A program made the position numbers and the translations under genes. The notes beneath the pieces are model-generated. The model saw nothing but the letters and a program-made list of their open reading frames with translations. It was not told the origin of the DNA and did no database searches. A DNA stretch of 62,704 nucleotides, counting the filler. It is 6 parts of 6 records of this genome, joined end to end, with 100 filler letters (N's around TTAATTAATTAA, not from the genome) between each part and the next. Parts side by side here need not be neighbours in the genome. Positions count along the whole stretch, not along the records: positions 20,706 to 30,440 come from SRR20825019_1221; 5 more parts are not named here. One strand, written 5' to 3'. Shown here piece after piece: positions 1 through 62,704 of this stretch (position 1 is the stretch's first letter; every line of letters starts with the position of its first letter).

Positions 1-313
1 AGTTGCGGGTGGTGCATGTGTCGTAGTGGCTGTCTGTGGGCGGGCGAAACTGTTTGTGACGAGTCTCGATAACGATGCGTCCGCGTCACTGAAAGTCATA
101 TTGTATCTGGTTCTGCGGGCACCCTGGATGCCGTTGTTTGTTACATTCGAAGTGATACGTTTGAAGCCACAATTTTCTGACGAAGGGCACATCGAGATGA
201 AATCCGTCTAGACTCGGCTTTTGTTTACCTTGGAGGATGTGAACAAGGATTCTGGCGAATGAATGCGTTTAATTCGAACAACAAATATCCCCTGTGGTCG
301 CCTTCGTTCGTCG

Positions 314-1853
314 CTACTTCTTAGATTTTTTCTGTTTGTTGGCCGATCTTTTGTTTGACCTCTTGGATATTTTCTTGATTGTTTGCTGGAGTGACTTGCT
401 TCTTGTCAAATATCCCATATCTTCTCCTTGAGCTCCTGTCGTACGAAAACCCTTCTTTACATCTTCCTTTTTCAGCGGATTTTCACGTGTTGCAACTAGA
501 GTCGATTCTTCCACTAAAGCTTTCACCTGACCTCTACTTTTAGCAGAGATCGTGGAGGTTGACAATCCAATCGTGCTGGTTTCAGAATTCTTGTTCGCTG
601 CCTCTCCAGGATTGCCTGCATCATACCATAGATACTGACCAAGTCTCTCTTCACCATTGGCCGTGCTTGAGCGGCTGGTCGCAAGGCTGCTATTGCGACC
701 GGCGCCATGTGTGACACAATGTTGCTCTCTTTTGTTGTTGTTGTGATCTACGAGAAGGCCTTTTCTTCGTTTACACAACAAAATGTTCGCCGTTAGTTAG
801 TATACAGAAAGGACCCATAGCAAGCAACAAACGTACTCAGGTTCCTGTACTTTTTTCGACTCCGTATTGTATTTGGTCAATCCGATGAGTTGTGACATTT
901 GACACGTGTTCTTATGACGGACAAAAGTCACCGAAAAAGCCACATGTGTTCATCATTAATTTTACCTTTTGAAGAATATCATTCATGCTTTCAAGGTGGC
1001 CGCTCTGGTATGATTGCATGGATGCCAGTTTTGCCAGTGCTTTTTCGATGAAATCGTCATCCCACTTCCCCTTCTTGTCATTTTTCTTCTTGATGTCCTT
1101 AAGCTCACAAAATAGCTTACAAAATTCACTTTCGAAGAACTCTCGACATGAATCAAGGTTGTTGTTCATGTCTGCTGGGATGAGACCCACTTAGCGGTCA
1201 TCGGTGTAAATCTCACAATATGCACGTACTGCTTTTCTTTGTTTTGGACTTCTTCTCTTCTTCCATGAATTTGTCGGTACGGTCCTTTATCTCACCAACC
1301 ATGGCCTTAAGCTCGTTGATGGACTCGTCTAGGGATGCAATGGCAGTCACACAATTTTGCAGTTGAAAGTGGACTTCCTTCACTGCAGCAGATGACTCCT
1401 TTTGTGACAGAGTGGCGGCCAATGACTGTCGATCATGAGTGCTGAGTCAGGGTCCAGATTCTTTGAAGTAGCAGCAGACGAGCCTGTACCTCATCCTGAG
1501 ACTCCTGCAATGGAACCTGGCCTGTCGGTCCTCCGTAGCTTTGGGAGTATCCTTGGACCTGCACTGCATGATGCTGGACTGCGTCTCCAGGGTGCACTTG
1601 TAGATGACCCTGAGGTGCCGAACACTTCCATATTGGCTGACTTCCACCCGAAGGGGTTTCTTGGAGTTTCTTTTGCGGACCTGCTACCTTCACCCCGCAG
1701 TTATCTCGCTAGTTAGAACTGGCAGCATTGAATACTAAGTTTCTTATTAAAGCATACCGTGCTCCACTGTGGTCGCTTGTTTGCCGTGTTCCCATTGCCG
1801 AAACCCTTGAACCATGCTGGGGTAGGAATACCACCATTGTAACTCTGCATCAT
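314..1853 (-). CDS. Hypothetical multi-exon protein with a coiled-coil-like middle and Lys/Ser-rich C-terminus; 3' end uncertain
   Basis: ATG at 1853 (MMQSYNGGIP). ORF fragments 1433-1693, 1213-1422, 912-1190 and 314-781 join in frame through short GT..AG introns (donors GTATGC, GTACAG, GTACGT, GTAAAA, GTACGT). No family recognised. Confidence 0.55.
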
Positions 1854-2209
1854 TTTGCGTTGGTGTGTGTAAAGAGATAGGACTACTTGCGGTATCTCCT
1901 ATTTTATGTTAATCTCCTATTCACAGCTAATCTGATAGTAAATACCACTCTCTACTTGCCGACGTACCCACACCACGAAAAACATTTATCATGAGTGTGT
2001 TTCCCCGGAAGTATATATAGCTGAGGCTGGGGTTAGCTGGATGAGTGACGCTGTAGAGACCTGGAAGGCACTACACTGGCATAGCGGCGGAGCATTACTC
2101 TTACTCCGGAATTCACGGTGCTACTCCCTGTATCGTTACAGCCACGATGAAGCCTCTGTTAACACTTCTGTCTAGTCGTCTACCCAAATCACTTTTTTTT
2201 TTTCAATTG

Positions 2210-2530
2210 GGTGGGGCCGACTGCGGAAGATTCGCCGCCATGTTCGACACGTGTATACAGCCCGGCCTTTCCAGGCTCCGCGAGACGGTCGTGGCCGGTG
2301 CCCGCCTACGAACTCCCGGAGGCCTGTTGCGTGCGCAACCGTCCCCCGGCGCCCGCCGTCGGCGGGCTGCGGCACACTGCATGGCGATCCCGGTCCGCCG
2401 GGCTCACACGCGCCCGCGGCCGGCGGCCGCGTCCGCCGGTATCCCGCGGGCTGCCCCGCCGCCGCAAGGGCCTGACTGGTGGCTTGAATCAGTGAAGTCC
2501 CGCCTGAGCCCGGACTGGGCTGAGTCAGAC
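2210..2530. promoter_or_regulatory. GC-rich intergenic island, probable bidirectional promoter region
   Basis: Abrupt CCGG/GCGG-rich tract between divergent starts at 1853(-) and 2652(+). Contains TGAGTCAG at 2521. Boundaries approximate. Confidence 0.55.
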
Positions 2531-2651
2531 ATTTTCAGGAAGTTTTTGACTTCATCACTATACATATAATATGCCAAGTTCAAAGACTTAGCTAGTGCCC
2601 GGCAACCAAAGCGGCTTGTATGACTGTTAGGTCATCACCAAAACTTCATAT

Positions 2652-3772
2652 ATGACAGTGTGTGACGAGGGCGCTGACGGCGAGCAATTATTCCGTTTAG
2701 TTTCTTCACACGACTCCGACGAGGAAACGAACACCGCAGTGAGCAGCCTGTTGACCCAACTTCAAAGTATAGGGGCGGCTAATGGCATCGATAAAGTACT
2801 AGACTTACGACATGGAGCATCAAAGTACACAGCGTTGCATAAGGCAGCAGCCGCAGTCAAGGATGCCACATGTTTGACACTGTTGAGGTGGGGAGCAGAT
2901 CCTAATAGCGTCGATGTTCGTGGTCGTGCTCCTTTGCACCACGCCATCCAGGCTTCAGGTGACCGGTCTAAATCGTCAAGAGTGTTGAAAACAGTTGAAG
3001 TTATTATATCGTCGTCAAGATGTGACCCTGATATTAAAGACCTTAACAGCGAAACACCGGCGGCAACAGCATGCACTGTTGGGAACATGGATGTGCTCCT
3101 GGTCCTTGTGGCAACTGGTCGCATCGACATGAACACCCAAGACAAGTATGGGAAAAGGCTGCTTCATCGCACATGCCAACTACCTACTGCAGAGGGGTCT
3201 AAGTTAGTGCGGATGTTGCTCGAAACGTATAATCTTGACCCAAACAGACGTGATGTTCTTGGCAGGACCCCGTTGCATATTGCTGCAGCCAACAAGAATA
3301 CAGCTGCTGTTATCAGTTTACTTAACCATGGAGCACAAGCTATGATATCGGACAACAAGGGCCTTACGGCATTGGACGTTGCTGGGTGTCGTGAGGTTGT
3401 TGAAGTACTCCGGGATAACCTTAATATTGGGGACGAGAGTTCGTCTCCAGTGTTCCTCTTACCAAGCGTAAGGAAAGCATCAAGTGACCGCACTGGTGGA
3501 GAAATCCCTATGATGCAAGAAACTATTATAGAACTTGGTGACGCAGGAAACGAAGCGCATGCGTTGCTTGCTCACGTAGACTCGCTCCAAGGTCCGCAAG
3601 ATCCTGTGCAAAGGCTGAAAATGCAGCTCATGAGGTAAGCACCTGAAAATTCGCTAGGTTTGAGTTCGGCCTAACTTCGTCTCGCTGTAGATTTGCTCGA
3701 GGAAATCCGAAATGGATGTCAGCAGCCGCAGTGGCATTTGTTGTACTGACCATACTGTTCCTAGCAATGTGA
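2652..3772 (+). CDS. Ankyrin-repeat protein with C-terminal transmembrane tail anchor (2 exons)
   Basis: Ankyrin motifs YTALHKAA, GRAPLHHA, GRTPLHIAA, GLTALDVA. Intron 3635-3690 (GTAAGC..CTAAC..TAG) gives terminal exon RFARGNPKWMSAAAVAFVVLTILFLAM-stop. Confidence 0.85.
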
Positions 3773-3805
3773 AGTATCAACTTGGTCATGGGAAGGATGA
3801 GAAAC

Positions 3806-5566
3806 TCAACCATAATCCGCATCCTCGTCGTCATATATCATAGAATGCCCGTCGATTTCGTTGTCCTGGGCGGCGGAAAGCTCCGGTGACTGTATGTCCC
3901 ATGAACTGGGAACAGTTTCCTTCAGCTTCATGTTCTGAATGACAGGGTCAGAATGAGTGCACATCGCGGCAGCTTGACGTATACCTGTTTGCGGCGAATC
4001 ACTTCAAGCATTGACTTTGAGCTCCAGCTGGTGGACTGGCACCGGTTGAAGGCGTCCCACAGGTTACGACTTTGGTTCTCCCCCTTGCTGTAAATGGGCT
4101 GACCAGCGAATCCTCCGGCCAAGGCTTCGACGATGGTAGAGTGTAACGCAGCAAGACTGCGATCGACATTGGTGTTGTTCACGACAGGAATCTTGAGGAA
4201 AGTTAGTCTAAAAGAAGTTAACCCGCGACTCCATGTGCACATACTGCATGACGGGTTGCGGATTTGACAAGGTGGTCATTAATCATGCGAATATTCTTAA
4301 AGTACCGAATGTACTTGTTGCATGATGGATCTGTGAATGCTTCTGCTCTAGTACTAAACCTTTCCTTGTGTTTCACTTCATTGCTGATTGAGATTACAAA
4401 CGGCAGGCAAAAGGCGTGCCGTTCCATCAGTTCAATCATATATGGTGTATTTAGGTGAACTCCCTGACAGTGGTCAGCACACAGTCAAAGCTACGGACTG
4501 CGGTCAGATGTACCTCCACAATGATGCATTCGTTCCGCATGAGATAGCCATCCACAAGCCCCATAACATCATCCATTACCAATGCGGACTGCAGCGCATG
4601 CCCTTCCAACACCTCGCACAAATATCACTTCATGTCCTTGTAAGAGGAGGATGTCCTTACCCTCTCGTTTTCGTCTCCTGCACCAGACGGCTCGTCCAAA
4701 TGTTGGTATGCATTGTATGTTGAGGCAAATAAAACCTTATTGTCTTCCTCCTTGCACAGAGACCTTCTAACATGGCGAACGGAGTCAGTTGAAAGGACAG
4801 TGGAAATTCCCAGCCTGCAGAATAGCATGAGAGATCTTGTCAAATGATGTACAGAAGACAAAACCTGCTCGCGAGAAAATTTGCAAGCGTTGACTTTCCA
4901 CAGCCTGTTGTTCCACTGAGTAATATTGCTACACCGGTGAACCTTGCCTACGAGTGCCAAGATAAGGATCTGAAGAGCAGTTCCCATGAATTAGGACCCC
5001 TTACGTTAACTGAGCATGCAACCTCGAAGTCAAGAAGATCGTCGGCGATATTGTGTACCTCATAGTCACGAAGGTCATCGATGGCAAGGCGAACAAGACT
5101 GCTCAGTTGATGGGGACTGACTGTGCACACAGAAGCTCCAGCACCAATACCACAGGCCTCCTCCAATATGGAGAAAACCTTGTCAACCATATACTTCGCC
5201 TTCAATATCTTCCATCCTGAAAAACGAAAGATATCATTCAGTCGTTCCCTAAGGCGTAAAGGTCAACTGCTGGTGCACATAAATCACGCGGTGGAACCTA
5301 CCGAGATATTGCAAGAAAGTCCGACGGCGGCGCTTCGCATTTCGTTTTGCTAGCTTGTAAGCTCTCTACGATCTAGAAGCGCTTAATAAAGCTGTTGGTA
5401 TACATATTGGAGAAATAAAAACCTGTGCAACGGCAACTATATTCAGTCGCGCAGTTTCCCGGGACCTTTGGGTGCGTTGCCAGCGATCTTCTGTCGATTG
5501 TGTCTGTTGCGTAACATATATGGTTTGCAGCCCTCCATCTGTCATACTAGCTTCTTCCCCTAGCAT
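3806..5566 (-). CDS. LPA1-like P-loop NTPase (2-phosphoglycerate-kinase-related), multi-exon; start may be 5545
   Basis: Spliced product has Walker A ILLSGTTGCGKST, then LGISTVLSTDSVRH, KHKERFSTRA, NKYIRYFKNIRMINDHL and IPVVNNTNVDRSLAALH. These match the plant LPA1 family motifs as I recall them. Confidence 0.85.
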
Positions 5567-5699
5567 GAGACCATAATATGCACACTTCAAAACCAATATC
5601 CTTTGTGTTCGGCCACCTACTATCAGGATAGGCTTATTATATTATAACTTATTTAAGCAAGGACGTTTTTGCTCACCCGTCCTTGTGGAGTAAACTTGC

Positions 5700-6125
5700 C
5701 GGCTATCCAAGGCAGGCTGCGCTCACAGGCTCGAACCATTGCTGGGGGCCGCGCGGCGGCCAAAAGAGTAACACCGGCCCGGCTGGGCGCGACCGGCCGA
5801 CCGGCGGGCTCCGACAGTGTGCAGCCGCGCGGCGGGCGGCGGGCCGGCGGCGCGCACCCCACCGTCACCGGGCCGGGCTCAGCAGTCAGAGTGCTGCCAC
5901 TCGGTCCCGCCCGGACCATACCGGCGCGACCGGTCACCTGACCCGCCTGACCGTGCCATTGTCGCTCGTCGCTGTCGCGGGCCATCATGATGGCGGCCTC
6001 CGCGGATACCGTCGTCCGGCGGCAGTCCGTCGCTACCCGGGCCCGGCCACCGGCGGCCGGGCGGGCGTCCGCGGCTCCCACCCGCCGCCGGCGCTCGCCG
6101 CCGGGCCGGGGGCCCAACGGAGTAG
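5700..6125. promoter_or_regulatory. GC-rich intergenic island between divergent genes
   Basis: CCGG-dense tract between the LPA1-like start (-) and the lipase start (+). Boundaries approximate. Confidence 0.55.
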
Positions 6126-6466
6126 CGATATCTTTTTTTAATCCAGTTCAGGGAAGGTCTTATAGTATTACGGTGGTAATCACGAAACCTGAAAGAAAGG
6201 GCGCAAGTCTGGCGAGACCAAGGTAAGGGGTTTTGGTTTCTAGTTTCAATCGCATCGTTCGGGCATATCCTATGGGTTCTGTGAAACCTTTGCGAAAGTA
6301 GGCAGTCCTCCTTTCTTTCGCGTGGAAATGCCCTACATTAATATAGCTGAGATACCCTGTGCTTCTGAGCTGAGGAGTTGCAGACACAAACACGCTGTAC
6401 ATATTATTTCATAGTGTTGGTGCGGAAGTGGTTCCTTGGTCTAATTTGTGAAAACTAGAACCGCAT

Positions 6467-8633
6467 ATGCAGTCTTTGAAGTCAAGTTTGACGGGTGCTG
6501 AGGCCTCTCCGCAAAAGCTCAGTGATGCCGGCACCGACTACTCCACCGATGGCTCCACGGCTGAGAGTAGGCCAGGTGTTCGACGAAGGTCGTCGTCTGT
6601 ACTTAGTGCCACCAAGGTAAGTCCATGCTCGCCATGAAGAGACGATAGGTGCTAATATTCACACAGAAAGTAATCGAGAAAACGGGATACACTGTCAGTT
6701 CCTCAAACGACCGTGAAATTTGGGGCGAAATTATGGAGATTGTGAAAGTTATAGCTGGAGGAACCGAAAAGGATGTCAATTTCCTAGATTGTATTTTCTG
6801 CTTAAAGAAACTAGCAGGTTGGTTGAGTGGTGATGATTTGAGAACGGAATGCTGAGTGGAAATGAACATCAGACAAGGGAACTAGGGCACCCCAAGGCCT
6901 ACCTATCCAACTATCAGCGGTGAGGGGTTATGGTTTTGAAGATATGGAATTCTAACGTGCTATTATTGAATTTTCAGTCTTCATTGAAGCGGGCGTTAGC
7001 GTATTGTGGACATGCGACCGCGGTGTATGGTGCTCTCATTGTCGCGACGGTAGTGAACAAATCCAAATCTACAAGATTGCTTAAAGTCGCATTAACAAAC
7101 CCGAGAAAGGTTGGTTTATTGGTTGCATATTATGTGCAGCACTTGCTCACGTGTTCTCCTGTTTCATGCAGGCAAACGTGCAAGCTTTCTCTGCGTATCT
7201 AAACTTGCCCGCAACGAATCTCAAGCATGCAGTGTGGAAGTCTGCAGATAGATTTCATGCAGGGTATTATGTAGCATTTGATGATGACGATCAGGCCCTT
7301 GTTGTTGCGGTGAGAGGATCATTTTCATTCAAGGATTGGGAAACAGATTTCATTGCGAAACCTGCTCCTTTTCTGGTGGGACTATCGTCTTCTGTGCGCG
7401 AGGTGTACGTGTCTTATCCAGACCACAGGATGGTTATGCTCATGAGGGAATGTTACGAGCGGCACAGATTTTGCACTTCAACTTGGTGGATCTTATCGAG
7501 AGTTTGCGAAAGGTTCTTAAATCACTTGTACTACTTGTGATTGCGCTGATTCTTCAATACAGGAAAAACCAGATTATCGACTTGTTGTGACGGGCCATTC
7601 CTATGGTGCAGGCGTAGCCCAGTTGCTAACATTCATGCTGAGAGAGGGTGAGATGACCTTGACGGCTTACTACGGAGACCAGCTCACCGACAATCATCAG
7701 AGTATCCCGAAGTGCAATGCTTTTCATTCGCTTCCCCAGCTTGTATGAACGTTACTCTGGCGTCTCGGGGACACGACTTCATTCAGTCCTATATTCTTGA
7801 GTACGACGTGGTTCCCCGACTTTCTGTCCACAACATCTACAAGCTGCGAGACGAAATTATTGATATGGCCCAGCAAAAGAAAATGAAGAGGTGGGATGGA
7901 CTGTGGATATGTACATAAGATACGCTTGTGACATTTACACTGAAATAGGGAACGAAAGAAAGAGGAAAAGCGCGAGGCGAAGAAACTGAAGAAACTAAAG
8001 AAAAAGGATGACAAGAAAAGGACATGTGCATCCTTGTTCAATGGTAGAAGGGGCTCCGGAGAGACCAAGATTGGCGAAGATCAGGTTGAACGGAACGATG
8101 GTGATTCGGATGATGATACGGTAACTTGGAATCGCACTCTACGAGAAACTCCAGATAACACCACCGCCGCTGATGGAGCCGGGAGTACACATGGCGAGGG
8201 TCAAAGCGAACGGACGAGTACTGAACCAAGATCTCCCGACAAGCCTCGGAGAAATACTGAAGAGTTCACAGCTGAGGTGTGATGTGGTTGAGGGGCATCG
8301 TACGAGACTTTGACGCTGACCTTCTGCTTTTAGGACATGCAGCTCTATCCTGGTGGGCACATCCACATTTTGTGCTCTGAGAAGTGGCAATCTTCCAACC
8401 TTGATCCCCATTTGCTGCATGGAAATATTGACGTTGTGAGAGAGTACTTATCTCACATTAGTATCAATCGCCGATTGTTTGCGCATCATCAGCAGTGCCT
8501 CTATGACAAGATCCTGAGAATGGTTGTTCATCAGCTTGATCCTTCCCTGCAAGAACATCCCCGATATGGAAAAAAAGCTATTCTTGGAGCCGGCCCCGAA
8601 TCTGTGGCAGAGGAGACCGCTCTGAACAGCTAG
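6467..8633 (+). CDS. Lipase class 3 / diacylglycerol-lipase-like alpha/beta hydrolase, multi-exon
   Basis: YYVAFDDDDQALVVAVRGSFSFKDWETD, DGYAHEGMLRAA, nucleophile elbow VTGHSYGAG (~7587-7613), CFSFASP, YDVVPRLS and LYPGGHIH. Short GT-AG introns join the ORF fragments. Confidence 0.85.
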
Positions 8634-8678
8634 AAAGGACAGTGGAAGCATCGTCGCCGTGATCTTTTATGTGCGTGG

Positions 8679-9429
8679 TTAGTAGCCGAGGGCTTCAGCC
8701 TTAGCGCGCACTTCGTCCGAGTCCACCACAAGTACACCTCCCTTCCATGCATTGCACTCCATGCCAATGCGTTTGTTCTTTTCATATTCGGCCTCCACTT
8801 CGGCCTCCCCGCCCTTCCATCCCTTGTAAGCCTCAAGGCTTTGTCTTCCCATAACACGCTGTGTTTTGATACGTAGGTCCAGAGGAGTCTACACAAACGT
8901 TGGTTTTTGTCGTTATTCAGATTCCGTAGTGCTTACCCAGTCTGGCAAGTAGCTCTTCACAATTGGCGCCCAATTTCCGATGCCGTGTTCGGCGATTCCC
9001 TGTTGATTTCGTGAGGCAATGGCGTAAGTAGCGGCACAGCTAGGTAAACCTTAATGAGTTGCGTACGCTCGTTGTCCCCCCATTTCTTTTCCTTGTGAAC
9101 AATCCTCGTCGGTTTGAAGTAGCTGCGCGAACGTAAGCGGATAAAAATAGTGAAATGAACGTAGTCCCGTACGATGGATCGATGTCTCCACTGGGCAGAA
9201 GCATTTCCGGCTTGTAACTCTTAGTGAACTTAAGTCTCATTTGACGAGCCCACTCGTCCCGGGGATTGCTGTGCACATAACTGGAAGCGTCGGGCGCGTC
9301 ATCTTCTGCTGCCTCCTCGGTCTTCTGGCGCTTCGACCTTTGGGGGCTCTGTACGAACGTCAGCCACTTGAACAGTCAGTGTGATAGAGACTGAGTTACA
9401 CGTACGTCGGTTACCGCAGTAGTCATCAT
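8679..9429 (-). CDS. Small SANT/Myb-like domain protein, multi-exon
   Basis: Spliced product includes GIAEHGIGNWAPIVKSYLPDW and LDLRIKTQRVMGRQSLEAYKGWKG, ending WKGGVLV..ALGY-stop. The G-x-G-N-W pattern is SANT-like. Confidence 0.65.
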
Positions 9430-9499
9430 ATTCGGCCGTCACGAGTTAGTGTTTATCTTGCCCGTTGTATTGCCCCTTAAAAATAAGTTCAACGTGGAC

Positions 9500-10290
9500 A
9501 GCGTATGTCACCGACGGCCACTGATCCACAACGAGTCGCGGTCATTCGTTCGGTGTCCTGTCGCGGCGACCGGCTGTCTAAGCGCGAGAGGCGCTGTGAG
9601 ATGACCGCCAGGTTTCGGGCTGCAAACACTGCCAAAGGAAGAGGATGCGGACCTGCGGGGGCTCCTAGTATCTGGCCCGGCCACCCGATGGAGCACCCGG
9701 AGGCCGGCTGCCCGGCGCTATTCATTGATCCCGGGGCGCCACCGAGGCATCTTGGATCATGATGGTGCACTCCGGCCGGGCCCAGTCGGGGTCACGCCCC
9801 GCGGCGAGAGGCTGACCGAGCCTCCTGACAGGGGGCCGGATGGACCGGATTTGGCGCCAACTGAACCCTCCCACTAGAGTCATCACAGCGCGCCTTGGGT
9901 GAGTGAGTTCAACCGGAGGCTCGACTCACTTGAAGGGCTGGCAAAAGCCTGATTTTGGCGGGAGGATACGCAGAATACGATGAGACTTTGGACGGGCCCT
10001 GTCTGACAGCCCGGCGGGGGCGGGGTGCTGGAGCTGGGCGCCCGGCCCCTCCGCGGGCCGCCCGTCAGTGCCGAGCGGCCGCGCACCGGCGGGCGGAGCC
10101 GACGCGGGCTGTCCGTGAGCCGAGGTGGCCCGGCCGCCCGGCCGGCCGGCGCCCCCCCCGAGATCCATGAGGGTTAGGGGTCCTGTCCGGCAGCGGCCAT
10201 GCGGCTCCCTCACACGGTTCCTACGCATCTCAACGCTCCGACGGCGCTGGACTGCAGTGGCCACTGGCACCGAGCCGTACTAATCCTCAA
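9500..10290. promoter_or_regulatory. GC-rich intergenic island between divergent genes
   Basis: GC/CCGG-rich tract between the SANT-like start (-) and the PrimPol start (+). Boundaries approximate. Confidence 0.55.
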
Positions 10291-10510
10291 AAGAACCGCC
10301 GACCAGGGCTTCAGCATGAGTTGACTGACTCGCTTTGTTCGGCAGCGGGCACGTTACTCAACTCCCACAGTTCGCCAGTTTGCCATGGCGAGCGGCCCAT
10401 CTCCGCCGTACTTATATGCAGTGTGCATGCCCCTCTCAAGAACACATAAGGTGCCTAACGCCAGTTGGCATGCATAGTGCTGTAGGGGTGTCGCAGTGCT
10501 TTTGACCGTT

Positions 10511-12387
10511 ATGTCTTCGACCAAGCAAAGCTTACTCGAACTTCCGCCCGATGCCTTCTACGCTAAGAGAAGATCTGACACTATTGGTAGGCGAACTACG
10601 TCGCTTTATGGCAATTTCTAACTTGGTATCTTAGGTCCATACTATGATATGCGTTATGAGGCTCACCGGCAACATGCCATTAAGCGAGTGAAGATGTTCA
10701 GAAAAAAGGACTTGTTCAAGCTCCTTCCACTCCAAAAAATGGCTTTTGAATGCGCAAACACTGCATACAAAATCGCAGACAAGTATGATCCTTCGTTTTA
10801 TAATGTATTCTCCGTTCAAGATCATTGCCTCAACGGTCAACGCAAGTTTTTTGTGTGTACATATGAAAAGCTCTGGAATAGGGTCGTGAACACACCTGAG
10901 GACATGAGGCATTTTTATGAAGTAATTCGAGAAGGCGTTGCATGTCATCTCTATCTTGATGTAGAGTTCAAAACCAAGAATAATTCAGAGTTGGATGGAA
11001 ATATTGCCATGGTGAAATTACGAAAATTCCTTGTCGGAGAGCTTAGGAAGAACTTCAGAGTAGTCGTATCAGAGTAAGGATTGGTTCACATGTCCCAAAG
11101 GGAGGTCAGCTATTGACAGTACTTTCCAGCGATGATATCATTGAGCTAGACTCAACTACGAATAGCAAATTCTCGCGCCATTTGATATTCAACATTCCAA
11201 ATGGTAGAGTCCTTGCTATTCAGCATAATCAAGGCTGACTTCCTTATAGTAGCATTTGCGGAGAACGTCCAAATGGGTTACTTTGTTAAGCGATGCGTAG
11301 AAGTATGGAGGGCAGCTATGGATGCAGGTGATGACGAAGCAAAAATGCTCTTTGCTCGAGATGATCACGGTGAATTGCTGCCAATCATTGATGTTGGTGT
11401 CTACACTCGAAATCGCACGTTTCGATTGATGTTGTCGTCAAAGTTCGGCAAGACTGCCACACTGACACCTGTCGGTTTGACCAAAGAGAAATGGAAAAAT
11501 AGGGAGAAGGACCTTTTTATGGCATCGTTGGTTTGCAATGTTACGTCGACAAGGCCACGTATTCTTTATGTTAGCTTCGCCGGCGGTGCTGATAGTTCCA
11601 CCCGTACAAAAAGGAAACTTGAGCAAATGTCTGGGGACCAGAAAGCCTCTCGGTATTTGGCGGAGGAGTCCCCATTTCCTGCTGTCGACAAGGGGCTTAT
11701 TGACGTTTTGGGCAAAGAAGTGTATATTCGCTCATGGGTTCACTTTCCAAATACCAAGCAGATGATATACAATGTTGGGGGAACAAGGTATTGCGCCAAT
11801 GTGAAGAGAGAGCACAAGGTAATATTCACGTCATTGGAGGGTTTTCCTGTTTCGAAGAGGACTCACTTCCTCTGCAGTCTAATAATGTCTATATGGTAGT
11901 GAATCTTTTGGAAGGTACTATGCGGCAGAAGTGCTACGATCCTGACTGTCGTCATTTTGCTTCAGACGTAATGGTTTTGCCGAAGGAGCCTATCGCAGAA
12001 GCCGCTGACTTAGACAATGATGATATATATAACAATGCAGATTTTTTGGAGGCAGTTGAGGCTGCCATTCAAGAGAGGAGCAAAAACTTAGATGAAAGCA
12101 CCGATGGGGCGAATAGTGAGGAATTAGAAGTTTTCGATGAAGATTTCTTCCGCGAAGTTGATGAAGCTGTGTTTGATACTTTGTGTGCAAAGGCTGTCGA
12201 AAAGGCCGAGAAATTGGTTTCCATGGTCGACGAAAGCAATAATACAGGCCACGAGGATTTAGACCATTCAGTAGAGCTCATTGACAACGCTGTGTTGGAT
12301 CAAGATGAAAGTGAAAACCCTGAAAAGAAGACTCAAAGATTTTTAGATGAGATGAAATCAGTGTTTGGAGCTGCTGGGGTGTTGTGA
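10511..12387 (+). CDS. PRIMPOL: DNA-directed primase/polymerase PrimPol (AEP superfamily), multi-exon
   Basis: Motif I HFYEVIREGVACHLYLDVEF (DxE), motif II SKFSRHLIF, motif III IIDVGVYTRNRTFRLMLSSK. UL52-type zinc finger RYCANVKREHK|SNN..QKCYDPDC spans intron 11819-11877. Confidence 0.93.
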
Positions 12388-12629
12388 ACTCGTGCTTTAC
12401 TCTAGTGGAGGCTGGTGTCGCTAGGTGCCAGTTACCCGAAGGGGTCTCTTATTAGGGTGTAGGGGGCATGTCAGTCAGTCAAACCCGTCCGATCGGACTT
12501 CACTGTTTCTTCAGGCACTTGGTGTCTTGCATCAGTAATTTTTCTCCCGTGATTGGGAACTTTACCATAAACTTTCCCCTTACAAGGATTATTCGTTATA
12601 TGAAGATCTGGATGTAGAATTAATCATCC

Positions 12630-12860
12630 CCCCTACGCGGGCCCGCGGGTGCGGCTCGGGGGCCGGCGCCGCCGGCGCCGCCCGGCGCTTGCGGTCGCGC
12701 CCGGCGGGGGGCGGCGCCGCGCGCCCCACCGGGCGCAAACATGATTCACCCGCGCCGCCAGGCCAGCCGGACGGCCCGCCGCGCTGCCCCCCAGTTGGGT
12801 TGGGTGACCGACCGTTCAGTGCCCACTTTGCTGGGTCTGGCGGGCCCGCGTCAGTGCGTT
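12630..12860. promoter_or_regulatory. GC-rich island upstream of a tandem (+) gene
   Basis: Near-pure G/C tract with tandem GCCGGCGCC units between the PrimPol stop and the ATG at 13041. Confidence 0.5.
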
Positions 12861-13040
12861 ACCGATGGAGGGGATCTGTTGCTTACCAGATGTTCTGGCC
12901 AGCTGAACATGCCGAAAGGCGAAGGACTGGCAAGGTTTCTGGCTGTCAGCTGTGGTGGGAAGAAATTGCGAGCAAAGGCGTTCGCAACGTATATTATTGC
13001 AACTTCTGAGGGATCTAACGTAAGCGAGGCCATATCAAGG

Positions 13041-14504
13041 ATGAGGGTTGTGTATTCACTCCTTCTTTCCTGTTTGGTGGTCGTGGTTGTGTCGGAAGGC
13101 TTGCCAGGCAGCTCGTTTTCGGCTGGTTATGAGCAGGCTATCAATGACCTCCGTAGACTAGGGGTACACCGACTTAAGGAGTCGTCTCAAGTGATGCCTG
13201 ACTTCAAGGAGGAGACAGCAGACCTTCATGCTCACCCCGAAGATGGTGGAGGAAGCGACGCCGATGAACACGCAGATCTGGAGAAGGAAAAGGAGCTAGG
13301 TGCGTTAAAGGAGGAAGAGACGAAACTTGCTGCCCAAGAAGCAATGGTGAGAGCTGAGAAGGACGCAGTTGAAAGGGAGGTGAGCGAAAATGGCAACGGC
13401 AAGGTGGAGACGCCAGACCTTCGTGCTCAACCTGAAGGTGGCGGCGTCAACGTTGATGACCACACAGGTCGGGAGAAGGAGAAGGAACCTGCCGTAACGA
13501 ATGCGGTGGTAAAGGAGAAGGAGAAGAGAGTTGCTCCCGAAGAAGGAACCATGGGTTCAGTTGAAGGGAAGGGAAGAAGCGTGGGCGAAAAGGGCGAGGG
13601 CGCTACCGAGGATCTCACGCCTGCAGTTGTGCCCGAAGCTAAGAAGAAGCCTCTAGCCGACCGTGAGGCGGTGGTGGAGGATAAGGAAAAGAGAGTTGCT
13701 GGCGAAGAAGAAAGGTTGAAAGCAGAAGAGGCGTCACTTAAAAGGAGGGAAATGGCCGTGGATGTTCGGGAAGATCATGCTGGAGAGAAAGGGAAAACTA
13801 GCGGTGAGGAAGTGGCTCCAAAGGAAACAGGGGGTGCCACCGGGTTGAAAGACGTTGGGGAAGAGGTGAAGAGAACCGAAGAGGTCAAAGAAAAGATCGC
13901 AGCTGATGACGCCAGGGCTAAGGAGCTTACTAACGAGGTCGCCTTAGAAAAAACGGTTTTGGACGAAGTCGAGGACCGCGAAAGGGAATTGAAGGCTGAA
14001 GAGGATGTTAAAACAAAGGAAGTTGAACGCCTTAAGAAGGAGATTGCGGCTGCTAAGGCCAAGTCCATATGTGCAACCTTTAAGAGTTTGTATAATGAAA
14101 TGGAAGTAGCAAAGGAGAATATTGTCGGAAGGAAGGAGAGACAAACCAATTCATATCTATGTGGCGTGATGATGCAGCTGCAGCAAAGTATGAAGGCGAA
14201 ACCATCTGTCCATAAGAATTATTGTCAGAGTGTGTCGGAGACACTTACTCGCTTTAAACATACGGGTGAAATTCGCAGGCGCAGAAAGGAGCGCGCGACC
14301 AATGCCTATCTATGTGGTGTTCTAAATGAAATGTCAACACAGATGAACTCCGCAGGCAAGGTTACTAAGAAGCACGATAATCGTGAAGCTTACCGTACAA
14401 TGTGCAAGAGCGAGTATATTTGTGGACTTTTGTCTGGTTTGCAGGATCGGATGCTGGCAACCGTCTCTGGAAATGGCAATAATGGAGGAAGTGACGAGAA
14501 AGGA
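13041..14504 (+). CDS. Predicted secreted Glu/Lys-rich coiled-coil protein with Cys-containing repeats (3'-truncated)
   Basis: Signal-peptide-like MRVVYSLLLSCLVVVVVSEG, an E/K-rich region with internal duplications, then YLCGV/YICGL repeats. Open to the contig end. Confidence 0.75.
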
Positions 14505-14604
14505 NNNNNNNNNNNNNNNNNNNNNNNNNNNNNNNNNNNNNNNNNNNNTTAATTAATTAANNNNNNNNNNNNNNNNNNNNNNNNNNNNNNNNNNNNNNNN
14601 NNNN
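14505..14604. other. Artificial contig linker N44-TTAATTAATTAA-N44
   Basis: Identical 100-nt spacer occurs five times and has stops in all six frames. Composition and gene style change across it. Confidence 0.98.
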
Positions 14605-15722
14605 CTCAAAGCCTCGGCCAAAGCATCATCCTCGGCCAAACGATGCAGCGCGCCTACCCAAGCGTCCTCATCCTCCACCCGCGCGATCAATCCCGTGACT
14701 CCGTGTTCAATTGCTTCGGTCGTTGCCGCGGCCGGCGAGCTCACCACTAAGGTTCCAATCGACATCGCCTCGGGAATCACATTCGGCAATCCATCGCGAT
14801 CACCACTCGCGGCAATCACCCCGCTATGCACCAAGACATCCGACCAGGCCAATTCTTCCCAAACTTTTTCGTGCGATAAATGTCCGGTCAAGAGCACCTC
14901 ATTATTCAGTCCCAACTCCCGGCGCAATTCCTCCAGCTCACTGCGCAAAGGGCCATCGCCAATAATTTTCACAGTAAACTCCAGACCGGTTTTTTTGAGC
15001 GTCGCATACATCCGCAACTGATGACGCAGGCCCTTCTTCTCGACCAATCGGGCAATACAAATGATCCGCAATGGCGTGCGCGGCTTCCTCATTTTTTTCA
15101 TTTCCGGAAAAGAATCCAACCCACGTCGAATACAGAAAATACGCTCCGCATCCAGGCCGTGCTCGATCAGTGAATCGCGCCCCATCTCGGTGGAAGTGTG
15201 GATAAACAACGCGTGCTCCAACTTTTCGCGCAGCCACCAATCACCACCGTGTTCGTAGATATCGTAGGCATGCGCTCCACTGCTGAATCGGTGCCCATCC
15301 AGCCGACCTAAAATCCACGCCGCAGTCGCCGGGGCTCCTCCCCAGGCGGCATGGATATGAGTGGGACGATCTTCCCGCAATTGCCCCGCATAGAGACAGG
15401 CAAACCCGGCCCCGAGCATATTCTCCCAAAAATTCATCCAGGAAGGGGCTTTGCGCGTAACCAACCCCTTGAGCAGTTCACCAAACAACTTCGGCCAACG
15501 GATCGCGGTATACGGAATCATCCAGAGCAAGGTGAGCAGTTTCCATTTAGGAAACGATTTCACCTCCATGCCGCGGAATATCCCGCCGCCGCCCCACAGC
15601 GAATAGATCCGCATTTTCAATCCATACGCCTGCATCGCAATGATTTCACGCTGTAGAAACGTTTCCGTAGGTTTGGGAAACGTCGTAAAAAGGTAGGCAA
15701 TGACAGGCGACTCGGATTTCAA
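14605..15722 (-). CDS. Glycosyltransferase family 4 (WcaL-like), 3'-truncated
   Basis: FPKPTETFLQREI, HIHAAW, AHAYDIY, IARLVEKKG, IIGDGPLR and GDRDGLPNVIPEAMSIG (GT-B/GT4 motifs). Confidence 0.9.
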
Positions 15723-15803
15723 GCTCGCCCGAGCATGCGGATTACGCGCAGCCCCGCAACGCTGGAGAACGCAAATACCTCGCGCCTCACTACTTCTAAC
15801 TTT

Positions 15804-17567
15804 TTACGCCATGCGTTCTTTGTAGAACTTCTGACAGAGTTCGTAGATCGCCTGCGGTGAGCTCATCTTCAGGGCCTCTTCGGCCAACTTCCGTGCATCA
15901 CTCATTTTCATCGCCCGAATCAAATAGCGCACTTCCGGAATTTGCGGCGGCGTCATACTCAGGGCATCCACCCCAAGACCGAGAATCAATGGCACCAACA
16001 TCGGATCCCCTCCCATTTCACCGCAAATACTCACGGGAACCTTTTTCCGGTGCGCTTCTTTAACCACATGGCGTAAAGTGCGCAACACCGCCGGATGTGT
16101 AGGTTCATAAAGATGCGCGATCCGGTCATTCACCCGATCCACCGCGAGCAGATATTGGATCATATCATTGGTCCCCACGCTGAAAAATTCGCACTGGTCC
16201 GCCAGAATGTCCGCCGTCGCTGCGGCGCTCGGAATTTCGATCATCGTGCCGACTTCGAGGGCCCCGTCAAAAGGGGTCCCACGTTCACGGAGTTCCACTT
16301 TACACTCCTCCAAAACCGCATTGGCCTTCGCCAATTCATCTGCACCGCTAATCATGGGATACATCAGCTTGATTTTCCCGTGCACACTCGCCGCGAGAAC
16401 CGCACGGAGCTGGTCCTTGAAAATCTCCTGATGCTCGAGGCAAAACCGGATCGCCCGAAAACCCATGAACGGGTTATTCTCCTTCGGAAACAAATTCGGA
16501 TTTCCGGGGATCACTTTATCGCCGCCCAAATCGAGCGTCCGAATCACCACCGATTGAGGAGCCAAGGCCGACGCGACCGTCTTATACGCTTCAAATTGTT
16601 CGTCCTCAGTGGGAATATGCGCGTTGTTGAGGTAGAGATACTCGGTGCGAAACAGCCCGATCCCGTCCGCATTGTATTCATGGACCAACTTAACTTCGTC
16701 CACTTTTTCAATATTCGCCTGCAACGAGACGGACACGCCATCAAGAGTCACGGCCGGCTCACGATTTGCCTCAAATAAACGGTTTTCGAATGATGCCTTC
16801 TCTTTTTGGATTTTCCCGTAACGAAACAACGTCGATTCCGAAGGGTTAAGGATCACCACGCCATCATAGCCATCGATCAAAATCCATTGCCCGTTGGTCG
16901 CCCGGGAGCTCAAATCGTGCATGCCGACGATTGCCGGCACTTTCATTGATCGAGCCATGATGACTGCATGGCTCGTCTTGCTGCCGGAATCCGTGATGAC
17001 TGCCAACGCCGCCGTGCGATCCATACTGACGGTATCTGAAGGCGAAATATCGTTTGCCACGATGATCTGCTTATCAGCCAAACGGCTCAGACTATTACCG
17101 GACTGGCCGAGTAGATTCTGCAACACACGCTGTGCGACATCACGAATATCATCCGCTCGTTCACGCAAATATTCGTCTTCGATCTCAGCAAATGCCTTGA
17201 TGTAACGCTGGGAAACGCGGTCGAAACAGGTTTCCACGTTTTCACTCGTTGTCTCAAACTCACGCATCGTCTCGGAGAGCAACGCTTGATCCTCCAACAC
17301 CATCAGATGCGCATCGAAGATCCGGGCTTCATCCGGCCCGATATTGGCCGCAACCTCACTCTGGATTTTGCTGATTTGCTGTCGGGTTTGCACCAAGGCC
17401 TGATCAAACCGCGCCGATTCCTGCTCACGCTTGCTTTCTTCAACCTGATAATGCGGCACCTCGACTGAACTCTGCAAATAGACAAATACCTTTCCGTAAG
17501 CGATTCCCGGTGAAGCGGCAATCCCTTGCAAGGTAACTTCTTTAAGATTAGAGGTATCCGAAGGCAT
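15804..17567 (-). CDS. ptsI: Phosphoenolpyruvate-protein phosphotransferase (PTS enzyme I)
   Basis: GIAASPGIA, phospho-His motif TSHAVIMARS, GIGLFRTE, RTLDLGGDK, ENNPFMGFRAIR, FFSVGTNDMIQY and ICGEM. Confidence 0.97.
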   Translation of the reverse strand: MPSDTSNLKEVTLQGIAASPGIAYGKVFVYLQSSVEVPHYQVEESKREQESARFDQALVQTRQQISKIQSEVAANIGPDEARIFDAHLMVLEDQALLSETMREFETTSENVETCFDRVSQRYIKAFAEIEDEYLRERADDIRDVAQRVLQNLLGQSGNSLSRLADKQIIVANDISPSDTVSMDRTAALAVITDSGSKTSHAVIMARSMKVPAIVGMHDLSSRATNGQWILIDGYDGVVILNPSESTLFRYGKIQKEKASFENRLFEANREPAVTLDGVSVSLQANIEKVDEVKLVHEYNADGIGLFRTEYLYLNNAHIPTEDEQFEAYKTVASALAPQSVVIRTLDLGGDKVIPGNPNLFPKENNPFMGFRAIRFCLEHQEIFKDQLRAVLAASVHGKIKLMYPMISGADELAKANAVLEECKVELRERGTPFDGALEVGTMIEIPSAAATADILADQCEFFSVGTNDMIQYLLAVDRVNDRIAHLYEPTHPAVLRTLRHVVKEAHRKKVPVSICGEMGGDPMLVPLILGLGVDALSMTPPQIPEVRYLIRAMKMSDARKLAEEALKMSSPQAIYELCQKFYKERMA

Positions 17568-17644
17568 AATCAAAGCCGTTCACGTCCAGAGCAGCGGCCA
17601 TGCCAGATCATAACGTGCGTCTAAGCACATGTGGTCAATGCGAT

Positions 17645-18523
17645 TTACGCAAGCGCCGCCGTCGTCATAAACGCGCTCTTCCCCCACATTTCTCGAATCA
17701 CGCCCTTCACTTCTTCGATGTCCGTTCCTTTTTCCAACCATGTCAGTGAGGCACTGCCACTACCGCTCATCAGTGGTTTGAGCCCATATCTTGCCTGTAG
17801 AATGGCATAAAGAGCCGGCAGGGCCGGATATTTCTCAAAGACCACCGTTTCCATCGTATTATAGCAAAGTTTCTCCAAAGGAGCCGTGCCGTCACTTTTC
17901 CAACTTTCCCACCGAGCCTCCGCTTGATCCGCTGGCATATAGGTAGTCGGCCGTGCTGCCATTTGCCCGTAAGCCCAAGGGGTTGCCACGCCAAAAGGCG
18001 GTTTGAAGAGCAGGAGTCGGCGCCCGGAAATCCTTGGGCGCACCTGATCCTCGAGCAATTCCACTTGATCACCCACCCCACGCATCATCACCGGGGCATT
18101 TTCCAAAAAGAGCGCGCAATCCGCCCCCAGCCCGACGGCCACGTCGCGCATCCGGGACTCAGATAAGAGTTCGCCCGACAATACATTGAGCGCGCGCAAG
18201 GTCGCCACGGCATTACTACTGCCGCCACCCAGACCCGCCCCCACCGGAATGCGTTTCTCCAATCGCAGCTCCACCTGTCCCGACCATCCGGTCGCGGACC
18301 GAAACGCCTTCACCGCCTTGAGCACGAGATTGCTTTCATCGGTCGGCAAATTGGCATCATCGCAAATCAGACGCGTTTCGGCCGCCAGGGTCGCGTGCAG
18401 GGTGTCGCCCCAATCCAACGGAGCGACCAGCGAAACCAGATTATGAAATCCATCGGGACGACGATCGGTAATCGCCAAAAACAGGTTTACTTTGGCCGGA
18501 GAAAATAGCGTTACGGATGACAC
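17645..18523 (-). CDS. ispE: 4-diphosphocytidyl-2-C-methyl-D-erythritol kinase
   Basis: SPAKVNLFL..RRPDGFHNL, GHMP ATP loop KRIPVGAGLGGGSSNA, GADC and MSGSGS. Probable GTG start at 18523. Confidence 0.95.
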   Translation of the reverse strand: MSSVTLFSPAKVNLFLAITDRRPDGFHNLVSLVAPLDWGDTLHATLAAETRLICDDANLPTDESNLVLKAVKAFRSATGWSGQVELRLEKRIPVGAGLGGGSSNAVATLRALNVLSGELLSESRMRDVAVGLGADCALFLENAPVMMRGVGDQVELLEDQVRPRISGRRLLLFKPPFGVATPWAYGQMAARPTTYMPADQAEARWESWKSDGTAPLEKLCYNTMETVVFEKYPALPALYAILQARYGLKPLMSGSGSASLTWLEKGTDIEEVKGVIREMWGKSAFMTTAALA

Positions 18524-18581
18524 GGAGGAATAATTGCAAATTGGTCGTGACTGCACACGGCAGTTATCTTCTCATTACTAC

Positions 18582-19286
18582 GTGTCTGATCATCCTTCTT
18601 GCGACCTCATTCTTGCCCTTGATCTCCCCGACCGCGATGCCGTCACCCCGATGCTCCGCCAATTGCATGGTTCCTTGAGCTGGGTAAAAATCGGTCTGCA
18701 AATGTTTACCGCCTACGGACCCGACTACGTGAAGGAAATCGCAGACGAAGGGTTCAAGATATTCCTCGATCTGAAGCTCCACGATATCCCCAACACCGTG
18801 GCCAAAGCGGTCGAATCGCTCTCCAGCCTGCCAATCGATATGCTCACCATCCATACCGGCGGTGGATCCGAAATGATGAGCCGCGCGAAACAAGCTCAGG
18901 AAAGCACCAACCCGGATCTTCTCCTCCTCGGCGTCACCGTGCTCACTTCGATGGATGACATTGGTCTCAACGAAATCGGTGTCGATATTCCCTCCCCCGA
19001 TCAAGTTACGCGCCTCGGAAAACTCGCGGTCAGGGCCGGATTGAAAGGTTTGGTCTGCTCACCACTCGAAGTCGCCGAACTCCGCCGAGAACTGCCTGCC
19101 GATATCAAACTCGTGACACCGGGTATCCGTCCCGCCGGACAATCCGGGGGCGACGATCAAAAACGAGTGATGACACCTGCCGAAGCAGCCCAGGCCGGTT
19201 CCTCCTACATCGTGGTCGGACGCCCGATTCTCCAAGCCTCTGATCCCGCCGCCACGGCACGCGCGATCCTCGCCGAGCTTGCCTAA
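18582..19286 (+). CDS. pyrF: Orotidine-5'-phosphate decarboxylase
   Basis: LILALD, VKIG, active-site FLDLKLHDIPNT, VTPGIRP, DDQKRVMTP and VVGRPI. Probable GTG start at 18582. Confidence 0.96.
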   Translation: MSDHPSCDLILALDLPDRDAVTPMLRQLHGSLSWVKIGLQMFTAYGPDYVKEIADEGFKIFLDLKLHDIPNTVAKAVESLSSLPIDMLTIHTGGGSEMMSRAKQAQESTNPDLLLLGVTVLTSMDDIGLNEIGVDIPSPDQVTRLGKLAVRAGLKGLVCSPLEVAELRRELPADIKLVTPGIRPAGQSGGDDQKRVMTPAEAAQAGSSYIVVGRPILQASDPAATARAILAELA

Positions 19287-19338
19287 TTTCCCGCGCTTTG
19301 CCTTCAGGCATTCAATTTTCACCCTTCACGCTTCGCCC

Positions 19339-20019
19339 ATGAGCCGCACCGCCGCCATACTTCTCGCTGCAGGAAATGGCCGTCGTATGGATGGCTCCGT
19401 GGAAGACAAAGTGCTCACGCCTCTCGCCGGGCGCCCGGTTTTTGCGTATTCCGCCGCCGCGTTTATCGAAAGCGGCGTCGCGGATTATTACGTGATCGTT
19501 TACCGTGACCAACGTCAGATGACGGAACTCTCCGCCTACGCACCCACGCCTTCGGTTTTGGTTAAAGGCGGACGCGAACGGCAGGACTCCGTGATGAACG
19601 CGCTCGCGGTTCTGCCCGATGATATTGAACACGTTTTCATTCACGATTGCGCGCGCCCGCTTATTCAGCCCGTTCAGCTCGTCGGCCTCCTCAAAGTCGT
19701 TCGCAAGGAAGGTGCCGTGGTGCTCGCCCATCGGGTGACCGATACCATCAAGCAACACCAAGGCGAAGGCCGCCTCCGCACGCTTCAACGTGACAAACTC
19801 TGGGCGATGGAAACGCCCCAGGTTTTTGAGCGGAAGCTGATCGTGAAAGCTTACCAGCGGGTCGCGGAAAAAAAACGAACGATCACCGACGATGCCGCCG
19901 CCGTGGAACCCATGAAGCATCCTATCGCGCTCCTCGAAAACACGCAGCCCAACCCCAAGCTCACCACCCCCGCCGATATCGCTTGGTTGGAGTTTCTGCT
20001 CCAGTCCGCCGGCGATTAA
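19339..20019 (+). CDS. ispD: 2-C-methyl-D-erythritol 4-phosphate cytidylyltransferase
   Basis: ILLAAGNGRRM, GGRERQDSV, FIHDCARP, DTIK, ETPQVF, TDDA and NPKLTTPAD. Directly upstream of ispF. Confidence 0.95.
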   Translation: MSRTAAILLAAGNGRRMDGSVEDKVLTPLAGRPVFAYSAAAFIESGVADYYVIVYRDQRQMTELSAYAPTPSVLVKGGRERQDSVMNALAVLPDDIEHVFIHDCARPLIQPVQLVGLLKVVRKEGAVVLAHRVTDTIKQHQGEGRLRTLQRDKLWAMETPQVFERKLIVKAYQRVAEKKRTITDDAAAVEPMKHPIALLENTQPNPKLTTPADIAWLEFLLQSAGD

Positions 20020-20031
20020 CTTCCAGAAAAC

Positions 20032-20520
20032 ATGACTAATTTGCGCATCGGAAACGGCTACGACATCCATCGCCTCGCTCCCGGACGTCCCCTCGTCCTC
20101 GGTGGCGTGAAGTTCGACACCGATTACGGCCTGGACGGTCATTCCGATGCCGATGTGCTGACACACGCGCTTTGCGATGCGTTGCTCGGCGCGGCCGGCC
20201 TCCCCGACATCGGCCATTTCTTCCCCAACACCGATCCGGCTTTCAAAAACATCGATTCACAACTGCTTCTTAAAAACGTGATTCGCGAATTACAGCAACG
20301 GAGCTATCAGGTTGTAAATGTGGACATCGCCGTGATCGCCGAAAAACCACGTCTCATTGCCCGTCTCGGTGAAATGAAAGCCGCCCTCGCACAGACCATG
20401 GATGTTTCGACGGATGTCATCGGGATCAAAGCCACTACGCATGAAGGCGTGGGCGACCTCGGCCGTGGACTCGGAATCGCCGCCTATGCCGTGGCTTTGA
20501 TTGAAAAAACGAAATCCTGA
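20032..20520 (+). CDS. ispF: 2-C-methyl-D-erythritol 2,4-cyclodiphosphate synthase
   Basis: RIGNGYDIHRL, GHSDADVLTHALCDALLGA, DIGHFFP and IKATTHEG. Confidence 0.96.
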   Translation: MTNLRIGNGYDIHRLAPGRPLVLGGVKFDTDYGLDGHSDADVLTHALCDALLGAAGLPDIGHFFPNTDPAFKNIDSQLLLKNVIRELQQRSYQVVNVDIAVIAEKPRLIARLGEMKAALAQTMDVSTDVIGIKATTHEGVGDLGRGLGIAAYAVALIEKTKS

Positions 20521-20534
20521 TCGCATTTAAAACA

Positions 20535-20605
20535 ATGCGTTGTCTTTCCTTTATCATCGGCCTCCTCGCCGCGCTGAGTCTTACCGGATGTTGGTCCCGG
20601 GAAAC
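20535..20605 (+). CDS. Lipoprotein N-terminus (partial)
   Basis: MRCLSFIIGLLAALSLTGCWSRE: type II signal peptide with lipobox LTG-C, cut by the contig end. Confidence 0.65.
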
Positions 20606-20705
20606 NNNNNNNNNNNNNNNNNNNNNNNNNNNNNNNNNNNNNNNNNNNNTTAATTAATTAANNNNNNNNNNNNNNNNNNNNNNNNNNNNNNNNNNNNNNN
20701 NNNNN
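20606..20705. other. Artificial contig linker
   Basis: N44-TTAATTAATTAA-N44. Confidence 0.98.
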
Positions 20706-23146
20706 TTCGCCGCCAAGGTCACCTCCAGAGTCGATAACGGGCTTTGCACATGCATGGTTACATCACTGACATGTGAATATGCCTTGACAAGGTTGCCTCT
20801 AGAGGCCTCAATTGACGCGAATACGTAGCTCTGACGGGACCGCATCAGAAAGGACACTTGGCTTTTCGCTTCGAGAGTAGCATCAAGTCGCGATAACTTG
20901 CTTTGCGCCAAGTGGAAAACATCGGAAGTTGCATGCATTGTCATGTCAACGGTGGATTCAGGGCTATCTAGATGCAAAAGCACATCGCTTTGTTGACTAG
21001 AGATTCGCAGCATAGCCCTGCGACAGCCTTCCAAAGTCACAAACGCATTATTTTGTCTTGATAGGACGTTGACTATTGTGTGACTCCTCGACTCCATTGA
21101 TGTAATCAATTCAGAATGGTCATCTTGAATATGAAACTTCACATCGCTTCTGAAGCTTGATAAGCGCAACCGCCCAGTTCGACTTGACTCAAGAGACAAT
21201 ATCGAGGTTGATTGCCGCGAACTTGTTATAGTTTGAACTTCTGATCTCGCTTCAATAGTTCTTATTCCAATAGACATTTTGCTCTGTACAAACTGCGAAA
21301 CATCGGACATGGCATTCATAGTCGAAGTCATGGTTGATCTGTCAGCCTGAAGTTGAATATAGATGTCGCTTACATGAGACTGAAATCGGACCTGGGTTGC
21401 CCGGCTAGTCTCCATCGATACAATATTATTCGCTTGACGCGACAGCATCCTCATCACAGCATTACTAAATGATTCTTGCTCCACTTGCACCTCACCAGCA
21501 AATGTGGGATACGATCGAACGTTAGCAATCATATAAATTATTGAGTCTGGGCGGCCTTGCGAAGTCACATGGTCCTTCATGGAAACATAGCCAAATACCG
21601 TGGTGGTGTAATTCTCCCTGCTCATCCACACGGTGCCTGAAACAACGGCGATCTGTACAAGTGAAGTATAATTGGATATATGAGTATCTCCATTAAGGCC
21701 AGCATCGATTGTGACACGACCACCAGTGCCAGAAGGGTATGCCTGAACAAGCGGGGTCCCTCCAGGACCAGCCAAGATCTCAATGTCTCCGCCTGGACCA
21801 CCCGGAGCATTCGGATTGAGGCTACCTCCGTCTCGCCCAATGAAGTGGAGACCGTCATCTCCAATATCGCTGTAATCATGGCCAGTACCCCTTTGCGCAG
21901 TAGTCAAATGGTGCATCGTTCGATAATGCTGCTCGTGATTATCCCTGACAGCTTTGGCACCATATTCCATGCGTTCGTGCATGACCTCGCTAGAACAGGG
22001 TGTCAGCGCCAAACTTCGCCTGCAAGATCCACTCTCACCTCTTTCTATATCCATCTCGATCTATTTGCGCCTGCATGACATGCATTTCAGCCTCAGCAAT
22101 GCTGAACCCACCCTGCTGCACTGAGCGTGTCAAGCTGCCAGTTCCCATGAGTTTCACAGTCTGGGAAACTGGATCGAAAGATATCCCAGATGTTCCTCCA
22201 AAGCGACCCTCACGATAAGCATAGAATCTACCGTTCGTACTGATCGTATCTGAACTTGTCCCTTCCTTGACCAAAACAGCGGGATTGTCAACACGAACAC
22301 TTCCAAACACTACTCTAGGTCCTTGTGACGTGTCAGCGTCCACGCTCCCACCAGTCAATGCCAGCGATCCTGATGCAAGCACTTATCAATCAAATGTCGA
22401 GTGATTAGCCTAACTGCCTCCTTACCTGACGAAAACTTCACATCATTATAGACATACATGTTATCGGCTTTGTAGAGGCCACCAGATGTCGGAATGGAAA
22501 CTTCAACATTGGTAACGCCCATCCATCCGAACGATATAGATATCATGTAAAGCAGTAGAGGAGCAACCACAAGCACGTACACAGCCGCAACGAGGCAACC
22601 AAAAAGACAGCATATCTTCTGGTTTCTGTACAAGTTATTTTGTGAAGCATGGGCGGCCGCAACAGCCTTTCTTGTCGCCCTATCCACCGCCCTGTTGATA
22701 AACGCTTCTGTACTGTTAGAAAGCTCCGGCAGTTCTGGCTTCGGTGGTAGGAAAGTCTTGCCCACTGCTTGAGTCTCACCCTTTGGTTTGGGGGGAGGTT
22801 CGTCCGGCTGTTTAGAAGCCACTTTCGGAAGCGGTGGAGGGGCTGTGGATATTGGCTTCGACGTCTTGGTGGTTTCACTAACGGGCGGGGGTCTGAACTT
22901 GTGCACCACCCGCATCTTCGGCACAATACTTGCCTTCACCACTGTATCTGGACCGGGTTTACGAACGCGCTGAGGAACTGGCCGCGGCATTTCTGCAGGC
23001 ATGTTTGTGTTGTCCATTCTCATTGGCGGAGGCGGTGGCGAAAGGCGAGAAGGAGCAGCTCCACCAGCCCCCCCAAACTTGGCCACAGCCATTGCCGAGG
23101 CAGGATCTGCCATCTTCATTTTGGGTAGCGGTGGAGGAGAAGGCAT
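20706..23146 (-). CDS. Type II membrane protein: Pro-rich N-terminus, one TM helix, large beta-repeat (beta-solenoid-like) ectodomain; 3 exons, 3'-truncated
   Basis: ATG at 23146 (MPSPPPLPK). TM segment ICCLFGCLVAAVYVLVVAPLLLYMISISFGW. Introns 22370-22425 (56 nt) and 21990-22038 (49 nt) join three ORFs in frame. Two ungapped 127-aa repeats start at 21445 and 21064. Confidence 0.85.
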
Positions 23147-23961
23147 CGCTTCTTGCTTTTGAAACAATGCCTTTTCCTTTCAAAATCTGTAACGCTTGAC
23201 GCGTGACCTTGCGTTGCCCAGAGGGTAAGTATATTTCTGTTGTACTCTTTGAGTTTGGTTCGCGGGGTTCTTTTTATGGATTCAGCAGAGTCCCCTATGT
23301 CACTTGACAACACACCAGCTTCGGTAGTCGGAGGCACGGTTGGTCCTGAGGAGATCCGCCGGTGCGGCCTCCCAGTTGCGACTGGCGACAACCCAACGCC
23401 GGGCAGGCAGTTTCCCCAGCCACCATGCATGTGGTGATCAATCGCAAACTGGCAGCGCCCACACGGAAAGGCAGTACGACTGACAGCCCACCCCAGCCTG
23501 GCCGGCTGGCAGCACGGGGCGGCTTAGTCATAACCTTCGGCTAATAGAATTCTTTCGTTATAATCAATGTAGAGGATAGGCGATATGGATTTACATATCC
23601 GATTTGAGACTAAATATGGGAGTGCAATTGACAGAGATCGGATGGATCACAGAGTCGTGGAATCCGGGTGGCGCTGAGAGATGTGGAAGCGCCTTTGAGG
23701 GTCCTCGGCCGCGCCCCGCACACTGCAGTTCTATGCATTCATTCTTGTCTTTGCCTACTCTATTTCCGGTTGCGCATGGGTGAAAGAGTATGAGGCGGTG
23801 ACATCCGCAACAACTCTCAGTGACACAACAGCAATCCCTTCTTGTATTTGGCTCTCCTTGCCAAGACTTTCGAAGTTCAGGCACAGAATATACCAAACAT
23901 GGCGATAGGAAAGTAGTAAGACATTCGCACGACAGCAATCTTTCAGGCAATTTATACGTCG

Positions 23962-24859
23962 TCAAGCGCCCACTAACGACGGAAAGAATTCTTGGACACA
24001 CTCTAACTCGCCACTCTTGACAGAACCTTCGCCAAAACTGACCGGACAAGGGGCGTGCTCCATCTTGAAAACCTCACCCTGAAGACCGAGGACATTCTCA
24101 CCAGCACTTTCATCAAGCATAGACCCTCTCGACTTCCGTAGTTGCTCACTAGAAAATGGAAAACAGTCAACACAAGGAGCCCCTTCTTAGAACTCATATA
24201 CTTACAGCTCCTTTTCAATGGCACTCTTAACCTTGTCTTTTCTTGCGGCAGTAATGAAATCCATCTTGTTACAGAAAATTAATACCGGGATAACCGGGAA
24301 ATCGTTTCGTGTGAAGAGATCATAAAGGAAGTCCGCAATATTGCTAACGTCTAAGTTGATTGTCGTGGAATCAACAACGAAAATTATCCCTCTTGCAGCA
24401 CTGCAGAGATGGCCAGTAAGCAAAAGCAAAAGCAAACCATTGCGTTGTCCATACCTTAGCTTCTCCCCAACAAGATACCTCAAGCGCTTGTGTCCAGGAA
24501 TATCTACAAGCTTCAGCTTCGGCATACTGGGCGCAACAAGCACGTCGGCCTCATTTTCCTTCATCGACGTGAAAGTCTGTATGTACTTGCCATCACGCAA
24601 CTGTTCAAATATCAAAAAAACGACACACTAGAAGGGAAGACCCTTGTACCTGAAAGAAGAGAGCAGTTTTCCCGCTACCCACAGTCCCGAGAACAAGAAC
24701 AGAGTTTCCTTTTTTTTCAGCCTTGCTTTTAGAGGAGCCAGCCATAGTCACCACGCCAACAATAACAATCGCCAAAATCGTTACGATAATCATTAAGGGA
24801 TTCACTGCAACTCCTGTGAGCCCATAAAGGGCGTCACTTAATGGCTGGAGAGCTTCCAT
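23962..24859 (-). CDS. SRPRB: Signal recognition particle receptor beta subunit, multi-exon
   Basis: N-terminal TM, VLVLGTVGSGKTALFFQL, QTFTSMKEN, LVDIPGHKRLR (SR-beta G3 DxPGH), GIIFVVDS and LIFCNKMD. Confidence 0.93.
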
Positions 24860-24959
24860 ATCGCGAGTTGGGCATAGTTTCATGAATCTTCACGTATTTG
24901 TAAGAGTATCGTGGGTAAGAACTTCAAAACTATCCGGTTTGCTCTGTCTTCGTACCTCG

Positions 24960-26260
24960 ACCAAAGAGCCCGGCTTCTGTCCCGTCTGCACGAGTCTGGG
25001 TCCGGAGACGTGGCGGGTCGATTAAAATTCCGTGACCCGGCACATCCAACCACCGGTCCGCCGGTGGCCGGTTTGACCAGCCTGCAGGACTGGGCGGGGT
25101 GGCCGGCACACGGGTCAGTTTTGGGCCGGAGCAGGCGAGGGTCAGTCGGCCGCTGCAACGGTCGGGTCCGGTGGTGTGACGCGCCGCGCCCGGCCGGCCC
25201 CCCCGGGAGCTGAGCCGGCCGCGCCGGCCGCGGCCCGCCGCCGGGGCCCGCAGGGGCCGGGCCGGCCATCCGAGCCGCCAGGCGCGGCGGCGGCCGGGCC
25301 GCGCCGGACCGGCCCGGGCCGGACTCCCTTGAGTTGGGCAGTGGTCCGGTTTGAGGCGTCGAAGACTGCCACTGAGAGCCTTCCAATTCATTAGTCAGTT
25401 CCGATCGACGCATTGTGTGATTGCCCGTGCCGGGGGCCGGTTCCTTGACGGAGAGCGCCTCCGCCTGACCGGACCAGTGCGGTCTAATGTAGTACGCCAC
25501 GGACTGATGGCGGGCCCACGATGGCGAGCGGCGGCCGCCCGGTGTACACACCGGCCCGCCCGCCCGGGCGCCCGCCGGCCGGTCCGGGGTCGGCCACGAC
25601 CGTGGGGCCGCGGCGCGGCGACCCGGACGCCCCCCCGCGCCGCCCGGGCCCGCGGGCGCGGGCGCGGCCGGCGTCAGTCACCGTGATGTCTGAATTGCCG
25701 GGCCGCCACCGACCGGACGGCCCCCCGCCGGCAGCCTCGCCCCCCGCCGCAGGGCCGGTCCGACCGGGTCGGGCCGGGCGCGCTCGGCGGGTGCCGGCGG
25801 CTTGTCATCCATCGAGCAGAGAGCCGACTCTGACCGGACCGGCCTGGGGGGCCGGGCGGGCCGCCCGGCGCAGCCCGGCCCGCCCGCCCCCCCGGCCCGG
25901 CCGGCCCCCCCCCGGTAGTCACGGATTGCGGGGGCCCGGCCCGTTCTGTGGAGTGCTGTCAGCCGGCCGGAGTCGGGCCCGGGCCCGGCTTGGCGCCCGG
26001 GCGCTGGAGGAGACAGGACCGGACGGGGGGCTGGCCGCAGGGGCGGCTCACGGCTTGGTCGTGCCAGCGGGCTCCGTGCGGGCGCCGCACCGGGCTGGGC
26101 CTCCGGCGACAGACTGTCCGTCCCGCTTGTCACGGCCCGCCCACCGGCACTGGTGGCCCTCTGCCCTGCCTCACCCAATTGCCTCACCCCGCGCAGGCTG
26201 ACCCGCGGGATACTTCATGACGAGCCTGGCAGATGGCCGGCTTGGCCGTCCCGAGTGCTC
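24960..26260. promoter_or_regulatory. GC-rich intergenic island between divergent genes
   Basis: About 1.3 kb of extremely GC/CCGG-rich sequence between SRPRB (-) and DENR (+). Only low-complexity R/P/G/A shadow ORFs. Confidence 0.6.
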
Positions 26261-26398
26261 CCTCCAACTCATGACACAGTTCGATAGGGTCCTCTGTTCT
26301 GTATCTCAAAGACTGAGGCTCGCTTGTTTTTGCATGCTATGACGTCTTCAAGAAATATAATTCTCTTGCCAGTAAGGACAATTAATTTAAGAATCCAT

Positions 26399-27412
26399 AT
26401 GGGAAAGAAAAAGGGAAAGAAAGGAAAGAAAGTAGAGTCTGACTCGGAATCGGAACACGACTCAACAGCAAGCGAGAGTGGTGACGAAGGAGGATCAAAG
26501 CTAAAACCTCTCGTTGTTGTTTATTGTGCTGGTAGGCGGGAGGAAGTTGAAGACTTTCATATACTAACTGTTTAACGAAGTCTGTGGTCTCCCCCCGGAG
26601 TTTTGCAGTTTCGGTTCGGCTTTTGAGAAATGCAAGCCTTGGCTGAAAGAGAATGCTCTTCATCTTTACCCCGAGCTTGGAGAAGGAGACGGTGGTGAGT
26701 ATAGGATCGGCACTGTTGAAAGGTTGTTGGATAGCTGAGTTCTGTTAAGCTGTTGAAGAAGCTTCTTCTTCTGTGAAGAAGATGGACTTAAACAAATTGG
26801 ATAAACTGGAAGGTGTGGCCACCGGAAAGAATAAGTGTGAGTATTAAGTGAGGAATTTATTCTATCTATACTTACCTGGAGATAGCCATCGAAGAGATTC
26901 AGAGCGCGAAGAAGGACGAATCGTTGAAAACCTTGCCAGGCGGGAAAATTAAGAAAAAGGTACATTGCACTTGTATGTGCCGAGATCAATGTTTAAATTA
27001 CCGATCTCCTTCGTACAGGCGGACCCAACAGTTGTGATTGCTAGGCAACAGCGCAACAAGCGAAAGTTTGTTACTTCAATTTCTGGTCTAGGGCACTTTG
27101 GTACGCATTTACTCTGAGCTTGGGGAGTAGTTCCATTGTTGACTCCCTTGTGCAGGTGTTAAGCTTGGTGATGCATCAAAAATATTTTCGAAGAAGTTCA
27201 GTTGCGGTGCTTCTGCCACGGATGGAACTATTGACATTCAGGGCGATGTTTTGGGTGAGGTGTTGGAATACATTGAGAAGAAGTCAGGCTGGGAGGTATG
27301 GTTTTCAGTGTCTCTGTCGTCCGCGAAGTGTACTGATATCTTCTAGATTCCGAGAGATGTTATCTGGGTAAGCGAGGATGGAAAGAACAAAGTGAAACTC
27401 ACGTCACGATAG
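26399..27412 (+). CDS. DENR: Density-regulated protein / Tma22 (SUI1-domain reinitiation and recycling factor), multi-exon
   Basis: Zn site VVYCA|VCGLPPEFCSFG..KCKPWL. SUI1 domain RNKRKFVTSISGL..SKKFSCGASA..IDIQGDV. Confidence 0.92.
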
Positions 27413-27576
27413 TGTATGGGCGTGACTGCTAAACTATGTCATTGAAATACAAACACACAAATATGATAGGAGCTTCATCACGAACTAGTTGTGTTTTCAA
27501 GAAATTTTACAGTTTTTTTTGGGAGGGTTTTCTTTTTTTTGTGGGGGTTATCAAAGGATACAATCGCCAAAGCTTT

Positions 27577-27774
27577 CTACTCTTCGACGTAGTTGGGATC
27601 CTTCTTGTCAATTGCACCACCAGGCATAGGCGCCTCACTTCCAGCACTGCCCCAGTTGCCCTTGCCTTCACCTCCCTTCTTCTCAGTTGCCTTCACGTTT
27701 GAAGAACCGTGCTTGTCGTAGCCACCATGGTTGGAGCCGTTGACGTTGGACATAACTTTCTTATCGTTCGTCAT
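27577..27774 (-). CDS. 65-aa microprotein with PDCD4/Stm1/SERBP1-like ribosome-binding motif
   Basis: Intronless ORF with KKGGEGKGNWG followed by IDKKDPNY. Codon usage is biased (AAG/AAC/GAC) and a TATA box lies upstream. Confidence 0.8.
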   Translation of the reverse strand: MTNDKKVMSNVNGSNHGGYDKHGSSNVKATEKKGGEGKGNWGSAGSEAPMPGGAIDKKDPNYVEE

Positions 27775-27840
27775 TATTGGAAGTTTGTAGTAGATAGCTC
27801 AAAAGAACTGTTTAAGTATTGTTTGTTGGTTTATGAGATA

Positions 27841-27848
27841 CTTTTATA
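27841..27848 (-). promoter_or_regulatory. TATA box of the microprotein gene
   Basis: Minus strand reads TATAAAAG about 67 nt upstream of the ATG at 27774. Confidence 0.55.
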
Positions 27849-27879
27849 AGCAGTGTCGCATTATAAGAAGTAGGCAAGT

Positions 27880-28700
27880 GGAGCTACGCGCTGGATTGAT
27901 GAGGATGGGGGGCTGACAGATTTCTCACCGGCACTGTAGCGCTCGCTGCCCCCGACCGCTGACAGACTGAGTGGCCGAATGGTGCTTGACCAGCACGGTG
28001 GTCGCCCGCACTGAGAGTCGCCGTCACCTTGAGGTCCGACTGGACATCAGTCGGCGTGGCGGATGCCGTTGGCGACGTCAAAGAGGCTGCGTCTCCGCAT
28101 CGCTAGTCCCTCATCAGTCCGACATCCGTGTGCCAACGCATGCGACGTCCCCGTCGCGTGAATCAGGCAACCTTGCCAAGTGCTGTCCGCTCAATCAATC
28201 AGTGAGTTCACTCATGAACAGGTTCCTAATGAGAGCACCTCATTCTTCCGTTGTATCGAGATAGTTCACTCATCGTTTGTGTTCTAAGAATAGAGGTAGG
28301 GTCAGGCCAACTTGGGCGGTTTGAGCCCGGGACAGTGACCGGCGGGTCCCAGGAAAGGACGTCATCCCCGGCGCCCGGCCACGCGGGCGTCCCGGCGCCA
28401 CCCGGCTGCTGGAGTCCCGAGCAGCCGGCGCGCGGCAGCACTGTCACTGACTGACAGTTGAAGCCGCGCGGCCGCACCCCGGCAGAGCCTTTGGTGACAG
28501 CTGACGTCACACCGGCTGTCGTCGCGCCTCACCAGGCGCCGCATAGGACTGGAGGATCCGCCGAATGCGCCCCACCTGAGAGCAAGGGCAGGCGCCGTCC
28601 AAGAATCCCGCCATGTGGGCTACAGCCCACACGATCGCACCCTTGCAGCCTGTGTACAAGCCTTGCAGGCCGCTTATCGGACTGGAACTCTGGGGCAGTT
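27880..28700. promoter_or_regulatory. GC-rich intergenic island between divergent genes
   Basis: GC-rich tract between starts at 27774(-) and 28786(+). Includes the inverted repeat ACTGTCA-CTGAC-TGACAGT at ~28440-28458. Confidence 0.5.
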
Positions 28701-28785
28701 GCGGTTTCAACAGCACTTATCGCGGCCAAACAATTGTAGCAGCTTGAAATATGAGTAGAACAGAAATGAAAACTGCAGGGACTCA

Positions 28786-30278
28786 ATGGATCACTCCGAG
28801 CACGACCACAGTTCGCATACGACCCCTGATGATAGCGCCGCGTCGACGGATGCTTCAGGTTCTCACGATGAAGGCCACGGTGGCCACGGTGGCCACGACC
28901 ATTCTGCGCACGGCGCTCAAATCAGAGAAACACATTTTGATACGGTCGGGAGCAGCGCCATGTTGCACGGTGTTGCCATGACTGCTTTGACCTGGATAGT
29001 CTTCCCCTACATTGTGTATCTGGCAAAGAACAACAAGTTCCCATTTGTTCGGGGGTAGGTTTCATGTGTCTATATTTCACACAATTATTTAAGTTGTCGC
29101 CACCTTTTTTCAGAGTGCTCTCTGCAATTAGTTTGGTCGTGATTGGTGTGTCCTCTGCCCACATGTTTATATATCAAGTTGCTCGGGGCAGGGCACCATC
29201 CCTGCACGGTACTGGTGGCTGGTTTACTCTGCTTGCCCTGGCTACTTTCTTTGCGTCTGAGCTCATGGCTTCTATGGAGTCTATCAAGAATATGGTACCA
29301 AGGGAATCTGCTCGTGGTTCTGTGAAAGCGGTGTGGAAGGGGATGGGATTGTTCATCTTCTTTGTCCTCTGCCCTCTAGTTTGGTTCTATGGAATCTATG
29401 AAGCTTTGGGTATGTTGAAGGAGCACTTCAACCAAGCGGGAGGGCATACTATGCCGGGAGGTGCCATGCTTATACTGTCAGGAAACATGATGTTTGGGCC
29501 AGTGAATGAGAGGAAAAAGCTCCTCTTTGAGGGAATGTAGGTTTATTATGATGTCATTGGTCCCATTTCTAACTTTTGTTTAGTGCACTGACGATATTTG
29601 GGTTCATGTATTTGTCGTTGGATCTTATGACTGGTTACTTTGCTGGTGGTTACGTGGGCCTCGTTGGAATACAACACATGTCCACTTCTCTATGCTGGGC
29701 TTTGGGTGGTTTGCTCACTCTGGTGTTGCTTCGCACTGGAAACGAGAAGTACAACAGCGCTGGCCTTGCTGCAGTAACTTATATTCACATACAAGTGATG
29801 CTTAATCACCCCAACCACAACCACGGCCAGCTTTCTATGGATCTTCACTCGTAAGCAGTTCATAGCAGATGGTTATAGCATGTTTTGCTGACTTAAATGG
29901 CACAGGATTCACACAGGTTTGATGGCTTGTACTCTCTTGCTCCGCATACTTGGCAATTGGTATCTGGCCGGTGTGTCGCTCGCTATGGCAGCTGGTATAT
30001 TTATTTCCAGCCAAGCCGGCTTTGCCATGCCCTTGGCAACAATGGGATGGCACTCCTCTGTGTATATGATGGTCACATTCGCGTCAACCCTTTTGGGAAT
30101 AACATATTTCACGCTACTGTTTGCAAACACTGCGGAAGAAGAGGAAGCTGGTAGAGGCACGCGCCCCCGGAGTTCATCCGGCCACGAGAAGCAGGGCTTC
30201 CTCGCAGTTTCTAGCCATGATCATGACATCGATGACTTGGATGTGGATCTGGAAGAGTTTGTTGGCACCCATAAGTAG
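28786..30278 (+). CDS. Polytopic membrane protein, YTP1/TMEM45(DUF716)-like, with His-rich N-terminus; multi-exon
   Basis: MDHSEHDHSSH..HGGHGGHDHSAH leader and many TM helices. Conserved-looking His motifs LHGVAM, SLHG, GGHTMPGG, IQHMS, MLNHP and IFISSQ. Confidence 0.65.
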
Positions 30279-30371
30279 TGCTATTGTATTAAATGAATGA
30301 AAAAGAAACGTGTAATAATGTAAAGAAACGATCACGAGCTTTCTCGAGGTTAGGTATTTATTGCCGGGCTT

Positions 30372-30440
30372 CAATCACGACGGCGGCGCTTGCGTCGAGA
30401 ATCACCCGATGACGACGATGAAGACGACGACGACGACGAC
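30372..30440 (-). CDS. 3' end of a truncated gene (poly-Ser then RRKRRRRD-stop)
   Basis: Minus-strand frame reads SSSSSSSSSGDSRRKRRRRD-TGA. The contig breaks in a (GAC)n repeat. Confidence 0.4.
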
Positions 30441-30540
30441 NNNNNNNNNNNNNNNNNNNNNNNNNNNNNNNNNNNNNNNNNNNNTTAATTAATTAANNNN
30501 NNNNNNNNNNNNNNNNNNNNNNNNNNNNNNNNNNNNNNNN
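30441..30540. other. Artificial contig linker
   Basis: N44-TTAATTAATTAA-N44. Confidence 0.98.
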
Positions 30541-33500
30541 TTCTGGTCGAAGATCGAAGCGCTTGATACCCAATGTACGCTTAATGCTAGTATGTACGCC
30601 TTCTTGTTGATGCCAAGCCTACCAACCCAGTACGTCGCCGGATCCAGTACCACTCCGTCGTCTTCTCAAGGTGATGCTGATCACAATGCTGCCACAGTAG
30701 TTCCTATCTCACCATCGAATCCACAGCTGACACTTCCACAGGTACAGGAGACGCGAGTACTATGGTCCTCGACCGTTATTGGATCCGAAGAGCGTGTTGC
30801 TCTGAGGCTTGTACAGCTCTCATCTGATGTTAATGGACACGTCATCCATCGTAGACTTCCGGCCGGTGGCTCCTCTGTCCCCAGAAGTGTTGCCACATTT
30901 GATGGTGAGCCCATCGTAACCATCTCATCACCACCACTACGACCCACTGACTCCTCCACCTCAAGAGCTTCAACTCCTGCGGAAACGCATCAAATTGAAG
31001 TTAAGTCAGCAGGTGCTGCGTTGCTACGTCGTGCGGTACAATTTATGACATTGATGGACTCGGTTGTACTACCCTGGCTTGAACACGTCCTCATCTACAT
31101 TCCCAGTACTGCAGCAGAATATCTCTACACACTCGCAAATGAAACCGCCGCGCCACAACATCGCCACCATCACCATAACCACTCCACTGGCCACGACGCT
31201 TCCAATAACAACATTCTACTTTCCAACCCCACCATCTTTGCACTTGTTGTAAAGTTGGGAGTGGAATTGAATGATGAAGGAATTGCTCTTCTAGTAGAGT
31301 TCCTAGTGGATAGGTGGAGTGCCACCGTTGCAGCTGTATCCGTAGCTGAGGTAAGCGACCCTTGTAGCTACTCACCCCTCATCAAAAACTCCTCTCTTCC
31401 CATGACACTGGCAGCTGTTCGAAGTGTTGCTACAACTCTCGCTTTCCTTAACAATGGGAACGATGCACAGGATGCAGCCTTCCTGTCCGAGGACCTACTT
31501 CGACACCCACGACAGGCCTTAGCGGGCATGATTGCGCTGTTAGACGATCCCTCTGTAACCATCCAGCAACAGGACTACAAGCTCCTCCGAAACCGGAAGT
31601 CATCGTCGCAGCCATCTGTAGCATCCTCACGTACATCTACAGCGTCACCAGGAGGGGGTAGCGGTGAGACCGTTGCCCACCATCACAACAATATAACAGC
31701 AGCATCTGCTTCACTTGAGGGGGTCTTTTCGCAGGAGTTCGTTATGGAGGGTAAGCAGGTTATTCATGCCCTCAGGGGCGTTCTGATGATGGCTCTATCC
31801 GAAATCAACAAATTGTACAAGACATCAGATCAAGGCCGTGGTGGTGGAATGTCATCCTTCTCTAGCAAGAACAACAACAACAACAACTCCTCTACAAGCT
31901 TACCCAATGCTAGCGTGTATAAACGCGCACCCAGTGGCGGCAGTTTGCTTCATCAACAGCAACAGCAACCATCGGAGCAAATACTGGTTATGTCACCACA
32001 ACAAAGCCCCACCTCATCCTACTGCAGTAGCGGTCTTATTGCTGCTGCAGGTGCAGTGGGTGGTGGTGGTGGTCGTGGAAGTAGAAATACAAGCAGTAAG
32101 GATACTGTTGGCGTGCAGTCACCCTTTTCCTCCCTTCGTCCTACATCACCCTCCTCGATGAAGCTCCCGCACATATCTCTCCCAACAGGTGCTTCTGATA
32201 CAAACAACAACAACAGCAATCACCCCAGTAACAATCATGCAGCCAACAATAACTATAACAATACTACTGGTGGCAGTATTGCCAAACTTTCAGATAGTAA
32301 ACTTAGAAGTGCAGCTGCAGCTATTATCCGGACGGCTATACGAGGCATGATGGACTCCACCGACATTAAGGTAGGTCCCCTTGGACAATGCATCTATATG
32401 CTCTGTTGTAAGCTAAGCGGCTCGAGACAATGGGAGCCCATCCCTAAGAACTCAGTATCGAGCCATCATTCCGGGGAGTTATTCAATGGCGCTGGATCTG
32501 GGTCATTAGATGACATTTTGCCTGATTCCGTCATGAATATACCGACCCAAAGCTTCCCCACCCCAGCCCTCTCTGCGACCTCCTCCTCTCGGGTACCACG
32601 TGGATACAGCAGTGCGTCTACTACTTCTAGCTTACTGTCTATGTTAGTGGCGGTATCCTTCCTGCGCTACTACGACGACGATAAGAAGGTTGCAGATACC
32701 CTTCCATTATCAGACCCTCCCACTAGCCTGATGATTGCAGATAGTGCAGTTGGGTTGGCGAAGTGGGTTGAGAGTATTGATGAAGAGACGTTTACAGCGA
32801 TGATGAATGCAGTGGAGCAACATGTCCTAGACACCTGCAGTGTATCCCTGCGACCACACCCCATGCAACACTCTTCACCTCGTGGTGGTGGTAAAAACGG
32901 TAATATCAGCATGAAGGCACTGAGTTGGATTTCTCAACCATCTAATGCGACTGTAGCCATCTTTGAGGCTGTTGTGGGGATATTGAAGCTGCATCGGGAG
33001 GATCTCTCCTCCTCAGTCACAACCATCATCCAGCCCCTGACACAACTACTGGTCAAGGCAAACTATGGCTTTGAGGCTGTATCGAAGCTTTTCCTCATAG
33101 TCCTGAGAGCCATGCTCTATCCCAAGAAATTCATGACGAAACCCAAAACTTCAACTACCAATGACGATGTGAATACTACAATAGACTCAGCGGTGTCGGT
33201 AGTGGTCATTCCACTGGGAGCACCTCCTAGTGTGCTGTCTCGTGTGGTGGCCACAATACTTAGAACGATACATGACTCGGTGTATTCTGGAGTTCCCTTT
33301 GTAACTAAATCGATAACTACACCAACTACTAAGAAATCATCCAACTCGCGTGTGTCAGAATCGGAAGCTGCTTCTCTCGCGACGACTGCAGAGGTGGCTA
33401 TTTCCAGTTTACCCAATGCGTTGATTTCGCAGGCGTCCTACAGTCTTGGTACTCACCTAGCATCACGTCCCGTACTGTTACAACCCATTGTTGTAAAGCC

Positions 33501-36500
33501 GTTCCCCGCTGCGGAGCTTCGTCTCTTCTCTGTGTTGTGGAACCTCTCTGCTCCTGTATTCCCACAGGCAATGCAGATCATTGCAAAGCGATTTATTGTA
33601 TCCAACACACAACCAGACGCAGCTGCAACGGCAGCCGCTGCTATTACTAAGTCCTCCAAACTTCTTGCCGCCAGTAAGCACCATAAGAGGGAGGTGGATA
33701 ACAGCAGTTCAGGCGGTGCGACTGGTGAGCTATCACATGGACCACCAGAGCACATCATCGTAAGTACAGCAAGACATCTCGGACACCTGTTCAATAAGAT
33801 GGTGGTAACACTTGAAGAGCTTCGACAGGAATCAACTGAGCAACAGAAGAATAACTCCTCCGGAGGTGGTCGTGTTCAATCGACGGCGGCGCTTTCGCCC
33901 TATCGCATTGCATTGGAGGCAGCTGCTGCTAGTTGGGCAGCTGAGGTGCTTCCATTCCCTCATGTCCCCAAGACTACCACAGAAGGAAGTCGTAAACTAG
34001 AAACCCACAGACAGCCACCAATCGAATTGAATAAGCTTGAAACATGTGCAAATGCACTTAGTTCTGCTCTTCAGGATTCCAACGTGTCTACCTTTGTTTT
34101 CCCAGTGTTCGAGCAATACTTGCCCCCAGTGGACCAAAATCAATCTCATCATCAACAGCATCGGACAGAGGTACCACTATCACCACAGCAGATAAGATCT
34201 GGTGCTCTTGGAGGACGTCGTTCCATTGTAATGGAGTCGCTGTCTGATAGGGGACACTCATCCACTACTGCCCAAACTCCCATGATGTTGAGCACCAGCA
34301 CACAACAGCGCCACAAGTCCAAGGATGCCTCTACTGTGTCTATTACTAATGTTCCTGCTAGTACTACAAGCGGCGATATGAGCCCCCAGTACCACAGCAG
34401 TACAACTTACAACAACAATTATACTGGGAATGGGATGGGTGGTGGTGCGTACCCAGTCTGTACAATTATATTGCGCTACTATGCTAGTTCATTGTACGAT
34501 GGCATCACGCTTAACGAGGCACGTGCAATTACTCTTGCGTCACTCAAGGAGGCGGAACACATTCGTCGAGATCATCATATACGTTTGTCACAGCAACAAC
34601 AATCAGTCGCCGCTGCCACTTCCACTTCAGCATTGCCATCTTCGTCACCTGAGGGGGCTGACGCTAGTTTGAATACTACTGCAGCAGAGTCCATGAGTCT
34701 GTTACTCGATTCCGCAAACTCTGGCACCAGACCAGGTGAACAGTCAGGAAGTGCCAACCACCAGAACAACCCTCTGTCAAGCCTCTTCATCGTCGAGCCA
34801 AGTCCAGATCACTCCTCCACTACTACCTTCGATGGTAGCCGTCGTAGTCACAATAACGAATCGTCCCTCTCCCACTTCTTCTGTAAATCATCGCGAGATG
34901 CAGCTGCTGGTGGAGGAGGAGGGTCCACCTTTGACGACTATGAACTCACATCCCTTAACCACCTCTTGGACGAAGATCAGGGTGCCCTTAAAAACGACCT
35001 ACTGCCGTCCCCAATCACAACCCTCATGCAGTCACCAGTTGGTCGTACTGCGTGGGATCGTGCTATGTGGTTCATTGTCAGCTTAGCCACATCCGCACTG
35101 ACGAACCGCCAAGATGAGCTCCAGACCGCCGCTTCTGCTGCTGCGATGGAGGTAGCCAAGTCACAGGATGGTAGCTCGTCCCCAGACGTGAAGAGGAGTC
35201 AGTCTTTTGGAAGTCCAACCTTCCATGTTGTAAACAACATCAACGCCGCTACTACTGCTGCGGCTGCGAAGGCGGTGCTTTCCAACAAGAAGAAGGCAAT
35301 TCTACTACCCTCGTCTGGTAGGGAAACTACCAACTCGCCCATGATTCCCACTGTGGATATCTCCTCCAGCAGCAACAACAGTCAACAACTACCCCGAACA
35401 CTTGTCACATCTGGGGAGGATTCAAGTGCGTCATCTTCGGCGTCGGCATCCGCTCGTAATGTACATCATACTACAGTACCAGTATCCCAGCATCATCACA
35501 GTTCGACGGCAACTTCGAGAAATCAGGTCTCCAACACTCTTCTGCGAAATACTTTGAAGCATATGGGTAACAGTATGAATTCGTTATCTGGATCGAAATT
35601 GACGCAGTTTGAGGCCTTCAAGAAGGGAGGTGATACTACTACTGAGGATGGGTCTCCTGCTACCAGCAGCAACAATAACAGCCCCCAGCGCCATTCGTCA
35701 TTCATGAATAAGAAGCCACCGATGTCCCACAACAACAATGGTGGTGTCAACAGTGGTGGTGGCGCTAGGGTTAGTATTGTGGATTCGGAGCAACAACCAA
35801 ATTACCATCACAGCCAAAACCAAAAACCTCATATTTTTGCCTCCTCTCATGAAAATAGCAAAGAAGCCGAAAATCGTATTCGGAAGGGGCTTACTGAGGA
35901 AGGTAATGATAGTGAGGATACAACCTCCGTTCACTCCTCCACCTCATCTGTATTCTCTATTAATGTCTTCCCCCAGAAGCCAGCTACACTACCACAAAAG
36001 AAGGTCATGCCGTTCAAGCCCAAGATCATACTCCAACAACCCCATCATGTTGCGCTCTCATCATCTGTTGAATTACCCTCGAGCTTTGGTGGCAAGGGGC
36101 AGACTTCCTCCTCCATTCATCAACCCTCCCCGCCCCCTACTAGTAAGAGTGGTAGGGCCGCAGGTCGCTCTCCAACATCCCAACAACAGCCTGTGCTGTC
36201 TGAGCGACGCAGTGCAGTTCCCCGATCACCACCACAATCCTTCACACCCCCAGGAGGTGTGAGTGGTGGTGAACACGCTCATATCGCCCCCTCTGTTGAT
36301 TCTGCATTCAAACCCATTGTTAGTAGTCCCCGGGCTATTAGTAGAGGAGGCAATGGAGAATCTCCTAGAAGGTCCATGTCGGTAGTAACCGACTTCCTCC
36401 CTTCCGGTAGTGTTCCCGACATCACACCACCACCGCCACCTACTTCAAATCGTCACACATCCCCCTCCAAGGGTGGAGCTAGTGCTTCATCCCCCCGCCG

Positions 36501-36909
36501 TTCCTTCGATGCAAGACGGCTCTCTGTACAAGCGGGAGGTGGTGCCGCTACGAGCCCCTCCTCTGCTACTTCATCTCGACGAGGTTCTACCTCTGCTGTA
36601 GGCAAATCCCCCGCCCGCTCCCCGTCGTCCTCATATCTCCAAGCGACAACACCAAGACTACCTCGTTACACAATGACACAGGTACGACTTCATAAGTCCC
36701 CTTCAGATTGTTGGGCTGTCATCGACGGTGCTGTCTACAACCTAACTAGGTTCCTTGCCACGCATCCGGGAGGTTCATCGGCGATACTAGATAATTGTGG
36801 TAAGGATGCTACCAGTGTGTTCCACTCGATGCACTCCAACACTAAGACCCCAGGCTCATCTATCCTCACGCGACTGAAGGGGTTCCAGATCGGTACACTT
36901 CAACATTAA
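30541..36909 (+). CDS. Giant (>2100 aa) intronless low-complexity protein with C-terminal cytochrome b5-like heme-binding domain; probably 5'-truncated
   Basis: Frame is open from the contig start. S/N/Q/H/G runs throughout. C-terminus YTMTQVRLHKSPSDCWAVIDGAVYNLTRFLATHPGG..GKDATSVFHSMHS..FQIGTL keeps both axial His. Confidence 0.88.
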   Translation, partial: FWSKIEALDTQCTLNASMYAFLLMPSLPTQYVAGSSTTPSSSQGDADHNAATVVPISPSNPQLTLPQVQETRVLWSSTVIGSEERVALRLVQLSSDVNGHVIHRRLPAGGSSVPRSVATFDGEPIVTISSPPLRPTDSSTSRASTPAETHQIEVKSAGAALLRRAVQFMTLMDSVVLPWLEHVLIYIPSTAAEYLYTLANETAAPQHRHHHHNHSTGHDASNNNILLSNPTIFALVVKLGVELNDEGIALLVEFLVDRWSATVAAVSVAEVSDPCSYSPLIKNSSLPMTLAAVRSVATTLAFLNNGNDAQDAAFLSEDLLRHPRQALAGMIALLDDPSVTIQQQDYKLLRNRKSSSQPSVASSRTSTASPGGGSGETVAHHHNNITAASASLEGVFSQEFVMEGKQVIHALRGVLMMALSEINKLYKTSDQGRGGGMSSFSSKNNNNNNSSTSLPNASVYKRAPSGGSLLHQQQQQPSEQILVMSPQQSPTSSYCSSGLIAAAGAVGGGGGRGSRNTSSKDTVGVQSPFSSLRPTSPSSMKLPHISLPTGASDTNNNNSNHPSNNHAANNNYNNTTGGSIAKLSDSKLRSAAAAIIRTAIRGMMDSTDIKVGPLGQCIYMLCCKLSGSRQWEPIPKNSVSSHHSGELFNGAGSGSLDDILPDSVMNIPTQSFPTPALSATSSSRVPRGYSSASTTSSLLSMLVAVSFLRYYDDDKKVADTLPLSDPPTSLMIADSAVGLAKWVESIDEETFTAMMNAVEQHVLDTCSVSLRPHPMQHSSPRGGGKNGNISMKALSWISQPSNATVAIFEAVVGILKLHREDLSSSVTTIIQPLTQLLVKANYGFEAVSKLFLIVLRAMLYPKKFMTKPKTSTTNDDVNTTIDSAVSVVVIPLGAPPSVLSRVVATILRTIHDSVYSGVPFVTKSITTPTTKKSSNSRVSESEAASLATTAEVAISSLPNALISQASYSLGTHLASRPVLLQPIVVKPFPAAELRLFSVLWNLSAPVFPQAMQIIAKRFIVSNTQPDAAATAAAAITKSSKLLAASKHHKREVDNSSSGGATGELSHGPPEHIIVSTARHLGHLFNKMVVTLEELRQESTEQQKNNSSGGGRVQSTAALSPYRIALEAAAASWAAEVLPFPHVPKTTTEGSRKLETHRQPPIELNKLETCANALSSALQDSNVSTFVFPVFEQYLPPVDQNQSHHQQHRTEVPLSPQQIRSGALGGRRSIVMESLSDRGHSSTTAQTPMMLSTSTQQRHKSKDASTVSITNVPASTTSGDMSPQYHSSTTYNNNYTGNGMGGGAYPVCTIILRYYASSLYDGITLNEARAITLASLKEAEHIRRDHHIRLSQQQQSVAAATSTSALPSSSPEGADASLNTTAAESMSLLLDSANSGTRPGEQSGSANHQNNPLSSLFIVEPSPDHSSTTTFDGSRRSHNNESSLSHFFCKSSRDAAAGGGGGSTFDDYELTSLNHLLDEDQGALKNDLLPSPITTLMQSPVGRTAWDRAMWFIVSLATSALTNRQDELQTAASAAAMEVAKSQDGSSSPDVKRSQSFGSPTFHVVNNINAATTAAAAKAVLSNKKKAILLPSSGRETTNSPMIPTVDISSSSNNSQQLPRTLVTSGEDSSASSSASASARNVHHTTVPVSQHHHSSTATSRNQVSNTLLRNTLKHMGNSMNSLSGSKLTQFEAFKKGGDTTTEDGSPATSSNNNSPQRHSSFMNKKPPMSHNNNGGVNSGGGARVSIVDSEQQPNYHHSQNQKPHIFASSHENSKEAENRIRKGLTEEGNDSEDTTSVHSSTSSVFSINVFPQKPATLPQKKVMPFKPKIILQQPHHVALSSSVELPSSFGGKGQTSSSIHQPSPPPTSKSGRAAGRSPTSQQQPVLSERRSAVPRSPPQSFTPPGGVSGGEHAHIAPSVDSAFKPIVSSPRAISRGGNGESPRRSMSVVTDFLPSGSVPDITPPPPPTSNRHTSPSKGGASASSPRRSFDARRLSVQAGGGAATSPSSATSSRRGSTSAVGKSPARSPSSSYLQATTPRLPRYTMTQVRLHKSPSDCWAVIDGAVYNLTRFLATHPGGSSAILDNCGKDATSVFHSMHSNTKTPGSSILTRLKGFQIGTLQH

Positions 36910-37139
36910 CAACTCTCAAACAAGAATGAAAAATGGAAAGAAGTATCCCAACACAAAAGTTCATTGAGAAAAATATTCACCCACTCAAAAATATTTACCT
37001 CAAAACAAACAGACAATACCACACAAACATACTACACAGAATATACACATACCCTTCCCTATCCTCTTAGTACAACTTCAATCTGCCTTGGTGTCCCCAT
37101 CTGTATTATTATCAATGTGGTTGCCATGCACAACACTGC

Positions 37140-37230
37140 TGTCCATTTATCTTTCTTTTATCCCCCTCTTATTTTGTATCCCTCATTTTTAATCCCTCTT
37201 CTTTAAAAAAACAATAGGCCTGTATTATAG
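37140..37230 (+). promoter_or_regulatory. Polypyrimidine tract plus AG: candidate spliced-leader trans-splice acceptor
   Basis: About 60 nt T/C tract followed by AG at 37216-37217 and 37229-37230, upstream of the ATG at 37288, between same-strand intronless ORFs. Confidence 0.55.
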
Positions 37231-37287
37231 AACACTTCCCCTACTTCGACAGCCCACTGGTATTCATTGGTGCGTATCTTCTTCAAA

Positions 37288-38396
37288 ATGACAGAGCGGT
37301 ATCCAACAACAACATTATCATTGCTACCAAGGACGTCGTGCTTTGTAAAGCCATTACTGCTTGTAGTTGTGTGTATTGCTGTCGTCTCTACGGTCCTCAG
37401 TGGTCACCATATGTACATGACAATGGGTGGTGGCACTCGAACCACAACCTTATTGCCACACAACCACGAAACCCGGGGACACACTCATGTGCAGCATCCA
37501 CCACTAGCTTCTTCTGGAGCTTTATCAAAGGTATCATCTTCAACATCAATAGACGATCTTAAGAGGATTGGCCACTCACGAGTTTTCTTGGCTACATCTC
37601 TCGAACAAATACACCACGGTATTTACAAAACTAGTGTAGAACTAGAAAAGGGAGTGAAATCGTCGACCTTGCGATTTGCGTTCAAAACAGAATGCCGACC
37701 GGCGGCTAAGTGGCATGGTCAGCAAGGTTGGGGGGAGATTGCTGTGCACAACCTCTTGTCTATATGGGAAGCACATTATAGTAGTACCACTGGTAGTAGT
37801 GTTAGCTCCGAATCATCACCTTCTGATATCGCCAACAAGAAAATAGATTATCAATTCGAGAACACTGTTCCCTATGCAGTGGGTGGTATAGTGTACGTAA
37901 CTACCTCAATGCTGAATACCATCATCCACAAGGACCAATGTGGGTTGATGACGCCCCAACAAGTAGATCATTACCTATCTACCCTCTCACAAACAACAAC
38001 AAGGACAAATAAAGAAGACCAAGACGACGATGAGGCACGTGCAGCATCTGTTGTTGCATCTCGTACTTTTACTGACATATCGGCGATGAGGGAGCATAGC
38101 GCCCTAAGTGGTGGTAGCGGCACCACTAGTACTACTACTCTACACCCCCTTATGGGCGTACTTCTAACGTGGATGCCTAGTGTGGATGATAGTGCTATAC
38201 CCCTCAGAAATCTCTGGCTGAAGGATTTTATGTTGCCTAAGTCAGTTTTCTCTGGAGTTCGAGAAGTTTTAGATGGATCATCATCAGCACCATCTGTGTC
38301 CACTAAGACACTACAGGCCGCTCTTCTATCAGCTATACCGAGTAAGTCGAAGAGCTTTTTCAAAAAGAGTGACTTCCTTCTCACAAATTCGAAGAA
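37288..38396 (+). CDS. Type II membrane protein, candidate FAM20/Four-jointed-like secretory-pathway kinase (3'-truncated)
   Basis: Signal-anchor LLLVVVCIAVVSTVL, then GIYKTSVEL..FAFK..GWGEIAVHNLL..VPYAVG..GVLLTWMP. Catalytic C-lobe not in the window. Confidence 0.5.
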
Positions 38397-38496
38397 NNNN
38401 NNNNNNNNNNNNNNNNNNNNNNNNNNNNNNNNNNNNNNNNTTAATTAATTAANNNNNNNNNNNNNNNNNNNNNNNNNNNNNNNNNNNNNNNNNNNN
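38397..38496. other. Artificial contig linker
   Basis: N44-TTAATTAATTAA-N44. Confidence 0.98.
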
Positions 38497-41400
38497 ATCA
38501 TCATCATCATCGTCATCATCATCATCCATTCCCTACACAACATCAATATTCCACATCATATCAACACACAATCCACACGATCACGATACCTCCTCAGAAA
38601 ACTGATCGGCACTAAACTCTGAGAGCTCAGAGTGGCGACGGCGGCGGCGCTTATTTCCATTCTTCCCGCGGGAATTCTTGCTGCTGCCCATGTCTTCTTT
38701 ATCAGAAGACAAATCGTAACCAGGCGCTCCGCCACCGCGCTTAGACGACGACGGCTTGGCATTCAATCTGCCACCACCCTCATCAATAGACAATTCATCT
38801 TCGCAAGATTCTTCGTTCTCAGCATCGTCTTCCACCATGTCTTCGGAATCATCATCGTCCTCGGCACTCTCCTCAGGACAATTACTGCTACCATTGCCTG
38901 AGCCCGACGAGGCACGACGAAGTCCTTGGCGTTGTCCCATGCGACCACGCCCACGTGCACGGAAACCCCGCTGGCGTGGATGCAAAGATCTCTTGATCTT
39001 TGAACGCGATTGTTTCGTCTTTTCTTCATCGGAAACAGCTTCGCTTCCTGAGTCGGATGACTTGGCTTCCTTGGCCTTAGCCACGTCCTTAGAGGCGTCC
39101 TCACCGGTGATTGGGCCATCGACTGAAGTGCCTCCGGTGGTGCCCAAGTTGTGAATGGAATCCCAGTAGCCCGTCAGATCAAACGCGAATGGCTCCTGAC
39201 CAAAGTTCATCCGAATGTGAGCATCTGCACTATGCATTCCAACGATAGGGTACAATCCGCGGTCCTGCTCTTCAGTTTGAGGGCCATAGATAGTCATGTT
39301 ACGGAATGCAATTCCCATATCTGAACCATTCTTGGTAAAGAAGACATCACACTTTCGTCCATTCTCCCTCATGATGGCACCACAACCAATTACATCATCA
39401 CCGCCAAACTCCGCATTCGAACAGCCCTTGTAAGGCCGCCCCTTATTTCGGCACAGGTGGAAGAAAAGGTTTCCATCGTCTCCGTGATATCCGACCGTTC
39501 CCTGGGACCAGCCCGGCATTCCACTAGCACCTTGATTACTCGAAGGATCACCACCAAACACAGACCCACTCACCTTTTGGGGGTAATTGCGGCATCGGCG
39601 CGCGCAAATCCGATCCCGATGTAACTCTCTGCGCCTTCATCCAGGACTTTAAGCTAAACCAAGATGTCAGCATAATCAAAGCGCATGTATCGCCGAGGAG
39701 TGAGCATACCTCAAAGTAGTACAGGGCGACCCTTGACGACGGCACGGGAACATTCGACCTGATCAGCCCAACGTCCAAGTCATTCTTGCCTTGACCCCAG
39801 TAGTGTGCTTCCACATTGGACAACAAGGACGTGTGCGATGCAAACATGGTGTCTATCGCCAGGGGGAACCCCATCCTAGTCCCGTTGAATTTATCCGGAC
39901 CGGGTGCTTTATCCGCGGCGGCGATTTGTGCACTCGACGGAACAGAAGGCTTGTCGCTGCCAGAAGCCTCATCCTCATTCTCTGTGCTCGGCTTTGGTCT
40001 CTGGGGTCTCTCTCCCCACAAGTAGGAAGCGTAAGGTACAAGTTTCTTGGCTCCATCGACACTGTAATAGCGGGACAGATCATGAATAACGGCTTTGGTT
40101 TCTTCACCATCGCTGCTCAGAATGGCCCTTGCCTTCTCCATCAAGGAAAGGTGGCGATGCTCCAGCATATGCGCGGATTCCGCCTGAGACACCTTGTGCA
40201 TACCAATCGATACGATCAACGTCAGGAGCTGGGCACGATCAGCATCGGACCCCTTGGCAGCAGATGTTTCTTCAGTCGCCGCCGAACTGTCCGCCTCACG
40301 GAGGCACCAAGCAAGAGCCTTCAGCACCCTCCAGCGCAGCATGCTAACCGTGCCTAACAAGCCCTGCGAAAACGACCATGTGAGGCCGTGACCCTGATCA
40401 TCGCACATATGACCGTACCTGATCCTGCCTTAGTGCCACCAGGGCGAGCTGAATCAATTCCTTGCTAAGCTGCTTGAAGGATGACGGAAGCTCCGCCGAG
40501 GGTAGAGGGGATATTTTTTCCCTCTTCACCGTGCGGGCGCTTGGCTTGTCCCCCTGGGCACCTTGACCAACCGGCAGAACCTGCGCAGTGGCGGCGCCCA
40601 CTGCAAGCTCTGCGGCAATGATGCCACGTCCTGATCCCGGAGTAGATTCTCCTGATAGAAACTGCCTCAGCGCTTAAAGGCGAGCTGGGAAATGCTTTCT
40701 TACCTGCGACGTCCACAAGGGAGCCTTCATGAAGGAACTGATTCATTCCATCCACAGTCGCCACCACGCCGGCAAAAATGGGCTTGAGGCCATCATCCAC
40801 TTTGGTCAGGGATGACTGGGCCTCGCGGAGAACAGCCTGGAAGACTCCATAAATGATGTCTCTGAACGCTGGTGAATGTGCCATTCGGCGTATCATCCAC
40901 ACTCGTTCCTAGCACAAGCCTGTCAGCACTCCCTCTTACCCTCACTCCACCGCGTGCTTACCTCGGCCAATAGATCCCTCCCCCTGTCAGTCATCTCCAG
41001 CCGCAACGCTCTCTCGGACTTTGTGCCGTTAGGCACCGCATCCTTCTTCGAAGTCTGGGCCCACCCGAAACTGGAGACTCCGACAGCATCCATACCCTCA
41101 CCCTTGGGCTCCCCTATTTCTGGCAACAATACCGCCGCACCAATCGAGCGAAGGAGGTTGATAATCAAACGGACCTTACCATCCGACCCGTCGATCGGAT
41201 GGTTCTGCAAGAGCTGCGCGGGCGGCTCGGGCAGGGTTATCCCGCTGGATGAATGGTCCGACACGTTTGAACTGGCATCGGTGTGGTTTCCGTCATTCTC
41301 CAGCAAGGCACCCATATTGATGTTCACCTTGACCTTGGGGTTTTCTGCAAGGTTCGCTGGTGCAGTGCGCTGACGAAGCATGGGCGATGGCTTCATACCA

Positions 41401-44400
41401 ATGGAAGTCGGCGATGCAGCACCAGGAGAACCCACAGAGGATGAACCCGCTGCCACCCAAAATGATGATGGCATCGACGGCAAAATAGCAGTCAAGAGCT
41501 TCAGAATCAACTTCTGGCACCGAACTGACATCCATGATGACTCGTTCAGCACATCCTTTCGTGAGGCAAGATGTGCCAAAGAGGCTACTGAAGGGGTCAC
41601 GGGACTGAACATTGGGAGGTGATTGATGCGCACGTCCACCAGGGAGACAAGATGAAGAAGTACTGTGGCGCTCTCTGAACTTCTCAACAGCTCTTGTACT
41701 CCGCTCAGCTGGGCGCGCAGTCAGTAAAACATGACCACATGGCAACATTGAATCCCATACCTCTCGGGCCGAATACAGAGCCAGGGCAAGCTCCGTGCAC
41801 TGTTGCTCACACCGAATTGCAGTTTTCTCCAATAATACAGCCTTTTCATTCGAGACTTGTTGCTCGCGTAAAGAATCGATTGCTGCTTGACCTGTATATA
41901 GAGTGAGGTTAACCCTAACCCAAGTGTGAGAAAGCGCGTTCCGCACGGCCTTACCCTGAATGGCTAGATTGGATAACATTCGTATGGCAGCCGCGGCCGC
42001 CGCCCTTTCGCAATCGCGAACTTTTTCGAAGCGTTCGGAGAGTCGCATCTTAGTAAGACGCGCGTGGAGATGCCGTTCATTGCGTGACATTGAAAGGAGG
42101 ACATTGACGACCTTTCGCAATACTTAGAGAACAGAGTCGTGCGATCAATCCGAAATACTCACCAGGCCAACTATGACTTGATCAGTTTCGCCACCTCCTG
42201 TCTCAGCAGCTACATCAGATTCACTCTCGGGAACCTGGATGCTTGGGCGGCCCTTTGCCGCTGAGGGCCCACCGGGTGTATCCGGTCGACCGACGGAGGA
42301 ACCACCGTCCTCATCTGACGGCACAGCAGACAGGCCCCTCAGTATGCTCGTGGCTACCGGCGCATCTTCGGCCTCGTAGTCAATGCAGAATGCGCTTAGT
42401 AGGGAGAAGTATAGCAATGGTGCTTTGGTATGATGAGGCGGGCGGATCGCCACTGATTCACCATCTAGACGATATCACGAGTCAGATTTTGAAACATGAA
42501 ATAGGTCATCCTGCAGCCACGTACCTCGCACCAGGACACACTCCCTGCCATCGACGCCTGGTGCCCCGGTAGTGTGCGTAAATATAGACGCCAACGACTT
42601 GTACAAGGAGAGGAAGGCAATCTGAACATCACATCTGACGCCAAATGTAAGCACAAGACAATCCCCACGATCAGACTTCACATGACCAACCTGGTCGTGA
42701 ATCGGCAGCCAGACAAATCGCGAAGGTAGTGGCCAAATGCCCCCGCTCGTTCATCAAACATTTTCATTTCTCCCGCCTGCTCCACCCCCTCAGCAGACCC
42801 AGAGCCTTCTCCGGCACCAGCGCCTGTCTCATCGCCAGCACCAGAACCAGCATTGACCCCGGCTACTCGCAGCAATAAGCACACAACAGTACAGCAGTCC
42901 AGAGACACAAAGTTGTGGCGTACCTGGGATATCACCTCCGCGGAGACTTGGGCCAATCGCCGATACAATATCCTCGTAAAGAGCGGGAGAAGGAGCGAAT
43001 ATGAACAAGCAATCCTCCAGAAGCTGAAGACCCTTGAGGCGAGCATCTGCCCTTCGCTGGCGCGATTGGAGAAGATCCCTAAGGAGGCCCACTTTCTCTT
43101 CTGTCCTTCGCATAAGACCTTTGCAGTGCATAGTTCGAAACAAACTCACTGTTCGTGCCCAGGGATGGCGACTCGCCTTCTGCTGATGTCAGCACAGCAA
43201 ACGATTTTTCTTCACGAAGGAACGACATGACTTCATCGCATAAAACACCAAACATGACCTCGGCGGCCTGGAACAAACCATTAAGGGTCTTCTTTTGCCA
43301 TCACAACACGTATTAGCCAACCTGCGATCGACCAGCAGGACGATTGGCAGCAAGCGTGTTCCCGCTAGACACCGAGTTGGACTTGTGGATCCCTCTCCAC
43401 TTGAGGGTGGACCTCCGAATGCTCTCAAAGAGGCGCCAATTGATGCTGTAGTCCGATTAGACACTAACACTTTTCAACGGAAGCACCATGCTCACTCTAC
43501 AGAATTCTGGCGCCCAACGGGCGCTGCGGCTAGAAGTGAGAGGTGCCCCGCGGCGGGGTGCGGGGCCTTTTCGGATAACGCCCCAAGAAGATTGGATGTG
43601 GAGTGCCGCCCGGACTCCGCAAGTGATACGGGGAGGTTGGACATCGTTGTGGATTTGTGAATGAGACGCGGGGAGGTCGAATCTTCATCATTTCTGTCAA
43701 AAGAATCAATTAAGTACTCCATACAGAAATACTGAAAATTCTTACGAGGCATTAGTAGGGACGTCGGCCGGGCTGTTTAGCAACCGGGTCGACAGGTTGC
43801 TCCTGTGCTTCTGCAGAGCAAGGTCATCTTTGGCCGTGAAAGAGAACGAGACATCCACCCAACCTTCAGTGCAATCGGTGAGCTCCTACCACCATGGCGT
43901 AAGTCAGGGCTTCGCGGACTGGAAAGTGACCCGCCAGTGGCTCGTGGAGACTGATTGGGTGCACCAATGCTGTCTTCAGTAGCAGGTAGGGAAGACACCT
44001 CGAGGAGCAAAAGACATTTTTCAACCAGCGACTCCGCAAGCTCATTCTCTGCCAGATCGAGGCCCTCGCTCAGCCCTGACTTAGATCCAGTCAGGCCGCG
44101 TGGCGGTTCAGTGATGAACGGAGTGCCGGACTCGGGCACACTATCCATGGACGGTGAGGCAGCCCCTTCAGCGTGTGACTGTGAGGTTCCAGGCTGCACC
44201 GCCGTAGCCGCTACTGCGGCAGCAGCAGCAGCAGCCGAGTTGTGGCTGGCAGATTCGCGACGGTTGCTCTGTTTCTTTGAATGGATGTATCCTTCCAAGC
44301 GCTCCAAAAGGATAAACAGGTGGCCGAGTTGCGATGAAGGCGTGGGAGGGGCATCATTCCCTGGATTTGCTGGATCGGTCTGGCCGTCATCTATTGATGA

Positions 44401-47400
44401 TACGGAAGAACCCCTTCTCGATCGGGACTGATTCGTGACCAACCGGGTACCGAATGCGTTCGCCTGGTCATGCAGACCCTGATCGCAAGTAGTTAGCCCA
44501 ACGCAAGATGTAGCTGCGAAATAATTACCGTGTGATGGATGAGGGCAGAGAGGACGTGGCGCAGCGCCGCCTCCATGGTCGGCGTGAGCTTATGACGGGG
44601 GCCTCGACCCGCCAAATACTGCTCCCAAACCGCGCGGCCCGGCGTCCCATCCTGACCTCCAATAAGCCCGGTCAAAAATTCGCTCAGTGGAGGGGCTTCG
44701 CTCGTCGGGTACTCCACAGGTACCGGGGGAGGGCCCAATCCGATTGAGCGAGGTTCCTTCAAACCACAACTGAAGATTGCTGCATTGAGCACGTTCTTCA
44801 ACCTCCGCTCCTCGGGAGTGTGGGTGTCACCGCGAATAAGGCTCGAAGCCACATCGGCACAGACCAAGGCCAGTGACTGCATAGACGCTATCAGAAACAA
44901 TTGAGAACAAGTGGGCTCCGCCGGATTCTCACCCTTGCAATATCGACGTCGGGGCTCAAGCGAAGTGGCTTGCCCGAGGCATGGCCAATGACCGTGCAAC
45001 GATAACCCCACATGACATATGATGAGTCAGAGACAAAATGGAAGTAAACGCGGTCACCCTCGATTATGACAGGTTTGCTGGGCCAGCATGATGAACGGCC
45101 GCTGTAATGATGACGCACGGCGCGCTACGGAGGTACATGAGAACGGGACAAGAATGCACCACAGCCAACATACAGTTATTGGATCCGTGTACAGCTCAAG
45201 GTAGTCACAGCCACTCTCCGTGCAGCACTGTGCATCAAAGTGCAGGGACAAGTACGACGCCCCCGGTATTGAGACAAGGTCCGTAGTATCTAAATAGACA
45301 TGTCAGTTCTCCCCATCATGAAAACAGAGCAGAACCCTACTCATGTTGTTGTGATACGAGTGTGCTGTCTCAACAATACGCTTGCCACACTTGGTCTCGG
45401 CTGATTGGATAGGGCTATACTCCACCGCAGATGCCTACACAATCCCATTAGAAATAGTGACTCAAGCATGCGACACATGAAATTCCGTACAGTCTGCGCG
45501 GCAATCTGGCTTGCCACCGCCACCAGAGGCTCAATGATCTCGGTGGCCTCGGATGTTGGCACGTCGTTTGTGCGTATGGCGAGAAGCACCATGGGCAGCA
45601 GCTCCTGAACGATGAAAGGAGTCTCCCTTGAGTCACTGCGCACAACAAGTTAATGTCCATGGCAGTTTCACCCAACCCTGTGACCACTACCTGTTCAGAG
45701 CGGGCATGCACGCTTTCATCACCCGTACCGCAAAGGGCACAGTGAGCTTGTTGTCTCCGAATGTACAAATGGAGCTGACCCATCGCTTCAGAACTGCGCC
45801 AAGGCACCGCCTCGTGGACCAGCGCATGTCTGCCGAAGAGTCGTCGACAGCCACGAGTTGCAGGAGAAGGTCTGACATCTCATCCACCAGTTTCCCTTCC
45901 TTATACTTGGCCTCTACAAATCCGTGCACAATGTCGCTGATCCGCTCCAGGGCAGTGGGTGCGGTGACCAGTTCCATGAGCACCTTTCGAATTCCATTCG
46001 GTAGAGTGGCCACACCTTCTAGGATCGATTGATCAACACCGCATACCGTCACGATGCCGTCCACCGCGCCTTTACACCTGCCAGCACCCTCATCTTGAGA
46101 CTCTGGCAGACCTGCCTCGACTCCACGCGCATCACCGCCAAAGAGATGGACCAAATAAACCATGTAACCCGCGTGACCCAAGTAGGCCATCAGGCACGAA
46201 TCCAGCAGGACACACGCAGACTCATGAATGGCGTCAGATAACTGGTTGTTGCTAAGAAGTCCGATTGCCGCTTCGATTGTGTGAACGACCGGACACTCCT
46301 TCCCATGCACTCGCTGCAGTGGCGGTTCCAACTTGTTCATGACGGGCACAAAGCTATAGAAACCTGAGCAACCATTCCCGCTCGCGATCTGTACTGCACG
46401 GTCCACATTCATTGTTGCAAGAGCAATTATGTCATTGAGCAATTCCTTGCTAACATCGTGCTGAGACTTTTGAAGAAGATTGATGCACTTCAGCAGCGGC
46501 TCCATGTTGGGCTCAATGCATAGCGGCTCGGTCCGACGGCCGGACAAATCATCAAACAGGGCATCAGCGGGAATCCCTGGCCTGGTGTAAGGATTCCGCT
46601 TCGCTTTAGAAAGAATGGAACCCGCGAGCCTCCTCGCGAGACCCAAAAGTGTCAGTGATGCATTCTTTGCAGCCGCCGGAGTGACAAGATTCTCCGGCGT
46701 GGAAGATGTCAAGTCCGTTTGAATACCTGGCACAGCATTGTAGTGCCGTCGCAGAGAAAACTGTTTGGTATCTACGGCGTAGAGCACCCCCTCGACTCTA
46801 TCATAGCATATAAGTGCGGAGCCCGCATGATCCTTTTGTAGTTCAGCCGTGCACCATGCAGGCCCCCGGAACGATGCTCCGTCATACAGCGAAATCCAAT
46901 GTGAAGAGCTTCCCTTTGTATGTAGTAGTTTCATCGCTGCCCCATCACTGCAAGGTATCGCACATTCACCGAAGAACAGGGGAATGGGCGGGGTGGACAT
47001 GACCTTTCCACTATCAAGCGCGGGGCAGCATACTTCCACCTCCGATACCACGGCACCTCCGCCAGACTGAAGCGGCAACAAGCCAACCGTCTTGAAGGGA
47101 ACATAATCTCCGGGACAGTCGGGTTGGAACATGACGCAAGCAGGATCCACGTCTGCCAAAAGGGCAGTGGCGTCATCACTTCCAAAACATGTCAGCAACC
47201 TCACCAACACGAAATCAACAAGTACTCACCAAAACGGAGCGCCTTCCTTCGTCTTGATTCGGACTGGTGAACAGGGCCCGATATACACGCGCGCCACGCC
47301 TTCTACCAATGTGATTCGCACAGAATATACTTCGCCACTCGACAAAAATGATGGAAGCGACTGAACCATGCAGGAGCGAAGAGGTCCCGAAACGGACTTC

Positions 47401-50187
47401 ACCTGCTGACTTGCTGCGGAGACGGCAGCCGAGGCATTCGAGGCAAGTACACGAGAATAAGACGCGGTGTTGCCTGCTCCCGCCCCATTAAGCTCAAGGG
47501 TGATCACGCGCCACTCGGGTTCCGGAAGGCAAGCCTGATCGACGCTGGGATCCTCCGGGTACACTGATTCCGTTGAGAAGACGACAGAGACACCATCAGC
47601 ACCAGAGCCCGCCCGGAGCTTGAATGTCACAGCGGCATACTCGCCCAGAAGAACGTCAGGCATCTGCAGCCCCGGGTTCTCATCACCATCGCTGTTCCAC
47701 AAAGAATGGGGAGGTAGCATTGTCGGCATCCATATGGCGCCGGGGACAGGAGGGTTGTAGCTCACTGCAAGTTTGTCTGCTCCGACAGTAGCAACTTGAC
47801 TTAGGTCGAATATCCCAGGTTCAGTTTCCTTGCAGCCGACCACCGCCCTCCACTCATCGCTGATAGGCAGGCCGCACACAATCAGGTTGCTGACCTTAGC
47901 GCCGCAGCTGGTCTGAGGTAGCCTGCCCATATTCACCCGGACAGTCTTTGAATACACCAAGTCGGAGCTGTACACGTCGATGTACACTCCTGGTGACCAT
48001 TTGGTAGCCTCGCCATCATCAAGCTCCCCGAACAAATCGCTTTCCTGATTATCACTTGCTGCTGGCCCTGTGAGGTTTGAATCTGTCGCAGCTGCATCCT
48101 TCTTAGTGCTGCCTTCATTCTGCGAGCAGTTATCCTCCCCATTATGGGTGTCACCATCATTATTATTCGCGCAACTCTTATCATCCGATTTCGCTCCCTT
48201 GGTCTCCGCACCAGGCCGAGAAGGCACGTGGACCTTCCGTATTACATAGGCATTCACACCATCGCTAGTGACTTCGCCATCATTCACACTGCCAACAAAC
48301 TTGAAACCATCCACTCGGGCGCAATTCTCCAACTCCGGATTCAACCGCACCACTGCGTCACGAAGAATCAGATAGCAGCCAGAGAGTGTGCCCACAAGAC
48401 GGGTGTTTTTCTTCGCATGCGGTTTAGGCTTGACAGACTCCAGAATATCTTGGATGGAACGAGACGCGACAATCGTGGATGGTGACGTCCCACAAGTACC
48501 AGTGCCAAGCACGTGAATCATACCCGAGTGCAACACTGTAGCGCAGTCAGCAACATATGGTCGTGGCACGATCCATTACCTACCATAGAGGTATCCCTTG
48601 GAGAATGCGATACAACGGCCGTAACCAGCCAGGTCCAGGATCGTCCCACCAGGGCTCTTGACAGGGCTTCGAGGTGTGGAATCTACGGGCAATTTTTCAT
48701 CGCTGCTGTCGTCGGTGAGGCGCGGCGGCATTGGGTCAGTTGCCGCGGGACCCAGACTCAGGGGTGGTGGCGCTGCCTTTGCTGCGCCAGCGATGGCATC
48801 CTGCAGCTGAGCCACAAGCACGGACTGGCCCGGCCACAAGTGCAGGGGACCCACTGCCGGTGTGAGGGAGGTTCGTTCTAGGGCGTATATATACGGCTCT
48901 ACAGCTTTCAACCACGCTCCAATCATGGTCGGATCAGCACTCTCCGCCCGATCAATCAGTCCGGCCAACGCTTCGAAAAGACAAACCGCGGACCTGGCAT
49001 GTATTCATAAGGGGGTGTGCAAACAGTCAAGCCATCCGAACACGTACCCTGTCGCCACTCCCACCGCGAGGCGCACGGTCAATATTCCCACTGCATAGTG
49101 GGGGTCCTCAGCCTTGTCCTTGGAGATGGAATCGAGCCATCCGATAATGCTCAAAATGGCACTGCGATCGTGCTGGAGGGAGAGCGACACCATGTGAAGT
49201 GCAGTCACAATCCCATCGATGGTCTGCCGGGTGAACTCGGAGGCACGGCTGCATCCAACATCAGGGAAAGCGGGGCACGACCCGGGCTGTACTTCTTACC
49301 CAACACTGAAGAAGAGCTGCATGAACACACCCACCGCATCGTTGCGGCTATCGGGGGGACTCCCTCCTTCGGATTGGCTATCTGTTCCAGGCTCAGCCCA
49401 GACCCACATGCACAGGTCGGATTCACAGCATACCTCCTAGCACCGCCATTGTCTGCCACTTCATTCCACGGCGCTGGGTCAGCTTGGCCTGTCCAAGGTA
49501 ACCCGCCTGCATCACCTTCTGGCGGGCCTCCTGTGACCAGCGTGAGACCTTCGTGTGGGTGCTCAGTCACTGCGACGAACGCACCTGAAGCCGACTGAAC
49601 ATCGACGATATCTCGAGTTTGCTTCCAAAAGACTCCTTGATCCTCGTCTCGATCATTGACATAGAGTTCTGCAGCAGCCCCCCGCCCTCCCGGTCCTCCA
49701 CGACCAAGTAGTCCTGGATACCGGGCATTTCTCCCTTCTTGGCCGACACTTGACTCTGTGCCGCCAGGCCTTCCTTTGTGATCCCAGAGCCTCGGGCCAG
49801 CACCACGTCGTCGTTAGTAATTCCTTCGAATGCCTGCAATGCCGTCACCCCCACAAACATGGACCCAAGCAACGCCAAACTCATACCGATCGAACGTCTT
49901 CAATCGCACAGATGTACTCGTTGACGTACTCCCGCACGTTTGTATCCTTGGCGTTGGAATAGGCGAAGCCGCGCTGGGCTGCACGGCTCCCCGATGTCTC
50001 ATAGAGCGGCCGCAGCCACTCCTTCCCGTCGTACAATGCAGACGCCTGCCCCCTCCTTGCACCACCGCTGGCGAGGGCCGCCTCCATCCGGCGTTGAGCT
50101 GCAGCCAGCTCCGCCTATCCACTGGTCAGCACATAATTTTCTCCCCCGATGCCCACCTCCGCACAGTACCTTCTGCTGAGCTGCCAT
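38497..50187 (-). CDS. Giant multi-exon protein with CUB-like and RanBPM-type SPRY domains, probably an HECTD4/HERC-like E3 ubiquitin ligase (3'-truncated)
   Basis: Start MAAQQK|AELAAAQRRMEAAL at 50187, with contiguous minus-strand exons over 11.7 kb. CUB-like IPGASYLSLHFDAQCCTESGCDYL..GDRVYFHFVSDSSYVMWGY (~44990-45390). SPRY MPGWSQGTVGYHGDDG..DVIGCG..FFTKNG..LYPIVGM..NFGQEPFAFD (~39170-39790). No HECT domain is visible, so E3 is inference. Confidence 0.75.
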
Positions 50188-50269
50188 AATCACCCCAATA
50201 CTACAGAAAGTGTGTCCGTCCAAGGGCACTATATGTACGAGTGAAAAATACAAAGCCCGCCTGGCCAGA

Positions 50270-51420
50270 GTAGACGGGACACGCAGTCCAGCATCATTGA
50301 GCTGCACCCCAACGAGGGCCGGGGCTTCCCGCTCCGACTCCCACGCCCGGCTTGCCATAGTAGGCCGCACTGGCACAGAACCCCCCCCCCGCCTTCACGG
50401 CCCGCCTAGGCCGGTCTGGCAGCACTACACCCAGCACCTGGCCAAGGCGCCGGCACCTCCACCCTGGTCTTCGTGCGGGGGAGGACGGGGGGCGGTGCGG
50501 TCGGCCGCGCGGCCCTGGACGAGCCCGCCGCCGGCGTTTGGCCGGCCTGCCGAGCAGCGGCACCGGGCAGGGGTCGCCCCGAGGAGGGCGACCGCGGCCA
50601 CTCACTCGGACCGCGGCCGCGGCGCCGGCCCCGGCCGGGGGCCCGCCGGTCGCCCCGCCCGGCGCGCGGACCGGCCGTTTGGGACCGGGCGGGCCGTCGG
50701 GTCACTACCACCCTGCTGCCCGGCTGCCGGGGCACAGGCCGGACCGGCCCGGGCCGTTCCCCGGGCCAGGCGGGTCACCGACGGCGAGGGGCTCCTCGGA
50801 TTTATTGTTGACATATGTCGACGTGACTGTCGACCAACACTCATTCCCAATTGGGATGAGACAGCGACAGTTTGTTGGGCAGGCGTCGAGGCGCCCCTGG
50901 GCCCGCCTGGTGGGCGACCGTCGGCGACGCGATCCGGCGACGCCGGGCCGGCCCGGGCGGCCCCCGCGAGGAACTGCCGCTGACCCTTCCGAGTCCTCCT
51001 CGCAGACCGCCTGCCGCGTGCCCAAAGGACGACGGCCCACCGGCTGAGGCAGCGCGTTGGTGGCGTCCGGGTCGTCGTCTGACTGTCCTGGTTCGGTTCT
51101 TCGGCGCCCGGCGTCGCCGAAGTCACGGATCGGCCCGGCCCGGCGGCCGACGTCCGGGACAGGCACGGATTCTCTGGTGTTGGGGCACCGGCACTGCGGC
51201 ACGCTGCGCCGATGCGCCGGGGCGGGCCGACCGGACCGTCCCGTGACGGACCGTGGTCGGCGGCCGACCGGCGGCCCGGTCCGTGACACCGGTCCGCCGG
51301 ACCGGACTGAGCCTCTCTCTGACTGGCGGCCCGGCCGGGCCGGGCCGGCAGCGGGGCGCTCCTGCGGAGTGCCAAACTGTGGTTGGGAATCGGGAACTGG
51401 GGCGGTGGTGTCGAGGCAAC
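50270..51420. promoter_or_regulatory. GC-rich intergenic island between divergent genes
   Basis: About 1.1 kb GC/CCGG-rich tract between starts at 50187(-) and 51495(+). Confidence 0.6.
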
Positions 51421-51494
51421 GTGAGTCCAGTGACCAAACTAGTAAATGCGACCGCTTGACAATTATAGCACACACAGGGTGCTAGTGCTGCACC

Positions 51495-54400
51495 ATGGTC
51501 GCCCCAGGTGACCCAGGCCGGAGCCTGCTGGCCCTTACTGACACCCAGAGTGTACTAACTGCTTATGGCGTCACGCTGGGTTTTCTAGTTTTGTTGCTGC
51601 CGTGCGTAGTGATGTGCCTGTGGCAGATGTGGGTTGTCAATAGAAAATTCACTGGTCCTAAGAACGCAGGTGGGAGACAAACTATGGTTCATAGTACTGC
51701 GCTGACGCTCGAGTAGGTGGATTGACGTTTCGGCAACAAGCCCTGGTGTTCGTTTTCTCGTCTTCTCCTGTTGGAGACCTCATCAGCATTGCGCAAATCA
51801 CTTGCAGTTTTATCAGCTGCGTGATATTTATCGTTGAGTCATATCATGGCATGAACCAGGACGAGTACTTCATCTTTTTGATGCTCGAGCTTCTCTTCAC
51901 TCCGATATATACTATCGACTTCTGTGTGCGGTTGTACTTTTCGGACAACAGGTAAGCTAATGCCTTTACTAGGTGTGGCATGCCATTGACTGAATATCCA
52001 GGATTGCCTTCCTCTTCTATTTCTCCACATTTGTAGATGTGTTCACTACAATCCCTATATGGGCTCTATCAATCATGTATGCCACCAACACGATGAGAGA
52101 TCCTGTAGAGACACTAGTGTTCCTGAGGTAATATCCCGCGGCACGCAGGTGAACCCAAATTGACGTCGCTGCAGATTTGCACGAATGGTCAAGGTGTTTA
52201 GCCTTGTGCGAATTTTGAAGTGGGCCCGGGCCCGATTCCTCATTGGTCTTCAAAGAGAGATTTTCCAGCTCGGGTTCGTCTTAGCGGCTCTCATTTTCAT
52301 ATTCACGGGAATATTTCAAATTGTCGAGACGGCAGGCGGCACTGACGTAGAGTTCCATGAGGTACAGCAACCGTGGCCGGGTACGCGGCCTTGCTTGACG
52401 TGAATTCGCAGGTCCTGTACTTCATGATGATCACCGTTCTGGGAAGACCCACCGTGAATATCACCACCACGATGGGTTATTACACCGTGATGATTTTGGT
52501 TATGGGGGCGTCGGTGTTTGTTCCTCTCCAGCTTTCCAAGGTAAGGGATTGTGCCATCCTTACGGGAATCACCAGCTAACCATCCTCGATAGATTTTTGA
52601 AATTTGGCAGATTGATAAGTCATACCGTGCTTCGTACAGCATCAACAGGAGATCAAAGCACATCGTTCTTTGTGGAGATGTGTCGTCCAACTCCGTTGGT
52701 GATTTTCTTAAGGAATTCTACCACGAGGGAAGGGCTATCGGGAAGAATCTAACCAAGTCAGTCGTCGTATCCCGCCTTAAGATGTCAAACTCGTTGCGTA
52801 CCCTATTTGAGTTGCCAGAATTGCGGCAGTATGTGATGTACATTCGGGGTACCGTGATGGAAGAGGCTGATCTAGACCGCGCCGCCGCACATGACGCCGA
52901 CGCCATTTTCATTTTGGTACGTTGGTGTCGCGTTGATAAAGGCAGCGATTGACCAGTGGTCCAGAGCAAGAAATTCAACCGTAGTGCTGATGAGGAGGAT
53001 CTTCTGAATATTGCAAGGACTTTGGCTATTAAGACCTACCGGCCGGATGCACGGATGTTTGTTCAAATCTTGAAACCTGAGAACAAGAAGCATATACTTG
53101 CGTTGCCTCAGGTATCAGCCGAAAAGGACACGGTCATATCCGTATGGGGGTTTAAGGTAAATCCGGCGCAGAAATGGGAGGTTTTGGACTGAGTAATGGA
53201 CTTGCAGATGAACATCCTTGCAAACAATTGCCTTACCGAGGGCGTCTCGACACTCATTGCGAATTTGACGAATAGCTATGACGTGCACGGCAGTTTGCCT
53301 CACTTTGCTAAGAAAAAGCCTATTCCCGGCTGGATGGAGGAGTACCGGTATGGTACTAACCAGGTATGACACCCCGCCTGTCTCTCTGTATTTTTTTATG
53401 GAGAGCACCCTCATCCCACATTCCTAGGACCTGTTTTTCTGGCAAATTCCGGAACGCTTCAAGGGACACTCTTTCACTACGGCCATCCGAGAAATCTATG
53501 AGAAATTTGGTGTAATGATGTTTGGTGTGGGCATGAAGGACAGGTAGGCCTTGTCTATGCATCTATGAAATTTATATTAAGACAGCTCTTTAGAAAATCC
53601 GATGGAGTTAAGGAAATCATTCTGAACCCGGGTCGAGAATATATTATCCGACCGGATGATATTGGCTGTATCATCGCGGCGAAAGACCAGTTGAAAAAAC
53701 TCACACGGACGTACAAACAGGTGTTTGACGAATACCACATGGTGGCAGAGGCACCTCGTGCTTCTATGATGCAGAGGAGAGGATCCAATGCAGACGCAAC
53801 GAAGGGATGGGGTCGCGCTAGGCTGGCAACAATATTTATGACGGGTGCTGGGTCGATATCAGCCCCTGTTGAGGGTATTGTTACTATGGCGAGTTCACCG
53901 AAACGTTCTCGAAATGTTAGCCTCGGTCACACGGTGACATTCGCGGATGACCAGACCCCAAAGAGCGTGCAAATGCAGGACATATCCATCGATCCTGTGC
54001 ACGCCGACACTGGGAGAGATGCGTATGAGAAGAAACTCCGGCGCAAAGCTGAACTCCGCACGTTCGTGAATGAAAGCAAAGGATACGCTGGAGATATGGG
54101 CATTCTGGCCCTTGATCTTGTGGAGCTCCTGGCGGAGGGAGGTTATAGCAAGATTCCCTCTAGCTTAAGTGGCTTGAACAACCCGCTGAAAATGAAGCCC
54201 AAATCATTGCAGGACTATTTTGAAAGTCATGATGGCGGAGGGGGTGCAGGCTTGCTTCCAATGTCTGATCTGAATAGCGGTGTAATGGACGACGTGCTTG
54301 GCGAAGACTTCAAGAATCACATCGTGGTGTGTGGATCCGTAAGCGCCATAGAGTATTTCTTGGATCCTTTGAGGTTTGTTTCTGCGTGTGATCAGAAAGG

Positions 54401-55472
54401 CTGGGGTTGACAGTGGTACACAGGGCCCCAAATATGGATAGTGAGCGAACCGTAGTCATCCTTCATGAAAGCGAACCATCTGAACATATTGTGGCCGTCT
54501 TGGCAGGATATCACCGAGTGTTTTACGTTCAGGGCAACCCGCTGGATAGGTATGATGTCTCCGCGTGTTCGTGAGGGAACCCCTGACGGTAGTGGTTATA
54601 GCAAGGACCTCGAGCGGGCGGGCATTAGCAATGCCGCCATGGCAGTGATCCTGGCCAACCCAGAGAAGGCGCGCGCCTTCATTACTAGCGAGGATGATAT
54701 TCACATCCGCGCGATCGACACTGATGCGATAGTCACCACGTTCAAGATTCGGGAGTTGAATCCGAGCATTAAAGTTGTCACGGAGCTGCTGGAGTCCACC
54801 ACTGCAAGGTCTGGTTCGATGTGCCTCGCCATGCTGTTAATCCCATGCTTACTCTCGGCTCGCAGGTTTTTGGAAGGTCAATATAATTCTGGCACGCCCA
54901 CAGACATATCTGAGGAGTTCAGATTCTCGGCGGCCTTTGCGTCTGGAGCGATGTTCCCAACGGCGTTGATTGATGCCATTGTGATCCAAGCATATTACAA
55001 CGAACATTTCATCACCATCATTAAGCAGATGCTTGACTCCAACCCCTCTTCGGACCTCGCCTCCATCACAGGTGCCAAGGCATTTTCGCGATCGGCCTAC
55101 ACAAGGAATGCGGTCATTCTGGTATGACTGAGTGAATCATTTGATATTTTCGTGTTGTTAAGTGTGCGCAGATGGAGGTTCCGGATGGATGCATCGGTGG
55201 GACATACGATGACCTTGCAGAACTTCTGTTCAAGAAAGACATTGTACCGCTGGGCCTGTACCGAGGGCGGTCTGCCCATGACACTTTGTTCAATTTTGTA
55301 TACACAAAGTAGGATCAATGAAGTGGCGATTGCCAACGACACGCTCCTAACGGTGATGTGCAGCCCGAAGAAAGGAACCATCGTGAATGGTGACGATAAG
55401 GTGTATGTCCTCAAGGCTGTCATTGCCACAGACTACGACCACAAGCACAGCAGCCCGTACCCTGTGTATTAG
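51495..55472 (+). CDS. Slo/BK-family ion channel (S0-S6 plus two RCK domains) with non-canonical pore loop; multi-exon
   Basis: TM region with S4 FLR|FARMVKVFSLVR. RCK1: KHIVLCG, FLKEFYHE, YIRGTVMEEADLDRA, QILKPENK, LANNCLTEGVSTLIANL, WMEEYRYG. RCK2: NHIVVCG, DLERAGI, FASGAMF, QAYYN, PLGLYR. Confidence 0.9.
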
Positions 55473-55797
55473 ATGGGATCTGGAGGTGATACCAAAGCTA
55501 TGGGCAAGAAAGGCCCCAAAGACTCGTAAGGAGACCAAATCAGCAAGCGGATTTATTCAACGTGGCGGTTCGTAGCTCTCCATTCTTATCGCATATGCCA
55601 GATGGGGGGTCCTTGATTATGAGTATTGCCTTCTCCTTGAATACAAATGGAACAGTGACGCCAAAAATCATTCCTATCATATTCATGCCGCAAATGCCAG
55701 CGTGGCCAACGATACTTGGAAAGCCATAGCCATATTAAATACCTTGTCTTTCCTCAACCTCGGGTTGGTTTTTGATACAAGAATGCCTAACTGGGGC

Positions 55798-56262
55798 CTA
55801 ACTAGAGTTCTGCCCCGAGGGGCCGAGGCTATTAATTGCCGCCACAGCCGCATCGGCCTCTGACTCTTGAACGAATATGTGGTCATGGAAATACGCAGCC
55901 ACTACGTTTGCACTTATGTTGCACTCCGTCAGCTTTGCTGATACAGCTGCCGTTAGCCCCACTGCCTCAAGACTACTGTGCACTTCAAGCGTGAGGCGAC
56001 TGAACGAGGCGGGATTATGCTCGAAACCGTCCATGTCAGATACGAGCGACAGGTCCGACGTATTAATGATTACGGTGAGTCCTTCCTTCTCCGAAAAGAG
56101 TCCAATTGGCTCCACTCCCTTATCATGAAGCTTACGCACCTCCTCCGTGAAGCCGGGCGTCGAAACACGGACTTTGCAGAACAAGAACCTTCCCTCAGTC
56201 TTCGCTGCTCTGAGACCAGAGAGGATGTTCGCTAGAGACTTTTCACCAAGGCTAGATGCCAT
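55798..56262 (-). CDS. ACT-domain protein (bacterial DUF2241/ACT_7-type), intronless
   Basis: GEKSLANIL, FSEKEGLTVI and RLTLEVHSSLEAVGLTAAVSAKLTECNISANVVAAYFHDHIFV. ATG at 56262. Confidence 0.85.
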   Translation of the reverse strand: MASSLGEKSLANILSGLRAAKTEGRFLFCKVRVSTPGFTEEVRKLHDKGVEPIGLFSEKEGLTVIINTSDLSLVSDMDGFEHNPASFSRLTLEVHSSLEAVGLTAAVSAKLTECNISANVVAAYFHDHIFVQESEADAAVAAINSLGPSGQNSS

Positions 56263-56329
56263 GTCGTCCGTTCCACTTGGGGTCTGGCCTTGTAGTTTGA
56301 GTTTGTTGGCGCTTGATGGAATTATTTCA

Positions 56330-57200
56330 TGCCGGGCCGGGGTGTGAACACGGGCACCCGCGGCTGGTTCCCGGCGTTGGACCGGCCCGCCGGAGGCCGG
56401 CCATGCCGTGCCGGCCTGGCCCGGTTCATGGACAACAATCAGGACCTTCAAACTGAAACTAGCCACCGCGATGGGCCCGCGTGGGGCCGCCACCCACCGC
56501 ATCATCAGTCATACCCGGCGTACTACCGAGTACCGTAAAATCGGCGATGCTTCCCAAATTCCTACGTCAGTCTCATAATCGGCCTGACGGGGAGCCCGCC
56601 CCGCTCCTCAGTTCACCCAAAGTCACTCGGAAGATTCTTTGGTGGGATTTTCGGTCAGATTTCCGATTTCCGACCAAACCATTTCCCCTCAAGCCTCTAC
56701 TTATGTTAACACTTAGGAGCCTCCGCGACGGCTGCTGTCACTGGCAGCGTCACTCCTAACAACCTTTGAGTGCGGGCCGCTGGGCCCGGGGGGTGGCGGG
56801 GTGCGACCAACAACGATGGCAGCCGTAGAGGCTTCTTCAGCACACAGATGTAACCTTGACTTGAAGTGGTGCCGGGCCCGTAGGGAACTCTTGTTACACT
56901 CTCAATGGTGACCGGATGATCTGGCTTCAACTGAGAGAACGTGCCGAGTCGAGGGCCGGCTTGCGAGATCCGGAAACCGGCGAGCGGCCGTGGCCAACGG
57001 GCCAGGTCGGCGCACTCTCATGATGTAATTGACCCGGGGCCGGGCCGGGCCGGGCTTCGGCGGCATGCGACATCCGGCAACGCCGTGGCCCAACGGGAAA
57101 GGTCGACGCACTCTGTATTGGCATGTCAGGGTTAGTGTTAGTGTCGGACTAGTTGTTTTCACTGTACAAGCGCGAGTCCTTACTTGGCCCGGCTCTCAGG
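56330..57200. promoter_or_regulatory. GC-rich island upstream of the ACT gene
   Basis: Patchy CCGG-rich tracts 5' of the minus-strand ACT gene, same style as the other islands. Confidence 0.45.
56962..57114 (+). repeat. Imperfect direct repeat, two copies (~50-57 nt)
   Basis: 56962-57018 TGCGAGATCCGGAAAC(CGGCGAGCG)GCCGTGGCCAACGGGCCAGGTCGGCGCACTCT versus 57066-57114 TGCGACATCCGGCAACGCCGTGGCCCAACGGGAAAGGTCGACGCACTCT. Confidence 0.75.
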
Positions 57201-57212
57201 AGCTGAAGAAAG

Positions 57213-57312
57213 NNNNNNNNNNNNNNNNNNNNNNNNNNNNNNNNNNNNNNNNNNNNTTAATTAATTAANNNNNNNNNNNNNNNNNNNNNNNNNNNNNNNN
57301 NNNNNNNNNNNN
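57213..57312. other. Artificial contig linker
   Basis: N44-TTAATTAATTAA-N44. Confidence 0.98.
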
Positions 57313-57917
57313 ACCGAGAAGCCCTGACCCAGCGGGTTGCCGACGGCCAGCACCCAGTCGCCCACGCGGGCCTCTTCGGAATTGCCGAAGGGCACGAAGG
57401 GCAGGTCGGCGTCGGCCTCGACCTTCAGAAGGGCGATGTCGGTGGCGGTATCGGTGCCGACCAGCGTCGCGTCCAGACGGCGGCCGTCGAAGAATTCGAC
57501 CTCGATCTCGTCGGCGCCTTCGATGACGTGATTGTTGGTGACGATATAGCCGTCAGCCGAAATGACGAAGCCCGAGCCCAGAGCCTGGCTCTGACGCGGG
57601 CGCGGCTGCTGACGGCCGTTGCGGTTGAAGAAGTCGTTGAAGAAGTCCTGGAAGGGCGCGCCTTCGGGCAGGTTCGGCATGGTCTGGTCGAGGTTCGCGG
57701 CCACGGTCGTCGAGGTGGTGATGTTCACCACCGCCGGGCTGACCTGATCGGCGAGATCGGCGAAGCTGACCGGGCGGTCCTGCGCGTGCAAGGGCAGCGC
57801 CATCGCGGCTGCCAGCAGCATTACACCCAGGATATTCAGCCAGCGCAGAGCGACCCAGCCCCGGGTCGGACGCGCAATTGCCAGGGCGCCCGCGGCGCGT
57901 ACCTGGTGATGCGTCAT
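57313..57917 (-). CDS. degP: DegP/HtrA (Do-family) periplasmic serine protease, N-terminal part
   Basis: Signal peptide, SFADLADQVSPAVVNI, ALGSGFVIS, VTNNHVI (catalytic His), TDIALLKV (catalytic Asp) and VGDWVLAVGNPLG. Confidence 0.92.
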
Positions 57918-58086
57918 GATGATTTCCCCTTGGTCATTCTGAAGTCCCCGGGTTTCCCTCGCCCGGATACGGTCCCGAATTTATGCCCATTGCCGCAGAG
58001 TGCAAACACGCATTCAGGGTTTCAAGCGAAGGTGAAAGCGCCGTGAATGGCCGTGTGCGTTGCGCAACGGGTCCGGGGAGGGGGGA

Positions 58087-58962
58087 TCAGCCGGGCAGGG
58101 ACTGCCACCAGTCGGCGATCTCGGCCAGCGAGGTTTCGGCCTGGGGCAGGGCCTCGAACACCTGGAAATGGTGGCACATGCCGGGGTGGATGCGCAGGGT
58201 GACGCGGCCCCCCGGCCGTGCGGCCAGCGCCCGGGAATCGTCGAGCGTGATGTCGGCGCCGCCTGCGTGGATCAGCAGCGGCGGCAGGCCGTGCAGATCG
58301 GCAAAGAGCGGCGAGACGGCGGGATCGTCCGGCGCGGGGCCGCTGCGGCCGAGGTAGCTGCGCGCCATGGCGGCGAGTTGCGCGGGTTTCGAGAACGGGT
58401 CTTCGGCCGCCAGATCGCGGTAACTCGCGCTGGACAGCGACAGGTCGAGCCAGGGCGAGAGCAGGATCAGCGCCCGGGGCAGGCTCAGGCCCGAGTCCCG
58501 CGCCCGGATCGCGGTGCCGAGCGCCAGCCCACCCCCCGCGGAATCGCCCAGCATCGCCACCGGCGCCTCGCCCGCCGCCTGCAGGGCGCGCAGCACGGCC
58601 AGCGCGTCGTCGCTGGCGGCCGGATAGCGGTGCTCGGGGGCCAGCCGGTAAGCGGGCAGCAGCAGCCGAAGCCCCAGCGCCTGCGCCAGTCGCGCCACCA
58701 GCCCGGCGTGCGAGGCGATGCCGCCGATCTGGAAGCCGCCGCCGTGCAGGTAAAGCCCGGGCTGTGCGGCGGGATCGCCGATCCAGACGGCCTCCCGCCC
58801 CGCGACCACGGCCGGGCGGGGCTGGGCGAGGGCCGCGCCCCGCGGGCCGACCTCGGCCAGGAAGGCCGCGAAATCGGCGCGGATCACGGCGAGGTCCATC
58901 GCCGCCCAGCCCGCCACCCGCGCCGCCAACCCGGCGCGGATCGGGGCCAGCGGGTCGCTCAT
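58087..58962 (-). CDS. Alpha/beta hydrolase, family IV (HSL-like) esterase
   Basis: YLHGGGF, YRLAPEHRYPA, GDSAGG, LLSPWLD, VSPL and GMCHHFQ. Start overlaps the upstream stop (ATGA). Confidence 0.92.
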   Translation of the reverse strand: MSDPLAPIRAGLAARVAGWAAMDLAVIRADFAAFLAEVGPRGAALAQPRPAVVAGREAVWIGDPAAQPGLYLHGGGFQIGGIASHAGLVARLAQALGLRLLLPAYRLAPEHRYPAASDDALAVLRALQAAGEAPVAMLGDSAGGGLALGTAIRARDSGLSLPRALILLSPWLDLSLSSASYRDLAAEDPFSKPAQLAAMARSYLGRSGPAPDDPAVSPLFADLHGLPPLLIHAGGADITLDDSRALAARPGGRVTLRIHPGMCHHFQVFEALPQAETSLAEIADWWQSLPG

Positions 58963-60278
58963 GGCTCGGCCCGGTGCAGGACGCGGACCGCCTTGGCCTC
59001 GTAGCGGGGCAGGGTGCCCTCGGGGTGGCATTCGACGCGGATCGACATGCCGAGGCGGGCATGCACCTCGCGGCAGATCTGTTCCTCGATCTGCGCGGCG
59101 GGGCGGGCGTCGCGGCTGGTGGCCTCGACCGCGACGGTCAGGCTGCCGATCGTCACCCGCTCCTTGTCGATGTAGATCTGCCAGGCTTCCTTGACGACGC
59201 CCTTCACCCCGGTGATCACGTCCTCGATCTGCGAGGGGAAGACCATCACGCCCTTGAACTTGATCATGTCGTCCGAGCGGCCGATGATCCGCCCGATCTT
59301 GCGCATTCCCCGCCGCCCCGAGGGGCAATCGTAGGGCCGGGGCGACAGGCGGACCAGATCGCGGGTCCGCCAGCGCACCACGGGCGAGGCCTGTTTGGCG
59401 ATGGTGGTGATGACGATTTCGCCGACCTCGCCCTCGGAGACCGGTTTCAGCGTCACCGGGTCGAGGATTTCGGTGATGATCGTGTCCTCGTTGAGGAGGT
59501 GCAGTTCGTCATCGGCATGGGTGTAGGGGGTCGAGATGGCCAACACCGGTCCGCCGGCCTCGGTCGTGCCGTAGATGTTGTGCGACTGGAAGCCTTCGGG
59601 CATCTCGGCCTCCAGCTGGGCGCGGAACTCGGCCGAGACGGATTGCCCGCCGAGGATCGCGGTCTTCAGCACCCAGTCGGTTTTTGGGTCGATCCCCTGC
59701 GCGCGGGCCGCCTGCACAAGACTCATCAGCCACAGGGGCGACATGGAGGCCACGTCATAGGCGTGATCCTTCAGCCAGCGCGCCGCCAGATCGCCGCGGC
59801 CGGGGCCGATGGGGAAGCTGGTGCAGCCGAGCTCTCGGAACCCCTGATCCAGCGCCGGGCCGCCGATCCAGAGGCCATAGCCATAGCCCTGATAGGCGCG
59901 GCTCCCGGGCTTGACCCCGGCGGCGGTCAGCAGGCGGGCCATCTGCATGGGCAGCAGCGTCTCGAAATCGGCGCGCGTCATGCCGAACAGGACCGGCAAG
60001 CCGGTGGTGCCCGAGGTGGCGACGAAGCGCAGCACCTCTTCCATCGGCACGGTCAGGAAGGGGAAGGGGTAATGGTCGCGCAGATCCGCCTTTTCCAGAA
60101 AGGGGGTGTTTTCCAGCCCGTCGGGCGCCGCCAGATCCTCGGGCCGCATGCCTGCCTTGGCGAAATGGGCGCGCCAGGTCTCGGATTGCGCCAGATGGCG
60201 GCCGAAACCCGCCAGCCGCTCGCGTTGCAGGGCCAGAATCCCGTCGCGGTCCAGCGATTCGATAGGGGCATGGTGCAT
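58959..60278 (-). CDS. Phenylacetate-CoA ligase (PaaK)-family aryl/acyl-CoA ligase
   Basis: PFLEKADLRDHYPF, ATSGTTG, YGYGLWIGG, NIYGTTE, RWRTRDL, GRSDDMIKFKGVMVFPSQIE and LPRYEAKAVRV. GGAGGAGG RBS before the ATG at 60278. Substrate unknown. Confidence 0.9.
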   Translation of the reverse strand: MHHAPIESLDRDGILALQRERLAGFGRHLAQSETWRAHFAKAGMRPEDLAAPDGLENTPFLEKADLRDHYPFPFLTVPMEEVLRFVATSGTTGLPVLFGMTRADFETLLPMQMARLLTAAGVKPGSRAYQGYGYGLWIGGPALDQGFRELGCTSFPIGPGRGDLAARWLKDHAYDVASMSPLWLMSLVQAARAQGIDPKTDWVLKTAILGGQSVSAEFRAQLEAEMPEGFQSHNIYGTTEAGGPVLAISTPYTHADDELHLLNEDTIITEILDPVTLKPVSEGEVGEIVITTIAKQASPVVRWRTRDLVRLSPRPYDCPSGRRGMRKIGRIIGRSDDMIKFKGVMVFPSQIEDVITGVKGVVKEAWQIYIDKERVTIGSLTVAVEATSRDARPAAQIEEQICREVHARLGMSIRVECHPEGTLPRYEAKAVRVLHRAEP

Positions 60279-60334
60279 CGGTGTCGTCCTCCTCCTCCGG
60301 CGGGACTCGGTCCGCCGTCGCTCTGGGTGTTTAA

Positions 60335-60354
60335 TAGTCCGAACGATTGGACTA
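60335..60354. promoter_or_regulatory. Candidate TetR operator 1
   Basis: Inverted repeat TAGTCC-GAACGATT-GGACTA in the AT-rich divergent gap between the ligase and tetR. Confidence 0.6.
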
Positions 60355-60467
60355 ATCAAATCAAGAATCATCCTGGATACCTCTTTTCCCGCGGGATGCT
60401 GGCGGTTGGCAGCGGGGCCCTGAGCGCTTATACCTCGAACGGACATACTCATTTTCGGAGGCGCCCC

Positions 60468-61073
60468 GTGGCCAGGACCCGATCCGCGGATTACGACAAT
60501 ATCCACGACACGATCATCGACCGCGCCGCCTCGGTCTTTGCCCGGCGCGGTTTTGCCGCCACCTCGATCGGCGATATCGCCGAGGCCTGCGATTGCTCCA
60601 AGTCGCGGCTTTATCATTACTTCGACGGCAAGGAAGCGATCCTGCGCGAGATGCTGGAAACGCATGTCGACTCGCTGCTGGACCGCCTCCGCCCGGTGCT
60701 CTACCGCGAGCTCGATCCCAGGCAGCGTTTCACCCAGATGGTGAAGCTGTTTCTCGAGGTCTATTCCGTTTCGCGCGACCGCCATGTCGTGCTGCTCACC
60801 TGCCTGGACGCCCTGCCCGAAGAGCAGCGGCAGAGCATCGTCGCCAAGGAGCGCCAGCTCATTGCCTATGTGCGCGACGCGCTGCTGCAGATCCGCCCGG
60901 ATATCGCCGAGGACCGGGTGATCTCGCAGATTGATACGATGCTGTTCTTCGGCATGATCAACTTCACCTACACCTGGTACAAGGCCGAGGGTCCGGTCGG
61001 CCCCGAGGAGCTGGCCGAGAGGGTGGTGGCGCTGTTCCTGGGGGGCTATGCCGCGCTGCCGCCGCGAGGCTGA
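60468..61073 (+). CDS. TetR/AcrR-family transcriptional regulator
   Basis: GGAGG RBS then GTG. HTH IIDRAASVFARRGFAATSIGDIAEACDCSKSRLYHYFDGKEAIL. C-terminal FGMINFTYTWY. Confidence 0.93.
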   Translation: MARTRSADYDNIHDTIIDRAASVFARRGFAATSIGDIAEACDCSKSRLYHYFDGKEAILREMLETHVDSLLDRLRPVLYRELDPRQRFTQMVKLFLEVYSVSRDRHVVLLTCLDALPEEQRQSIVAKERQLIAYVRDALLQIRPDIAEDRVISQIDTMLFFGMINFTYTWYKAEGPVGPEELAERVVALFLGGYAALPPRG

Positions 61074-61095
61074 GCGGGGGTTGGTCGAAAATTAG

Positions 61096-61111
61096 TTGAA
61101 CGACCGTTCTA
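61096..61111. promoter_or_regulatory. Candidate TetR operator 2
   Basis: GAACG-AC-CGTTC palindrome in the AT-rich gap upstream of 61163, next to a TATTAT -10-like hexamer. Confidence 0.55.
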
Positions 61112-61162
61112 TCTATTATATCTCCCCCGAGGCGCCATCGTGGCGCGGCAGGGGAGGGAGCC

Positions 61163-62557
61163 ATGGCCAATATCATCCGCATCGGTGCCTGCCTGCCCCG
61201 GCTGAGGCTGGAGCGGCGGGCGATGGCGCAGGCGATGGGCTGGCTGGTGCCGGGCGCGGGCGCCGGGCGGGGCACGCGGACGCTGGCCTTCTGGGACGAG
61301 GACAGCGTGACCCTCGCGGTGGCCGCGGCGCGGGACGCGCTGGGTGGGGACAGCGCAGAAAGCCTGACCTTCGCCACCACGACACCCCCCTTCGCCGAGC
61401 CGCAGAATGCCGCCCTGATCCGTGCCGCGCTGCGCCTGCCCGCGCTGTGTCTGACGCAGGACGCGACCGGCACGCCGCGGGCCACGCTGCTGGCCGTGCA
61501 GGCGGCGCTCGAAGGTACCGCGCCCGCGCTGATCGCCGCTGCCGACCGGCCGGTCGGCCCAGCGGGCAGCACGGCGGAATCGCGGATGGGCGACGGCGGC
61601 GCGGCGGTGCTGACCGGGCCGGGCGCGGGGCTTTTCACCTATCTGGGCGGCGCCAGTATCAGCGCGCCGTTCCTGCACCGGACCCGCGCCAGCGGCGCCG
61701 AGACCGCGCTCGACTGGGAGGAACGCTGGCAGCGCGAGGCGGGCTATCAGGCGCAGGTTCCGCCCGCCATCGCCGCGGCGCTGACCCGGGCGGGGGTGGA
61801 GGCCGGGGCGGTCGATCACCTGATCCTGCCCTGTCCGATCCCGGGCACCGCCGCCACGGTCGCGCGCCTCTCCGGTTTGACCAGGGCCGCGCTGGCCGAG
61901 GATCTGGCCGACCGGACCGGCGACACCGGCGCGGCGCATCCGCTCTTGATGCTGGCCGCCCATCTGCCACGCATCGCGCCGGGGCAGATCGTCGTGCTGG
62001 CGCAATTCGGGCAGGGGGCGACGGCGCTGGTCCTGAAGGCGGGGGCGGGCGTGGCGGATCATCCCGGCCTGCCGGCGCTGGATCACGGCATCCCTGAAAG
62101 CAATTACCTGAAACTCCTGGCCTTTCAGGAGCGGCTGGACTGGGATCGCGGGTTGCGCGGCCGCTTCATCGTGCAGGAGGCGCAGAGCACTGCCTATCGC
62201 AATGCCGAGACGCTGCTGGGTTTCGTCGCCCGGCGCGAGGCGGAGACCGGCCTGATCCGCTTTCCGCCCCGCAACGATATGCCGGGCGAGGATTGGCCGC
62301 TGGCGGATCGCGGCGGGATCGTCGCGACGGCAACGGCCGACCGACTGGCCTATTCCCGCCATCCGCCGAATTGCTACGGGCTGGTGGATCTGCAGGGCGG
62401 CGGGCGGCTGATGATGGATTTCACCGACCCCGAGGCCGCCGATCTGGGGCCCGGCGATCCGGTGCGCTTCGTCTTCCGGGTCAAGGACATCGACGAACAC
62501 AGCGGCTATCGGCGCTATTTCTGGAAAGCCGTGCGCGACACGGGAAGGGGGCTCTGA
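61163..62557 (+). CDS. HMG-CoA-synthase/KAS III-fold protein (catalytically degenerate) fused to a DUF35 OB-fold domain
   Basis: IGACLPRLRL, WDEDSVTLAVAAA, GDGGAAVL, TGDTGAAHPLL and FGQGA. C-terminal OB fold GIVATATAD..YGLVDLQGGGRLMMDFTD..GDPVRFVFR..RRYFWKA. Confidence 0.85.
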   Translation: MANIIRIGACLPRLRLERRAMAQAMGWLVPGAGAGRGTRTLAFWDEDSVTLAVAAARDALGGDSAESLTFATTTPPFAEPQNAALIRAALRLPALCLTQDATGTPRATLLAVQAALEGTAPALIAAADRPVGPAGSTAESRMGDGGAAVLTGPGAGLFTYLGGASISAPFLHRTRASGAETALDWEERWQREAGYQAQVPPAIAAALTRAGVEAGAVDHLILPCPIPGTAATVARLSGLTRAALAEDLADRTGDTGAAHPLLMLAAHLPRIAPGQIVVLAQFGQGATALVLKAGAGVADHPGLPALDHGIPESNYLKLLAFQERLDWDRGLRGRFIVQEAQSTAYRNAETLLGFVARREAETGLIRFPPRNDMPGEDWPLADRGGIVATATADRLAYSRHPPNCYGLVDLQGGGRLMMDFTDPEAADLGPGDPVRFVFRVKDIDEHSGYRRYFWKAVRDTGRGL

Positions 62558-62704
62558 TGGCCAGCGGCATCAAGGACAAGGTGGCGATCCTGTCGATGGG
62601 CTGCTCGCGTTTCGGTGAGCGCTGGGACATCGGCCAGGAAGAGCTGATGCGCGAGGCCTATGCCGAGGCGCTGACCCGGGCCGGGATCGAGGCGCCGGCG
62701 ATCG
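62557..62704 (+). CDS. Thiolase-family (SCP-x/PhlC-like) acetyl-CoA acetyltransferase, N-terminal fragment
   Basis: MASGIKDKVAILSMGCSRFGERWD..EELMREAYAEAL. Translationally coupled to the upstream gene by a TGATG overlap. Confidence 0.85.
   Translation, partial: MASGIKDKVAILSMGCSRFGERWDIGQEELMREAYAEALTRAGIEAPAI

What the first reader, a model, noticed from the sequence alone, without database searches (positions are those of the whole stretch)
21695..23146. Intron-containing eukaryotic membrane protein carrying phage tail-fibre-like motifs
Seen: Pro-rich N-terminal region (PPPLPK twice, PPPPP), Cys-rich juxtamembrane segment (KICCLFGC) and one TM. Then EGRFGGTSGISFDPVSQTVKL (~22150-22212) and GGPGGDIEILAGPGG..GTGGRVTIDAG (21802-21695) before the beta-repeats. 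From recall rather than a search, G-x-FGG-x(3)-[LF]-x-FD and GG-x-[IV]-x-I-x-AG turns are typical of phage fibre/spike proteins. Two spliceosomal introns and flanking SRPRB/DENR show it is a nuclear gene. Inference: a domesticated viral-type fibre displayed on the cell surface or an extrusome and linked to the cytoskeleton through poly-Pro, for prey capture, adhesion or host penetration. This is my strongest candidate for an undescribed system.
Basis: partly seen in the sequence, partly recalled or inferred. Interest (0 to 1): 0.75.

Follow-up and report, generated by a model that had tools for sequence, protein, structure and literature searches.

The report
Orphan membrane repeat protein, not phage fibre
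This is a real-looking but truncated nuclear gene of a poorly sampled protist; it encodes a membrane-anchored protein with a proline-rich tail and a novel serine-rich repeat, has no detectable relatives anywhere, and shows no link to phage tail fibres.

Summary
They lie in a three-exon gene on the minus strand (23146..20706). It sits on a eukaryotic contig next to a cDNA-verified spliced SRPRB gene and a DENR gene. The window is six contigs joined by linkers, and the contig end cuts the gene at 20706, so the C-terminus is missing.

The 778 or more residues comprise:
- a tail with 21% Pro (1-175);
- a Cys cluster and a 33-residue hydrophobic anchor (178-210);
- a Gly-rich, beta-leaning region;
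- a His-rich segment;
- at least 24 Ser-rich units of about 10.6 residues, arranged as two 127-residue modules that are 39% identical.

The two introns (56 and 49 bp, GT..AG) rest on sequence analysis only.

No search found a relative: Pfam, PHROGs, NCBIfam, PDB sequences, 1.84 billion representative proteins, tblastn against 50,697 phage records, the ESM Atlas, and three contig collections. AlphaFold models were unusable (pLDDT 41.5 and 33.8), so fold similarity remains untested.

The phage-fibre reading rests on recalled short motifs and has no support. The best reading is a lineage-restricted, N-in/C-out surface or membrane repeat protein, probably an adhesion or coat protein. Interest is low.

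The parts
22426..23146 (-). Exon 1 (residues 1-240 plus the first base of codon 241). The ATG at 23146 is the first ATG after an in-frame stop.
   Evidence: in-frame codon score 0.14 against -0.34 and -0.23 out of frame
22622..23146 (-). Pro-rich N-terminal tail, residues 1-175 (20.6% Pro; PPPLPK twice, PPPPP once); inferred to be cytoplasmic
   Evidence: composition; internal PPPLPK match at offset 99
22595..22618 (-). Juxtamembrane KICCLFGC cluster (Cys 179, 180, 184); candidate S-acylation sites (inference)
22517..22615 (-). 33-residue hydrophobic anchor, residues 178-210, with a central Pro
22370..22425 (-). Proposed intron 1: 56 bp, GTAAG..CAG, phase 1 (from sequence only; an alternative acceptor at 22382 is possible)
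22039..22369 (-). Exon 2 (residues 241-351, the first and last shared with neighbouring exons), Gly-rich and beta-leaning
22149..22211 (-). EGRFGGTSGISFDPVSQTVKL segment (residues 294-314)
21990..22038 (-). Proposed intron 2: 49 bp, GTGAG..TAG, phase 2 (from sequence only)
20706..21989 (-). Exon 3, cut by the contig end with no stop codon (residues 351-778)
21698..21802 (-). Gly-rich turn region GGPGGDIEILAGPGG...GTGGRVTIDAG (residues 414-448), with self-similarity at offsets 10 and 23
20708..21469 (-). Ser-rich repeat region, residues 525-778: 24 units of about 10.6 residues forming two 127-residue modules (21089-21469 and 20708-21088)
20606..20705 (.). Artificial N / all-frame-stop linker between contigs; not biological
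23886..24869 (-). Upstream neighbour SRPRB: extent of the mRNA as covered by one cDNA-type contig, with introns 24149-24205, 24401-24454 and 24601-24649

Best explanation
**What it is.** This is a lineage-restricted ('orphan') nuclear gene of a poorly sampled protist. It encodes a single-pass membrane protein.

**Shown directly.**
- Three long open frames lie in series on one strand and carry the codon bias of other eukaryote-like ORFs in the window.
- The N-terminal 175 residues are Pro-rich and have no signal peptide.
- There is one hydrophobic anchor, preceded by a Cys cluster.
- The C-terminal part of more than 570 residues holds Gly-rich segments, a His-rich segment, and at least 24 Ser-rich units of about 10.6 residues. 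These units form two 127-residue modules.

**Inferred.**
- Topology is N-in/C-out (type II). The long N-terminus has no signal peptide, and the R and K residues sit on the N-side of the anchor.
- The repeats are short amphipathic beta-strands separated by Ser-rich turns. They would build an elongated beta-solenoid, or a string of beta-sandwich-like modules, that projects from the membrane.
- The tail's PPLP and poly-Pro motifs recruit SH3, WW or profilin-type partners, and the Cys cluster is acylated.

**Most likely role.** A cell-surface adhesion or coat protein that couples an extracellular rod to the cortical cytoplasm. It arose within the lineage by internal duplication. There is no sign that it was captured from a virus.

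**Confidence.** The figure of 0.5 is for the whole statement. I put about 0.85 on 'a real orphan membrane-protein gene' and about 0.35 on the adhesion or coat role.
For: **The gene is real.**
- Open frames of 468, 115 and 274 codons lie in series.
- The in-frame codon score is 0.136-0.144 per codon for all three exons, against -0.23 to -0.50 out of frame. The six reference ORFs from other eukaryote-like contigs score 0.11-0.24.
- The proposed introns are 56 and 49 bp with GT..AG ends. They match the 57, 54 and 49 bp GT..AG introns that a cDNA-type contig removes from SRPRB on the same contig.

**Membrane anchor.**
- It is the only stretch with a 19-residue Kyte-Doolittle mean above 1.6.
- The N-side flank holds R and K. 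The C-side flank holds E, K and D.

**Repeats.**
- The 10.6-residue period has power 152.2. The maxima of 200 shuffles had a mean of 51.7 and a 95th percentile of 73.2.
- Ser fills 17 of 24 units at column 2 and 13 of 24 at column 10. Column 8 is hydrophobic in 88% of units.
- The two 127-residue modules share 47 of 120 identical residues with no gaps, E 3e-23.
- There is no DNA-level tandem repeat, so the duplication is old.
- The beta-type hydrophobic moment (160-180 degrees) lies 2.65-3.06 SD above 500 shuffles. The alpha-type moment (98-100 degrees) lies at -0.26 to +0.09 SD.

**Orphan status.**
- 0 hits at E <= 0.001 among 1,835,955,588 proteins.
- None of 564 candidates for exon 2 and none of 108 for the exon-1 frame scored E <= 1.
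- Pfam, NCBIfam and PDB gave nothing meaningful.
- The conserved neighbour SRPRB finds only 32-38% identical proteins, so the organism has no close relative in the databases.
Against: - The single-sequence AlphaFold model drew the repeat region as long helices, not strands, though at pLDDT of only about 50-57. Chou-Fasman averages are equal for alpha and beta (1.03 each).
- The 33-residue anchor with a central Pro could be a re-entrant hairpin. The C-terminal part has only one Cys (673) and two N-x-S/T sites. That is unusual for an ectodomain and also fits a cytoplasmic location.
- Exact splice junctions are not fixed: 40 and 27 frame-preserving GT..AG pairs exist.
- The C-terminus is missing, so the architecture is incomplete.
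- The codon-score test is weak. Bacterial ORFs in the window also score 0.035-0.11.
- The function rests entirely on sequence features.
Confidence: 0.5

Rival explanations
1. One reading: the ectodomain is a domesticated phage, viral or bacterial fibre or spike. It would be a trimeric beta-helix displayed on the surface or on an extrusome.
For: Gly-rich turn segments followed by short beta-type repeats are loosely fibre-like. A precedent exists for a prokaryote-derived ectodomain on a type II protein with a Pro-rich tail: the teneurins (PMC3278476, abstract and passages read). Fold similarity could not be tested.
Against: PHROGs gave only E 0.052-0.19, all to families of unknown function. Pfam and NCBIfam gave nothing. 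tblastn against 50,697 phage records gave no match for exon 2 and E 6 and E 9 for exon 3. The viral contig scan had 1 pattern match and 0 confirmed. phmmer found 0 hits among 1.84 billion proteins. Codon usage, GC3 and intron sizes match the surrounding genome. The cited motifs were derived from this sequence and recalled, not taken from any family signature.
Confidence: 0.06
2. The large C-terminal part faces the cytoplasm. Either the 33-residue hydrophobic stretch with its central Pro is a re-entrant hairpin, or the protein sits in an organelle membrane. The protein would then be a cortical or endomembrane scaffold and not a surface protein.
For: The anchor is 33 residues long with a central Pro. 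There is only one Cys and there are two N-x-S/T sites in more than 570 residues after the anchor.
Against: The charge distribution around the anchor favours N-in/C-out. Thirty-three residues is short for a true two-helix hairpin. Ser/Thr-rich beta repeats are common in extracellular stalks (general knowledge, not tested here).
Confidence: 0.2
3. The ~11-residue repeats are amphipathic alpha-helices of the perilipin, apolipoprotein or LEA type (recalled). They would lie on a membrane or lipid surface, or form a hendecad coiled coil.
For: The period of 10.6 residues is close to three helical turns. Hydrophobic columns 4, 5 and 8, and partly column 1, resemble hendecad core positions. AlphaFold drew helices.
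Against: The alpha-type hydrophobic moment is no higher than in shuffles (z -0.26 to 0.09), while the beta-type moment is (z 2.65-3.06). Column 6 is also hydrophobic, and Pro and Gly fall at unit borders. The model's pLDDT is only about 50.
Confidence: 0.12
4. This is not a functional gene. The frames would be a decaying pseudogene or a mis-joined model.
For: No relatives were found. The junctions are not uniquely fixed. The 3' end is missing.
Against: A stop-free frame of 468 codons in DNA of about 47% GC is very unlikely by chance: (61/64)^468 is about 2e-10 (own arithmetic). All three exons carry in-frame codon bias. The repeat pattern is conserved at protein level with no DNA repeat.
Confidence: 0.05

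Closest known systems
Teneurins (type II membrane proteins with a prokaryote-derived YD-repeat ectodomain; PMC3278476, abstract and passages read)
   Same: The topology is inferred to be type II. The intracellular tail is Pro-rich with SH3-type motifs.
   Different: No EGF, NHL, YD or RHS Pfam match. The C-terminal part has almost no Cys. No sequence relationship was found to anything.
Phage tail fibres and tailspikes
   Same: Gly-rich turns are followed by short beta-type repeats, and an elongated shape is plausible.
   Different: No significant PHROGs, Pfam or tblastn match. Trimerisation and fold are untested.
RTX beta-roll nonapeptide GGxGxDxUx (consensus recalled, not from a tool)
   Same: One segment (GGPGGDIEI) and two looser neighbours at 10-12 residue spacing resemble Gly-rich beta-roll turns.
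   Different: No Pfam match to any family at E <= 0.1, so no RTX match either. At most three degenerate copies are present, and the hydrophobic position is shifted.
Beta-solenoid repeat proteins with coils of about 21 residues, such as curli CsgA and HET-s (recalled)
   Same: A double unit of about 21 residues carries conserved Ser and Gln/Glu positions and amphipathic beta-type strands.
   Different: No sequence match to these or any other proteins. The fold is not established. The units are organised in 127-residue modules.
11-mer amphipathic-helix repeat proteins such as perilipins, apolipoproteins and LEA proteins (recalled)
   Same: The repeat period is about 11 residues.
   Different: There is no excess alpha-type hydrophobic moment. 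The composition is rich in Ser, Val, Thr and Arg, where those proteins are rich in Lys, Glu and Ala.

Membership tests
Phage tail fibre / tailspike families (PHROGs, Pfam) | Significant profile match to a tail-fibre, spike or receptor-binding family | tested here: not met
   PHROGs: 4 matches at E 0.052-0.19, all to families of unknown function. Pfam: 0 matches for exons 1 and 2, and E 0.35 and 0.46 to unrelated families for exon 3. tblastn against phages: none for exon 2, E 6 and E 9 for exon 3.
Phage tail fibre / tailspike families (PHROGs, Pfam) | Trimeric beta-helix or fibre fold | tested here: inconclusive
   AlphaFold2 single-sequence models had mean pLDDT 41.5 (exon 3) and 33.8 (exon 2). 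That is too low for a fold search, so none was run.
Teneurin | Type II topology with a Pro-rich intracellular domain | tested here: inconclusive
   The Pro-rich N-terminus, the single anchor and the charge bias fit. Topology is inferred, not measured.
Teneurin | EGF repeats, NHL repeats, and a YD/RHS shell in the ectodomain | tested here: not met
   No such Pfam family at E <= 10.
RTX / haemolysin-type calcium-binding beta-roll | Tandem GGxGxDxUx nonapeptides detectable by the Pfam model | tested here: not met
   No Pfam match. Only one close copy is seen in the sequence.
Spliceosomal-intron nuclear gene | GT..AG introns that restore one reading frame, with sizes typical of the genome | tested here: met
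   The 56 and 49 bp GT..AG introns restore one frame of 778 codons. The neighbour's transcript-verified introns are 57, 54 and 49 bp.
Spliceosomal-intron nuclear gene | Transcript showing the junctions of this gene | not testable with these tools
   No full-length cDNA of this gene was available. See Tried and rejected.

The most novel reading that the evidence does not exclude
The C-terminal part is a new kind of extracellular rod. A previously undescribed Ser-rich beta repeat of about 10.6 residues, in 127-residue modules, would sit behind Gly-rich beta-roll-like turns. It might derive from a bacterial or viral fibre that has diverged beyond sequence recognition. A type II stalk would anchor it, and PPLP/poly-Pro motifs would wire it to actin regulators. 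A bacterivorous protist would use it for adhesion or prey capture, in functional parallel to the proposed origin of the teneurins.
Probability: 0.1. Interest if true: 0.6.

Novelty: new variant of a known kind. Interest (0 to 1): 0.2.

Why it matters
If the gene is expressed as modelled, it adds one more lineage-specific repeat membrane protein to a protist with no close sequenced relatives. Such orphans are common, so this alone would not surprise a specialist. The repeat itself (about 10.6 residues, Ser at two fixed positions, 127-residue modules) matches no described family and could be a new beta-solenoid-like fold. That would be of some interest to structural biologists. The attractive claim, a phage fibre domesticated by a eukaryote, has no support, so the finding should not be carried forward as a candidate for an undescribed system.

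Tried and rejected
- **Own genome:** none is held for this window, so paralogues could only be sought inside the window. tblastn of the script-assembled protein found nothing beyond the gene itself; the best other hit was E 0.23.
- **Sequencing runs:** no RNA holder is listed. One run (X1, type not on record) holds 0.16 of the sampled words. When laid, its single matching contig covers only SRPRB (23886-24869). Nothing from it lies on 20706-23885, so it says nothing about expression or splicing of this gene.
- **Contig collections:**
  - metagenome contigs: 52 pattern matches, 0 confirmed;
  - genome contigs: 26 pattern matches, 0 confirmed;
  - viral contigs: 1 pattern match, 0 confirmed.
- **ESM Atlas:** best scores 0.82 (whole exon 3) and 0.78 (residues 1-175 of exon 3, named clusters only). 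Both are below the 0.9 lead level.
- **PDB sequence search:** best matches were E 2 (an antibody Fv) and E 0.7 (F1845 fimbrial protein, 13.5 bits). Neither is meaningful.
- **Other libraries:** Rfam and tRNA scans of the window found nothing.
- **Earlier findings of this scan:** nothing by place or by sequence.
- **Fold search:** not run, because both models were far below usable confidence.
- **Fourier test for alpha or beta periodicity over the whole repeat region:** gave no significant peak at 3.5-3.75 or 2.0-2.4 residues. The local hydrophobic-moment test was used in its place.
- **Organism:** I did not try to identify the organism or the source of run X1.
Full report
**1. What the window is.** The 62,704-base window is not one molecule. 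Five linkers, each made of N-runs around an all-frame stop motif, split it into six contigs: 1-14504, 14605-20605, 20706-30440, 30541-38396, 38497-57212 and 57313-62704. The finding lies on the third contig (9,735 bp, 52.7% GC). The contig before it carries uninterrupted ORFs that look bacterial, resembling pyrF, ispD and ispF by eye. Several other contigs carry eukaryote-type domains: ankyrin, SPRY and cytochrome b5. No whole genome is held for the window.

**2. The observation.**
- PPPLPK is at residues 4-9 and 103-108, and PPPPP at 37-41.
- KICCLFGC is at 177-184.
- It leads into a 33-residue hydrophobic stretch (178-210). This is the only segment with a 19-residue Kyte-Doolittle mean above 1.6.
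- The EGRFGG...VKL segment is at residues 294-314 (window 22211..22149).
- GGPGGDIEILAGPGG...GTGGRVTIDAG is at residues 414-448 (21802..21698).

The neighbours are also as stated.
- SRPRB matches Pfam PF09439 at E 7.6e-21.
- DENR matches DENR_N at E 2e-13, and SUI1 at E 6.6e-06 and 3e-08 on separate small exons.
- Both genes are on the same contig as the finding.

**3. Gene model.** Three open frames of 274, 115 and 468 codons follow one another on the minus strand. They can be joined as follows:
- exon 1: 23146..22426;
- intron 1: 22425..22370 (56 bp, GTAAG...CAG, phase 1);
- exon 2: 22369..22039;
- intron 2: 22038..21990 (49 bp, GTGAG...TAG, phase 2);
- exon 3: 21989..20706.

This gives one frame of 778 codons with no stop. 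The frame runs into the contig-end linker at 20706, so the C-terminus is missing.

Support for the introns is indirect.
- A contig of run X1 joins across three GT..AG introns of 57, 54 and 49 bp in the adjacent SRPRB gene. So short spliceosomal introns of this size are used at this locus.
- That contig ends in a 23-nt non-genomic tail. I recall this as a template-switch-oligo remnant, which fits cDNA.
- Frame preservation alone does not fix the junctions. Counting the chosen pairs, 40 GT..AG pairs for intron 1 and 27 for intron 2 keep the frame open. One example is an acceptor at 22382, which would give a 44-bp intron.

All three exons show in-frame codon bias: 0.136-0.144 bits per codon in frame, against -0.23 to -0.50 out of frame. 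Six reference ORFs from the other eukaryote-like contigs score 0.11-0.24. GC3 is 0.42-0.50, like those ORFs. This test is weak, because bacterial ORFs in the window also score 0.035-0.11. A chance stop-free frame of 468 codons has a probability of about 2e-10 per frame start (own arithmetic).

**4. Anatomy of the protein.**
- Residues 1-175 are 20.6% Pro, 12% Ala and 9% Lys, with no signal peptide.
- The anchor is flanked by R and K on the N-side and by E, K and D on the C-side. By the positive-inside rule (established knowledge), this favours N-in/C-out.
- Residues 208-524 are 14% Gly and lean towards beta. They contain a segment with 7 His in 52 residues (337-388), read. Intron 2 falls within this segment.
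- Residues 525-778 are 17% Ser.

The repeat region has the following properties.
- **Periodicity:** it shows a strong hydrophobicity period of 10.6 residues, with power 152.2. The maxima of 200 shuffles had a mean of 51.7 and a 95th percentile of 73.2.
- **Column pattern:** when the region is cut into 24 units, Ser fills 17 of 24 at column 2 and 13 of 24 at column 10. Glu or Gln fills 13 of 24 at column 9. Large hydrophobic residues fill 58%, 58%, 62% and 88% of columns 4, 5, 6 and 8.
- **Modules:** the units are grouped in two 127-residue modules that share 47 of 120 identical residues with no gap, E 3e-23. Sub-repeats occur at offsets 53 and 74.
- **Age:** Tandem Repeats Finder sees nothing at DNA level, so the duplication is old and the pattern is kept at protein level.

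**5. Alpha or beta?**
- The single-sequence AlphaFold model drew the repeat region as long helices, but at pLDDT of about 50-57 and 41.5 overall.
- Chou-Fasman averages are equal.
- A local hydrophobic-moment test separates the two. At 160-180 degrees (beta) the region exceeds 500 shuffles by 2.65-3.06 SD. At 98-100 degrees (alpha, or 3-11 helix) it does not, with z from -0.26 to 0.09.
- Pro and Gly fall at unit borders (listing).

I therefore favour short amphipathic beta-strands joined by Ser-rich turns, roughly 60:40 over helices. They would form either a beta-solenoid with coils of about 21 residues or tandem 12-strand modules.

**6. Search for relatives.**
- Pfam gave no match for exons 1 and 2. 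For exon 3 it gave only E 0.35 and 0.46, to unrelated families and far below their cut-offs.
- PHROGs gave four matches at E 0.052-0.19, all to families of unknown function.
- NCBIfam gave none for any of the 3 pieces.
- PDB sequences gave best E 2 and 0.7.
- phmmer of exon 3 against 1,835,955,588 representative proteins gave 0 hits at E <= 0.001.
- The word-seeded search of exon 2 against longer proteins produced 564 candidates, none at E <= 1.
- The same search with residues 140-274 of the exon-1 frame produced 108 candidates, none at E <= 1.
- The ESM Atlas gave best scores of 0.82 and 0.78.
- tblastn against 50,697 phage records gave nothing for exon 2 at E <= 10, and two hits at E 6 and E 9 for exon 3.
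- Scans of the three contig collections confirmed 0 of 52, 0 of 26 and 0 of 1 pattern matches.
- There is no paralogue in the window.

As a control, the conserved neighbour SRPRB finds only three proteins, at 32-38% identity: two fungi and a spider. The organism therefore has no close relative in these databases, and a fast-evolving repeat protein would be expected to look like an orphan.

**7. The phage-fibre idea.** The two 'fibre motifs' were written from this sequence and matched to a recollection. No profile, sequence or phage-genome search supports them. The structural criterion could not be tested. Both models were unusable (pLDDT 41.5 and 33.8), and I ran no fold search on them. Codon usage and intron sizes look native.

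The nearest documented precedent for the concept is the teneurins. These are type II proteins with Pro-rich SH3-binding tails, and their ectodomain resembles prokaryotic YD-repeat proteins. Tucker and colleagues proposed that the gene was acquired by a choanoflagellate, perhaps to bind prey (PMC3278476; abstract and passages read). This protein has none of the teneurin domains.

**8. Most likely mechanism.**
- **Shown:** a membrane-anchored protein with a Pro-rich N-terminal part and a long repeat region.
- **Inferred:** type II topology; a projecting beta-rich rod; docking of SH3, WW or profilin-type partners on PPLP and poly-Pro motifs; acylation of the Cys cluster. Together these suggest a surface adhesion or coat protein coupled to the cortex.
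- **Main rival:** a cytoplasm-facing C-terminal part. The arguments for it are the 33-residue anchor with a central Pro, and only one Cys and two N-x-S/T sites after the anchor.

I put about 0.85 on 'a real orphan membrane-protein gene', about 0.35 on the adhesion or coat role, and about 0.06 on a viral or bacterial fibre origin.

**9. Verdict.** This is an ordinary kind of gene, a lineage-specific repeat membrane protein, with an undescribed repeat. Interest is low unless a future alignment yields a fold.

Noticed in passing
window 14505-14604, 20606-20705, 30441-30540, 38397-38496, 57213-57312: The window is a chain of six contigs joined by artificial linkers (N-run, 12-base all-frame stop motif, N-run). 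Features must not be read across these points.
   Followed up: yes
window 25001-26200; also 2201-2500, 5701-6100, 9701-10300, 12601-12900, 28301-28600, 50301-51400: Sharp GC-rich islands occur in otherwise ~47% GC eukaryote-like contigs. They reach at least 68% GC in 200-bp windows and up to 85% in 300-bp windows, and they are not repeats of each other. The 25001-26200 island lies between divergent SRPRB (cDNA 5' end at 24869) and DENR, so it may be a CpG-island-like bidirectional promoter.
   Followed up: partly
window 14605-20605: This contig carries uninterrupted ORFs that look bacterial (pyrF, ispD and ispF-like by eye; 55% GC). The assembly therefore seems to mix eukaryotic and bacterial DNA. 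The last contig (57313-62704) is 69% GC and may also be foreign.
   Followed up: no
window 30592-36909 (+): A single 2,105-codon ORF has its only Pfam match in a C-terminal cytochrome b5 domain (E 8.1e-18). The other ~2,000 residues match nothing.
   Followed up: no
window 23886-24869 (-): A cDNA-type contig of run X1 defines the SRPRB mRNA. It removes three introns of 57, 54 and 49 bp and shows two single-base differences from the window, at 24309 and 24790.
   Followed up: yes
window 27577-27798 (-): A small ORF matches the HABP4/PAI-RBP1 mRNA-binding family (E 2.7e-05). It is probably an exon of a further nuclear gene downstream of DENR.
   Followed up: no
window 21887-22088 (-): A His-rich segment (7 His in residues 337-388) spans proposed intron 2. 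AlphaFold drew its exon-3 part (residues 353-381) as a helix, and residues 352-371 are the most confident part of that model (pLDDT 60-64). It could be a metal-binding site.
   Followed up: no
window 12741-14504, 45687-47210, 47226-48569, 53565-54410: Several other long ORFs on the eukaryote-like contigs also have no Pfam match at E <= 1e-5. Orphan proteins seem common in this organism.
   Followed up: no
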